A DNA stretch of 59,630 bases from Macrostomum lignano (taxonomy: Eukaryota): the NCBI GenBank assembly GCA_002269645.1, contig NIVC01004118.1, positions 1 to 59,630 on the forward strand, written 5' to 3'. Of the stretch, positions 1-59,630 are shown piece by piece. A program made the position numbers and the translations under genes. The stretch's first letter is position 1; each line of letters begins with the position of its first letter. The notes beneath the pieces are model-generated. The model saw only the letters and a program-made list of their open reading frames with translations. It was not told the DNA's origin and made no database searches.

Positions 1-380
1 TGAAAAAGTTGAACCCCCTTCATTTTGAGATGAAAAGGGACGGGAATAAAGGGAATAAATGGAGATTCCATGTCAACTGAAGACTCAAAGCAAAAGAGTT
101 CAAAGGTGTACGAAACATCCTAAGATTCTTGCAATCTGCCCAATCATGTGATCTTGTGAGATTCTGCGCGATTTTTGTTCCATTCTAGAGGAGTCTTAAA
201 TTCACAGGAAAGCACCATTTTTAATCTAAGGAGGAACCCGGATGTGATGTCACAGCGTTTCTAGTCGAATTGCTCCGGAAAGATAGCGATTGCAGTTGGT
301 TCTGGTTCGGAGCTTTGCTAAGGGCTCCATTCCAGTGCTTAAGCTGTTATCCCCTCTTTCTCTTTTTTACTCCTGTACAG

Positions 381-3300
381 GTGCGCTACAGGTCGCGCCT
401 ATCATCAACATCATCGACCTCGCAGTCGGCTTCTTCAGCCTCGGCCGTGTCTGTCTCAGCTTCTAATTCTTCGCAGGAGCTGCCCCGTCACATCTTCAGC
501 AGCACCAGCAGCAGCAGCAGCAAGAACAGCAACACAACAGCAACAGGTGTCGCAAAATTCTGTCCGCGCTAGGGCCGCCTCAGTGCGGGATTCTACAACC
601 GGCGTGGCTCCTCAGCCGTCGCTGCGTCTTCGCGGGCCGCAGGAAAGGTTTCTGGGCGTTGAACAGCCCGCGCCGTGGCCTGCAGGAGCTGCGGCGCCAG
701 GAGAGACTGCAGTCGATTGGCGCGGAGGCGTCGGCGTCGCGGGGTCGGTAACAGCAAAGGTACCCAATGGGTCGACGCACTCCTTGGCGACGCCAGTGTC
801 TAGGCCGGGTGTCAGCTTCATGCGTGAGTTGCGGTTTCATTGGGACACAGATACCTATTGTAGAAAGGCCTTGCATAGCGTGTTTCCAGTGATACACAGC
901 GTAGCGGTGCTCTGCAACTGTCACGCAGACAGAGACAGCTGCCTGCATGGGCTGGGAACAACGTTCTACCGATCCGGACGACTACTGTGGTAATGATTAG
1001 TAATGAATTAGTTGGCATTCCCATATGTCTCGCTCCCTTGCTCTCTCTCTCTCTCTCTCTTATCTCTCCAGCACACGCAGTTGACAGCAGTTCGTAGAGC
1101 ACTTACTCAATCTCTAACATCCGGTTGCGATGTTGTCACAGAGATGTAGAGAAGCCAAGTGCATCTTTTCAAGCGCTTATTTCGTCGCAGAAATTTCATC
1201 GATATGCACGCGTGTGCATATGATATTAGCCAATAGCAGACAGAAAGCAAAGGCACTACTATCAGGGTCTCATTTTTATTCGTACGAATTGCAATTTGCA
1301 TATTGGATCGCCTACTGATTCAATGGGTATACAGCATTAGCTGCGAAATAGTGCACCATTGATTTCAAAATGGGCAAGGGACAGTGCGGAAATTCCAGAC
1401 TAACACAGGAGTCAGGCTACGAGGTTGGGGCTGAATTAGGCTGGCTTGGTCATTCCGGCTTTCAAAGAGCCAGCGATCTTCAAATTAAAAGTCCAGCGCC
1501 TCTCATCCAGGCCCAGCCATTTACGACGCCGAAGAGATGACGGGAGGAGGGCGGCGGACTGGCCACTTTCCTAGAACTGCCAGCTGATTGAAATCTGGGG
1601 CAGAGGCGGGGCTGGAGGTTCGGCTGGGCATCAATTTTGTCGCACAGAGAGGGAGAGAGAAAGAGAAAGAGATGGTGAATGATGGAATGAAAGTAAAACC
1701 GACCGTCACTGCACAGGAATCAAACAAAACATTGGAATGTAGAAAAATCGGCCCCATATGGGCGAATCCGCGGTCGGACGTCAATCCTCCAGACTAAACT
1801 AATAAAAAACGTACGGCAACATTTCAGTTGGAAATTTAAGCGCTTACGCTTGAAACAATACAGTTAACTGCAGCTTTTATAGTGCATGAGCGCATTCCGG
1901 GACAATCCATCAAGTCCTGCAAAGTCGACCCCGAGTCTGCTGAGCGGGAGAGGAAGAAAGCGGGCTGGCTTGCTCCACTCTTTCATCTTCTTTCGTGACC
2001 CGCTCTTTTTTTTTGCTCTTTCGTCTCCCTTGCCAGCCGCCTGGGAGGAGCGGAAGTCGCCGAAAGGGGAGAGCGGCCCGGAGGTAAATCCGCTTACCAA
2101 TAAAGAAAGAGAAAAAGTGAAGGGGAAAAACGAGGAGTGGAGGAAGTGGGGCGCCGAAGCTTTGCCTTTTCTGATGTGAACCGGCCGCCGGTGTCTCTTC
2201 CTTGGAAGGAAGTCGAACCGCGGAGAGCTGCTGCAACTGCACGCTGCTGTCCCTGCGGTTCCCTTCAATCCCTCTGCCTCTGCGTGACTTGGCAGGTAAA
2301 AACAAAAAATGAAGAATGGAGATGGCGACCGCTGCTAAGAAGCGAATGAATCTGTTCTGGTACGCTCGTAGCTTTTGCAATCCGACTGCGTGGCCAGTGG
2401 CTACTTTGTTTGAAAACACGAATTCGCACTTTTAGCTAAGATTTAGTGTGCTTAGATCGTCGCCACAAAATGCTATCGAGGTCTTAGGCTGGGTTGTCAA
2501 TAATGAGGTTCCGGTGCAGCTCCGATCCATCCAGTTCAGTTTTCGCTGAAGATGTGGTTTGCTCTGGTATACTAATTAAAATGTGCTCTTTTAAAAAACC
2601 GGAAGTAGCTCGTAAGCCGGACCTGAACTGGATCGGAACCGGATGATCATGAATTCAACCTTTAAGAAGTTTTTGAAACCTACTGTATAGTATAAGGCTG
2701 AAAGGTGCTGTTTATACAGACATGACGAGTTGAAATCAAGCAAAATCTAAACACGTCAGTCAAAATGTCAGACGTTGACAAGCGTTCTTTCAAGTGCCTA
2801 AAATAGCAGCATATAGAGCGTTTTCGATGCACTTTGAAACTTTTTTCACCTCTGACCGACAAGAAAGACAACGAACCACCTTCTGATGAGACTCCTCGGA
2901 CTGAGAGGAAATGTCACAAACCACCTTCTGAAGAGACACCTCAGAAGAGACACCTCAACCGCTAGGGCTTCGGGTGGAGAGTTTGTTGTTTCACTTGGCC
3001 GTAAAAACAGAGACGAAACTAACCCTGAAACACTTATCTTAAATCCACAGTGTCTGACGATGCTGGCCGATACCGAGTCCCGCCCCCCGGTCGAGCCAGC
3101 ACGCCAAACAGCCCGCTCGTGCGATCCTCAGTAGCGGGAGGTCGTCTGCAGCAACAGCAGCAGCAGCAACAGGTCCGACCAAGGGCTTATTCGGTGCTCA
3201 CTTCAGATGCCTCACCTGGAATCAGGAAGCGCCAGCAGGAAGAAAATTTGTTGATAGATTTTGTTAACGCGTCTTCTGAAAAGGATCACAAAAAAGAATC

Positions 3301-6300
3301 TGGTACTCACCTGGCTAAGGCTCCTATTCTTAGCGATAGTAACTCTGAGGATGAGGCACGGACTAAAAAACAAGCATTTAAAGAGACACCTCAGACCGAT
3401 GCGATAGGTAAAAAACCTGCGTCTGACGAGGCACCTCAAACATATAGAAAAGGTCAAAAACAATCTTCCGAAGAAACACCTCTGACCGACAGGAAAGACA
3501 ACAAACCACCTTCTGATGAGACTCCTCGGACTGAGAGGAAATGTCACAAACCACCTTCTGAAGAGACACCTCAGACCGAAAGAAAAGATAAAAAATCTGC
3601 TTCGGACGAGACCCCTCAGACCGACTGGAAGGGTCACAAACCAGCTACTGAAGAGATTCCTCGGACCGAGAGAAAAGGTCACAAACCACCTTCTAACGAG
3701 AGATCACAGACTGACAAGAAAGGTCACAAAACGGTTTCTGAAGAGGCACCTCAGACCGACAGAAAGGGTAAAAGAACAGCTTCGGACGAGACACCACAGA
3801 ACAAGAAAAGTCACGAAACAGATTCTGTCCAGACACTTCAGACCGAAAGAAAACATCACAAAATAATTTTCGGAGAGACATCCCGAACTGATAGAAAAGA
3901 TCACGAACGAGCCTCGGAAGAGACATTTGAGGCAGACAGAAAATGTAAAAAACTATCTGAAGAGACACCACAGACCAACAAAAAAGCACAAAGGCCACCT
4001 AAAGAGATACATCGGACTAAAGAAACGGCAGAGAGTATGTCATCAGAGGAAACGCAACAGTTCAGAAGCAAGGCACGACAATCAGCATCTAAAGATGCAT
4101 GCCAGAGAAGCAGGGCAGATGAAGCATCGTTAGAGGTTCAAACTACCCTGATTTTAGAAAGAGTTACACAATCGGAACCTCAAGATAGGGCAAGCAAGTC
4201 AATGCTGCCCGAAGCAGCGCCAGAGTATGCACAGAACGCACAACCGAATATGCACCACGGACCTGTGACAAACTCGGTAGCGAATGAAAAACCATCAAAG
4301 CTGTCAGCCAAAAAATCGTCCGCACAGGACGGGACACTGAAGAAGTCGCAAACTAACGACGAACAGCGGCGTAGCAGCAGCAGCAGTCGTCGGCGCCATC
4401 GGGACGGCGGCAGTGGCTGGACACAGACGGAACCACCCGCCCAGCTAGAGACCGCCGCCTGCCAGACGGAGGAGACTCAAGCAATAGCGGACTCAGCCGT
4501 GCCGATTACTCGGAATTGCGATTTCCGGCGGCAAGTGGCAGCGAGCTCCGATTACAGCGGATGCAACAGCGATTTCGATCGAAAACAGCTGAATAGCGGA
4601 TCTCGGCAAGGTTAGGATTTTTGTTCAGATCATAAGTGTCATTGCTATACTAGTGTCAGGTTTCCTATGGAGATTTTCCTAAGGCATCCGGTGTCGCTTT
4701 CTAGTAAAGTATTAAGGGTCAGGATCCTGGCAGTGCCCAGAGTCATGTGTTGGGATAAAATTAATTATGTTATAACTAAATGAATTCAGTAATAACATCT
4801 GTTGCAGGGAAATTCATTGGCATTGCACGAGAAGCTGCCAGTAGTAATCCCGCAAAAAGCATTAATCCTCTAAAATGCGCTTTAAAAAACGCCTCTTTCG
4901 CGAAGCTGTCCCGGTTTCAATCCATTAAAAAAAGTCAAACTGAATAAAACTGCGTCAAATGCTTAGCAGCTTGGCATTACTTCATTAGTACCATCCTTTG
5001 CAAACATCAGTCATCAACAACAGCGCAGATGTCGCGTCGCCACAGTAAACAGAGCTGTTAAAGCGCCATACGTGTTGTTTAATTTTTAGGTTAGGATTGA
5101 AACAAAGTAGCAAATAGCTTTAGGGCTTCACGCACGAATCACTAATTCTTTCTACAGCCTGCAGAAGCGGCATTACTTTTTGCACTTTTTGGTGATTCAA
5201 CGCTTTTGAAAAAAGTCTGGCTCAAATCTGCGAAATGCTCTGGTCAGACAGCGTGCTAAGCGCTTTTCGGTTTCTTATCAACTGTCAGCCGTTCCATCTT
5301 CGCTTTATCACCTTGCAGACTCATTAGCTCAGGCTCGGCAGCAGCCTGCAGAGACGCAGATATCGCTAGACGCTGAGTCAGCAGCTACCGGCCTGCTTGC
5401 GTCATATCGGTGCCGCCATCGGAGCGCAGAGCCTGAAGCCAGTGCGCCTGACGCATTTAGGGCCCCGTTCTGCGGCCAACACTCGCCACCTGGGGCTCCG
5501 GTAGTGTCACAAAGCGCCTCTATGCCAGCGGACCTGGTAATGCAGTGGCTGGCTGGCCACATGATGGCACAGGCAGCGGCGGCGGCGGCTGCGGCCGCGG
5601 CTACAGCGGCTGCGACTGCTGCCGCCCAACAGCAGCTTCAGCAGAAGCGGCAGGAAAGTTGGCGCCAAGTGACGCTCAAGCGAGACAGCGACTGCCAAAA
5701 GCTCAGTCACCAGCAAAAGCAATCGCAGCAGCAACACCTTTTTGGCATCTCAGTAGCTCGTGGCTGGCCAAGGGCTGCGGCGGAATCAGCTCCGCCATCG
5801 TCTACAGTACTGGTCTCTTCCGTGGTGACTGGATCGCAAGCGCACCAGCTGGTGAGAGGAAATGATTACTAGCAACGCACGAAAATTATGTAAATTACAT
5901 GTAAACTGAAAGCGAAATTGCTCTTCTAAAATAGATACATAAAAAACAGGATAGGAAAACTTATTTTCTTAGCAAGGAGTACATGAACAATGTTCTCACC
6001 TACTAGCTTCTGGATTCTCGACGAGCAGTGCAGCATGCGTTTGTATTGTATTGAAAAAGAACTATCCGAGACCTACCAAAAGGCGATTTTTTAACTAGTT
6101 CCTGTTCCTCTCTAGCTCCCCTATGCTTTTTGTTCTGGACGGGTTATTGGGGGCTGAGACCCCCGATCTTTGGTACCCCTAACGCAAGAGATTGCAATGT
6201 TTTAGAGTAAACCTGATTTCGGTAGTCGAGATGAAAAAGTTATTAATTAATAGTCGTTCGAAAAGTCTATCTACATTGGTAGCTACTCGTATAAATGCAT

Positions 6301-6612
6301 TTAATAGCGAGATCGAGCCTTCAATGTGTTTCATAAAAATTTCAATAATTTTACGTGCTTAAGGCTAAGAATGTTTAACTATTCAATGAGACAGTCACTG
6401 TTTTTGTCAGTCATCGTTCTTCATTTCCTGAAAATCTGATCTCTACCCAATCACAGGGCATTCAACCCGGAGACGAGATCCTTGAAGTGGACGGAGCGCC
6501 GGTGGACACGATGACGCTGCAGCAGCTGGCCGAGGCAATCAGCCAGCAGGAAACTGTAAGCCTCATCGTCAGGAATAGAAGCCAAAACCAATCGGGTACA
6601 ACAGAACACTGA
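381..6612 (+). CDS. Spliced gene for a low-complexity protein with a C-terminal PDZ domain. Exons 381-823, 3051-4610, 5319-5851, 6457-6612; 5' end unresolved
   Basis: GT-AG junctions with matching phases (C|TG, G|AC, CTG|GGC). The last two exons join into QHLFGISVARG...VLVSSVVTGSQAHQL-GIQPGDEILEVDGAPVDTMTLQQLAEAISQQETVSLIVR, a recognisable PDZ fold pattern. Exon 381-823 is the least certain. Confidence 0.8.
1041..1066. repeat. (CT)n microsatellite
   Basis: ctctctctctctctctctct run in intron 1 of the PDZ gene. Confidence 0.9.
2847..2945 (+). repeat. Intronic 99-bp copy of exonic sequence 3477-3575
   Basis: Direct match with 2 mismatches at a 630-bp offset. Confidence 0.9.
3385..3990 (+). repeat. 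Coding ~45-bp (15-aa) tandem repeats, consensus SEETPQTxRKxxKxx
   Basis: Repeated S-E/D-E-T-P-Q-T motif in ORF 3050-4615. Confidence 0.85.
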
Positions 6613-8990
6613 CCCGAACGCATTCTAAGACTGAATTATTTTTTACCCATTGGAGCGCTCTTTTGCTTGAGTTCCTCACTGCCATGCCATCCAATTTACT
6701 CGTAAAACCACGCCGAGCCACGGTGCGGTAGCTTTTTACTGTTTGAACAGTTAGAAAATCGAACGAAAAAGATTCAAAGCAACAGCCTGTTGGATTATTG
6801 CGTTAAGTTTTATTTAACTTGAGTTAAATATACGAGCGTACGAAGTACGAACCAAAACAAATCGTTTATTGAGTGCTGCTTCCAAGCAGACAAAAGTATT
6901 ATAAAACAGAATATTAATTAAGCAGTCTGAAAATTGAAATGGGCAATTTAGGGATTCTTGAAAGCAAAACGCAAAATTAAATTGAATACCTTGGCTATGC
7001 AAAACAACAGAATAAAATCTCCGTATTTGAAAAATTTTAACTAAAACAAAAATGAGGACTTGGCGTTTCTGCAAACTTTTAACAAAAAATACGATTAAAG
7101 GTGCTCAATTAGCACGACTATTAACAACTTTAAGAGCTAAATATTATAATTATTTCGTATAATATTAAATTTACACGCTACATATTGATAGTGCTCAGCT
7201 GAGACTGAGAGTCTGAGAAACGCTCGCATTATAGAAAATTTATTCTGCACCAATAGTCCATAAAGTATGCACATTCGCTTTACTGACTCGTTGAATTTAA
7301 TTAATTAAATCATTTTATTATAATACCGCCCGGCTGACACAAAAAACTCACAACACTTAGGCAGTTCGGCTCTATTAAATACACCTATACTAAATCTCTA
7401 AAATCACATTTCTAACAGAAAATCCTTCAATACTAAGTCCTTCAAGGATTGAAATACGGGACAGATTTACAGCAATGTTGATAATCGTTCGATTCCGAAT
7501 TCCCGATTCCTGAGCGTTGAAGCAAAAATGTTTAGCAAGAGGCAACAGATCTGCTAGACTTGGGCGTTGGGCCAGGATCGGAAAGACGGTTGGTTGGATG
7601 GGGTGAGGTTGAAGTTAAATAAAATCGATAAACTACACCCCTCCGCCTCACACGCGTCCAGGCACGGTATGAGAGATAGGGGGGTTAGACTGGAGAGGGA
7701 GTTGAGGCGGCCAGAGAAAATCGATAAAATTTCACCCACCTCACGCTAAGCTCCCGCTAACCACCAGGGATCGACGTAAATAAAAATGAGGATAGGAAAA
7801 GGATGGCGTGGGGTGGGGCGCGCAAAGGGGCCGACCAGAAAATTAATTGATCTGCCTTCAGACTTTGGTTTTTTGATGGTCGGATAGACCCATACAGTAG
7901 CTAACTCGTACTTGAACCGGATTTAAATTAAATGCTAATTACTTTCATTTTATTCTATCCAGTCTTAAAGTGGTCCGTTATTGTGATAACTCTCACCGTC
8001 AGTTCAGTTTAATGGGTCTTCTGAAGCCTAGCCGAGCGGTAATATATCTTCACCTAACTACTTACATTAGTAGTTTAGTTACAGATTATGATGCATACTT
8101 TAATTAAAATGGAAAACAATATAAATGGGAAGAAGGACAAAGTGATAGGAGCCAGTATTGTTTGCTTTTCTGCCTATGCTAGTTAAACACATCGTCAAAC
8201 AAAAATGACAACAAATATAATAAATAACTGCGATGAGCAAATTGCTGCCTAGGAGTGAGCAAAGTATTGTTTTTTCATTGTTAATTCAAACACGGAACCA
8301 TACTCAGGCCTTTACTCGTTTTTTAGCTTTAAAAAGCAGAAACTTAATTTGATAAACAGTTGCTGAAAATAATATACAAAAAGATTGTAAAAAGAGTACT
8401 CTTCGACCCATCGAAAAAATAGATGCAAAAATCATCACACAGCAATAACTTGAGTTGCAGGCGGTGTTGACAAAACCGGATATACAATACATCTGTAATA
8501 CCATAAACAACGGTACACGTGTATGCCTACAAATTGTGAGCTAATAAAATCGCCAGATCAATGTTGGCGCGGATAATAGATATGATTGTTATTAATTAAA
8601 ATAAAATAGTAGAAAACCAAGAACTTCAGCTGCCATAAATGCTATACAAAATGTGTGCAAACGGAATATATAAATGAAATATATAATAGCCTAGTGATAT
8701 AATTAGACTACACAGCAGCTGCAAGAAAATAAAAACAGCTTTTAAAATCCCTACTAGCTATTTTAAGTAGTTCGGCTAGCTATTATCGCGCCTAACCACT
8801 AATTCATGAATTTTTTTAAATTTCATCCCTGACTGAAAGCGTCCTACACATCATACCAGTGCGTATTTATAATTTACGCATGTCTAGAACTTAACAGAAA
8901 ATGAAGTATTTGAAATCCAATACAAATTACAACAAATACCACTAAAATTAATTTTAATTTATTAAAACTAAATCAAATGTCATACAATTT

Positions 8991-10385
8991 TTCCCACCCT
9001 GCCTGTGATCCCCAGGTACTGCTCCCACCCTGCCTGTGATCCCCAGGTACTGCTCCCACCCTGCCTGTGATCCCCAGGCACTGCTCCCACCCAGACCCTG
9101 TCTTTGATTCCCAGGTACTGCTCCCACCCTGCCTGTGATCCCCAGGTACTGCTCCTACCCTGCCTGTTATTCCCAGGTACTGCTCCGACCCTGCCTGTGA
9201 TCCCCAGGTACTGCTCCCACCCTGCCTGTAATCCCCAGGTACTGCTCCCACCCTGCCTGTGATCCCCAGGTACTGCTCCCACCCTGCCTGTGATCCCCAG
9301 GTACTGCTCCCACCCTGCCTGTGATCCCCAGGTACTGCTCCCACCCTGCCTGTAATCCCCAGGTACTGCTCCCACCCTGCCTGTGATCCCCAGGTACTGC
9401 TCCCACCCTGCCTGTGATCCCCAGGTACTGCTCCCACCCTGCCTGTGATCCCCAGGTACTGCTCCCACCCTGCCTGTGATCCCCAGGTACTGCTCCCACC
9501 CTGCCTGTGATCCCCAGGCACTGCTCCCACCCTGCCTGTGATCCCCAGGTACTGCTCCCACCCTGCCTGTGATCCCCAGGTACTGCTCCCACCCTGCCTG
9601 TGATCCCCAGGTACTGCTCCCACCCAGACCCTGTCTGTGATTCCCAGGTACTGCTCCGACCCTGCCTGTGATCCCCAGGCACTGCTCCCACCCTGCCTGT
9701 GATCCCCAGGTACTGCTCCCACCCTGCCTGTGATCCCCAGGTACTGCTCCCACCCTGCCTGTGATCCCCAGGCACTGCTCCCACCCTGCCTGTGATCCCC
9801 AGGTACTGCTCCCACCCTGCCTGTGATCCCCAGGTACTGCTCCCACCCTGCCTGTGATCCCCAGGTACTGCTCCCACCCAGACCCTGTCTGTGATTCCCA
9901 GGTACTGCTCCGACCCTGCCTGTGATCCCCAGGCACTGCTCCCACCCTGCCTGTGATCCCCAGGTACTGCTCCCACCCTGCCTGTGATCCCCAGGCACTG
10001 CTCCCACCCTGCCTGTGATCCCCAGGCACTGCTCCCACCCTGCCTGTGATCCCCAGGCACTGCTCCCACCCTGCCTGTGATCCCCAGGCACTGCTCCCAC
10101 CCTGCCTGTGATCCCCATATACTGCTCCCACCCAGACCCTGCCTGTGATCCCCAGGTACTGCTCCCACCCAGACCCTGCCTGTGATCCCCAGATACTGCT
10201 CCCACCCTGCCTGTGATCCCCAGGTACTGCTCCCACCCAGACCCTGCCTGTGATCCCCAGATACTGCTCCCACCCTGCCTGTGATCCCCAGGTACTGCTC
10301 CCACCCTGCCTGTGATCCCCAGGTACTGCTCCCACCCTGCCTGTGATCCCCAGGTACTGCTCCCACCCTGCCTGTGATCCCCAGG
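8991..10385. repeat. 31-bp minisatellite CCCTGCCTGTGATCCCCAGGTACTGCTCCCA, about 45 copies
   Basis: 31-bp periodicity read directly; occasional 37-bp variants with a CCCAGA insertion. Confidence 0.97.
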
Positions 10386-11025
10386 TTATCGCCTCTTGTA
10401 CGATCCTTTAAGACAACTGTCCCTATAAAATATTGATCATTTCCATGGCAACCGAGCAAAAACAAAATCGCTTTGAATGAGTTACCAAAGTACTTTTCCT
10501 GCAGCTAAAAGAACTAAAAAACCTGCATAGAAAAAACTGTCAAAAACTGAAACGCAGCATTATTTGAACAACAACAAATTGATACTTTTTTGGCAAAACC
10601 ATTCGCGTAAACAACAACAGATAACCTGCAAGCATAGAACTACAGAGCTGCAAAATCCAATGCAATAGAAAATATAGACATTACTTTAATAACAAAATTA
10701 AGCATTGACAGCGAAGCAATCCTGGCGCCAAAGATTGGCTGATAATTGACTCGCGCAAGCCGAAAGCAGAAACCAGACAGACTTCAGACGGGCAAAAAAC
10801 ACAAACAACAAAAGCAGCAAATGTACGAGCAAGCACATTTTAAAGCAGCGTGGGGCACAACCAGCAGTGAACTAATTTTTAAAGAGAATTCTGTTTAAGA
10901 AATATTTTCAGAAACAAATAAAATTACAATTTACGTAAGATTAAAAAACAAAAGTAGGTACAAAAACACGACAAAATCAAATATTGTTGAAATACAAAGC
11001 ACACTACTAGCCGCCTGGCATTGAG

Positions 11026-12505
11026 CTAGTAGTAGTCGGAGAAGTAGTAGTGGCAGCCGTGAATCACGTCCATCGAGGGACGGCAGTAGCAGCGAACCGG
11101 CGAATCGGACGTGTAGCCGCTGAAAATTTCAATTTTGTCAGGCATTAAATAGTGTGTACTCTTGATTTCACTTGATTACTCTTGATGGACTTTTGACTTC
11201 TTTTAAAGTAATCTAGGAGTTCAATGCTTAAGAGTATACAGAGATAATATCGAGGATAACTACAAGCTAATACAAGATATCGGGTTCTGCGAGTGTTAGT
11301 TACACAATTGAGGGATCTGAGAGTGTTGGGGACTCAATCAGTGGGATCTAAAGGCGTTAAGGACTTAATCAGTGGGATCTGAAAGTGCTGGGGACTTAAT
11401 CAGTGAGATCTGCGACTTTTGGGGGACTCAGTGGGATCTGGGACTTTTGGGGGACTCAGTGGGATCTGAAGATGCTGGGGACTCAATCAGTGGGATCTAA
11501 AGGCGTTAAGGACTTAATCAGTGGGATCTGAAAGTGCTGGGGACTTAATCAGTGAGATCTGCGACTTTTGGGGGACTCAGTGGGATCTGGGACTTTTGGG
11601 GGACTCAGTGGAATCTGAAGATGCGGACTCAATCAGTGGGATCTGGGACTTTTGGGGGACTCAGTGGGATCTGAGACTTTTGGGGGACTTAGTGGGATCT
11701 GGGACTTTTGGGGGACTCAGTGGGATCTGAAGATGCTGGGGACTCAATCAGTGGGATCTGGATGTATTGGGGACTCAATCAGTGGGATCTGGATATATTG
11801 GGGACTCAATCAGTGGGATCTGGATATATTGGGGACTCAATCAGTGGGATCTGGGATCTGGGACTTTTGGGGACTCAATCAGTGGGATCTGAAAGTGCTT
11901 GGGACTCAATTGATCTGATGCGGGAGTGTCGCAGCCCAAGACGCGCATTAAACGCATACAGCAAGCTGAGAGGACAAACTTGGGTTTGCGTATTAGATAT
12001 GTTTTTACCCAGCAGTTGAGCTGGTAGTGCTAATAGCGCACATGCCAATGTCAGCGATGGAGGTTGTGCACCGATAGTCAGGTAAGGCGGCGGCGGCGGC
12101 TGGCTCAGCCTCATGCAGCTCCATCGGAGCATCGGCAGGTGCAGCAGCCAGGCCCAGCTCGCCGGCATGACCATTGTTATTATTGTTATTCTGGCACACA
12201 TTCCATGCAGGAAATGCGCAGTTCTGCAGCTGCTGCTGTTGCTGCTGTTGGCAAGGCTGGAAGCAGCCAAATGGCAGCGGCTCGGCGTCGCCGCTGGCGC
12301 TGGTGGCGATGCAGAATCGCTTGGCCTCAACCGAGTGCTGTTAGTAGTATATTTAACATGTAGGATATTAAAATATGCAGAGTGAAATGATTACTACTAT
12401 ATAATACTGCAGGGCAAAGCTTAGAAATCTCACCTCGTCAACTGTCATGCACTTGCGCTTGGCAGAAGAGAAGTTGTAGAACTGGTCATTGTTGTAGCCA
12501 GGCAT
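11026..12505 (-). CDS. 164-aa hypothetical protein. Exons 12505-12434, 12337-12009, 11119-11026
   Basis: Junctions GAG|GTGAGA..CTAACAG|CAC and GG|GTAAAA..TTTTCAG|C give an open frame MPGYNNDQFYNFSSAKRKCMTVDEHSVEAKRFC...RCYCRPSMDVIHGCHYYFSDYY*. Confidence 0.75.
11310..11905. repeat. Degenerate minisatellite (GGGGACTCAATCAGTGGGATCTG-like) in intron 2 of the 164-aa gene
   Basis: Recurrent GGGACTCA...GTGGGATCTG units of variable length. Confidence 0.9.
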
Positions 12506-15500
12506 TTTGTTGGCAGTTGGCTGCAGTTTAGACACAGTTAGTATTGAAAAAGAAATATGGAAATTAAACATTCGATTTTGAAAGGCTTATTGCAGTATCA
12601 TAGTTTTAGGCATAGAATACCCAACAGAATCATGATTGTCATGAAATCCATCGAGGGATGAGAATACAAACTGCATGAGAATACAAACAAAAAGGCAAAG
12701 CACAAATATCTGGATTTCCTATTGATATATAACTACAAGCTATGTACACTTGTATATTTCATAGTCTAGGTCATGCTAAGCTCATGCCAGAAGAAAATTT
12801 CAGCTATTCCTAGATTTAAACCACTCATGCCAAATAAATAAATGTCACCAAAAGTTTATACTAGATGCAATGTGAAAACAGAAAAATAACATAAAATAAC
12901 TTTAAAGCAAAATAGTTAATTAAAAATTAAAAATTAAAAACATGACTTTTGTTAAAAAAATAGTACTTTTGGACATAGCTGCCATATAGACTTATATACT
13001 TGGAATAACAGCCAAGCCTAGCTAGGGCAATGTCAATATCCAGCTTAGATCTGATCTGAATATTAAGTATGCATGGCCTTATTGTATTATTTGAACTTAC
13101 AGAATATTGCAAAACTACTTATAACTTATAAAACTTTGATTGTGAAACAACTATTGAGAATAGTGGCACAATAAAATTTAAAGACAATTTTGTTTTATTT
13201 AATTATTTCTGTATGCTGTAACAGCACAAAAAAATTCATTAATCTAGCAAGTTCAATATCAGCCAAGCTTATTTTGGGAAAATCCTTCAGGAAAATTGCC
13301 AGAAAGCTTTTAAGAAGGAGAGGTACCAGAAGTTACTTATCAGCAGTGAGAGAGATAGCAGGTGCATGTTGCCAGACTGTACCAAACCATCTTGGATAGA
13401 TGTGGAGGCAACAGCTTCTATTATGCCACTGCGCATGGCAATGCTCTTGTTGAGAAGTGCATTTCACCTCAGAAGTTTGACAACAAGATTGAGCATCATG
13501 GAATATATAAGTCAACAAGGAAAAGAGACTAACATATCAAAATTAAATAATTATAATAATGATATATTCTAAATTGATGCAATATTGTTTATTGGTCTTT
13601 ATATTTATTTAGTTTATTAGTTAATTAGTTTACTTTAATCTACTTTAATCATGAGAACTTATTACTTTGTCAGGCATTACTTACACCTTAAATTCTAAAC
13701 AAACTTTTGGGCAATTTATTCTTGCAATTTATGCAATTTCCAATATTCTGTATTTCAAATAATTTTTTCATTTAGCCTAGTAACTTTGAAACATTTTAGT
13801 ATATGACTAAATGACTTTCCAGATTTATATAGCTTGATTGCCCATTTGCAATTGTTATATGCTATGACTCTGTTAAAAAGCTAGTTATAAATGCTCTTCT
13901 ACCATATTCTAACCAAAGAAAGACATACTTCTTTCTGTTATGGATGATGCAATGGTTATGCTTAATCTTGGAGCAAATCCAAGTACCCAACAACGGTTAA
14001 ATGTCATCTAATAAGACAACTAGAAAGGAGATAACTGGACAAGATTTCTAAAATCCTTGTTTACAGCTAAAGGACTTTAGACTCAATGACAATGACAGTC
14101 AGTTTAGATATTGTTTTTCAGTTTAGCAAAGTACTAGGTACGAAAAATTCTAATCAGTAGAATAAAAGGCAACATTTCAATGTACATCTAGAATTACTAT
14201 CATTTGATATTAACAAAAGAAAATAAGTTAACAATTGCAGAATACCATTGTTTCTGACTATTATTATTTATGGAAATGGAATTAGTCAAGTAGTTGCTAT
14301 CATTCTAATAGCAAATAAATAGACAAATAAAGTTTGTAGATTTATTAATTAATTCAGATTTAGATTGTTAACAAAGACCCTTTAACAATTATAGTACTTT
14401 TTAAGGTTTTTCAAGTATTATGATTAAAAGAATTTAAATGCTATAAGGTCTTGCTTCTTGTTGTTTTAACTTTAAAGTATATTATAGCTACCAATAGCTA
14501 CCAATATCTCTAGACTCATGTCACATGGTTTTTATATGAAGAATATAATTATGCACCATGTCTGAGTATAAATCTATTTAATATTAACCATAAAAGCACC
14601 ATGCAGCCTTTATTGACATAGCTACTATCTTTAATGTGGTATGCATTCTAAATTGGCAATACCTAGCATTAGCACTAAAACCTATTTTTAATAGCTATGG
14701 ATCTGGAAATTCCTTTGCAGGCACTTTGGAAGTTTGAATTTCTACTTTACCAGTGCTCACTACCCAAAAGTGAGAAAGAAAACATTTGCCAGCTTATTAA
14801 AACTTTGTTGGCAAAGCATTTTGAAAATGGACAACTAGTCATAATGAAAGACTTGCAAAATTTGCAAGTTAATCTAGTATTAGCATTGGCTAGGATGATT
14901 TATCTAGAATTATTGAGCATCTTTCTAAAAAAGGAATTGTGTATCTTCTTGGTAATAGTGACAATAACAAAGTTAGATCATCCTATGGAAATCCTATCAT
15001 CCTATCATTGATAGATCGTCAATGGAAATAGCAAGATGTTGATAGTCAAAACTTAGGTAATGAAATCTAAGAACTTTCCAACAGATAAAACCAAGGTCAA
15101 GTCAAAATAGGTCAAGTCAAATATTTTGTTAAACAAGAAGCCTTCTTAAAGTATTTTGAAGTCAAATGTATCTTATATAGGTTTCATGTTTTTTAAACAT
15201 TTAATTATAGTAAAAACCATTTTTAATATAGATCTATAAGTGATGAGGTTCTCAAAATCCTTAAAAATATGATAGACACCAAGCAAGACAAACTATAAGC
15301 AAGGCATTTTTCTACTAATTTGGCCCTAAATAAGTACCAGTGTCAATGGGTCTAATGCTTTGTTTAAAAACTTCATTCAATACATTATACAACTTATCAT
15401 ATAGAAAGCTTAAACCAGAAGTTAAAGCAAATAATCCACTGCAAAATTTTGATAGACTTTGTCAATAAGGAAGTTTTGTGGAAGCTAGAAGAACAAATAT

Positions 15501-15935
15501 ACTTGCAATCTAAAGGTTAAAGTATATGTGATGCAAAATATACCTGTTTATAGCTGACAATATAGATGAATTTATGAAATTGCTAACTTTTTATAGCTCT
15601 TGGCTTGTAATTTATCAGCTGCTAATTGCTAATAGCATTGATAATAGGGATAAAGCTAGCCACTATAAGTATAGAATTAGTCATTGACTCTTAATTAGAA
15701 ATATAGCTACTATTTCCTCTATAAGTTTTTGTATTATAGACAAAGCTACTATATCTAAATAGGCCTAGGCCTATAACATTTATAAAAGCAATAAAAGCCT
15801 TGTTTTTTTATTTAATTTCTCAATTATAAATTTTTTAAAAGATAAATATTGTATTTTGAAACTATTTTTATAACTTGTATTGGCTGCATAGATTTTTCAA
15901 ACTTATCCTAATAAGAGACAGTCTATAATAATACA

Positions 15936-16045
15936 TGCTTGGGCGCAACCTTGGGATTCACTTAGCCATTTCTATTGGCAACACATACATGTATATTGCT
16001 ATTGGACAGAATAGTAATCATGTGACTACTCTTAGCCAATAGTGC
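15936..16045 (+). mobile_element. Partial copy of the foldback MITE at 28965-29124
   Basis: Shared TGCTTGGGCGCAACC..GGGATTCAC...TTTCTATTGGCAACAC...TTGCTATTGGACAGAATAGTA. Confidence 0.75.
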
Positions 16046-17553
16046 AATTTTACAAAATTACAAATTACGAATTTTAAAAAATTCCCTCATATAACTTTGT
16101 CAGCTAAGTTTTATTAGTAGCCATAAGTGGCCACACTGTATCTCAATATATGCAGTTATAAATATAAAGACTAAAGACATTATATCTCTATATATGTATA
16201 TATATTTACTTACATATATTTGCCCTCCCCTTTTTACATGTTGACAAAGTTGACATTGCATATATAGTCATTAAGAAATATAAATGTATAAGAAAGGTTG
16301 CAATAAGGTCAATGCTCATTTAAATATATATTAAATTAAAACAAGTTGTCTTATGACTCTTACTATTAACAAATACAATGAAATAAAAAGCACCATGCAA
16401 ATATGCATCTATAAAATAAAATTACAACACTACACAAGCACTAATCTATGTAAAGCATGCATTTGGATGACAATTATACTTTTGTTATAGTGATAAGTTA
16501 AACCTTATTAATACCAGAAAAACAAATTTACTTGTTATTTATATAGTTCGGGCTAAAAATGCAAACTTCCGAAGGGCATAGCAATGACCCCAAAGAATAC
16601 TTTTTTGGACTCTTTTCGTTTTTAAAAATAATCTCGTTTCTAAGAACTCTTTTCGTTTCGTTTTAACTGCAATCTTAACTTTATATTTTAATTTTTGCAT
16701 AAACAATGAATACACAAATAACCATGGGTTTGTATAACCATGCATTCGCCTTCGTCTTTTTTAAATTTCATTATATTTTTGAGACTGCAATCTGCATGTA
16801 TATTGGATAGGCCTACTCAGATAACCGAATTCGTCAACAGTGCCTATTAAGGTAGTTCGTCAATTGTCAACTCGGTGGCACCCTATAGTTAGGCCTATAC
16901 GTCAGACATTATTAGAAAGACATTACAACAATAAAGAACCCTTTCTTGCATCAAAAAACCGTTGGTTCGTTACTATAATGGCAAATATGATTATCTGATT
17001 GAGTGGTGCGAGCTAGTGGATGGTGAATCGGTGATGGCGCTTGAATGACTCCAAAGCTTAAATTCCAATGAAATCTCTATGCGGTGCTATTATACGTATG
17101 CGTCTTAAAAAGAAAACCTTTGGCTTGAACGGGCCAGTACCTAGGGAACGTAACCAATCACGAGCGCGCAACCACACACTGCATTTAGGATTAGGCCTAC
17201 TATACGATCGAGCTACCCGCGGCACAAAAAACCTTCCCTTTCACAGTTTGAATGAAATACATTTCTTACGGTAAGAAAAACAAAAAATAACGTAATTAGA
17301 AATAGTAAGAGAAAACTAAATTACAAGATATTACTGAGGATACCATTTCTTTAAATGAATTTCGATTTACATAAAAAACAAAGTTATTGACTACGCTGTA
17401 AACGACAACGTCACAACTGGCTCTGTGCCAGTCAGGAAGGTGTTCAGTGTATGCCAGTTAAGGCAAAATTTTAGAAAATGAAAGCTAAGAGATACAATTA
17501 GGCCTAATGCAGCTTTGAACTAGGTAGGCCCAGAGTAAACCTATTGCTTGATA

Positions 17554-17737
17554 CAGTGGTGCAACCAAGGGTGTGGGCGGCGGGGGGGGGGCGACGGCCC
17601 TTAGGCGGAGACCGGAAAAAAATCAAAGGGGGGACCAAGCGAATTTTCGCCAAAAACAGAGTCACTCGTCTGCCCCTCCTCCCGGGTCTTTCCCTCCAGA
17701 ATCCGGCCCCCCTCAAAAAATTTCTGGTTGCGCTATT
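17554..17737. mobile_element. G-run MITE with imperfect TIRs (CAGTGGTGCAACCA / TGGTTGCGCTA)
   Basis: Imperfect TIRs; interior similar in inverted orientation to 17845-17935. Confidence 0.5.
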
Positions 17738-17844
17738 AACTGGCTTATAGCTTTGTAAGCTGTATAATAGCTGTATAGCTACCATGCCGCAATCAGAAAT
17801 TTGGTGAGGTCGAGGGTGTATTCTGGAAGATGGTTAAGAGACAG

Positions 17845-18274
17845 GATGCGGAGTGGCGGTCGGGACTGCATTTTGGCGAAAATTGGCTTGGTCCACTAGC
17901 ATTTTTTCTGGGTCTCCTCTGTTGAGGGCCTGATCGGGGGAACTTTGGGAGTGCCTGCGACGCCTAAAGGAAATTGCCTTCGGCGCTAAAACGAGTGACT
18001 GCGGCGCTAAAAGGAGTGACTGCGGCGCTAAAAGGAGTGCCTGCGGCGCTAAAAGGAATGCCTGCGGCGCCAAAGTGAGTGCCTGCTGCGCCAAAAAGTA
18101 CCTGCGGCGCCAAAATGAGTGCCTGCGGCGCTAAAAGGAGTACCTGCGGCGCCAAAATGAGCGCTGAGAACACGATTATTAAAGTAACGAAAATGTAGGA
18201 ATTTAGTCATGTATACATGTACATCTTGAATTCTTGGCTGTCCCCCCACCAAAAAATCCATGGCGACGCCCCTT
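17845..18274 (-). mobile_element. MITE-like element ending TGGCGACGCCCCT with an internal 20-21-bp tandem repeat (GAGTGCCTGCGGCGCTAAAAG, ~17975-18160)
   Basis: Terminus and interior are inverted homologs of 18994-19170. Confidence 0.6.
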
Positions 18275-18993
18275 AAACGGGGTGCCGTGCAGTGACGCGA
18301 TCAGCTCAGTCAAGGAGACCGCTGAGAATATATGATTCGGGTCCACAGGAGAGTTGCTCGGGCCACCTAATTGGAGATCACGATGAGACTGCCTCACAAA
18401 GATGCCAGGCTCAAAGGATGGGTTGAATTGATATACCAGGTATTACCAGCAGGGTATACCATACCAGATCCACGGCTTCTCGGAGACCAGAACAAACTAC
18501 CATCATCCGCCGGCACAAACTACCCATCAGGCAAGGGTCGAACATTCGTGGGCATGCCCAGCGGACGTGCTGTCGTTTCCAGACTTGCGCTGACACTCAC
18601 CACAGACAGCTAGATAATACATGTATGATTATGTATGATCGAGTTAAGGCGCTGAATCACACTCCAAAAGCCTATAGGATTCCCCGAATTCCCGTTGGGT
18701 CTGACTGGCAGGATACCTCTGGGGCTTATGCCTTATAGTTGGCCCTTGGATCTAGCTTTTGGGGCACGAGGCCTGACCAGGTGCATGTCAACAACAAGTG
18801 GGCAGCTTTAGGCTAACTCAAGCTATGACTCTGCACTCTCTCCTCACCAGCCTACCATACAAGCTGGGCCAATCGCATGACGCAAATTGCATCACCCATA
18901 GTTAAGATGACAACCGCGGACTGGAATTTTAATTTGGGGCTGAGAAAGTTGATCACTGCATGGTTTCGGGGTGGAAACTACATGCATGTAACA

Positions 18994-19170
18994 CAGGGGC
19001 GTCGCCATATAGATTTTATGGTGGGGGGACAAAGCCATGTGAAGAATTCGACATGTACATGTACATGCACATTAGTTTCAGAATCGGTGTTGTCAGCGCT
19101 CATTTGGCGCCCTCAGGCACTCATTTTGGCGCACATGTCTCCCCTGTCCCCTCCGGTGGCGACGCCCCTG
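18994..19170. mobile_element. Non-autonomous hAT-like MITE
   Basis: Perfect 14-bp TIR CAGGGGCGTCGCCA/TGGCGACGCCCCTG; degenerate 8-bp TSD ATGTAACA/AACTAACA (6/8). Confidence 0.75.
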
Positions 19171-19359
19171 AACTAACATATTGTTGATTGCAACTGTTGC
19201 TCGACAGTGAAGCCGCGATCATCACTTCTCAAATATTGTTTATTTTATTTACTAGATAATTGCTTGTTACAGTACAAAGCAACGTTATGAATTAAGTTCC
19301 TACATGTGACGAGCTACATCTGCACGAATAAACTATGCAGACCATCAATAAGATATTCA

Positions 19360-19790
19360 ACAATTCTGCCAGAAGATCGGATTTTTTTCGACCTTGTATT
19401 TAAAACACCCTGTGCGCCAATTAGTATTTGTGCCTCAGCCTTAACAAGCCTTCAAATTTCATCAGCACGTCCGACCCGTGTCTGCGACAGCTCTGAACCT
19501 CGTTGTTCACTGCATGGCCTTCACCCAGGCGGGACGAGCTTCTGGACCTTCAACATGTGGCACCAGGTGACTACGGACACCCTGTTTCTCTAGTTTCGCT
19601 TATCAAGCCTCGACAGTGGGCAAACCTCAAATGCTGGATATCCTCAGCTAGGGCTGGAGACTCGATTCTTGTTTGAAAAGGTGCGCAGCAAACAGTTGGG
19701 CCGTGTTCTTGAATTTTGTGTGGTCTGAATTGCATATTTTCGGCGCAGCAAAAAAAATTCTGGGGTGGGCCGGAAACTCCCCCCCCCTTA
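19360..19790. repeat. Dispersed repeat homologous to 39975-40365, with one half inverted
   Basis: 19360-19610 matches 40110-40365 directly; 19610-19790 matches 39975-40110 as reverse complement. Confidence 0.75.
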
Positions 19791-22324
19791 AGTAGTAGTT
19801 CTACTGATAGTATGGAGCCCTGATATATGCACATTATTTTTAATAAGCAGCAGTGCCCTCCAAATAGTTCAAATTCGCTAGCGCTATCTGTGATGAATCG
19901 ATGTATTTAAATTGAGAGCATTCATACATTGGTAGCGTATGGGGGGATAAGCCTTCAAACATTTCTAAGAAACGATAATTGTCGCAACCTACATTTATTT
20001 CGTGGGGGTGCGGATCCACTACTTCAATATGTTTAGTCCGTCAATACTCATTAGAAACCGCGCTGAGAAACTCCATTTCTGATTAAATCAATGACAAAAA
20101 ATCTATGCAAAAAGAACCAAAGCAAATTGCATTTGACGATAATAGAAATAATCTGTCAAGTAGTAACTGTATATTTCAGAGACGAAAAAATGAACATCAA
20201 ATAAAACGCAATTAACGCGGCTCCTATAAAAGTAAACAACAGGTTCCGCAAAATCCTACTTTAAAGCTGCTAATGAGTTATGGACTTACATCGCAGAGCT
20301 ATATGCTATTCGCCTGTAATAAACGAGGCAGGGACAATGGAAAATTCTACGATTTTGCTAGCACCTCCTACAGTCGCTTCCGCTTGCCAAGTGCAGTTGG
20401 AGGAGTTGAATCTCATCGGTGCTCAACATTCTATTTGTCCGGTTAATAATTATATAGTATAACGGACGAATCAGCGAGTGAAAGCGTTTCAACCCGACGA
20501 GATACAACTCTCTCCACTGGACCTGCAAGACTTGATGGTCTGGTGCTGCGCGAACTGGGATTGTATAAGGCGAATCGCCGAGCAGCATGGAACCAGGCCG
20601 GTTCCTCTTTCCTGCAGCGCTTAGCTATAGAAAGGAGGAGAGGCCACTCGAGTCCCCGTGCGCGGGGCTTTATTATTTCAGTCGATCCCTTATCTCTGCT
20701 GAGCTCTCTCCGAGCTTGGATAAGATAAAGGGCCCTTCGTTCCATTCGAATGGGCGGGTGAGGGCTCTGGACACGCGCGCTGTGCCATTGTGCAGGCGCA
20801 CGTTTCTGGCTTGTTGCTGCGGCTATCTACACGTAATACGCTATAGATTAGCTATGGACCCATGCGTTTAGGCGTGCAGTGTGTTCCCAGTCCCACACAG
20901 GCTTATAAAGTTAAATCTTATTGATTTTCCGACAATACGGTGTATCTCAGTCTCGGCCAGGGTCTCGGTCCACCCTTGAGAAACTTTATTATCGGACCTG
21001 CTATCGGTATAAGCCGCTGCCCCCATGCTGTATCAATTGCCTCGAGCTTATTCGAGTTTACTCAGGCTCGGTTCAATATTATTCGATCCTGATAAAAAAC
21101 AGGCCTCAAATATATGGCTTTAGCTGCAACTTGACTCTGTTTACAAGGCTTGGGTGGGGGTGGCTGTGCCATTGAATGCAGCAATTTGGTGTCAATAATA
21201 ACGCCTGGAGATTGCGCACGACTTTGCAGAGGTCACCCATTAAGCCTGCTCATGCAGTCCAAAATATTCCTAATAAGGTGGAGGACTTTGACCCCCATCT
21301 GAGAAAAATGTGGATTCGATATTCATTCAGTTTGTTTTCAGGAAATTTTGAGCTCAGTTAATGCTAGAGTTTGAAAATGCCTGGACAATACTTCTGCGCT
21401 GCGATACGGCCAGAGCATTCATTTGACCACCTGACCCGCCAAAGTTTTACAATTGTATGATATTCCATACTGTGCTGGAGTCTTAACTTGTTGGGCCTCG
21501 AACTACTGCCAAATATTCTGAAAAGTATTCTGTATTTCGCTTTCTGTAGATTAGACAATACAAGTGCAATACAATGCATAACTCTGCTTCACTTCTTTCG
21601 GAGAAAATCTTCTCCCGGCGGGGAAAAAGGGTGCCCTGGCTGCTGCTAAATATCCGATCATGTAAACAGCCCGTGTGACTTCTTTTTAATCTAAATACAA
21701 TTCTACAAAATGTAGAAAACAACTCAACAAAAACTACCATAACTGTGGTCGCTCCCGCTTTTAGCGTCTTCATGTTCTCTTAACTCTACTGCAAGTAATA
21801 CATAAACTATGCTGTGACTGCAACATAACAATAGTTAATTGGATTGTGTTTATAAGTGTCTAAAGTTGCTATAAAAAAGCACCAGTACCGGTATTGAAGG
21901 AGTCTGACCTATACACTGTTATTCTTCATCATCTTCATTATCCCACCATTCGTCCTTCGTTGCACTTGAATACGAGAAGCCAAGCGAGAAAAGTTGATAG
22001 AATGAATTAATATAAACTTTAAGCCCTTATTCTAAGGACGCTCGCAAGTTGCCATTTCCCCCGGCTATGATAAATACAAGCATTTAGCTGCAAAACTTTC
22101 ATGCGATAGAGTCTAGAGAGAAGAGGAGAGTAGAGGAGAGAGATTAGAGAGAAGGGAGCTGAGAAGACACAAACCTTGAGCTGGCCGGATGCCAAGCCGA
22201 TCCGTTATCGATACTTTACAGGCTTAGGCTACAGGCAACTGAGTGAGTGAGCACCGGTCCTTCATTCCTCTTTGGTAGCAGGAGTGGTATAAGAATTTTG
22301 CTGCCTTAAACCAACTGCCAAACT

Positions 22325-23032
22325 TAACCCTAACCTAGACCCAACCTAAACCCTAACTCTAGCTCTAACCTAGACCCAACCTAAACCCTAACTCTAGCTC
22401 TAACCTAAACCCAACCTAAACCCTAACTCTAGCTCTAACCTAGACCCAACCTAAACCCTAACTCTAGCTCTAATCTAGACCCAACCTAAACCCTAACTCT
22501 AGCTCTAACCTAGACCCAACCTAAACTCTAACTCTAGCTCTAACCTAGACCCAACCTAAACCCTAACTCTAGCTCTAACCTAGACCCAACCTAAACCCTA
22601 GCTCTAGCTCTAACCTAGACCCAACCTAAACCCTAACTCTAGCTCTAACCTAGACCCAACCTAATTACTAACTCTAGCTCTAACCTAGACCCAACCTAAA
22701 CTCTAGCTCTAACCTAGACCCAACCTAAACCCTAGCTCTAGCTCTAACCTAGACCCAACCTAAACCCTAACTCTAGCTCTAACCTAGACCCAACCTAAAC
22801 CCTAACTCTAGCTCTAACCTAGACCCAACCTAAACCCTAACTCTAGCTCTAACCTAGACCCAACCTAAACCCTAACTCTAGCTCTAACCTAGACCCAACC
22901 TAAACCCTAACTCTAGCTCTAACCTAGACCCAACCTAAACCCTAACTCTAGCTCTAACCTAGACCCAACCTAAACCCTAACTCTAGCTCTAACCTAGACC
23001 CAACCTAAACCCTAACTCTCGCTCTAACCTAG
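22325..23032. repeat. 35-bp satellite AACCTAGACCCAACCTAAACCCTAACTCTAGCTCT, about 20 copies, built of telomere-like hexamers
   Basis: 35-bp periodicity; contains CCCTAA and single-mismatch variants. Confidence 0.95.
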
Positions 23033-23155
23033 AACATCGGCAGTCAAATTGAGCCAACCGGATTCAGTAAGTCTACCGATCTAGCATTTACCAGTGTTGC
23101 CAAAAAGTGTGATTCGAACTAGCATGACCGGTTTCTGAGACGTATTAAAGCAGTT

Positions 23156-23490
23156 TCAAGGACTACTTAACAACACAGGACGTTACACTTGCAAATAATG
23201 GCAGAATTCTTAAAGGAATAAATAATGACTTTGAATGTATTTCTGGTTCATCTGTTGGAGAAAATAAAAATAATTAGTCGGAACACGTGCACATAAAAGG
23301 CTGTGTTCACTAGACTTTAATTTCTGTAATAATGATGTGTATAATACATTATTTCTGTAAATAATGTATTATACACATTGCTTCACAAGCAAAAAGGCCA
23401 CTAAAACCATAGACATACATTAAAAGCGGCCTTTTAGAATTCTGCCAATATTTTCAAGTGTAACGTTCTGTGCTGTTAAGTAGTCCTTGA
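23156..23490. mobile_element. Foldback/MITE-like palindromic element
   Basis: ~60-bp imperfect inverted arms (TCAAGGACTACTTAAC...GGCAGAATTCT) plus an internal perfect 19-bp-arm palindrome at 23336-23377. Confidence 0.7.
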
Positions 23491-24154
23491 GCAGTTTCTT
23501 CAACTGCGACTGTTCTCCATCGTTTCTACCGATCTCGGTACACCTGGCCAACAACAAAAAGTCTCTACGTCAACCAAACTGACGCACAGAGTCTGCACTG
23601 CCTCGAGCGGGACAGTTGGACAACCTGAGCCTAGGCTCAGTAAAAAACTGTTTGCCTAAAATGTGAAAAAAGCAAGATAATTTTTAAGCCAAATCAAACT
23701 GGAATACATTTTATCCGACACAGTGCTGACAAAAAATAATAAACTGGTCACAGAACAGAGAAGGACGTGTATATATTCTGTTGGGATATTAATAGACACA
23801 CACGCGGCTGTTTCACAAGTCAATTAACAGTAGACTTCCAATATTCAATGTCAGATATATCATATCCAAAGGTTTCAGTTACACAAAGCAACGAAACTAT
23901 TATTGTTTGGTTAAAATCAATCAAGTTACTGATCGATCTTGCAACAATTGCTATTTTAACCAACTAAGGGGGCAAAAAAATAATAAAGAGATCCAGTAAC
24001 ACAGTGAAGGACTTAAGCAAAACAGTGTTAAGGGAGGGGGCGGCATCAGGAGTCCGACAATAAAGGTGCTTATCGTTACTCAACACACACGAGAAATGCA
24101 TGCGTTAGTCATTGAAAACACACTTTAAAAACAAGAAACTGATAAGATCAGTAA

Positions 24155-27100
24155 TCACTTCATTCTGGCGTCGTTAGCCTTAGTAATCTCTTTAGTCAGC
24201 TCCTCCTTATAGGAGAAGATGTCGCCTTCCCACTTGGTCACTTTGCAATTGTTGCACTCCCAGATTTCCTCTGCCACCTGTTGAATGAGTCGGAAATCGT
24301 GACTGACCAACAGCAGGCCGCCCTGGAACTCGCAGATGGCCTCGGCCAGAGCGTCAATAGTCTCGATGTCCAAGTGGTTGGTCGGCTCGTCCAGCAGCAG
24401 CATGTGCGGCGATTTGTTGGCCAGCCAGGCAAAGATAATTCGGCATCGCTGTCCGTCGGACAGTGTCCGAATCGGGCACACCTGCTGGGCCCCAGTTAGT
24501 CCGTATCGGCCGAGTATTTTGCGCATCTCGTCCCGTTCTGTAATCTCGGGAAACTGGCGCATCATCCAATCTAGCGAGGTCAGCGATATGTCCAGCATCT
24601 CGTGCAGGTGCTGATGATAGCGACCGATTCTAACGTGCGAGTGCCGCCTGATGAGGCCGTCAGTTGGCTGCAGCTCGCCGGCGATCAGCTTCAGCAGAGT
24701 GCTCTTGCCTGAATTGCAGCAGCGCGTTAAGTTTAAAAAAAAATATTTTTAAGCTACTGTTAGTAGCTGATTTGGTGATTACATTATTTAAATAGAGTAT
24801 TATACAGTTTGCTGGTAAAGGCATGTTCTTCGGGGAGTAGATTTCTGAGAATAGTAAACTTCAAATACGAACTAACCTCTATGTATTATGGATCTATATC
24901 TATTGAGATATAGATTTGTCCATAGGATATAGATTTGTCCATAGGATATAGATTTGTCCATAGGATATAGATTTGTCTATAGGGATATAGATTTGTCCAT
25001 ATGATATAGATTTGTCCATAGGGATATAGATTTGTCCATAGGGATATAGATTTGTCCATAGGATATAGATTTGTCTATAGGGATATAGATTTGTCCATAG
25101 AAATATAGATTTGTCCATAGAAATACAGATTTGTCCATAGGGATATAGATTTGTCCATAGGGATATAGATTTGTCCATAGGGATACAAATTTTTCCATAG
25201 GGACTTAGATTCATCTCTAGGGACAGATTTGTCTCTAGGTCATAGATTTGTCTCTAGGGACATAGATTTGTCTCTAGGTCATAGATTTGTCTCTAGGGAC
25301 ATAGATTTGTCTCTAGAGATATAGATTTATCTCTAGGGATATAGATGTGTCTCTAGGGACATAGATTTGTCTCTAGGGATATAGATGTGTCTCTAGGGAT
25401 ATAGATTTGTCTCTAGGTCATAGATTTGTCTCTAGGGACATAGATTTGTCTCTAGAGATATAGATTTATCTCTAGGGATATAGATGTGTCTCTAGGGACA
25501 TAGATTTGTCTCTAGGGATATAGATGTGTCTCTAGGGATATAGATTTGTCTCTAGGTCATAGATTTGTCTCTAGGGACATAGATTTGTCTCTAGAGATAT
25601 AGATTTATCTCTAGGGATATAGATGTGTCTCTAGGGACATAGATTTGTCTCTAGGGATATAGATGTGTCTCTAGGGATATAGATTTGTCTCTATGTCATA
25701 GATTTGTCTCTAGAGATATAGATTTATCTCTAGGGATATAGATGTGTCTCTAGGGACATAGATTTGTCTCTAGGGATATAGATGTGTCTCTAGGGATATA
25801 GATTTGTCTCTAGGTCATAGATTTGTCTCTAGGGACATAGATTTGTCTCTAGGGCCATAGATTTATCTCTAGGGATATAGATGTGTCTCTAGGGATATAG
25901 ATTTGTCTCTATTAGATAGAGATAATACATATGAGTCCAGACTCAATCTCAATAACAGCAAACAAAATCCGAATCAATAAAAAAGCACACTCACCAGCTC
26001 CATTTGGACCAACCAGAGCCACTCGGGTGTCCAGATCCACGCCAAAGTCCAGATCTTTATAGATAAAAGGCTTGCCAGGCGCGTACTGGAAGCTGACATT
26101 CTGAATCATAATCACTGGCGGCGGAATCTCGCCACAGTCGGGAAAGTAGAACGTGACAGTTTTGTCGTGAGCAACCCGGTCTGTCAGGCCTTTGTCAACC
26201 ATCTTAGCCAGGGTTTTCTCTTTGCTCTGGGCCTGCCTAGCCAGCTTAGCCGAGCCGTGGCCAAACCTGGCTATGTAATTGCGCATGTTGGATATCTGGC
26301 CCTGCTCCCATTTGAATCGCTTCATCTGGTTCTCCTCCATCTCCATGCGAGTCTGCATGTACTGATCAAAATTGCCGCCATAGTAGATCAGGCGCTTGTG
26401 CCGCATATGGATTATATTAGTGCAGACGCCGTTGAGAAAGTCCTGAGAATGGCTGATGATGACAAGGATTCGCTTGTACTGCTTCAGCTCCTCCTCAAGC
26501 CAGACGCAGGCGTTCAGATCCAGATGGTTGGTGGGCTCGTCCAGCATCAGCAGGTCTGGCTTCACGAACAGAGCCCTGGCCAGGGAGATGCGCATGCGCC
26601 AGCCGCCGCTGAAGTGCTTTACCTAGCAGGTTGGGGTGCAGAGCTCCGTGAACCCCAGGCCGTGCAGAAGCTAATCATGCTACTATCAGTAGGGAAATGG
26701 CATACTATACAGATTATTTACCTGTTTGTTCTGCATCTCGGCCGTGCAGAAGCTAATCATGCTACTATCAGTTGGGAAATGGCATACTATACAGATTATT
26801 TACCTGTTTGTTCTGCATCTCGGCCGTGCAGAAGCTAATCATGCTACTATCAGTTGGGAAATGGCATACTATACAGATTATTTACCTGTTTGTTCTGCAT
26901 CTCGGCCGTGCAGAAGCTAATCATGCTACTATCAGTTGGGAAATGGCATACTATACAGATTATTTACCTGTTTGTTCTGCATCTCGGCCGTGCAGAAGCT
27001 AATCATGCTACTATCAGTTGGGAAATGGCATACTATACAGATTATTTACCTGTTTGTTCTGCATCTCGGCCGTGCAGAAGCTAATCATGCTACTATCAGT

Positions 27101-27917
27101 TGGGAAATGGCATACTATACAGATTATTTACCTGTTTGTTCTGCATCTCGGCCGTGAACCCCAGACCGTGCAGAAGCTCCGCAGCCCTGGTGGCGGCCTT
27201 GTCAGCGTCTAATTCTTCCAGCCGATCGTAGATGTCCATCAGGCGATCGTGAGATTCCTGATCTTCGTGCAGAGCCAGAGCCTCGGCCTCGGTCTCCAGC
27301 CTGACGCGCTCCTCGTCAACTTCCATGACGCACTGTATCGCAGTTTTGTCAGACGGCGGCATCTCGCGTTGCAACAGGAAAATGTCCACATGCGGCTGAA
27401 TCTGCAGCTCCCGGTTGGCCAGCGCGGCCAGCAGGGTGCTCTTGCCGCAGCCGTTCAGGCCAATCAGGCCGTAGCGCCGGCCGCAGTTCAGCTCCAGCTT
27501 GGTGTCCTGCAGCAGCTCCTGGCCGTGGAAGGTGATGCTCAGATTAATTAGCTGAATATCGCGAGCGTCGGGGTGGCTGGCTAATACGCTGGTGCAGGCC
27601 CGGTGCGCCACCACCCGGTCAGACAGCAGGTTGAGAGTCTCAATCTCGCTGGCCAGAGCGCTTGGCATGTCGTCGTCTGAGCCCATGAAATCTTCGTCCT
27701 TGTCGGCCGAGGCGGAGGCAGCGGCGGCGCCATTGGCCGAGGAGGCGCCAACAGTTTCAGTTCCGTTAGGCCCAGTCTCCGGCACTTCATCGCCTGCCGC
27801 GCTGCCAGCTTCATCTTCATTGTCGCGCTGCTGCTGTTGCAACGGTTTCTTAGCGTCCTTGCGCTTGGCGGCGTCCTTTTTAGCTTGGGCTCGCTTCTTC
27901 TTGTGATCGGATGGCAT
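24155..27917 (-). CDS. ABCF2: ATP-binding cassette sub-family F member 2 (soluble ribosome-associated ABC ATPase), 655 aa. Exons 27917-27132, 26622-25995, 24708-24155
   Basis: N-terminus [14 protein letters not shown]; two NBDs with Walker [10 protein letters not shown] and GPNGAGKST, signatures FSGGWRMR and LSDGQRCR, Walker [11 protein letters not shown]; no TM domains; exon phases 0 and 1 consistent. Confidence 0.95.
24905..25910. repeat. 19-20-bp minisatellite (GGGATATAGATTTGTCCATA, then GGGATATAGATTTGTCTCTA) in ABCF2 intron 2
   Basis: Direct periodicity, two sub-arrays. Confidence 0.95.
26659..27155 (-). repeat. 82-bp tandem repeat x6 forming ABCF2 intron 1; each unit contains the exon-1 end and donor site
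   Basis: AAACAG|GTAAAT donor copies at 27131, 27049, 26967, 26885, 26803, 26721. Confidence 0.95.
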
Positions 27918-28034
27918 GGCTGCTGATGCTGTTTCTATAGCAACGAGTATTATAGCTGAAACAAATTCGGATTGAATTCCAATCTAAATTCATGCGAATT
28001 ACAGTTGTCACGAGGTAACTAAATACTTTACATA

Positions 28035-28320
28035 GGTGGCTGCAGCCTAGTGGTTAGAGCGTTGGAAGCACGATTTGAAGGCCCGAGGTTCGATTCCCAA
28101 TCCCACTGCAACAGTTTGTGTCCTTGAGCAAGACACTCAACTCTGCTTTGCTTCAGTTCATCCAGCTGTAAAATGGGTGCCAGCATTAGCTGGGGTAATT
28201 GAGGGTGTGTGTGGCGACCCCCCAGTCTTTGGACTGAACAGCCATGCACAGCCTTCAGATGTGCTACACAATAGCTGTGGCTGAGCTGTCGGTTGCACAT
28301 CTACCCATTAGGGTAGGCCT
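28035..28320 (+). mobile_element. tRNA-derived CORE-type SINE, copy 1
   Basis: A box CAGCCTAGTGG, B box GGTTCGATTCC; TGTGTCCTTGAGCAAGACACTCAAC...CAGCTGTAAAATGGG resembles the MIR/CORE domain; 3' hairpin; second copy at 38724. Confidence 0.85.
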
Positions 28321-28964
28321 AATCTATTATTATTTTTATTAATATTATTATTATTTATACATGAGATAAAAAAATTAAAAAGCCTTTAAATCAATCAATA
28401 CTATATGTCTAATAAAGAATACATTGAATGCATAAATTTTTACCATAGTTTAAAATTTTAAAATTTTAAAAGCAAAGTAGGTTTAAAGAAAAATATTATA
28501 TTTAAAGCAAACAACTTATATCCCCAAACTCAGAATTGCAAGATCTTTCCAGCAATATAAGTATCTCTCTCAAAGCTTATAACTCAGCACAATTAACAAC
28601 TGATTCCTGATTTAAAGCATTGAAGCATCGAGTGTGTTGTGTATGTTCACTGACTGCTACAGCAAGAGGCTCGCAATCTTATTCATTGAATTTCAGGGCT
28701 GCGTACTGAAAGGCACCAATAATAAAACCAATTGAATCTCAACACAGTCCCAGCTATCTATAAGCCTCTGTTTACACTGTACATTGCTTTGTACACTCAG
28801 CTCAAACCCCTGTTCTGGGGGAATCATTAAAATTTAATTGCAGCCCAAACACGGCATGGCCTGGGGGGTTATTTGCATTGAACGTAGAACATGTGTCACC
28901 CACCCCCTCCAATACACAGAGACCCACAGGTGGAGGTTGGGGTGGTTCATTTTACAAAAATGCT

Positions 28965-29124
28965 TGGGCGCAACCTAGGGATTCACCTGGCTGTTTCTAT
29001 TGGCAACACACACATGTAAGTTGCTATTGGACAGAATAGTAGTCACAAGACTGCTCTCAGCCAATAGCAACTTGCATGTATATGTTGCCAATAGAAATGG
29101 CCAAGTGATTCCCAAGGTTGCCCA
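28965..29124. mobile_element. Fully palindromic (foldback) MITE, ~160 bp
   Basis: Arms TGGGC..AACCT.GGGA.TCAC.TGGC..TTTCTATTGGCAACA...AAGTTGCTATTGG pair with the reverse half; partial copy at 15936. Confidence 0.8.
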
Positions 29125-29674
29125 TGTATATTTACAAACATGCCACTAACTCCATTGGAGAAGCAAAGTGGCCAAAGAAGAAGGTTAAGAAAGGTGTTTT
29201 CTGCTTTTTTCAGACTTAATTTCGAATTTTTCAACATTTAAATAGCCTATTTGTTGCATAGGAAAATTTTGCATTGATATATATAAGTCCCACATTTAAG
29301 TTGGCAGCTGTCAAGGAGGAGATTGTATTAAACCTGGCTGGTCAATCTAATGATTAATCAATTAATCCACTCAGCTTTAGATATAAGAGATACTTTTATT
29401 TAGGCTTTATTTGTGCTGATACAATATTATCCAATATTATCAAAACCAGTTGATGAATTAAAAATTGAAAAACTTTATAGCATTTTTATATTAATTTTTT
29501 ATACTGTAACTCTAGTCTTATTAGACTTTATAAAAAGCTAACTTTATTTTAAGTTAAGTAACTTAAATGATTTAAAAATAATAGATCTTATAAGTAGAGT
29601 AGCTCACTTAATAAATAGGAATAAAATGAATGAGAGAACAAACATTAACTTGTTTTTATTTACTTTAATTCAAT

Positions 29675-29714
29675 TGCCAATGCATTTCAACCCTTGTAGG
29701 TCATTGTCAGGGCA
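29675..29714 (-). ncRNA. Decayed minimal type I hammerhead ribozyme of the PLE 3' pLTR
   Basis: TGCC-CTGACAA-T-GACC-TACAAG-GGTT-GAAA-TGCA-TT-GGCA, followed by AATAAA. The inverted copy at 30979 retains GGTCGAAA, the unmutated stem II. Confidence 0.7.
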
Positions 29715-29879
29715 GTAGTGAAATTGAAAATTCTAATAAACAGTTGAATAAATATACCTATGATAAGTTGAATACACAATATAAATTATTGTACGTAGCT
29801 TTCAATCAAAACAAGTTAACACACGGTGTAGTAGCGTACATTCCAAGCTAAAATATGCTGAGTTGGTGGCTGGCACCTC

Positions 29880-30975
29880 CCATAGCTAGCTGGCAGTTTA
29901 GGCTTGGGTTCTGATCTTTGATGTACATAGCCTCTAAGATATTCAAAGCGTGCTCATGGCGGCAAGAATCGATAATCTTAAATAAATCAATTGGTTTGCT
30001 GTTACAGCATGAGTTGCATGTGAGAAGGTGCTCCTGTACAGCAGATCTTTTGGTCTAGTGCTCCTTGACCCTAGTGTACAAGTGTCGCTTAGTTTTTCCT
30101 ATGTACGAAATACTCTGGTCGCCAGAGCATTGAAATTTATAAATGACACCTGCATTGAGAGGCCGAGGGACATGGGACTTCAAGTTGCAGACATACTGGG
30201 ACACCTTCTCTGTGCAGAATGTGATCCTAAGCTAAACATTGAGGCTTTTTTGAACAGTTTTTCAACTTTCTTCTTAAACTCAATAGAGCATAGGCCAAAA
30301 AATGGCAACACAATTGTAGGGCTATTCGTTTCTCTAGCATTATACTCCTGAGTGCTCTGTTGATTAGTCAGCTTGTTATTTAAAAACTGGTTCACAATGC
30401 GAGACACATAGTTCCTAGGGTAACCATTCCCAATGAGATGGCCAGTAAGCTGTTCCACCTCATCATGAAACAGTTTCTAGGAGCTACAGATCAGAAAAGC
30501 TCTATGCAGAAAGCAGCGAATCAGGCCATTCTTTCATTGCCATGGGCAGAGGGCATCAAATCTCAGCATAAGGCCGGTGAAGCTGGGCTTCCTAAAGACT
30601 TTAGTTTTGATCAGGTCATTGCTGATATCAATCTCCATGTCAAGAAAAGGGAGTTTAGTTCCTCCACCTTTGGTCGTGAATTTGATGTTAGGATGGGTAT
30701 GATTGATAGCATGGAAAAATTCTTCTTTTTCTTATCATTCTCAAAGATGGCAAAAGTGTCATCAACGTAGCATTTGTAAAACCGAGGCGAACACAGGAGG
30801 GCCATCCAGTCTTTTTCCCAATGGGCCATGCAAAGATTAGCCAGGGTGGGGGCAAGAGGGCTGCCCATGGCACAACCATCAATTTGCTTATAGTACCTAT
30901 CCCCGAACAGAAAGATACCAGAGGTGGCAAACCCGAGCATCTTTTTAAAGATGGTTTTCGGAAAAGGTGGATAAT
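29880..30975 (-). pseudogene. PLE RT/GIY-YIG ORF remnant with frameshifts and stop codons
   Basis: Frameshift near EEL/KLPFLD (~30655); TGA at 30534-30536; TAG near 30478; TAG after EH in the endonuclease. Confidence 0.88.
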
Positions 30976-31271
30976 CATGGTCGAAATGCATTGGCAATTG
31001 AATTAAAGTAAATAAAAATGAGTTAATGTTTGTTCTCTCATTCATTTTAGATCTTATAAGTCTTTTACTTTTTATTGATTTTGTAAAAAAGCAAAAATTA
31101 TCTATAGGGCCTAATGTATTAATAATTATCAAATAGTTATATACTTTGCAACTTGCCCTTGGTCTGCCATAATAATGATATATGTGCAATACCTACTTAG
31201 TTGACTTAGATGATCTAGCTAGGTAACAGGATTATCAGCGGCTAAAAGTGGGAATCGAACCATGCGGAGCA

Positions 31272-31314
31272 GACTGAGACCGGTTTTGGGCTTTTTTGCC
31301 CTCGTCAGTCAATC
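31272..31314 (-). ncRNA. Hammerhead copy 3, G12A core mutant
   Basis: GAAA reads AAAA; CUGACGA intact. Confidence 0.85.
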
Positions 31315-31663
31315 ATAGCCACACGAGGTCGGCTCCACCTCTAGCCAGCTGAGTGGAACTGCTATTTATGCGCCCTTGCACATGGCGACATTTTCTAGTC
31401 CACCATGTGAGGAATTCGCGCCATGCTCAAATAGCTTTACTATCAGTAAGCTATCGCTTACATCTTCCCGCTTTTCAAAGACTGGCACTCCTGCCAGTTC
31501 TCCCTTCTCGGGCCTTCTATTTTTAGGCGGCCAGAGGGTACACTTGTACGTCTTGTGCGCACATTTTTTTTTCGGCTCTCACCCTGTGGGTGGCCAGCGG
31601 GTACGCTCTCTGCAGGGAACCAGTTATCAGCGGCTAAAAGTGGGAATCGAACCATGCGAGGCA

Positions 31664-31706
31664 GACTAAGACCGGTTTCGGGCTTTTTTGCCCTTGTCAG
31701 TCAGTC
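31664..31706 (-). ncRNA. Hammerhead copy 2, G8A core mutant
   Basis: Core reads CUGACAA; otherwise the same as copy 1 with one G-U wobble in stem I. Confidence 0.85.
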
Positions 31707-32055
31707 ATAGCCACACGAGGTCGGCTCCACCTCTAGCCAGCTGAGTGGAACTGCTATTTATGCGCCCTTGCACATGGCGACATTTTCTAGTCCACCATGT
31801 GAGGAATTCGCGCCATGTTCAAATAGCTTTACTATCAGTAAGCTATCGCTTACATCTTCCCGCTTTTCAAAGACTGGCACTCCTGCCAGTTCTCCCTTCT
31901 CGGCCCTTCTATTTTTAGGCGGCCGGAGGGTACACTTATACACCTTGTGCGCACATTTTTTTTTCGGCTCTCACCCTGTGGGTGGCCAGCGGGTACGCTC
32001 TCTGCAGGGAACCAGTTATCAGCGGCTAAAAGTGGGAATCGAACCATGCGGGGCA

Positions 32056-32098
32056 GACTGAGACCGGTTTCGGGCTTTTTTGCCCTCGTCAGTCAGTC
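32056..32098 (-). ncRNA. Type I hammerhead ribozyme, intact core
   Basis: GACUGA-CUGACGA-GGGC-AAAAAA-GCCC-GAAAC-CG-GUC^UCAGUC: 6-bp stem I, 4-bp stem II, palindromic minimal stem III. Confidence 0.9.
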
Positions 32099-32828
32099 AT
32101 AGCCACACGAGGTCGGCTCCACCTCTAGCCAGCTGAGTGGAACTGCTATTTATGCGCCCTTGCACATGGCGACATTTTCTAGCCCACCATGTGAGGAATT
32201 CGCGCCATGTTCAAATAGCTTTACTATCAGTAAGCTATCGCTTACAAGGATTACTAATACAAGTATGTTGCAAAACTAATCCACTAAGCACCAAAATTAT
32301 TATGTATATACAAGACAAAAGCATTGAGAAACAAAATAAACAAGAGAAAAAAGATTTATGCTTATTATAAAAAGTGAATGCAAAATAAAAAATGGATATA
32401 TTATAGTGATATTGTATAAGGGAATTGCAAAAAGATAAGAAAGAAATAGTTTCCATGAGAAAGAAAATGATACACCTTAAAAGGGTTGCTTGACATGGAA
32501 TAAATTTTTAGGGCCTATAGACCCCATGGATGTTCACCTCAACTATAATCAGCTTTTATAATATAGTTGTTAAGCTGATACTAAATATAATAGATAGACT
32601 ACTACACACCAAGATTGCCACACTTGGAAGTGCTAAGGGAGAAATTTGGCTCAATTTGTTATTAGATAGTGCTAGAAAGGAGATAAATAGATAGTAGAGC
32701 TAGTAGGACAAGGCTGTGAGAAAGGAACCTATGAAAGGAATGGCAATGCTAGAAGATTGGTAGCTCCCCCTCAATACCAGTAGCCAGTAACTATGGCTAT
32801 GGGGGGGGTATGGCGGTCTTGGTATAGG

Positions 32829-33431
32829 CCACACTCAGGAAGGTGTACATTATGGCAGAAAATTCTGGTGCACATCAACGAAAAATATGCACGAAGTGGC
32901 GCACATGGCGCACAACAAAGGCTTAGCAAAAGTTTTTAGCACACAGTGGCGCACAGCAAAACCTGATCAGAAAAATTTAGCTCACATTGAGTCACCTAAA
33001 TGTATAATCTGCATATGCAGTGCGTAAAATATGCTTTAAGATTACGTTTTTCTAGGCATATCAATAAAAAAATTGTTTCTTGGTAAGTAAAACGAATAAT
33101 AAAATTCAAAATTGGATTTTAATGTAAAGTTAGAGCTATTTCTTTTGATGTTTCTCTACGTAAGCTAAAATAAAGCAGAAGTTTTGAGTTTAAAAAAACC
33201 TACATAATGTACAAAAATTTATCCGTTTTTTTAGTTTTGTTTTAATTTGACTTTTACCAAGTTTTTAGTGCTATGGCGCATTAGTACTTTAATACTCTGA
33301 CATATGTATTTGTCAATAAACGAATGTAGACCTTGGCGCAAAAATTCAAATTTTAGCTTCGCACACAACGCACACTCCAAAAATACGCTAAAATATATTC
33401 CTGCGCACACGTGACACCTTCCTGAGTGTGG
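32829..33431. mobile_element. Non-autonomous TIR DNA transposon, 603 bp
   Basis: Perfect 18-bp TIR CCACACTCAGGAAGGTGT/ACACCTTCCTGAGTGTGG; perfect 8-bp TSD GGTATAGG (32821-32828 and 33432-33439). Confidence 0.85.
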
Positions 33432-35023
33432 GGTATAGGGAGGCCTATAGCAGTTTATACCAATGTGTACCAATTAATTGTCTTAGACTTTAATATATTT
33501 ATTATATTTACCCTGGATTAAAACTAGGCCTAGAATGAAACAAAAATTGTTATTGTAAAATAACTTATAGCTATAGGTCTAGAAAAAATATAAAATTCTT
33601 GACCAAATTATTTCATAATGAAAAAAATGCAAACAAAAACAAAAAGCTTAACTTTTCTAACTAAGAAAGAATAGTATATATAAGTTTTTGTAAGACCAAA
33701 AACAATCAAAAGTTAAATTAATAATAAAAATCATACAATGAATATGTAGTTATCTAGGCCTATATATTATCTGGAAAGATTTTTGTGGGAAAAAATAAGA
33801 CAAGTAGGCCTATTATTTTTTATAAATGACAAAACATGAAAAAAATGTATACGATGGTCGAATGACTTTTTCCTGAGTGCATAGTGCTAGAATAGTTTTT
33901 TCTGGTATATGTTATTATCAAATTCAGGAAGGTGACACAATATAGGTCTGAATTTTTTTAATAAAATAGTTGACTAATTTAAATTGGATCCGACTAAGCT
34001 GACTCGTTTACAAGTTAAAACATCGAGAAATTCGACTAAGTTCTATGTAGTAACACAATGCTTACATTAACTTTGACAATTTTAGGGTAGTATGAGGAAT
34101 AGAATAGCTTAAAGTGAAAAAAATTACGATTAAAAAATAACCTATGATCTACAAGTAATTTCTATAAAAGCAAACTTTAAATGTATTCAACAGGTTGCAA
34201 AATAAAAAAAACAAATACAAGCTACCAAAACACTAGAAAGATTTTCTGATTAATAACTGTCTGGTATTTTAATTAAAAGATTTTGTTGCTCAAATAATTA
34301 TTTCAAAGTTTAAGACGAGTTCTAGTTCCTAAAATATTCGAAGCCGGCGGTGATAAAAAGTTACTTGGAAAATTGGCTCTTTACCGTCTTTAGTACATTC
34401 ATTTCTCCTACCTCCTTGACCGAACATTCAGAATAAAGCTAAGGACTAATAATTATCTTAATTTGTACGCACTGCAATATGGAATATGCAAACTGCAAAG
34501 CTTCTACTGTAATTAGCTAATCGTCCGAAAAATGCTTTTTTTTAATATGATGTTTTTGTACTCCACGTGCCATTAGAGCATTTATAGTAACCACAGCAAC
34601 TGTCGCCAACTAAAATATAAACTTACATGTACATGCATGTAAGAATACATGTACATTAAAATTCGTGTACAGTTACATATACACATTTTCGTGTACGTAC
34701 ATGTGTAATGTCTTGGTACCCTACAATCGGACCTAACTCGCAAGGATTCGATTTGAAAATAAAATCAAATGATAGAAACAAATATTTATGCGCACCTTGA
34801 AAACAAAATTACATTCTGTTGTTTAAATCACAGAATCGGGTTTGTGCGACAAACAAATAAATGTGCGGTTTATTTTTGATAGCCGCTTCTATAAAATGTT
34901 GATATCAAGCTTCAAATTAAAAATTGACATCATTTTGAAAAAAGGATGAAAACAAGATGTTTTTGTTCTCAACTTTCTGGGAGGATTGACTCGTATGGTT
35001 CATCAAATCAATTTGCAACTCGA

Positions 35024-37420
35024 TCAGGGCAGCTTTGTTGGAACGTCCCTGCTCTCCTTTTCGTTCTGGCTGAGCGTCTTCGACTCGTCTAGCACAAGTT
35101 TGGGCCGGCCTACAGCGTAGCGGAAGCTCTGGCCAAACAAGCTGGAATACCGGAAGTCAATCTCTTGTCGAGTGTAGCGCTGAATGTGCAGCATCTCGTC
35201 CTGAGCCTTCTTAATTGTGTCCGATTTTCCTGTGTCCACAGCCTCCTCTTCGGCTTGGCTGACTTCGCACATCTTTTCATAGTCCCTGGCAAACATAATG
35301 ATGGATCCGGCGCTGCCCATGGCGGATGTGCAAGACATGCCCTCACCACCCTCGCCAGCCATGATGCGCATAGACATGAGACGCTTGCGAGTCACCAGGA
35401 AGTCACCAACTTCATCCAGCGTGCTTGGTCGGTCGTCATTAGACGAGTCTCGCTTGCGCCAGAACGACATGCTAAACATGTCGGATATCTGTGGTATTGA
35501 GTAGAATTGAGTCAGCATTAAAGGTGCCTTCTTCATCACGCGCATCACGCTGGTGGACTGCAGGCCGGGCACGCAGTTGGACAGACTGGTCAGGCCAAAG
35601 AATGTATCGTAGAAGCTGTAGCTCAGGAACGGTTCAATGAACTCGCTGCTGATGAGGATGTCCAGCAGGATTTTGCAGATTCGGTCAATGATGATGGCTG
35701 GGAAGTTTTTCAACAGACAAGTCTGCAAGACGCCGAACAGCAGCGATATGCAGTTCATGATGTCGTATCGGTGGAACCAGCACAGCATGTGCGGCTTAGA
35801 AGCAATATCGGACCAATTCTGTTCCCTAAGCACCACCTTTTTCACTTTCTCAGACTCTGCATCTGCGTCTAAATCCTCGAGGCAGTGCAAATTGACAATT
35901 TCGTAGATTTGAAACAGCAGCGGGTCTTTATGCCACAGGGCTTCCGAACAGTGACGATCGCAGCAGAAGTAGCGATTCTTCTGGAAAACCTCGGTGACGG
36001 AAAGAATCTGGCTGAGAGTAGTCAGGTTCTCATAATCATAGTAGTATGTGTAGGAAAGGAATCGCCTGGGTGCGGACACCGCATGCGGCATGACGGGCCT
36101 GGCCGGTTTGTGCTCAAACACCTTCACGTAGTCGCTGGGCATAGACGGCTCCTTGTCGTGCAGAAGCTTCCGCCCGGCGTACATGCCAAAGCTGTTCGGA
36201 TCGTTGAAGTTTTCCGAGTTCAACTTCTTGAGCTCGAAGTATTCGAGCATTACCTGGCCCATCTCTTTAAGATCGATGAGCTTGAATTGGGGCGACCGAG
36301 ACTCGATCAGTTGCTGCGACACTTTCGATAATTGAAGGCTTGGCTTGCGCTTCAGCACATTGCGACAAACGTCAACCCAATCCAGGAACGGGGTGATGTA
36401 TTGATAGTAGCGGCGTCTGAAGTGATTCGAAAGTTGAAGGTTAGGAAAAAGTCTTTAAACCTTTCTTTCACTATCAAGCTGACTAATGGGCTTGAGGGTA
36501 ACTTACCTATAGACGAGCTTCGATGGATCGCCGGGCGCCCACCTGATAGCTAGCAGATGCGGAATAGCCCCGTAGGCCTCTCGCTTCAAGATGATGTAGT
36601 CATAGTGAAACAGCATGATGTCACCACAGGAAGTGTCGTTGACAAACGAGGCATAGTTGTCCTGATTATAATAGATCATTGGTTTCCGAAACTTTTGCTG
36701 CTTGGAGAGCACCTTCAATGCGCCGTAGTAGCGCAGGTAGACGGCAATGCCGAAAGAGTTCATAAAGAGCACTGTCTTTGCTGTAAAAATTTAATTGGGG
36801 TCGTTCTTTAAGAACTGCTGGAAATCCTACTGGAAAATTTTAGCCAACATTTCACTCATGCTATGCAATTCTGTGTTATGAATAACTAAAAATCGTCAGC
36901 CAACTGCAACATCATCGTCTCATATTCAATTATAATAAAAATTGAAATCTACAGATGTAGCTTGGTACTCACAGTTAAACATGGACCTCTCCAGCGCGTT
37001 TCCCTTCAAGTACAAGGACGGCTGGTCCAGCAGCTGATAGTACTTGTCTGTCTCGAACAGAATGCGGGTGCGCCCCTGCTTCAGCATCCGCAGTAGTCGA
37101 CAGTCGCCACCGTCGCCCATTATGTTGAGCAGCCACTTGGTGTTGCAGTGGTTAGCACCGAAGAAGCCCTCTCCGACGCCAATCACGTACTTGTTATCCC
37201 AGCCATGGTGCATCGCCTTGGGCAAGTTCAGGAATATCTTTGGCTGCTCGTCGTGAGTACCCGAGTTGTCCGGCTCGAGGCTAACGATCGACTTGGCTAC
37301 GTCCCACTGTTTGTCAAGGACGGCTTCCATCTGCGATTTGCGCATTTTGACGGTCTGATTGTTGTGCTTCTTTCCGTTGTTGACAGAACCGCAGTCTTGC
37401 TTCTGCACCAATATGCTGCT
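35024..37420 (-). CDS. ~704-aa hypothetical protein. Exons 37420-36973, 36780-36507, 36416-35024; start unresolved
   Basis: Three ORFs joined by canonical introns (T|GTGAGT..TTTACAG|CA; AG|GTAAGT..CTTCAG|A) in consistent phase; GC3-rich codon usage like ABCF2; no family recognised. Confidence 0.8.
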
Positions 37421-37857
37421 CTGTTGAATCAGTTTATTAGATTAGGCACATCGTTAGTTGCCAAATTTTTTCTGACTGTACCCCCTTTGGGCCATAGACA
37501 GCGCTTCTGCGCAAAAAATCCGATCAATATTTATTTAAAGATCTCTAATTTTTAGCTCTAATTTGGATTAAAAGAATATGATTTCCTTAGGTGATTGGTG
37601 ATGCATATATAAGTAGATTCTGCACGCACACTACTATTTCGAATTCGATTTAAATTTCTAAACGTTTTTTACTGTGTGGCGACAGCTGTTAGTGCCATTT
37701 AAACAGCTATACAGTATGCTTTTAATGGTAAAAGAACAAAATAGATATTATACAGACCACAGACACATCTAGAACACAGACACAGACACATATTAGAAAG
37801 GAAAAGCTAATAGGTGAATAGCTATACGAGTGTATCATGTGAAGCTTTCGAATTTTG

Positions 37858-38130
37858 TCAAACAGGCCGCAACAGTCTCGCCCGACTGTGATCGTCGCTA
37901 ATGTTCAGCGCTTCAACTTGTGCAACCTGAGCCCAGCCGGGGCCATCCAGTTCCTGCAGCTGTTGCCGACGCCCCCATTCTACTGGACGTTGGTTGCCGC
38001 TTTGCAGGGAATTTCTACTGAAAAAGTACACGAGCAGAGCCGTCACGGTGATCAGCTCGGCGGCGATGAGGCAGAGCAGCAGTCTCAGGGAAGCCACTGT
38101 ATTGCTCCAGTGAGTCGCTTTTATGGGCAC
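37858..38130 (-). CDS. Short ORF with one hydrophobic segment (LRLLLCLIAAELITVTALLVYFF); possible upstream exon or small membrane protein
   Basis: GC-rich ORF with a TM-like stretch; no clear ATG or splice structure. Confidence 0.35.
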   Translation of the reverse strand: MPIKATHWSNTVASLRLLLCLIAAELITVTALLVYFFSRNSLQSGNQRPVEWGRRQQLQELDGPGWAQVAQVEALNISDDHSRARLLRPV

Positions 38131-38723
38131 TTTACCAAATTGCTCCTGCTCAGGGCGATATCAACTGAGTGGGGATAAATACAGTCCGGAAAGTGCCCTA
38201 CAGCCTCCCAGGCTTCATCAGGCTTCAGCTATCTATACAGCCCATCCTTATATCGTAATCTGACCGAGAGGCAGTTCATCAGACTGAAGCTGCACATGCC
38301 GGCCCAATCCCAGAGCTTGGCGAGCAAGCATTTCTGATGTACGCACTACATGTAGCAGTAGTATAGCCGTATTTTGTAATGCATCAACTGCAACCAAGTT
38401 GATTGGCTGGGTAGAAGAAGATCAAATCAACAGCAATGTAGGGCCACGGGGGAATAGGCAAGTTCAGCCTACGGTTGAAGAGCTCGACACTGCACTTTTT
38501 ATGAGTAGGTAGCAAAAGCAGCTCAAATAGAATATTAATGACACTGTACTTTAACAAATGACTAAAGCCTAAAGTTCCTGCCTACTGACTGCAGCAAAAA
38601 ACCATGCTTCTCCTGATGAATTCAAATTGGGACATGAAGAGTATTATTGTAAAAGCTCGGTCCTGGTTGTTAGAAAACTACCAGTAATTATTTTACTTAC
38701 TTGAACTATATACTGACGAGAGG

Positions 38724-39013
38724 GGGGTCGTAGCCAAGTGGTTAGAGCGGTGGACTCATGAATTGAAGGTCGGGGGTTCGATTCTCGACCTACTCGGAAC
38801 AACATGTGTCTTTGATGATTGCTTCAGTGCACCCAGCTGTAAAATGGGTGCCAGCATTAGCTGGGGTAATTGAGGGTGTGTGTGGCGACCCCCCAGTCCT
38901 TGGACTGAACAGCCGTACGCAGCCTTCAGATGCGCCGCGCAATAGCTGCGGCTGAGCTGTCGGTTGCACATCTGTCCATTAGGGCAGATGTAATCAATTA
39001 ATCAAAAATCAAA
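38724..39013 (+). mobile_element. tRNA-derived CORE-type SINE, copy 2, with TSD
   Basis: A/B boxes; body near-identical to 28140-28310; 3' stem-loop ACATCTG..CAGATGT; 14-bp TSD ATACTGACG(A/G)GAGG at 38710-38723 and 39014-39027. Confidence 0.88.
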
Positions 39014-39974
39014 ATACTGACGGGAGGCAGAACGCCTCGATTAGGCTTTGAGGCTCCAGTATCTCAACCCGAAGCTAAAAACAGAACCAAGTGGCGTCCG
39101 CAGTCTTTGTCCTGCCGGAGTCCCACGGACGAACTCGCGTAGGTCACGGATCCTCTCCCGGAGTGGTCAGCTCGTCCATCTTTTGCGCGTGGCCGAGTTG
39201 TTGCCTCCAGCTCGCTTTGTCGAAGTGTGCAGCGGGCAGGATGTGATGCATGTTGTGCCGCTGTTTTCTCCTCTAAGGGCCAAATGGGGAGCAGTCACTA
39301 TGTTGTGAGATACACGTGTAAGTCATGGCCAGCAGTAATGACTATATGTACGAGCGTACGCATATATCCCTGACCTCGGTGTTGACGTGGCAACTCTAAC
39401 CTACGAGCGTAAAAAAACTCTTTGTGTAAAGTAAAAAAAGTGTTGCTCATGTACAATCACTATTTTAGTATGTTAGAGACTAAGACAAACACCCACAATT
39501 AGCAGTTTCCGTACCTACATGTAACCGCTAGCTTTCCATTATGCAATAAATTATTGGTCCTTAATATGAACTTTTAGATAGCTACTGTACATGTGCTGTG
39601 CCAAAACTGATTACTTAGAAGTTCCTTGTTTTTTTAGGATTTCTTCCTTATATTTGGGAGACTAATGGAGTATAGTGACATTAATGTACTTGTAGTACCC
39701 TAAATGTGCATGTAAAATGTTGCTATCAATAAATAGTGAGAGCATTTGAGACGGCTCTGTAAGTCTCTTGCTGCTACGAGTATCTCACTCTATACCCCTG
39801 TACTCTCTCGTCTCTCTAACCTCTCCGAATCTTTCCATATCTTCTAAGCCCACGGAAAATTTCGCTTGAGTTACCCTTCTCATTTAACCACTAACTACTT
39901 ACGCTTCAAAGACGCGAAATGTTCCCGTAAGAATTACAGGCAAGTTTTGCGATTGCAAAAAAGCTAGGCTACCC

Positions 39975-40365
39975 CCCCCCCAGACAATTGTTTTTGCTGC
40001 GCCGGAACGGTACTACACAGGCACAAAAAATTCAAGAACACGGGCAAACTTTTTGTTGCACCCTCTTAAACAAGAATCAAGTCGCTAGCCCTCTGGACCG
40101 TCGAGATATTCAAAGATTCTGCCAGAAGGTCGGATTTTCCCATAAGCGCTGTGTTTTCAATACACCACTGTGCGGCAATCAGCACTGCGTCTCAGTGCAG
40201 CCTTGCCAAGCCTCCAAATTTCATCAGCACGTCGACCACATGTGTCTGCATCATCTCTGACTTCGTTGGTCACTGGGCCTTCACCCAGGAGCTTGGCTGG
40301 ACCTTCAACAGGTGGCGGCCAGTTGACTATGGACACGCTGTTACGAATTTCTCTCTAGTTTCGCC
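39975..40365. repeat. Dispersed repeat homologous to 19360-19790
   Basis: See partner feature at 19360. Confidence 0.75.
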
Positions 40366-40519
40366 AGTGAAAAAAAATACAAAAAAGTATCGATTTTTCT
40401 GTATGGACTGAAGATTAAGTGAAGGTTAGGAAAATTGCTAAAAAATAAAAAGTCTTCTCTTTTGGGTGTCCATTAGTACGTCATGTTTCGTCTTCTTGAA
40501 GGTGATGCCGACGGCGTCG

Positions 40520-40750
40520 GGGTGATGACTGAATGCTTGAGAGACGCAATCTTTAGCAGAATCAGAATTTGGTCAGCCAGTTTTTTCTCTAGCATTCTTA
40601 CAATGCATCTCAAGACGAAAAGTTTATTTGAGCTTTGCAAAAAAACATGTTTTTCGAATATTTAATCCCTTTAGCATTGAGCAATTTCTTAGCCACGACC
40701 CATGTACCGTCATGGAGAAATTTCTGGTTGAATGGTGCAAGTTTCAGAAA
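40520..40750 (-). mobile_element. Fragment of the Helitron-like family found at 49328 and 54852
   Basis: Reverse complement matches 54940-55130, including AATGCTAAAGGGATTAAATATTCGAAAAAC. Confidence 0.7.
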
Positions 40751-41494
40751 CAGCTGAAAATGTTCGGCAGCTGAGGTTTCCCCATTAGTGAAGCTTGATA
40801 TTTAGAAATATCTCCCCCTTGGTAGTTCGGCGGGCGGAAAAATGGCTTGGTATATTCCTACTGGTACGTACGTGCACCACGCTTGGCTTCATCATAAAAT
40901 TGGAGGTTTTCTCTGCAGTTTGAAAAAAAAGTGACATGGAAATTTCGGTCGTGTATATGTATTACTATACATGTTTATTCTCAAGCTCGTTTCAATTACG
41001 GGAGGGGGTCAAAGCAAGGACCACTGTATAGTAGACACTTGGGTCAGAAGAAAAAATTAGTTTATAAAGCGCCGTGTACAAAATCCATGTGAAAAAGCAA
41101 AAGTATGCAGCCGACAGTGGCGCATTCATTTTAGTTTTTGAATTTACTTGTCCGTGTAACTATATATGAAGGTCAGCTAAAGAGAATTTTACTTGGCAGG
41201 ACAATTTGGATTGAAGGCTTAAACTATTTGAGACTGAGGACTTTTTATTAAAAAATTTTCATTGCACCATAATATTCATGGCTATTTTAATTACTTTTAC
41301 TGAATTTAACAGCCAAGTACGCATTTTTTCATATCTTTATTTTGTTTAAATCTTACGTTGCATTCCATTTGCGCCAACAACACCATTTTTAAATGAATTA
41401 TAAAGCTTCTTTTTAAAACTTGTGATTTATTGTATCTGGTATTTACCATAGCTTTTATTTCTTCATTCATTTCTTTCCAAACGACATAAGTCAA

Positions 41495-42696
41495 ATGGAC
41501 AGCAAACCGGCATTGGGACGTGACTCGACTATGGCTGCGACTGCCAAGGTTAGTTTCGGTTGGGTTTCTACCTTTGATCAAAGTACAGGTTATTTCTTAA
41601 GTTTATAATCATGTCAGTCATTTTTCATTTCTTGGGTTTACATAGCCTAATTGTGCTGGCAATCAAATAAGTAGCTTAAGTGTTGGTAAAGACAGTGAGT
41701 AAAACTAAAAAAATTAATAAATAAAATCGCTATATAAAATTGTCATAAGGAACAGTGGACACAAATAAAATAGTTAAAGGAGACTCTAGGGAAGTAAGAG
41801 CTTATGTGGTTTAAAATATAAAGTTAAAACTGATATACAAGTATTACTATCCTTAACATAAAGAGTGCATATCGTGTTGCAATATATTTTTTAACTTAAG
41901 GCATAGCATCATTCTGTTTTTTTAGCTTATTTAGTAACATTTATTATATTATTGTCAGTTTGATACTGAATATTTTGTTAATATTAATAAGAATAGTATT
42001 AACAATTATAATTTAATGCTAATAATTTTACTAATAATAAAATTTTATTAATAATAATGACTTATTAAAAATGGTCAAATCATTTTCCTTTCTAGGTAGC
42101 CAAGCAAATCCTTGGGAAGGAGGCAAACAAGCTTGGCGACACCAGGGCTACTACAAACATAATCAAGAAGACCAAGCTGAAACGCGCCTCTACTGTACAG
42201 AAGGTAGCTGATGAAGCCAAAGCTTTTCTTGGCCAGGTGAGCTATTATACAATTTCAACTTGAATTTTTAGTATCCTTTTTAGAAAAGTCAAAAACATAT
42301 TTCAGACCAGGGCATTCCTAATATTGTACATTGTCAACGCTAAAATGTCAAAAATAGTGCATCAGCACCAACCAACACAACTTCATGTAGCATTCCAGTC
42401 AAGCCCACTCCAGTCAAGCCCACTGTTTAATGTACAATACATTCACAACACCAAGCAGCCTCGCTAGTGTACATTCTCAAACCCAATCAATCCTACCCCC
42501 ACTAATGTACGAGCTACATCCCTCCAAACAAACCGACCCCCCTCTCCCCCAGGAGGTGTCGGTGAACGCCGGTCGGAAGCTGCGCACCCGCAAGCCTCGC
42601 CCGGCTGCCCCCGCCAAGCCGACGCCGAAACGAGCGGGCACCATGAAGACCACCGCTAAGGAGGGCAGGGCCTTCCTCAAGTCGGCCGCAAAGTGA
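41495..42696 (+). CDS. 112-aa small basic protein with three R-x-x-T-M/V helical repeats. Exons 41495-41548, 42096-42236, 42553-42696
   Basis: Three phase-0 exons with canonical sites (AAG|GTTAGT, TTCTAG|, CAG|GTGAGC, CCCCAG|); repeats LGRDSTMAATAKVAKQIL / LKRASTVQKVADEAKAFL / PKRAGTMKTTAKEGRAFL. Confidence 0.85.
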
Positions 42697-43534
42697 TGCC
42701 CTCTTGGTCGGCTACTCAGCTTCAAATGCTCTGTTGAGCAGAACAAAACTCATTTTGACAATATACGAGTAAAAACAAGTTAAGCGGGTATATTTCTTTT
42801 TCGCTTGCCCGAGCTTGAGTAATTCATCCTTTTGCTCCTTCATCTTCTTAGGCAGCAGCCATTTTTTCTCTCGAATAAAATTCACCATCTCGAATTTTTT
42901 TCAACGAATATCTCTCGATGTTATAATTGTGCCTTGTTATTGTTGCATAAGCCTAATAAGCTACTTTGTTGCTAACTAGCTATATTACTTAAAAGTAGGA
43001 ATTTTCTAAATTTAGTTTCTTTTCGAAATTGTTGTGTTTTTTTGTTTATTTTCATTCCTTTATGATTTTAAAAGCATGCTTCACTTTGAATTATAAAAAC
43101 AAAAAAATCAATTGTTGTTGCGTGATAGAATTATCAAATCTAGTTTTTTGTTGTTTCTTTGAAGTTTTTTGAAGCAAATCTTGTTGCTTTTCGTTTGATT
43201 ATTTCTGCACTGAAGTTAATTGGAAATCATTCTGGCAACATATTCTAACTGTGCTTTTTCTTGCAGCTTAACTAAGAAAGGACTTTTCATTAATATTTAA
43301 TCTTTACACGCTTTGAAGTGACTTAGTTTGACAGAAAAACTTGGCACCTATTTATTACTTATAATAAATTTCAATTCATATTTACCACGCATCTTTAGAC
43401 TCGTAAATCAATAAGTTAATTTACAATTTATTAATTGCTTAGATTTTTTCCTTTAATGTAATTGAGGATGACGCTGTAATTTGAGAATGATGCCATGTGA
43501 GACAACTCGGAATGTCGCACAGCCCATTTTTGTA

Positions 43535-45245
43535 TCCTGTGAGGACGATGCTGTGTCAGACAGACCTCGGTCTGGTATCCTGTGAGGACGATGCTGTGTC
43601 AGACAGACCTCAGTCTGGTATCCTGTGAGGACGATGCTGTGTCAGACAGACCTCAGTCTGGTATCCTGTGAGGACGATGCTGTGTCAGACAGACCTCAGT
43701 CTGGTATCCTGTGAGGACGATGCTGTGTCAGACAGACCTCAGTCTGGTATCCTGTGAGGACGATGCTGTGTCAGACAGACCTCAGTCTGGTATCCTGTGA
43801 GGACGATGCTGTGTCAGACAGACCTCAGTCTGGTATCCTGTGAGGACGATGCTGTGTCAGACAGACCTCAGTCTGGTATCCTGTGAGGACGATGCTGTGT
43901 CAGACAGACCTCAGTCTGGTATCCTGTGAGGACGATGCTGTGTCAGACAGACCTCAGTCTGGTATCCTGTGAGGACGATGCTGTGTCAGACAGACCTCAG
44001 TCTGGTATCCTGTGAGGACGATGCTGTGTCAGACAGACCTCAGTCTGGTATCCTGTGAGGACGATGCTGTGTCAGACAGACCTCAGTCTGGTATCCTGTG
44101 AGGACGATGCTGTGTCAGACAGACCTCAGTCTGGTATCCTGTGAGGACGATGCTGTGTCAGACAGACCTCAGTCTGGTATCCTGTGAGGACGATGCTGTG
44201 TCAGACAGACCTCAGTCTGGTATCCTGTGAGGACGATGCTGTGTCAGACAGACCTCGTCTGGTATCCTGTGAGGACGATGCTGTGTCAGACAGACCTCGG
44301 TCTGGTATCCTGTGAGGACGATGCTGTGTCAGACAGACCTCAGTCTGGTATCCTGTGAGGACGATGCTGTGTCAGACAGACCTCAGTCTGGTATCCTGTG
44401 AGGACGATGCTGTGTCAGACAGACCTCAGTCTGGTATCCTGTGAGGACGATGCTGTGTCAGACAGACCTCAGTCTGGTATCCTGTGAGGACGATGCTGTG
44501 TCAGACAGACCTCAGTCTGGTATCCTGTGAGGACGATGCTGTGTCAGACAGACCTCAGTCTGGTATCCTGTGAGGACGATGCTGTGTCAGACAGACCTCA
44601 GTCTGGTATCCTGTGAGGACGATGCTGTGTCAGACAGACCTCAGTCTGGTATCCTGTGAGGACGATGCTGTGTCAGACAGACCTCAGTCTGGTATCCTGT
44701 GAGGACGATGCTGTGTCAGACAGACCTCAGTCTGGTATCCTGTGAGGACGATGCTGTGTCAGACAGACCTCAGTCTGGTATCCTGTGAGGACGATGCTGT
44801 GTCAGACAGACCTCAGTCTGGTATCCTGTGAGGACGATGCTGTGTCAGACAGACCTCAGTCTGGTATCCTGTGAGGACGATGCTGTGTCAGACAGACCTC
44901 AGTCTGGTATCCTGTGAGGACGATGCTGTGTCAGACAGACCTCAGTCTGGTATCCTGTGAGGACGATGCTGTGTCAGACAGACCTCGGTCTGGTATCCTG
45001 TGAGGACGATGCTGTGTCAGACAGACCTCGGTCTGGTATCCTGTGAGGACGATGCTGTGTCAGACAGACCTCAGTCTGGTATCCTGTGAGGACGATGCTG
45101 TGTCAGACAGACCTCAGTCTGGTATCCTGTGAGGACGATGCTGTGTCAGACAGACCTCAGTCTGGTATCCTGTGAGGACGATGCTGTGTCAGACAGACCT
45201 CAGTCTGGTATCCTGTGAGGACGATGCTGTGTCAGACAGAACTCA
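43535..45245. repeat. 43-bp minisatellite TCCTGTGAGGACGATGCTGTGTCAGACAGACCTCAGTCTGGTA, about 40 near-identical copies
   Basis: 43-bp periodicity, head-to-tail, no spacers. Confidence 0.97.
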
Positions 45246-45743
45246 GTTTGTGTCACAGTATTTTGTGCTCAAAACGTAGGCCTTTCTAAAGCAGCTGCTG
45301 CACACTCGTAGATGCCACTGTAGACGAAACAGCTTAAACCCCGATTAAAATACGCGAATTTCATATGAATGACTTCGTGTCACGCAGAAAGAAAACAAAT
45401 TAAGAACAAATTTTAATCTCTAGCAAGTGACTCGCTTGATAATTTCAACAACTAAAATGATTTTTCTTGGCTAGTTTCCATGACTCAGTTCGATGCAAAC
45501 AGCCACTGCTGCGAAGAACAGAAACCCCCACTTTGCATATCTTTCTTCTTTCTCAGCTATAGTCGCGATAAAATTAGCGAGCTTGGTGCAAGCAACTCTT
45601 CGTTGGCAAACGTAGGCCACAAAAAGTGTCCTTTTTGAACTCTTAAGTTTATAAAGTCCTGAGAGAAGGCTGAAAAACAATTTCAGGCAAAATAGTTTCT
45701 CAACACGCTCTCAACAGTAAAGGTTTGTTTAGCAGTTTATTTG

Positions 45744-48700
45744 ATGTCGTCGAAGGGATTGATCTTTGGCCTGCTGCTCCAGCTGCTCCTTCTGTGCAGC
45801 AGCTGCTTCGGCGCAGGGCAGCAGCGGCAGACTCCTGAGCTGAACCAAGCAGCAATTCGAGCTGTCCTCGAAGCCGCCATGCGCTGTCAGAACCTGCCGC
45901 AGGTGCACACAGCCGTGGTACACGCAGGCATTCACCTTTACAGCTTCCGGCTGCAGCTGCACTCGAACGGTTCGGTGACTGACATCCCCGAGGACTCCGT
46001 GCTGCTGCCGCTGGCCTCAATCAGCAAGGGAATGTTCTCTACAGCGCTGCCCTTCGTTCAGAAACAGCTGCAGGCCGACAGGAACGATCCCAATTTTGAG
46101 TGAGTGTCGGCTTCATGAACTAATTAAAAGTTAATTAAAATTTGGATTTTTCTCGACTACCTATTCTCTGACGCACCTACCGATAGCCAAGCTTCTCTCA
46201 GACACATCTACCGATAGCCAAACTTATCTCAGACACATCTACCGATAGCCAAACTTATCTCAGACACATCTACCGATAGCCAAACTTATCTCAGACACAT
46301 CTACCGATAGCCAAACTTATCTCAGACACATCTACCGATAGCCAAACTTATCTCAGACACATCTACCGATAGCCAAACTTATCTCAGACACATCTACCGA
46401 TAGCCAAACTTATCTCAGACACATCTACCGATAGCCAAACTTATCTCAGACACATCTACCGATAGCCAAACTTATCTCAGACACATCTACCGATAGCCAA
46501 ACTTATCTCAGACACATCTACCGATAGCCAAGCTTCGCTAAGACAAACCTACTGTAAATATAGACCGATTGTAATATTACTCAACTTTAAATAAACTTAA
46601 ATGAGAGTAAAGTATTCAAATCTATACATTCAATACTCCAAATTCGCAGTCTCCTGACAACCCCCATCAAGCAGCTGCTTGGTGACAGCGACTTCTGGTT
46701 CTTAGATCACGTGCGCACCGACGAGGTGACAATCGAGGACCTGACCAGCCACACAACGGGTCTAAGCAGGCACGACGCTCTGTCCCTCTGGTCCGGCATC
46801 AAGACAAAGGCGGAGCTCGCTGAACTCACCGGGCGGTTTAACGCTACGGGCACTTTCAGAGGCTCGTTCATCTACAATAACCTGGTGTGGACCATCGCGG
46901 ATCTGACTGTTGAACGCCTCACTGGCATGAATTTCACGGCCTATATGCGCAAGTTTCTGTGGCAACCGCTGGGCATGAACGGCGCGGTTGGCAGCTCTGA
47001 GGTGGACGCGCGCGGCCTGGTCGCCAAGCTGTTCCGGTCGTCGAAGCACTTCGGCTCAGGACCGGTGCCATTTGAACGCACCGATTTGGAGAGGTTGGAG
47101 TCGATATTTTTACAACTTTCCGCTGTATTGTTGACAAACACGCTCAGAGGGGTTCATTATGTATAACCCTGCACTTGGAATTAGACTGCTGATGACCTTA
47201 ATTGTGCGTTTCAAACACCGTCTACCGAACAGTAGCAAGAAAAGAATGAAGTGAATCCCTCATAGTGTTTAAAAAAATCGCACTGATAATGAAGTAGAAA
47301 TTTTAACGTGTATCCACAAGGTTTGAAGACCAATTCACCCGGTCCATAATCTCGTTATGCACGTTACGTCACAGTTTTACTGGCTGTTCTGTTTTTCCTT
47401 TCAGAACCTTGGACATTGTGGAGGCCGCAGGTGGCATCTACGCTCCACTAGGCGACATGGTGAAGTACATGCAGCACCACACCGCCGCAAACTATTCGAG
47501 TTTCCTGCCGCCGCCGCCGCCATTCAAGTCTGTCAACGGGTTCAATGCTGGACCAGCGTTCGATCCGCGGCTGCTGAACTACTCGAATGTCAGGCTGGCT
47601 GACCTGCCCGACATCGACACCGAGTCCTATGGGCACGGCTGGAGCCGCCAGTGGTACAGGGGTGAGCACTGAGGCACTGCTTTTACAGATTCCAGCAGAA
47701 ACAATTTCAGATGGATCCCTACAGTTCCCTTTCAGGTTCCTTTCAGGTTCCTTTCAGGTTCCTTTCAAATCCTTTCAAATCCTTTTAGATCCCTTCAGAT
47801 TCCTTCAGATCCCTTCAGCTTCCTTTAGATTCTTTAGATCCCTTCAGATCCTTTCAGCTACCTTCAGCTCTCTTCAGTTCCCTTCAGCTCTCTTCAGCTC
47901 CCTTCAACTCCGTTCAGCTCCTTTCAACTTTCAGCTTTCAGCTTTCAGCTTTCAGCTTTCAGCTTTCAGCTTCCTTTAGCTCCCTTCAGATCCCTTCAAA
48001 CCCCCTTCAGATCTCTTCGGATCCCTACAGATCCCTACAGCTTCCATCTCCCACCTGCACTGCAGACAGTCTGTCCTACGAGCACTCCGGCTCCGTGTTT
48101 GACGCCAACTGCCACCTGCGGGTACTACCGAAGCGCCGCCTCTCTGTGTTCGCCCACACCAGCCTGGGCCGGTCCGACTCGCCCTCACAGTCCACCTACG
48201 CCAACATTGTCAGCCAGTACATCACGGACCTGCTGTTGCAGAATTCCTCATATGTAACCCAGGAGAATGTGTGCTCGCTGCTCAGAGATAACTCTGCCGA
48301 ACCGCCAATTGTTGTACCGAGACGGTTGCTGAGCCAGGCTGATTTGCAGACCTGCGTTGGAAGGTGGGCTGTTAAATTTATTGGATCAGGTGTAGAATTG
48401 TTTAAAGCTTCTTGAGTTGACTTACAGGATTTGAAGCACCATGAATTGACCTACAGTATTTTGAGCATCATGAGTTGACTCACAGGACTTGAAGCATCAT
48501 GAGCTGACTCACAGGACTTGAAGCATCATGAGTTGACTCACAGGACTTGAAGCATCATGAGTTGACTTACAGGACTTGAAGCATCATGAGTTGACTTACA
48601 GGACTTGAAGCGTCATGAGTTGACTCACAGGACTTGAAGCGTCATGAGTTGACTCACAGGACTTGAAGCATCATGAGTTGACTCACAGGACTTGAAGCAT

Positions 48701-51700
48701 CATGAGTTGACTCACAGGACTTGAAGCATCATGAGTTGACTTACAGGACTTGAAGCGTCATGAGTTGACTCACAGGACTTGAAGCATCATGAGTTGACTC
48801 ACAGGACTTGAAGCATCATGAGTTGACTTACAGGACTTGAAGCGTCATGAGTTGACTCACAGGACTTGAAGCATCATGAGTTGACTTACAGGACTTGAAG
48901 CGTCATGAGTTGACTCACAGGACTTGAAGCGTCATGAGTTGACTCACAGGACTTGAAGCATCGTGAGTTGACTCACAGGACTTGAAACATCATGAGTTGA
49001 CTTACAGGACTTGAAGCATCATGAGTTGACTTACAGGACTTGAAGCGTCATGAGTTGACTCACAGGACTTGAAGCACCATGAGTTGACTTACAGGACTTG
49101 AAGCGTCATGAGTTGATAAGTCTATAAACTTTCGAAACCATTTTGAGCTGAACGAATCGCTGTAGCTGGAAATTATCTTTGTCCAGTTTTTGCTTTAAAA
49201 ACAGAAAAAATGTGAATTTGTATTCTTCCAAGGTTTGCTTTCTCGGGAGGGGTGTAGCCCAGTGGTCTGGCGCGGCGCTCTGATGTACCAGCGGCCCAGG
49301 CTCGATTCCAAGTGCAAGTCACATTAATCTAAATATACTAAATCTCTAAGGTTTTCTAAATATACTAAATCTCTAAGGTTTGTATGTTTGAATGCTTGTC
49401 CATAACGCTCTAGAGACTGCAATTCTCGACCGATTTTGATCGCGTTTTCGCCAAAAGATTCGTAATCAGCCTGGGATTGTATGGTTAAAATTTCTTGTAT
49501 CTGCTTCAATGCTAAAGGGATTAAATATTCGAAAAACGGTTTTAAATGGGCAAATTCAATGTATTTTTTATCAAACTGCTCGCAGCGATAGAATTCACAG
49601 CCAATTTTAATGATTGCGCCAGAGCCAACTGATCAGAAAACTCAGTGAGCCCCACTGCCCAGATAATTACTTTATTTAAATTGCGCAACCATACCAGGGG
49701 TCAAAAATAAAATTACTCTGAATGCTGGGCATATTCTAAAACTCTAATCTATGTCCATGTAAAACGCTCTACAGACTGCAATTCTTGACCAATTTTGATC
49801 GCGTTTTCGCCAAAACATTCAAAATTGTCTGAAAAGAAGACAGTTAAAATTTCTTGTAGGTGCTTTAATGTTAAAGGTATTAAATATTCGAAAAACGAGC
49901 TTTTCGAATGCTTTTAATAAAAGGCCAAGCAAGGTTGAATTCTTGACTGGCTGAATTTTCATTCTAATTATAATTGCGCCACAACTGCGTTCTGCATATT
50001 CTCGCTATAAACTGACTCTGAGCTTTTTAGGTGGACGCAGTGTGCCAAGAATTGCGCAAGCATTTAACTGCTCAGTGGCTGTGTGTGCATTCTTCTGACC
50101 CTGGCTGAATGGCTCCGTCAGAACCAAACCTGAGCACACTGAGCATGCCTAACACTGCTATGTATTTGACTGCAATGTCGAAGCATATATGGCTGATTTT
50201 TGCGCCCTTCCATCAGTAGGCGGAATAGCCGCAGTGTAGGCACTAGGACTAGGTTTAGGCTAGGCGTAAGGTCCCAGGTTCGAGTCCACCTACTCGGTGG
50301 ATAATTAAAACAAATTAATTCATTCATTTGTAGCTTGTGACTCGACTGAATATAACATATTTTTTATTAATTTTAATTCCAACATTTTTTTTTAATGCAA
50401 ATTAATTTTTGCTACTTGGCACAAGCCACTTACCAAATTTGATTTAAAAAACTGCTTCGTGTATTACTGATCCCATCAATGAGTACTGCCTAGCTCCATG
50501 AAAGTATGAAATTGCTATTAAACTGCAGACTTTTCTGCTAAAATTGGTTATAAGTATTGCTAAATTTTGAGCTTTTTAAGAATGCCGATATGAATTGAAA
50601 ATTGATTAGTGAGCCGTAAAATGCTGAGCACATTTTTATATTATTGGAGATGAGAACTGCAGATGCTGAGGGGAACTGCAGATTGTCGAAGCTATCATTC
50701 ATGCACAGTGGATACTTGCAGGCTGCTAAGAGTATGACTGCAGTCTGTTTGCGGGATTAGAAGTGATAGCTAATTTCAGGTTGTTGTGGAGATAACTGCC
50801 GATTTCTGGGGGAGGGGTTAACTTCAAACTGCTGAAGTTACTAAACCTCTTGAATAGTATAAGGCTTTTAGTAGAAGGTCGGAAGCTCGAGTCTACATTG
50901 GAGCAGCGAATTTATCTTTGTGACAATAATCATTGTTTTTTATGAGGATTCATGCCAATTTTTCACATTTTAATTTTGTAGATACTTTTGCTGGGGCTAC
51001 GCTAAGCTTTAAGAGCAGCGCTAATCGGGGAGAGCAGTGCTAATCTGATGTACAAAATAAAATAATAAATATGTAAGGGGATTACAAATCAACTTTAACC
51101 TGCAAGTTGCAAAAACATTTCCAATTGTTTCGATTATCCAGAAGAAACATGGCCATAGGCAAATATTAGTGCTGTGCTGGTGAAGCATTGCTGAAATGGT
51201 GGTGAACCATTGCTGAAATGCTGGTGAACCATTACTAAACTGCAGAAAGCTATTGTGAATTGTATTATTTTAATACAAACTTCTTTTAGAAAGAAGAAAA
51301 TGCAACGCAAGAAAAAGCGAACAAGAATCATCATGTTAATCATAAAAGAAGCGCTCTGTCGAATGTAAAAGTCTCATAGGCAATTGTGAAGACTGTTAAG
51401 ATCGCTAAGACTATTGCTACGAGCACAATGCTGCTATGACAAATTGCTGTGATATCAAGACTCATGGGAGAATTTATAAGATCTCAAGACTCAAGGGGAA
51501 TTGCTATAATTACGAGTGTATGTCATTCTGGAGAGAATTTCTTTGATTTCAAGGTTCATTTGTCAAACTTCTGGGGTATCAAGGCTCATTAAAAATGCTT
51601 TGCTGTCAAGGCCTATACGCTCGTAGAGATAACTACTGGAATGCTGTGGCTGTTTTCGGAATTGCCGACATTGTTAGGGTAAGAGTAAGGCGTAAACCAT

Positions 51701-54700
51701 AAATGAATTGGCCTTTCAAACGTAAGACTCATCGAGGAATGTCATAGCTCATGGGGATATCTGAATTATACTGTGGCTCAAGGAGCTCATGGGGGATATC
51801 TGAATTGTACTGTGGCTCAAGGAGCTCATGGGGGATATCTGAATTATACTGTGGCTCAAGGAGCTCATGGGGGATATCTGAATTATACTGTGGCTCAAGG
51901 AGCTCATGGGGGATATCTGAATTATACTGTGGCTCAAGGAGCTCATGGGGGATATCTGAATTATACTGTGGCTCAAGGAGCTCATGGGGGATATCTGAAT
52001 TATACTGTGGCTCAAGGAGCTCATGGGGGATATCTGAATTATACTGTGGCTCAAGGAGCTCATGGGGGATATCTGAATTATACTGTGGCTCAAGGAGCTC
52101 ATGGGGGATATCTGAATTATACTGTGGCTCAAGGAGCTCATGGGGGATATCTGAATTATACTGTGGCTCAAGGAGCTCATGGGGGATATCTGAATTATAC
52201 TGTGGCTCAAGGAGCTCATGGGGGATATCTGAATTATACTGTGGCTCAAGGAGCTCATGGGGGATATCTGAATTATACTGTGGCTCAAGGAGCTCATGGG
52301 GGATATCTGAATTATACTGTGGCTCAAGGAGCTCATGGGGGATATCTGAATTATACTGTGGCTCAAGGAGCTCATGGGGGATATCTGAATTATACTGTGG
52401 CTCAAGGAGCTCATGGGGGATATCTGAATTATACTGTGGCTCAAGGAGCTCATGGGGGATATCTGAATTATACTGTGGCTCAAGGAGCTCATGGGGGATA
52501 TCTGAATTATACTGTGGCTCAAGGAGCTCATGGGGGATATCTGAATTATACTGTGGCTCAAGGAGCTCATGGGGGATATCTGAATTATACTGTGGCTCAA
52601 GGAGCTCATGGGGATATCTGAATTATACTGTGGCTCAAGGAGCTCATGGGGGATATCTGAATTATACTGTGGCTCAAGGAGCTCATGGGGGATATCTGAA
52701 TTATACTGTGGCTCAAGGAGCTCATGGGGGATATCTGAATTATACTGTGGCTCAAGGAGCTCATGGGGGATATCTGAATTATACTGTGGCTCAAGGAGCT
52801 CATGGGGGATATCTGAATTATACTGTGGCTCAAGGAGCTCATGGGGGATATCTGAATTATACTGTGGCTCAAGGAGCTCATGGGGGATATCTGAATTATA
52901 CTGTGGCTCAAGGCTCAACAGGAATTGCTGTGATCGCAATACATGTGAATGTGGCCAAAATTTATGGCTCAAATAGGAGTTTCTAAGATGTCAAAGCTTA
53001 CGGTGGGATTCCTGTAATGCTTTAGGCTGTGACTCTGCTGAGATGCTAAGATTCACAGGGAAATGACCGGGATTTCAAAGGCTTCTAAAGGAAATAGCTG
53101 AAATTCACTAAATGTCAAGGTTCATTAGGTAATTGCTAAAATGCAAGTGCCAAAATATCAAAAGGATAGTCGCTCAATTTTCAGGCTCATGGGGAAATTG
53201 CTAACATTTCCAAAGCTCATTGGGGAATTGCTGAAATCCGGCTGCAGGTTAAGGGTTATGGTTTTGGTTCAGTTATAGAGCGATCGTCGTGTCAATCATT
53301 AATGATTCATCGAGGAATTGCTAAGATTAAATGCTTTTGGGGCGAATTACTTAAATGCTTTGGCTCTACGAGGAGTTGCTGACAGGTCAAGGCTTTCGGT
53401 AAAATTCAGGTTACAAAGCTTATAACTGAGGAGGTTACCTTAATGCTGAGACTCAAGGCTCATGGTGGAAATTGCTAACATGCCAAGACTTACTTCTGCG
53501 TTAGGGTTAGGGGCTTAGGTGAGTTTTGGTTCCATCTTAGATTAACGGCTGTCAACCATCAATTAAAGACTTGCTAAGATATCAAAGCTCATGGGGGAAT
53601 CGCTGAGTTACAAGGCTCATAAAGAAACTGCTGAATTATCAAGGCTTATAAGGGGATTGCTGAATTCTTGGAGAGGAGAGTCGGGTTGTTGGGATGTCAA
53701 GGCATACTGCGCTGGAAGACTTGCGTAGATGTCGAGGCTTGAGTTTAATTGCTGCGATGTCGAGGCTTAATGAGGGAACTGCTGAGACACCAAGGCTTTC
53801 TGGAGGAATTCTGAGATTTCAAGGCTTACTGGGGGAATTGCTGAATGGTTGAGATGTCAAGGCTTACTGGGGGATTGCTGAGATATCAAGGCTTACTGAG
53901 GGAATTGCTGATATGTCGAGGCTTACGAGGGGAATTGCTGAGGTGTCAAGGCTTACTGGGGGGAATTGCTGAGATGTCAAGTCCTACTGGGAATGGCTAA
54001 GATTTCAATGCTTACTGGGGGAATTACTGAGATGTCAAAGCTTACACTGGGAATTGCTGAGATCTCAGAGCATACTGAGGGAATTTCTGAGATGTCAAGG
54101 CTTACTGGGGAATTACTGAGATGTCAAAGCTTACTGGGGAATTGCTGAGATCTCAGAGCTTACGGGGCTAATTGCTGAGATCTCAAGGCTTTACTGGGGC
54201 AGTTGCTGAGATTTTAAGGCTTACTGGGGGAATTTCTGAGAGCTCAAGGCTTACTGGGGGAATTGCTGAGATCTCAGAGCTTACGGGGGAATTGCTGAGA
54301 AGTTAAGGCTTACTGGGGGAATGGCTGAGATGTCAAGGCTCATGGACGATGGCTGAATTGTTGGAGGGAGGGGGTTAGTTTGTTAGGCGATTGTCAGATA
54401 GTCACGTTGTACAGCTCAAGTAGCTCATGTGTCATGTAATTCAGATAATGAAATAGTACACACAAGTGATGCTGATTTCTGCTAATAGGATATACCAGTG
54501 CATTCATTAAAGCTTTGATTCTTTGATTTAGGCTAATATAGAGAGAGGGTCTAAGACCATCCAGGATTTGCATATTGAGCTCCTTCCAGTGACGATATTC
54601 AGTAATAGTTTGTGCTTGAAAGGATAAGCACTATTTGCTGATTTAGAAAGGGTTTTGGGCTGATGAAGGAAACTGTTTTGGCTGATGAAAGTTCTGATTC

Positions 54701-57700
54701 ATGGATGTTTATTTTTGCCGAAATGAGAAAAGGTAATTTTTGATTTATGGAAAACAACATTTTGGATACTTATAGTAAGGTTACTCTTGTGCCAAAATAA
54801 AAACCAATTGGTGTCATTTTCAAGGCTCCCCAGCGGGGGCTAAATGGCTAGTCCTATATACTAAAAATGGTCTGTCTGTGTCTATCTATCTATCTATCTA
54901 TCTATGTGATCGATTAGAGAAAAAATGGCTGGACCGATTTTGTTCGAACTTGCACTGTTCGATCAGAAATTTTCCCGTGACGGTACATGCATCGTGGCTA
55001 AGAAATTGCTCGATGCTAAAGGCATTAAATATTCGAAAAACATGCTTTTTTGCAAAGGTCAAGCAAACTTTTTGACTTGAAAAATGCATTGTAAGAATGC
55101 TAGAGAAAAAAATGACTGGTTGAATTCTGACTCTGAAATAGATTGCATCATAACTGAATTGTAACTCCGACTTGAATTGAAAATGCAGTGTGGAAGCGTA
55201 GCACCAGACTTGATTTAAATTGCGTAACCATATTGTTAACTGATACTGACTGACTGAGAAACTGATTATGTCATAACTGCTTCGTGTGATTTACTCTATG
55301 CTTGGATTTAAAAGTGTTGAGTTATATAAGTGCAAAAGTTGATGTTATCAAAACGATGAGAGCTAGCCTAAAGGTGAACAAATTGAACTGCTAAATGCAG
55401 TGACGATGGTTTGAATTTTCATAGAGTATAATTTTTTTTAATTAAAGCTTTTCAACGTCAGGAAAACTAAAAGACTTTTTAAAAAGAAGCGTCATGTAAA
55501 AATCATAGAAGCGTCATTTAAACAATCATAGAAGCGTCATGTAAAAATCATAGAAGCGTCATGTAAACAATCATAGAAGCGTCATGTAAAAATCATAGAA
55601 GCGTCATGTAAACAATCATAGAAGCGTCATGTAAACAATCATAGAAGCGTCATGTAAACAATCATAGAAGCGTCATGTAAACAATCATAGAAGCGTCATG
55701 TAAACAATCATAGAAGCGTCATGTAAAAATCATAGAAGCGTCAAGAAAACAATCATAGAAGCGTCATGTAAAAATCATTGAAGCGTCATGTAAACAACCA
55801 TAGAAGCGTCATATAAAACTCATAGAAGCGTCATGTAAAAAATCGTAGAAGCGTCATGTAAACAATCATAGAAGCGTCATGTAAACAATCATAGAAGCGT
55901 CATGTAAACAAGCATAGAAGCGTCATGTAAAAATCATAGAAGCGTCATGTAAAAATCATAGAAGCGTCAAGAAAAAATCATAGAAGCCTCATTTAAAACT
56001 AATGAAAGTGTCATTTAAAAAATTAAGAAGCGTCACGGTAGAATAAAAGAAACGTCATGTCAGACATGAAGGGTTCATGTAAAAATTAAATGCAACTATA
56101 ATGCTGTGCTGGGGAGAAAAACTGAGACGTCAAGGCTCACAGAGAATAACTGAGATTACGGGGGGGGGGTTTCTGAGATGTCAAAGCAAAAGTCAGAAGC
56201 TACTTCAAAGTTCATGTACTTTACTTTTTTTATTGCATTCTTTGTTGGCTCGTCACGGGGGGGCGCTGATAGAAGAAAAGTCATGTAAAAAATAAAAGTA
56301 GCACTATGTATACATAAAGAAAAGTCATGTCGAAGTTAAAAGATTCATTTGGGAATTGCTACGATGTCAAAGCTTGGTGGAAATCGTTATAGTGCTGTGA
56401 TTCTTAAAGAAAGAATCACTAAAATGTCAAGGCTTAGGGGAGAAGAATTGCTGAGATTTCAAGGCTTTAGGTTGGGTTAAAGTTAGGTTTAGGTCAGGTG
56501 TGGGTTGAGGGTTATATTTTATCGGGTTTCAAGGTTAACAGGGGATTTTTTAGATTTCAAGGTTTATGGGGGCCATTGCTGACATGTCAAGGCTTACGGG
56601 GGAATAGCTGAGATGTCAAGGCTCACGGGGTATAAATGAGATATCAAGGCTAAAGTCAGAAGCTACATGTAGTTTATTGAAAACTTTTTATTACATTATT
56701 TGATGCCTCCTCAGGGGAGGGATCGCTGATAAAAAAGCGTAATGTAAAAAATAAAAGAAGCTTCATGTCGAAGTTAAGAGATTCATTTGGGAATCCCTAC
56801 GATGTTGAGGCTTGCAAGGAATCGCTATAATGCTGCAGGGGCGTAGCCAGGAATTTTGTTTGGGGGGGGGCCTTGAGTTAGGGGGCGCCAGCTTCTTATA
56901 GGGGGGGCGCCAGTTTCTTGTAGGGGGGGCCAGTTTCTTTTAGGGGGGCGCCAGTTTCTTTTAGGGGGCGCCAGTTTCTTTTAGGGGGGGCCAGTTTATT
57001 TTAGGGCGGGCGCCAGTTTCTTATAGGGGGCGCCAGTTTCTTTTAGGAGGGGGGGCGCCAGTTTCTTTAAGGGGGCGCCAGTTTCTTTTAGGGGGGGGCG
57101 CCAAGGCCAGAGTTGGTGATTATGGGGGGGCCACGGCCCCCTTGCCCCCCCTCTGGTTACGCCCGTAATGCTGTAGTAGTGCTATAATGACTCTTAGAGA
57201 GAATTACTGAAATTTCAATGCTTTAGGGTTAGGGTTAGGGTTAGGGTTAGGCTAGGGTTAGGGTTAGAAGGTTGACAGATATTTTTAGATTTCCAAGGCT
57301 TATTGGGGGCATTGCTGAGATGTCAAGGGGGGAAGTTAATATGTTAAAGCTTGTGAGGGGGATAACTGACATGTCAAGGCTTACAAGGTTTGACAGGAGA
57401 TTTTTTAAGATTTTAAGGATACATGTAGCTTATTAAAAAAACTTGTATTGCATTTCTTTGGCTCCCCAACGGGGGGCGTAGATTGCTAGTTTGGGGCTAA
57501 ATTGGAATCTCGGCTTGGCTCTGCTCGTGCAATTAACGGCTATAGGACCAACCCCCCCCCCCAAGGCACAGTGAAGTGTACATGCCAAACGATAAAATAA
57601 AGTTAGGGCCACTGTACACTCCTGTGTGAGTGTGTGCCTGTGCGTATGACTGCGTACGTATAGTACGTACGTACGTAGCAAAGAATTTTGGTCGCTTTGA

Positions 57701-58037
57701 GATTTTTAAGCTTTTGAAAGTTTGAGCTTATGAAACGTCCCTTTGTTACACCATTTGATCCTCTAAAAGATGAAGGCTGCTCCAACCCTGCCCCCCCGCT
57801 CACAGCTTCGGCAACTACGGCTTCGGCACCGTGTCTGTGTCGGAGAACTCCACCAGCGGCTTGTTGAACGCCGCCTACGGCTCCGTGTTGTATGAACTGA
57901 CCCCCGTGCGACTGGCTGGGGACACCGAGTCCCAGTACAGCTTCTTCCTCGCCATCCTGCGGCCAGGCGGCTTCCCGCTGCCACCGCCGGTGCTCGGGTC
58001 CAATGCCAGTCACGTGACTCTCCAGCAGGCAGCCTGA
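45744..58037 (+). CDS. Secreted beta-lactamase-like (class C-type) serine hydrolase with a DUF3471-like C-terminus. Exons 45744-46099, 46650-47093, 47405-47661, 48066-48363, 57806-58037
   Basis: Signal peptide; SxxK (ASISK), LTSHTTGL, YxN (FIYNN), LGM, AAGGIYA, YGHGW and HSG motifs; all four introns GT-AG with matching phases; last exon VGSFGNYGFGTVSV. Confidence 0.88.
46190..46530. repeat. 31-bp minisatellite ACCGATAGCCAAACTTATCTCAGACACATCT, about 11 copies (intron 1)
   Basis: Direct periodicity. Confidence 0.95.
47715..48040. repeat. Pyrimidine-rich degenerate repeat (TTCAGATCCC / TTTCAGC) filling intron 3
   Basis: Recurrent TTCAG units. Confidence 0.85.
48410..49115. repeat. 29-bp minisatellite GAGTTGACTCACAGGACTTGAAGCATCAT, about 24 copies (intron 4)
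   Basis: Direct periodicity. Confidence 0.95.
49245..49320 (+). mobile_element. Degenerate tRNA-like SINE head
   Basis: A box TAGCCCAGTGG, B-like GGCTCGATTCC; no clean cloverleaf. Confidence 0.55.
50219..50300 (+). mobile_element. Degenerate tRNA-like SINE head
   Basis: A-box-like TAGCCGCAGTG and B box GGTTCGAGTCC. Confidence 0.5.
51748..52912. repeat. 39-bp minisatellite GGCTCAAGGAGCTCATGGGGGATATCTGAATTATACTGT, about 30 copies
   Basis: Direct periodicity; a 1-bp deletion near 52610. Confidence 0.97.
53760..54345. repeat. Degenerate ~30-bp satellite GAGATGTCAAGGCTTACTGGGGGAATTGCT
   Basis: Recurrent diverged monomers, also scattered over 51400-57400. Confidence 0.85.
55485..55990. repeat. 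22-23-bp minisatellite CATAGAAGCGTCATGTAAACAAT
   Basis: Direct periodicity. Confidence 0.95.
56836..57165. mobile_element. hAT-like MITE with an internal G-rich ~20-bp repeat
   Basis: TIR CAGGGGCGTAGCCAG / CTGGTTACGCCCG; perfect 8-bp TSD TAATGCTG on both sides. Confidence 0.85.
57223..57267 (+). repeat. Interstitial telomeric repeat (TTAGGG) x~7
   Basis: ttagggttagggttagggttagggttaggctagggttagggttag. Confidence 0.9.
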
Positions 58038-58309
58038 ACCCCCAGCTGGGCCAGCCGCTGACTCCGCTGTTCCTGCGAATCTCCTCAGCTGGTCAGGGAC
58101 AGCCGGTGGTGATCAACTCGCCGGCTTTCGAGGCCACGGCTCGATTGGAGAAGGGCCTGCAGCCCGACAGCTGGCGGCGGCCGGTTCTGTGCCCGGTGGA
58201 CCCAAGGCTGCGGGGGCGGTCACCGGACTCTGCTGGCGACGGCGGCGGCTGCGGTGGCGGCGACAGCGGCATTCAGCGGCTGAAGAAGCTGCTGAAGAAG
58301 CTGGAGATG

Positions 58310-58570
58310 AAGGATTAGAATCTGATAGCGATGGATTGGAATCTGAGGGTGGTGGATTGGAATCTGAGGGTGATGGATTGGAATCTGAGGGTGGTGGATT
58401 GGAATCTGAGGGTGATGGATTGGAAGCTGAGGATAGATGGATTGGAATCTGATGCCGATGGATTGGAAGCTGAGGATAGATGGATTGGAATCTGATGCCG
58501 ATGGATTGGAAGCTGAGGATAGATGGATTGGAATCTGATGCCGATGGATTGGAAGCTGAGGATAGATGGG
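58310..58570. repeat. GATGGATTGGAA(T/G)CTGA-based repeat at the 3' end of the hydrolase gene
   Basis: 21-bp units followed by a longer composite unit. Confidence 0.85.
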
Positions 58571-59291
58571 TAGAAGTATTGAAATCTGGCTTGAACCAGA
58601 ACTTAGACATGTAAAGTTATGAAAGTTTTTATATTTATTCTGAAAATTCCGCTAGTGGCAAATCGCGACAATCTTTATAGGCTACTCATAGTACTCTGAT
58701 GATACTTTTAGTCAGTAATTTTTTGAAGCATTACAAAAAACGTTTTACAATATCAGTAGGGTCAAAATGTTGATACAAGTTAATTTATCAGAGTTCTGTT
58801 ATTATTTTAGCAGTCGTTTAGTGAATATTTTGCTATTCATAATTATATAAAATATAAATCAACATTAACGCACCATATAATTTATATTTATTCAAATCAC
58901 ATATTTGTTTAAGCGCAATAATTTTATACAGTGGCTTACAAGTCAAATACACTTCATTATGTTAATGCTGCCTCCGAAGCATGCTAAAGTTTCATTAATT
59001 AATTGGCTTGCTACCAGTATAAAAGTACAGAGAGCATTAAAAAGTTAAGCTTTCAATAATTTCGAAATTCGAAAATTACTAACAAGTGAAAATCAAAATA
59101 GTAGCAATATGATTGCTTTAATAGTGTTTTAATAAAAGCAGTTGCTCCGAACAAAACTTCAACTTTGCAGGAGCTCGAAACTAAAAACCAAAAACTTGTT
59201 CAAGTCATAAGTTAACAGCAAATATGTTGTCATAATGGTAAGATTGATAATCAGCCAGAATTTTCCTTAATTTATAGGACTGAATCTTAGT

Positions 59292-59630
59292 AGCAATAGT
59301 TCCCGCTGTCCAGTGCATCAGAACACATATTAGCGATAGTTCCGCTGTCCCAGTGCATCAGAACACTATTAGCAATAGTTCCCGCTGTCCCAGTGCATCA
59401 GAACACATAGTAGCGATAGTTCCGCTGTCCCAGTGCATCAGAACACATAGTAGCAATAGTTCCCGCTGTCCCAGTGCATCAGAACACATAGTAGCGATAG
59501 TTCCCGCTGTCCAGTGCATCAGAACACATAGTAGCGATAGTTCCCGCTGTCCAGTGCATCAGAACATAGTAGCGATAGTTCCGCTGTCCCAGTGCATCAG
59601 AACACATAGTAGCGATAGTTCCGCTGCCGC
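59292..59630. repeat. ~40-41-bp minisatellite TAGCGATAGTTCCGCTGTCCCAGTGCATCAGAACACATAG, runs off the window
   Basis: About 8 copies. Confidence 0.93.

What the first reader, a model, noticed from the sequence alone, without database searches (positions are those of the whole stretch)
31232..32246. Candidate retrozyme: 392-nt tandem units, each bounded by a type I hammerhead ribozyme
Seen: three hammerhead motifs on the minus strand exactly 392 nt apart (32056-32098, 31664-31706, 31272-31314), with a 6-bp stem I, GGGC/GCCC stem II and a palindromic minimal stem III (ACCGGU). The unit has several further hairpins (CUGGCA/UGCCAG, AUAGCUU..AAGCUAU, CAUGGCG/CGCCAUG, CGGCC/GGCCG) and no coherent ORF. 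Known: animal non-LTR retrozymes are tandem ~170-400-bp non-coding units with minimal type I hammerheads, processed to monomers/circRNAs and thought to be mobilised by Penelope-like elements; schistosome Sm-alpha is a flatworm precedent. Inference: this is a retrozyme family, possibly undescribed in this lineage, sitting ~180 bp from a PLE in the same orientation but using a different ribozyme from that PLE.
Basis: partly seen in the sequence, partly recalled or inferred. Interest (0 to 1): 0.85.

Follow-up and report, generated by a model that had tools for sequence, protein, structure and literature searches.

The report
Decaying hammerhead-ribozyme tandem retroelement (retrozyme) copy
This is a short, mutating genomic copy of a known kind of animal "jumping" repeat (a non-LTR retrozyme) whose RNA is expected to cut itself into 392-nt pieces with a hammerhead ribozyme; it is a typical example of a known class, not a new kind of element.

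Summary
A 392-bp unit is repeated 2.6 times at 31232-32246, with 97% identity between copies. Each copy carries a type I hammerhead motif on the minus strand at the stated coordinates. Rfam matches HH9 at 34.7/30.5/29.6 bits (E = 1.6e-6), below the curated cut-off of 52.

- Only copy 1 (32056-32098) has an intact catalytic core. Copy 2 has G8>A (31695) and copy 3 has G12>A (31287).
- The array is flanked by a 7-bp target-site duplication, TAATCCT, so it arrived as one 2.6-unit insertion.
- Each unit carries a tRNA T-loop/B-box 11-mer (GGTTCGATTCC) 16 nt after the cleavage site.

The unit RNA is non-coding and folds far better than shuffled sequence (z = -5.1). Helix III is A[CCGG]U, too weak for a single motif. 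Two motifs are predicted to pair into a double hammerhead.

A dead, 5'-truncated Penelope-like element (29596-31047, minus strand) lies 184 bp away. It has its own 14-bp duplication and a different hammerhead-like motif in its tail.

Best reading: a decaying copy of a non-LTR retrozyme, probably mobilised by Penelope-like element machinery. This is a new member of a known kind. Copy number, RNA circles, cleavage and host species could not be tested.

The parts
31232..32246 (-). Tandem array of 2.6 units of 392 bp (unit 1 32246-31855, unit 2 31854-31463, partial unit 3 31462-31232). GC is 51.7% against 43% for the window.
   Evidence: TRF; BLAST of the unit against the window; column-by-column comparison
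32056..32098 (-). Hammerhead copy 1, the only intact core. C3-A9 = 32092-32086, helix II 32085-32072, G12-A14 = 32071-32069, A15.1-CCGG-U16.1 = 32068-32063, C17 = 32062. Predicted cut between 32062 and 32061.
   Evidence: Rfam HH9 34.7 bits, E = 1.6e-6, model 1-77; direct reading
31664..31706 (-). Hammerhead copy 2. G8>A at 31695 (core reads CUGACAA). Helix I has C>U at 31668, which gives a G.U pair.
31272..31314 (-). Hammerhead copy 3. G12>A at 31287 (reads AAAA instead of GAAA). Helix I has C>U at 31312, which gives a U.G pair.
32247..32253 (-). Target-site duplication TAATCCT, copy on the 5' side of the array (minus-strand sense).
   Evidence: Direct reading. In the simulation, 0.75% of random junction pairs share a 7-mer this close to both junctions.
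31228..31234 (-). Target-site duplication TAATCCT, copy on the 3' side. Its first 3 nt (TAA) also match the unit.
32035..32045 (-). tRNA T-loop / Pol III B-box consensus GGTTCGATTCC, 16 nt downstream of the cleavage site and followed by TTTT at 32028-32031. The same motif is at 31643-31653 and 31251-31261.
   Evidence: 5 matches in the window against 0.05 expected. It shares the 13-mer GGTTCGATTCCCA with the tRNA-SINE at 28087.
29596..31047 (-). Neighbouring dead Penelope-like element. It is 5'-truncated, with reverse transcriptase (YVDD) and a GIY-YIG-type endonuclease region broken by 2 frameshifts and 4 stops. It is flanked by the 14-bp duplication ACTTATAAGATCTA (31048-31061 and 29582-29595). 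An inverted 71-nt copy of its own tail lies at 30979-31049.
   Evidence: Three-frame translation; Pfam RVT_1; homologues with RVT_1 + GIY-YIG, best 83% identity; repeats D14 and I1
29675..29716 (-). Hammerhead-like 'min-HHR' motif in the PLE tail: (AC)UGCC | CUGACAA | U | GACC-UACAAG-GGUU | GAA | A-UGCA-U | U | GGCA. It has a C3/A8 core, an extra nucleotide between A9 and 10.1, and a palindromic helix III. It is unrelated in sequence to the array's hammerhead.
   Evidence: Direct reading. Features match the min-HHR description in PMC4209133. Not detected by Rfam at E <= 5.

Best explanation
The array is one genomic insertion of a non-LTR retrozyme. This is a non-coding, non-autonomous retroelement made of tandem 392-nt units, each with a type I hammerhead ribozyme.

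Proposed mechanism. All of it is inferred from the published retrozyme model except where marked as shown here.
1. A source copy is transcribed, probably by read-through, since no promoter is evident. The flanking genes at this locus are on the same (minus) strand.
2. The multimeric RNA self-cleaves after GUC. Helix III is only A-U closing a CCGG tetraloop, so a single motif is unstable. Two motifs pair through the palindrome ACCGGU into a double hammerhead. Shown here by prediction only.
3. [quoted passage not shown] A host tRNA ligase of the RtcB type joins them into highly base-paired circles.
4. A reverse transcriptase, most plausibly that of a Penelope-like element, runs more than once round the circle or along a multimer. 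The longer-than-unit cDNA is inserted at a staggered cut in AT-rich DNA. Shown here: a 2.6-unit insert bounded by a 7-bp duplication.

This particular copy has since decayed. There are 13 substitutions between copies, including G8>A in copy 2 and G12>A in copy 3. At most one catalytic core is still functional.

In a double hammerhead each core cuts the partner's site. The intact core of copy 1 could therefore still cut the sites of copies 2 and 3 and release one 392-nt unit. Its own site would be left to the weak single-motif reaction. This last point is inference only.
For: - 392-bp x 2.6 tandem array at 97% identity.
- A full-length Rfam hammerhead alignment in every unit, E = 1e-6 to 1e-4, with all 11 conserved core positions intact in copy 1.
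- The unit RNA, permuted to start at the cleavage site, has a minimum free energy of -153.6 kcal/mol against -120.1 +/- 6.6 for shuffles (z = -5.07, 0 of 100 shuffles as good). Its 5' and 3' ends pair into a long rod that extends helix I.
- The single-motif hammerhead fold scores -7.0 kcal/mol against -15.6 for an alternative fold. Two motifs co-fold at -34.3 kcal/mol with an intermolecular 6-bp ACCGGU helix and swapped helix I strands.
- TAATCCT lies directly on both sides of the array. An equivalent match occurs at about 0.75% of random junction pairs.
- No ORF with any homologue.
- An endonuclease-bearing Penelope-like element lies 184 bp away on the same strand, with its own separate 14-bp duplication. 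The genome therefore holds or held the proposed helper, and the two insertions were independent.
- The published description fits: 150-450-bp tandem units, type I hammerhead, no LTR/PBS/PPT, duplications longer than 4 bp, self-paired circles, co-occurrence with PLEs, and dimeric action when helix III is one base pair plus a palindromic tetraloop (PMC7229834; PMC7761336; PMC4209133).
Against: - Rfam scores are below the curated threshold (52 bits), mainly because loop 3 is absent.
- Two of three cores carry substitutions at guanines known to be essential for catalysis.
- No second copy of the unit was found in the window, in metagenome, viral or prokaryote-genome collections by exact 24-mer, or through pseudo-ORF translations in the protein collection. 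Multi-copy, mobile status is therefore unproven.
- GC is 51.7%, slightly above the '<50%' noted for animal retrozymes.
- No RNA data were available.
- The unit shows no similarity to the neighbouring PLE's ends. Nothing in the sequence links it to that helper in particular.
Confidence: 0.75

Rival explanations
1. The unit is not a separate element. It is the flanking repeat (pLTR) of an autonomous Penelope-like element of another family, left here as a tandem or solo pLTR remnant without its ORF.
For: - PLE flanking repeats carry type I hammerheads and PLEs insert as partial tandems (PMC4209133; PMC11167929).
- A 2026 preprint finds that Xenopus retrozyme families group as sister to PLE pLTRs (10.64898/2026.07.22.740005).
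- A related PLE from a metagenome (L002) has the same helix III, CGAAACCGGUC, in its tail.
- The array lies next to a PLE in the same orientation.
Against: - 2.6 uninterrupted units with no ORF between them, and a duplication that bounds the array alone.
- No similarity to the tail or any other part of the adjacent PLE.
- The hammerhead has the canonical build (6-bp helix I, 4-bp helix II, no extra nucleotide between A9 and G10.1). The PLE tails seen here (window and L002) have the min-HHR build, with an extra U and an A8 core.
- If retrozymes derive from pLTRs, this rival shades into the main explanation rather than contradicting it.
Confidence: 0.12
2. It is a tRNA-derived, Sm-alpha-like SINE. 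It would be transcribed by RNA polymerase III from an internal promoter and retroposed as a SINE. The hammerhead would be cargo, and the tandem form would come from local duplication.
For: - The exact B-box/T-loop consensus GGTTCGATTCC is present in every unit, 16 nt after the cleavage site and followed by TTTT. The window has 5 matches against 0.05 expected.
- The 13-mer is shared with a resident tRNA-SINE.
- Schistosome Sm-alpha combines a hammerhead with a tRNA-like region. About 2,300 Sm-alpha copies are called tRNA-Gln by tRNAscan (PMC2770079).
- ARAGORN at 80% threshold draws a cloverleaf over 32022-32104.
Against: - There is no A box on the hammerhead strand within one mismatch.
- Neither the Rfam tRNA model (E <= 10) nor default ARAGORN sees a tRNA.
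- The relaxed ARAGORN setting makes 24 calls in 59.6 kb, which is noise level, and the T stem has only 2 pairs.
- Homology to the SINE head does not extend beyond the T-loop.
- The TTTT would stop Pol III about 30 nt after the cleavage site, far short of a 392-nt unit.
- The insertion has no A-rich or simple-repeat 3' end.
- The duplication encloses 2.6 units, so the multimer was inserted as such.
Confidence: 0.08
3. It is an ordinary local tandem duplication (a minisatellite or satellite) in a very repeat-rich region, with a hammerhead-like sequence by chance or as an inert fossil. There would be no retroelement biology.
For: - The window holds dozens of tandem arrays.
- Rfam scores are below threshold.
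- Two cores are mutated.
- No other copy was found anywhere.
Against: - A complete hammerhead with all three helices and all core positions has E of about 1e-6.
- The unit is 392 bp, against 10-149 bp for most of the window's other arrays.
- GC is 9 points above the surroundings.
- The fold z-score is -5.
- A flanking 7-bp duplication marks an insertion, not an in-place duplication.
Confidence: 0.04

Closest known systems
Metazoan non-LTR retrozymes (Cervera & de la Pena 2020, PMC7229834), e.g. the ~350-390-bp Mytilus galloprovincialis repeats and the 330/350-bp axolotl repeats
   Same: - Tandem non-coding units within the 170-400-nt range, with one type I hammerhead per unit.
- No LTR, primer-binding site or polypurine tract.
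- A target-site duplication longer than 4 bp.
- A highly self-paired predicted RNA.
- PLEs in the same genome.
- Helix III is a single base pair capped by a palindromic tetraloop, as described for axolotl HHR_Amex1, which needs to act as a dimer.
   Different: - Only 2.6 units, and 2 of 3 cores are mutated.
- GC is 51.7% rather than below 50%.
- A tRNA T-loop/B-box motif lies inside the unit, whereas the published description says there is no promoter or conserved motif.
- Expression, circularity and copy number are unknown.
- Unit sequences are species-specific, so no sequence homology could be tested.
Newt satellite 2 / amphibian hammerhead repeats (Epstein & Gall; double hammerhead of Forster et al. 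1988)
   Same: - Helix III appears to be the same sequence, GAAACCGGUC. The 10-mer occurs in the newt satellite 2 paper PMC2114352 according to the full-text index. The context could not be read, so identity with the newt hammerhead rests on my memory.
- A ~330-390-bp tandem unit.
- The best Rfam match is HH9, the amniote hammerhead family; that it has been linked to the amphibian repeats is from memory, not read here.
   Different: The host is not a vertebrate. ABCF2 is only about 66% identical to vertebrate proteins over the conserved part, and a mir-1175 homologue points to a protostome. Helix I, loop 2 and the rest of the unit differ.
Schistosome Sm-alpha / Sj-alpha SINE-like hammerhead repeats (Ferbeyre et al. 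1998; PMC2770079)
   Same: A roughly 335-bp repeat with a type I hammerhead together with tRNA-related sequence. It is found both tandem and dispersed.
   Different: Here only a T-loop/B-box remnant is present, with no A box and no tRNA call. Helix III is much shorter than I recall for Sm-alpha's hammerhead, which I could not check here. There is no evidence that the host is a flatworm.
min-HHRs in the flanking repeats of Penelope-like elements (Cervera & de la Pena 2014, PMC4209133)
   Same: Type I topology, a palindromic 15.2-16.2 region, and presumed dimeric action. The relative in L002 has the identical CGAAACCGGUC.
   Different: - The array's motif has canonical helix sizes (6 and 4 bp) and no nucleotide between A9 and G10.1.
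- It is not attached to an ORF.
- The neighbouring PLE's own motif has a different sequence, with a C3/A8 core.

Membership tests
Non-LTR retrozyme | Short (about 150-450 bp) head-to-tail tandem repeats | tested here: met
   392 bp x 2.6 copies, 97% identity, no indels
Non-LTR retrozyme | A type I hammerhead ribozyme motif in each unit | tested here: inconclusive
   The motif is present in all 3 units (Rfam HH9 29.6-34.7 bits, below the gathering score of 52). The core is intact only in copy 1. Copies 2 and 3 have G8>A and G12>A.
Non-LTR retrozyme | Non-coding; no LTRs, primer-binding site or polypurine tract | tested here: met
   The longest ORF is 97 aa, antisense, with no homologues. There are no terminal repeats other than the tandem units themselves. 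PBS and PPT were not searched for with a dedicated tool.
Non-LTR retrozyme | Flanking target-site duplication, longer than the 4 bp of plant retrozymes | tested here: met
   TAATCCT at 32247-32253 and 31228-31234. An equivalent match occurs at 0.75% of random junction pairs.
Non-LTR retrozyme | Unit RNA predicted to be stable and highly self-paired | tested here: met
   -153.6 kcal/mol, z = -5.07 against dinucleotide shuffles
Non-LTR retrozyme | Self-cleavage of transcripts at the hammerhead site | not testable with these tools
   Only structure prediction was possible: the double-hammerhead co-fold at -34.3 kcal/mol.
Non-LTR retrozyme | Accumulation as unit-length linear and circular RNA | not testable with these tools
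   No transcriptome of the host was available.
Non-LTR retrozyme | Multi-copy, dispersed family in the genome | tested here: inconclusive
   No other copy in the window or in the metagenome, viral, prokaryote or protein collections. The host genome itself could not be searched.
Non-LTR retrozyme | Co-occurrence with Penelope-like elements carrying hammerhead variants | tested here: met
   A dead endonuclease-bearing PLE at 29596-31047 with a min-HHR-like tail motif
Canonical metazoan type I hammerhead | Conserved core C3 U4 G5 A6 N7 G8 A9 ... G12 A13 A14 ... A15.1-U16.1, H17, with a G10.1-C11.1 pair | tested here: met
   All present in copy 1, by direct reading and the Rfam alignment. Not met in copies 2 and 3.
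Canonical metazoan type I hammerhead | Tertiary contacts between loop 2 and the helix I bulge | not tested
   The layout is compatible: a UAU bulge 5' of a 6-bp helix I and an A-rich 6-nt loop 2, aligned over the full HH9 model. No structural test was done.
PLE min-HHR (pLTR ribozyme) | Located in the flanking repeat of a PLE ORF; extra nucleotide between A9 and 10.1; long helix II and short helix I | tested here: not met
   The array motif has no adjoining ORF, no extra nucleotide, a 4-bp helix II and a 6-bp helix I. The separate motif at 29675-29716 does fit this family.
tRNA-derived SINE (Sm-alpha-like) | tRNA-like head with A and B boxes; single units with an A-rich or repeat tail | tested here: not met
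   The B box is present. There is no A box on that strand, no tRNA by Rfam or default ARAGORN, and no tail. The insertion is a 2.6-mer.

The most novel reading that the evidence does not exclude
The family may be a chimera of a retrozyme and a tRNA-derived SINE in a protostome lineage where none has been described. A tRNA T-arm/B-box module sits 16 nt into the cleaved RNA. It would serve either as an internal Pol III/TFIIIC entry point or as a tRNA-like handle that recruits the tRNA ligase which circularises the RNA. Either role would address a gap in the retrozyme model: how these promoter-less repeats come to be transcribed, or how their RNA is handed to the ligase that circularises it.
Probability: 0.1. 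Interest if true: 0.55.

Novelty: new member of a known kind. Interest (0 to 1): 0.3.

Why it matters
If the family is active elsewhere in this genome, it adds one more lineage to the list of animals that make abundant small circular RNAs through hammerhead ribozymes. This locus is also a clean example of how such elements land: a longer-than-unit insert with a clear 7-bp duplication, next to but independent of a Penelope-like element. That supports the view that multimeric cDNA copied from circles or multimers is what gets integrated.

The locus also shows how these copies decay. Substitutions have hit the two catalytic guanines, and both changes fall at CpG sites.

The B-box remnant beside the cleavage site is a small lead on how promoter-less retrozymes might be transcribed or ligated.

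None of this changes what is known about the class.

Tried and rejected
- The default Rfam scan of the window found nothing. The hammerheads appear only with E-value thresholds. The whole-window E-value scan lists only copy 1 because of stricter filters.
- Default ARAGORN found no tRNA. Relaxed settings call a 'tRNA-Phe(aaa)' over the hammerhead, but also make 24 calls in the window, so I rejected it as noise.
- I looked for wider homology between the unit and the resident tRNA-SINE head. Only the T-loop matches. The second SINE copy gives no signal (36 of 300 shuffles score as well). The idea of a 'hammerhead replacing the anticodon arm of a tRNA head' was dropped.
- An A-box search found only chance-level hits, and the ones in the array are on the wrong strand.
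- Searches for relatives of the unit all came back empty: an exact 24-mer in metagenome, prokaryote-genome and viral collections; concatenated pseudo-ORF translations against 5.8 billion proteins; and an exact look-up of the 97-aa pseudo-ORF.
- A generic pattern, CTGANGA...CGAAACCGGTC, returned 120+38 loci, mostly chance. Twelve matches in eleven of these loci have proper helices I and II. None of those eleven is a tandem array of the hammerhead unit or related to this unit.
- Host identification failed. The best ABCF2 identity is 71% over the conserved part, spread across phyla. The nearest PLE (83% aa) is in an unnamed Logan assembly of run SRR31628435, and no paper mentions that run. The 444-aa neighbouring ORF is not on record.
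- Ferbeyre et al. 1998 (PMC108972) and the body of the newt satellite 2 paper could not be read.
- An apparent inverted TCTATAGGCCCTA pair around the array is too short and imperfect to count (D17).
Full report
**The observation.** Tandem Repeats Finder reports one array at 31232-32246 with period 392, 2.6 copies, 97% matches and no indels. BLAST of the first unit against the whole window finds the three copies (100, 97.7 and 97.8% identity) and nothing else.

Copy 1 reads GACUGA-CUGACGA-GGGC-AAAAAA-GCCC-GAA-A-CCGG-U-C-UCAGUC. This gives:
- a 6-bp helix I;
- the core C3-A9 at 32092-32086;
- a 4-bp helix II whose G10.1-C11.1 pair is intact;
- G12-A14 at 32071-32069;
- A15.1/U16.1 closing CCGG;
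- C17 at 32062.

Helices II and III are closed and helix I is open, so the topology is type I.

Rfam's default scan reports nothing. With E-value thresholds, the HH9 hammerhead model aligns end to end with all three copies at 34.7, 30.5 and 29.6 bits. E is 1.6e-6 to 7e-5, and the curated cut-off is 52. The score deficit comes mostly from the missing loop 3. The motif is real and not a chance match.

A column-by-column comparison of the copies shows 13 differences.
- Four of the eight differences in the region covered by all three copies fall inside the 43-nt hammerhead.
- Copy 2 has G8>A (31695) and copy 3 has G12>A (31287). Both are CpG-to-CpA changes at guanines known to act in hammerhead catalysis (established knowledge of the ribozyme).
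- The two helix I changes (31668, 31312) turn G-C into G.U pairs.

Only copy 1 therefore keeps an intact core. Twelve of the 13 differences are transitions and only three or four are at CpG. I have no firm explanation for that excess.

**The array is an insertion.** The sequence TAATCCT lies directly on both sides, at 32247-32253 and 31228-31234. In a simulation on this very repeat-rich window, 0.75% of random junction pairs share a 7-mer that close to both junctions.

The duplication encloses all 2.6 units, so the multimer arrived as one piece. In minus-strand sense the insert starts 184 nt upstream of the first cleavage site and ends 46 nt after the third. The array's GC content is 51.7%, against 43% for the window.

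**RNA properties.** The unit was permuted to begin at the cleavage site. It folds to -153.6 kcal/mol, against -120.1 +/- 6.6 for dinucleotide shuffles (z = -5.07).
- The isolated 43-nt motif prefers a non-hammerhead fold (-15.6 kcal/mol). The single-motif hammerhead fold with its one-pair helix III scores -7.0.
- Two motifs co-fold at -34.3 kcal/mol, with an intermolecular 6-bp ACCGGU helix and exchanged helix I strands. That is a double hammerhead.
- This agrees with the literature on hammerheads whose helix III is one pair plus a palindromic tetraloop. They cleave poorly as monomers and well as dimers (PMC7229834; PMC4209133).

No ORF matters. The longest is 97 aa on the antisense strand. 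Five pseudo-ORF translations from the array found no relative among 5.8 billion proteins.

**The neighbour.** Three-frame translation of the minus strand below the array shows a reverse transcriptase (…GSPLAPTLANL…YVDD…). It continues through two frameshifts and four stops into a GIY-YIG-type endonuclease region (…GVIYKFQC…YIGKT…).
- Pfam sees RVT_1 weakly.
- Homologues carry RVT_1, HTH_animal and GIY-YIG. The best, at 83% identity, comes from an unnamed Logan assembly.
- The element is 5'-truncated.
- It is bounded by a perfect 14-bp duplication, ACTTATAAGATCTA (31048-31061 and 29582-29595).
- At its 5' end it carries an inverted 71-nt copy of its own tail (30979-31049 against 29622-29692, 96% complementary).
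- Its insertion was therefore independent of the array's. The gap between them is 184 bp (182 bp if counted to the end of the inverted tail copy at 31049).

The PLE tail holds a hammerhead-like motif at 29675-29716. It has helix I UGCC/GGCA, the core CUGACAA, an extra U before helix II GACC/GGUU, then GAAA and the palindrome AUGCAU. These are the hallmarks of the 'min-HHR' of PLE flanking repeats, including the extra nucleotide between A9 and 10.1. The core has A8 with C3, and Rfam does not detect the motif.

A 45%-identical PLE from a metagenome (L002) has the known U3-A8 core variant and the same helix III, CGAAACCGGUC, as the array. The two ribozymes still belong to the same broad design.

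**tRNA-like sequence.** Sixteen nucleotides after the cleavage site every unit has GGTTCGATTCC, the tRNA T-loop / Pol III B-box consensus, followed by CAC and TTTT.
- The window has five matches against 0.05 expected: three in the array, one in a tRNA-derived SINE at 28035-28310, and one at 50277.
- The unit shares the 13-mer GGTTCGATTCCCA with that SINE, but no wider homology.
- There is no A box on the hammerhead strand.
- No tRNA is called by Rfam or default ARAGORN.
- The relaxed ARAGORN cloverleaf is at noise level.

The motif is a real tRNA-derived remnant. It recalls Sm-alpha, whose copies are called tRNA-Gln by tRNAscan (PMC2770079). Evidence for a working Pol III promoter is lacking, and the TTTT would end a Pol III transcript long before a full unit.

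**What it is.** All sequence-level features of the non-LTR retrozymes described by Cervera and de la Pena are present:
- unit size;
- one type I hammerhead per unit;
- no coding capacity and no LTR features;
- a duplication longer than 4 bp;
- a strongly paired RNA;
- PLEs in the same genome.

The hammerhead has the canonical metazoan build, with helix III as in amphibian repeats. According to the full-text index, the 10-mer GAAACCGGTC occurs in the 1986 newt satellite 2 paper. The passage could not be displayed, so the link to the newt ribozyme rests on my memory.

The proposed life cycle is taken from the published model and is not shown here. It runs from read-through transcription, through dimeric self-cleavage and circularisation by a tRNA ligase, to longer-than-unit reverse transcription by a PLE enzyme and insertion at AT-rich DNA. 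The only step this locus documents is the last one: a longer-than-unit insert with a duplication.

**Rivals.**
- *A pLTR of another PLE family.* This is the most serious rival, and a 2026 preprint argues that retrozymes derive from pLTRs. Against it here, the array is ORF-less, bounded by its own duplication, unrelated to the adjacent PLE, and has a different hammerhead build.
- *A Pol III SINE.* This fails on the A box, the tRNA fold, the 3' tail and the multimeric insert.
- *A chance satellite.* This fails on the Rfam E-value, the fold z-score and the duplication.

**Limits.**
- The host genome could not be searched.
- The host could not be identified. ABCF2 has no close relative. A mir-1175 homologue with a perfectly conserved 3p arm suggests a protostome (that mir-1175 is a protostome family is from memory, not checked here). 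CpG observed/expected of 0.68 hints at CpG methylation.
- No relative of the unit turned up in any accessible collection.
- Copy number, activity, circular RNA and 'new to this lineage' all remain open.

**Verdict.** It is a new member of a known class, and interest is modest.

Noticed in passing
window 20388-20525 (-): Homologue of the mir-1175 precursor: 43.9 bits (cut-off 51), E = 1.8e-9 locally. The 3p arm UGAGAUUCAACUCCUCCAACU matches the family consensus, but the terminal loop is 72 nt longer. From memory, mir-1175 is a protostome family, so the host is probably a protostome.
   Followed up: partly
window 28035-28310 (+) and 38732-38981 (+): Two copies of a tRNA-derived SINE (tRNA-like head with A and B boxes plus a conserved body, 92% identical over 163 bp). 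Copy 1 lies between the ABCF2-like gene start and the PLE.
   Followed up: partly
window 29582-31061 (-): The dead PLE has a perfect 14-bp target duplication and an inverted 71-nt copy of its own tail at the truncated 5' end. The inverted copy keeps GTCGAAA where the tail copy has GTTGAAA, a CpG decay in the hammerhead-like motif.
   Followed up: yes
L002 1786-1830 (+): A 45%-identical PLE from a metagenome carries, about 170 nt after its stop codon, a min-HHR with the U3-A8 core variant (UUGAGAA) and helix III ACCGGU, identical to that of the array's hammerhead.
   Followed up: partly
window 28970-29121: A near-perfect hairpin with 61-nt arms (87% complementary, 30-nt loop). It draws sub-threshold hits to several plant and animal miRNA models on both strands. 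It is probably a small inverted-repeat element rather than a miRNA.
   Followed up: no
window 24155-27917 (-): An ABCF2-like gene. The stretches between its coding ORFs, probably introns, hold very regular tandem arrays: 82 bp x 6.1 at 26658-27156 (99% identity) and 20 bp x 51 at 24907-25911.
   Followed up: no
window 31232-32246: Twelve of the 13 differences between the array copies are transitions, and only 3-4 are at CpG. Four of the eight differences in the three-copy region fall inside the 43-nt hammerhead. Numbers are small and the pattern is unexplained.
   Followed up: partly
window 8992-10386, 22330-23033, 43532-45247, 46165-46535, 48405-49116, 51746-52913, 55485-56060, 59288-59626: An unusually dense set of long, very homogeneous minisatellites (23-43-bp units, 12-44 copies, 90-99% identity) is spread across the window. 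A short interstitial TTAGGG run lies at 57223-57267.
   Followed up: no
window 50277-50287 (+): A further exact B-box/T-loop consensus (GGTTCGAGTCC) lies outside the two SINE copies and the array. The context was not analysed.
   Followed up: no
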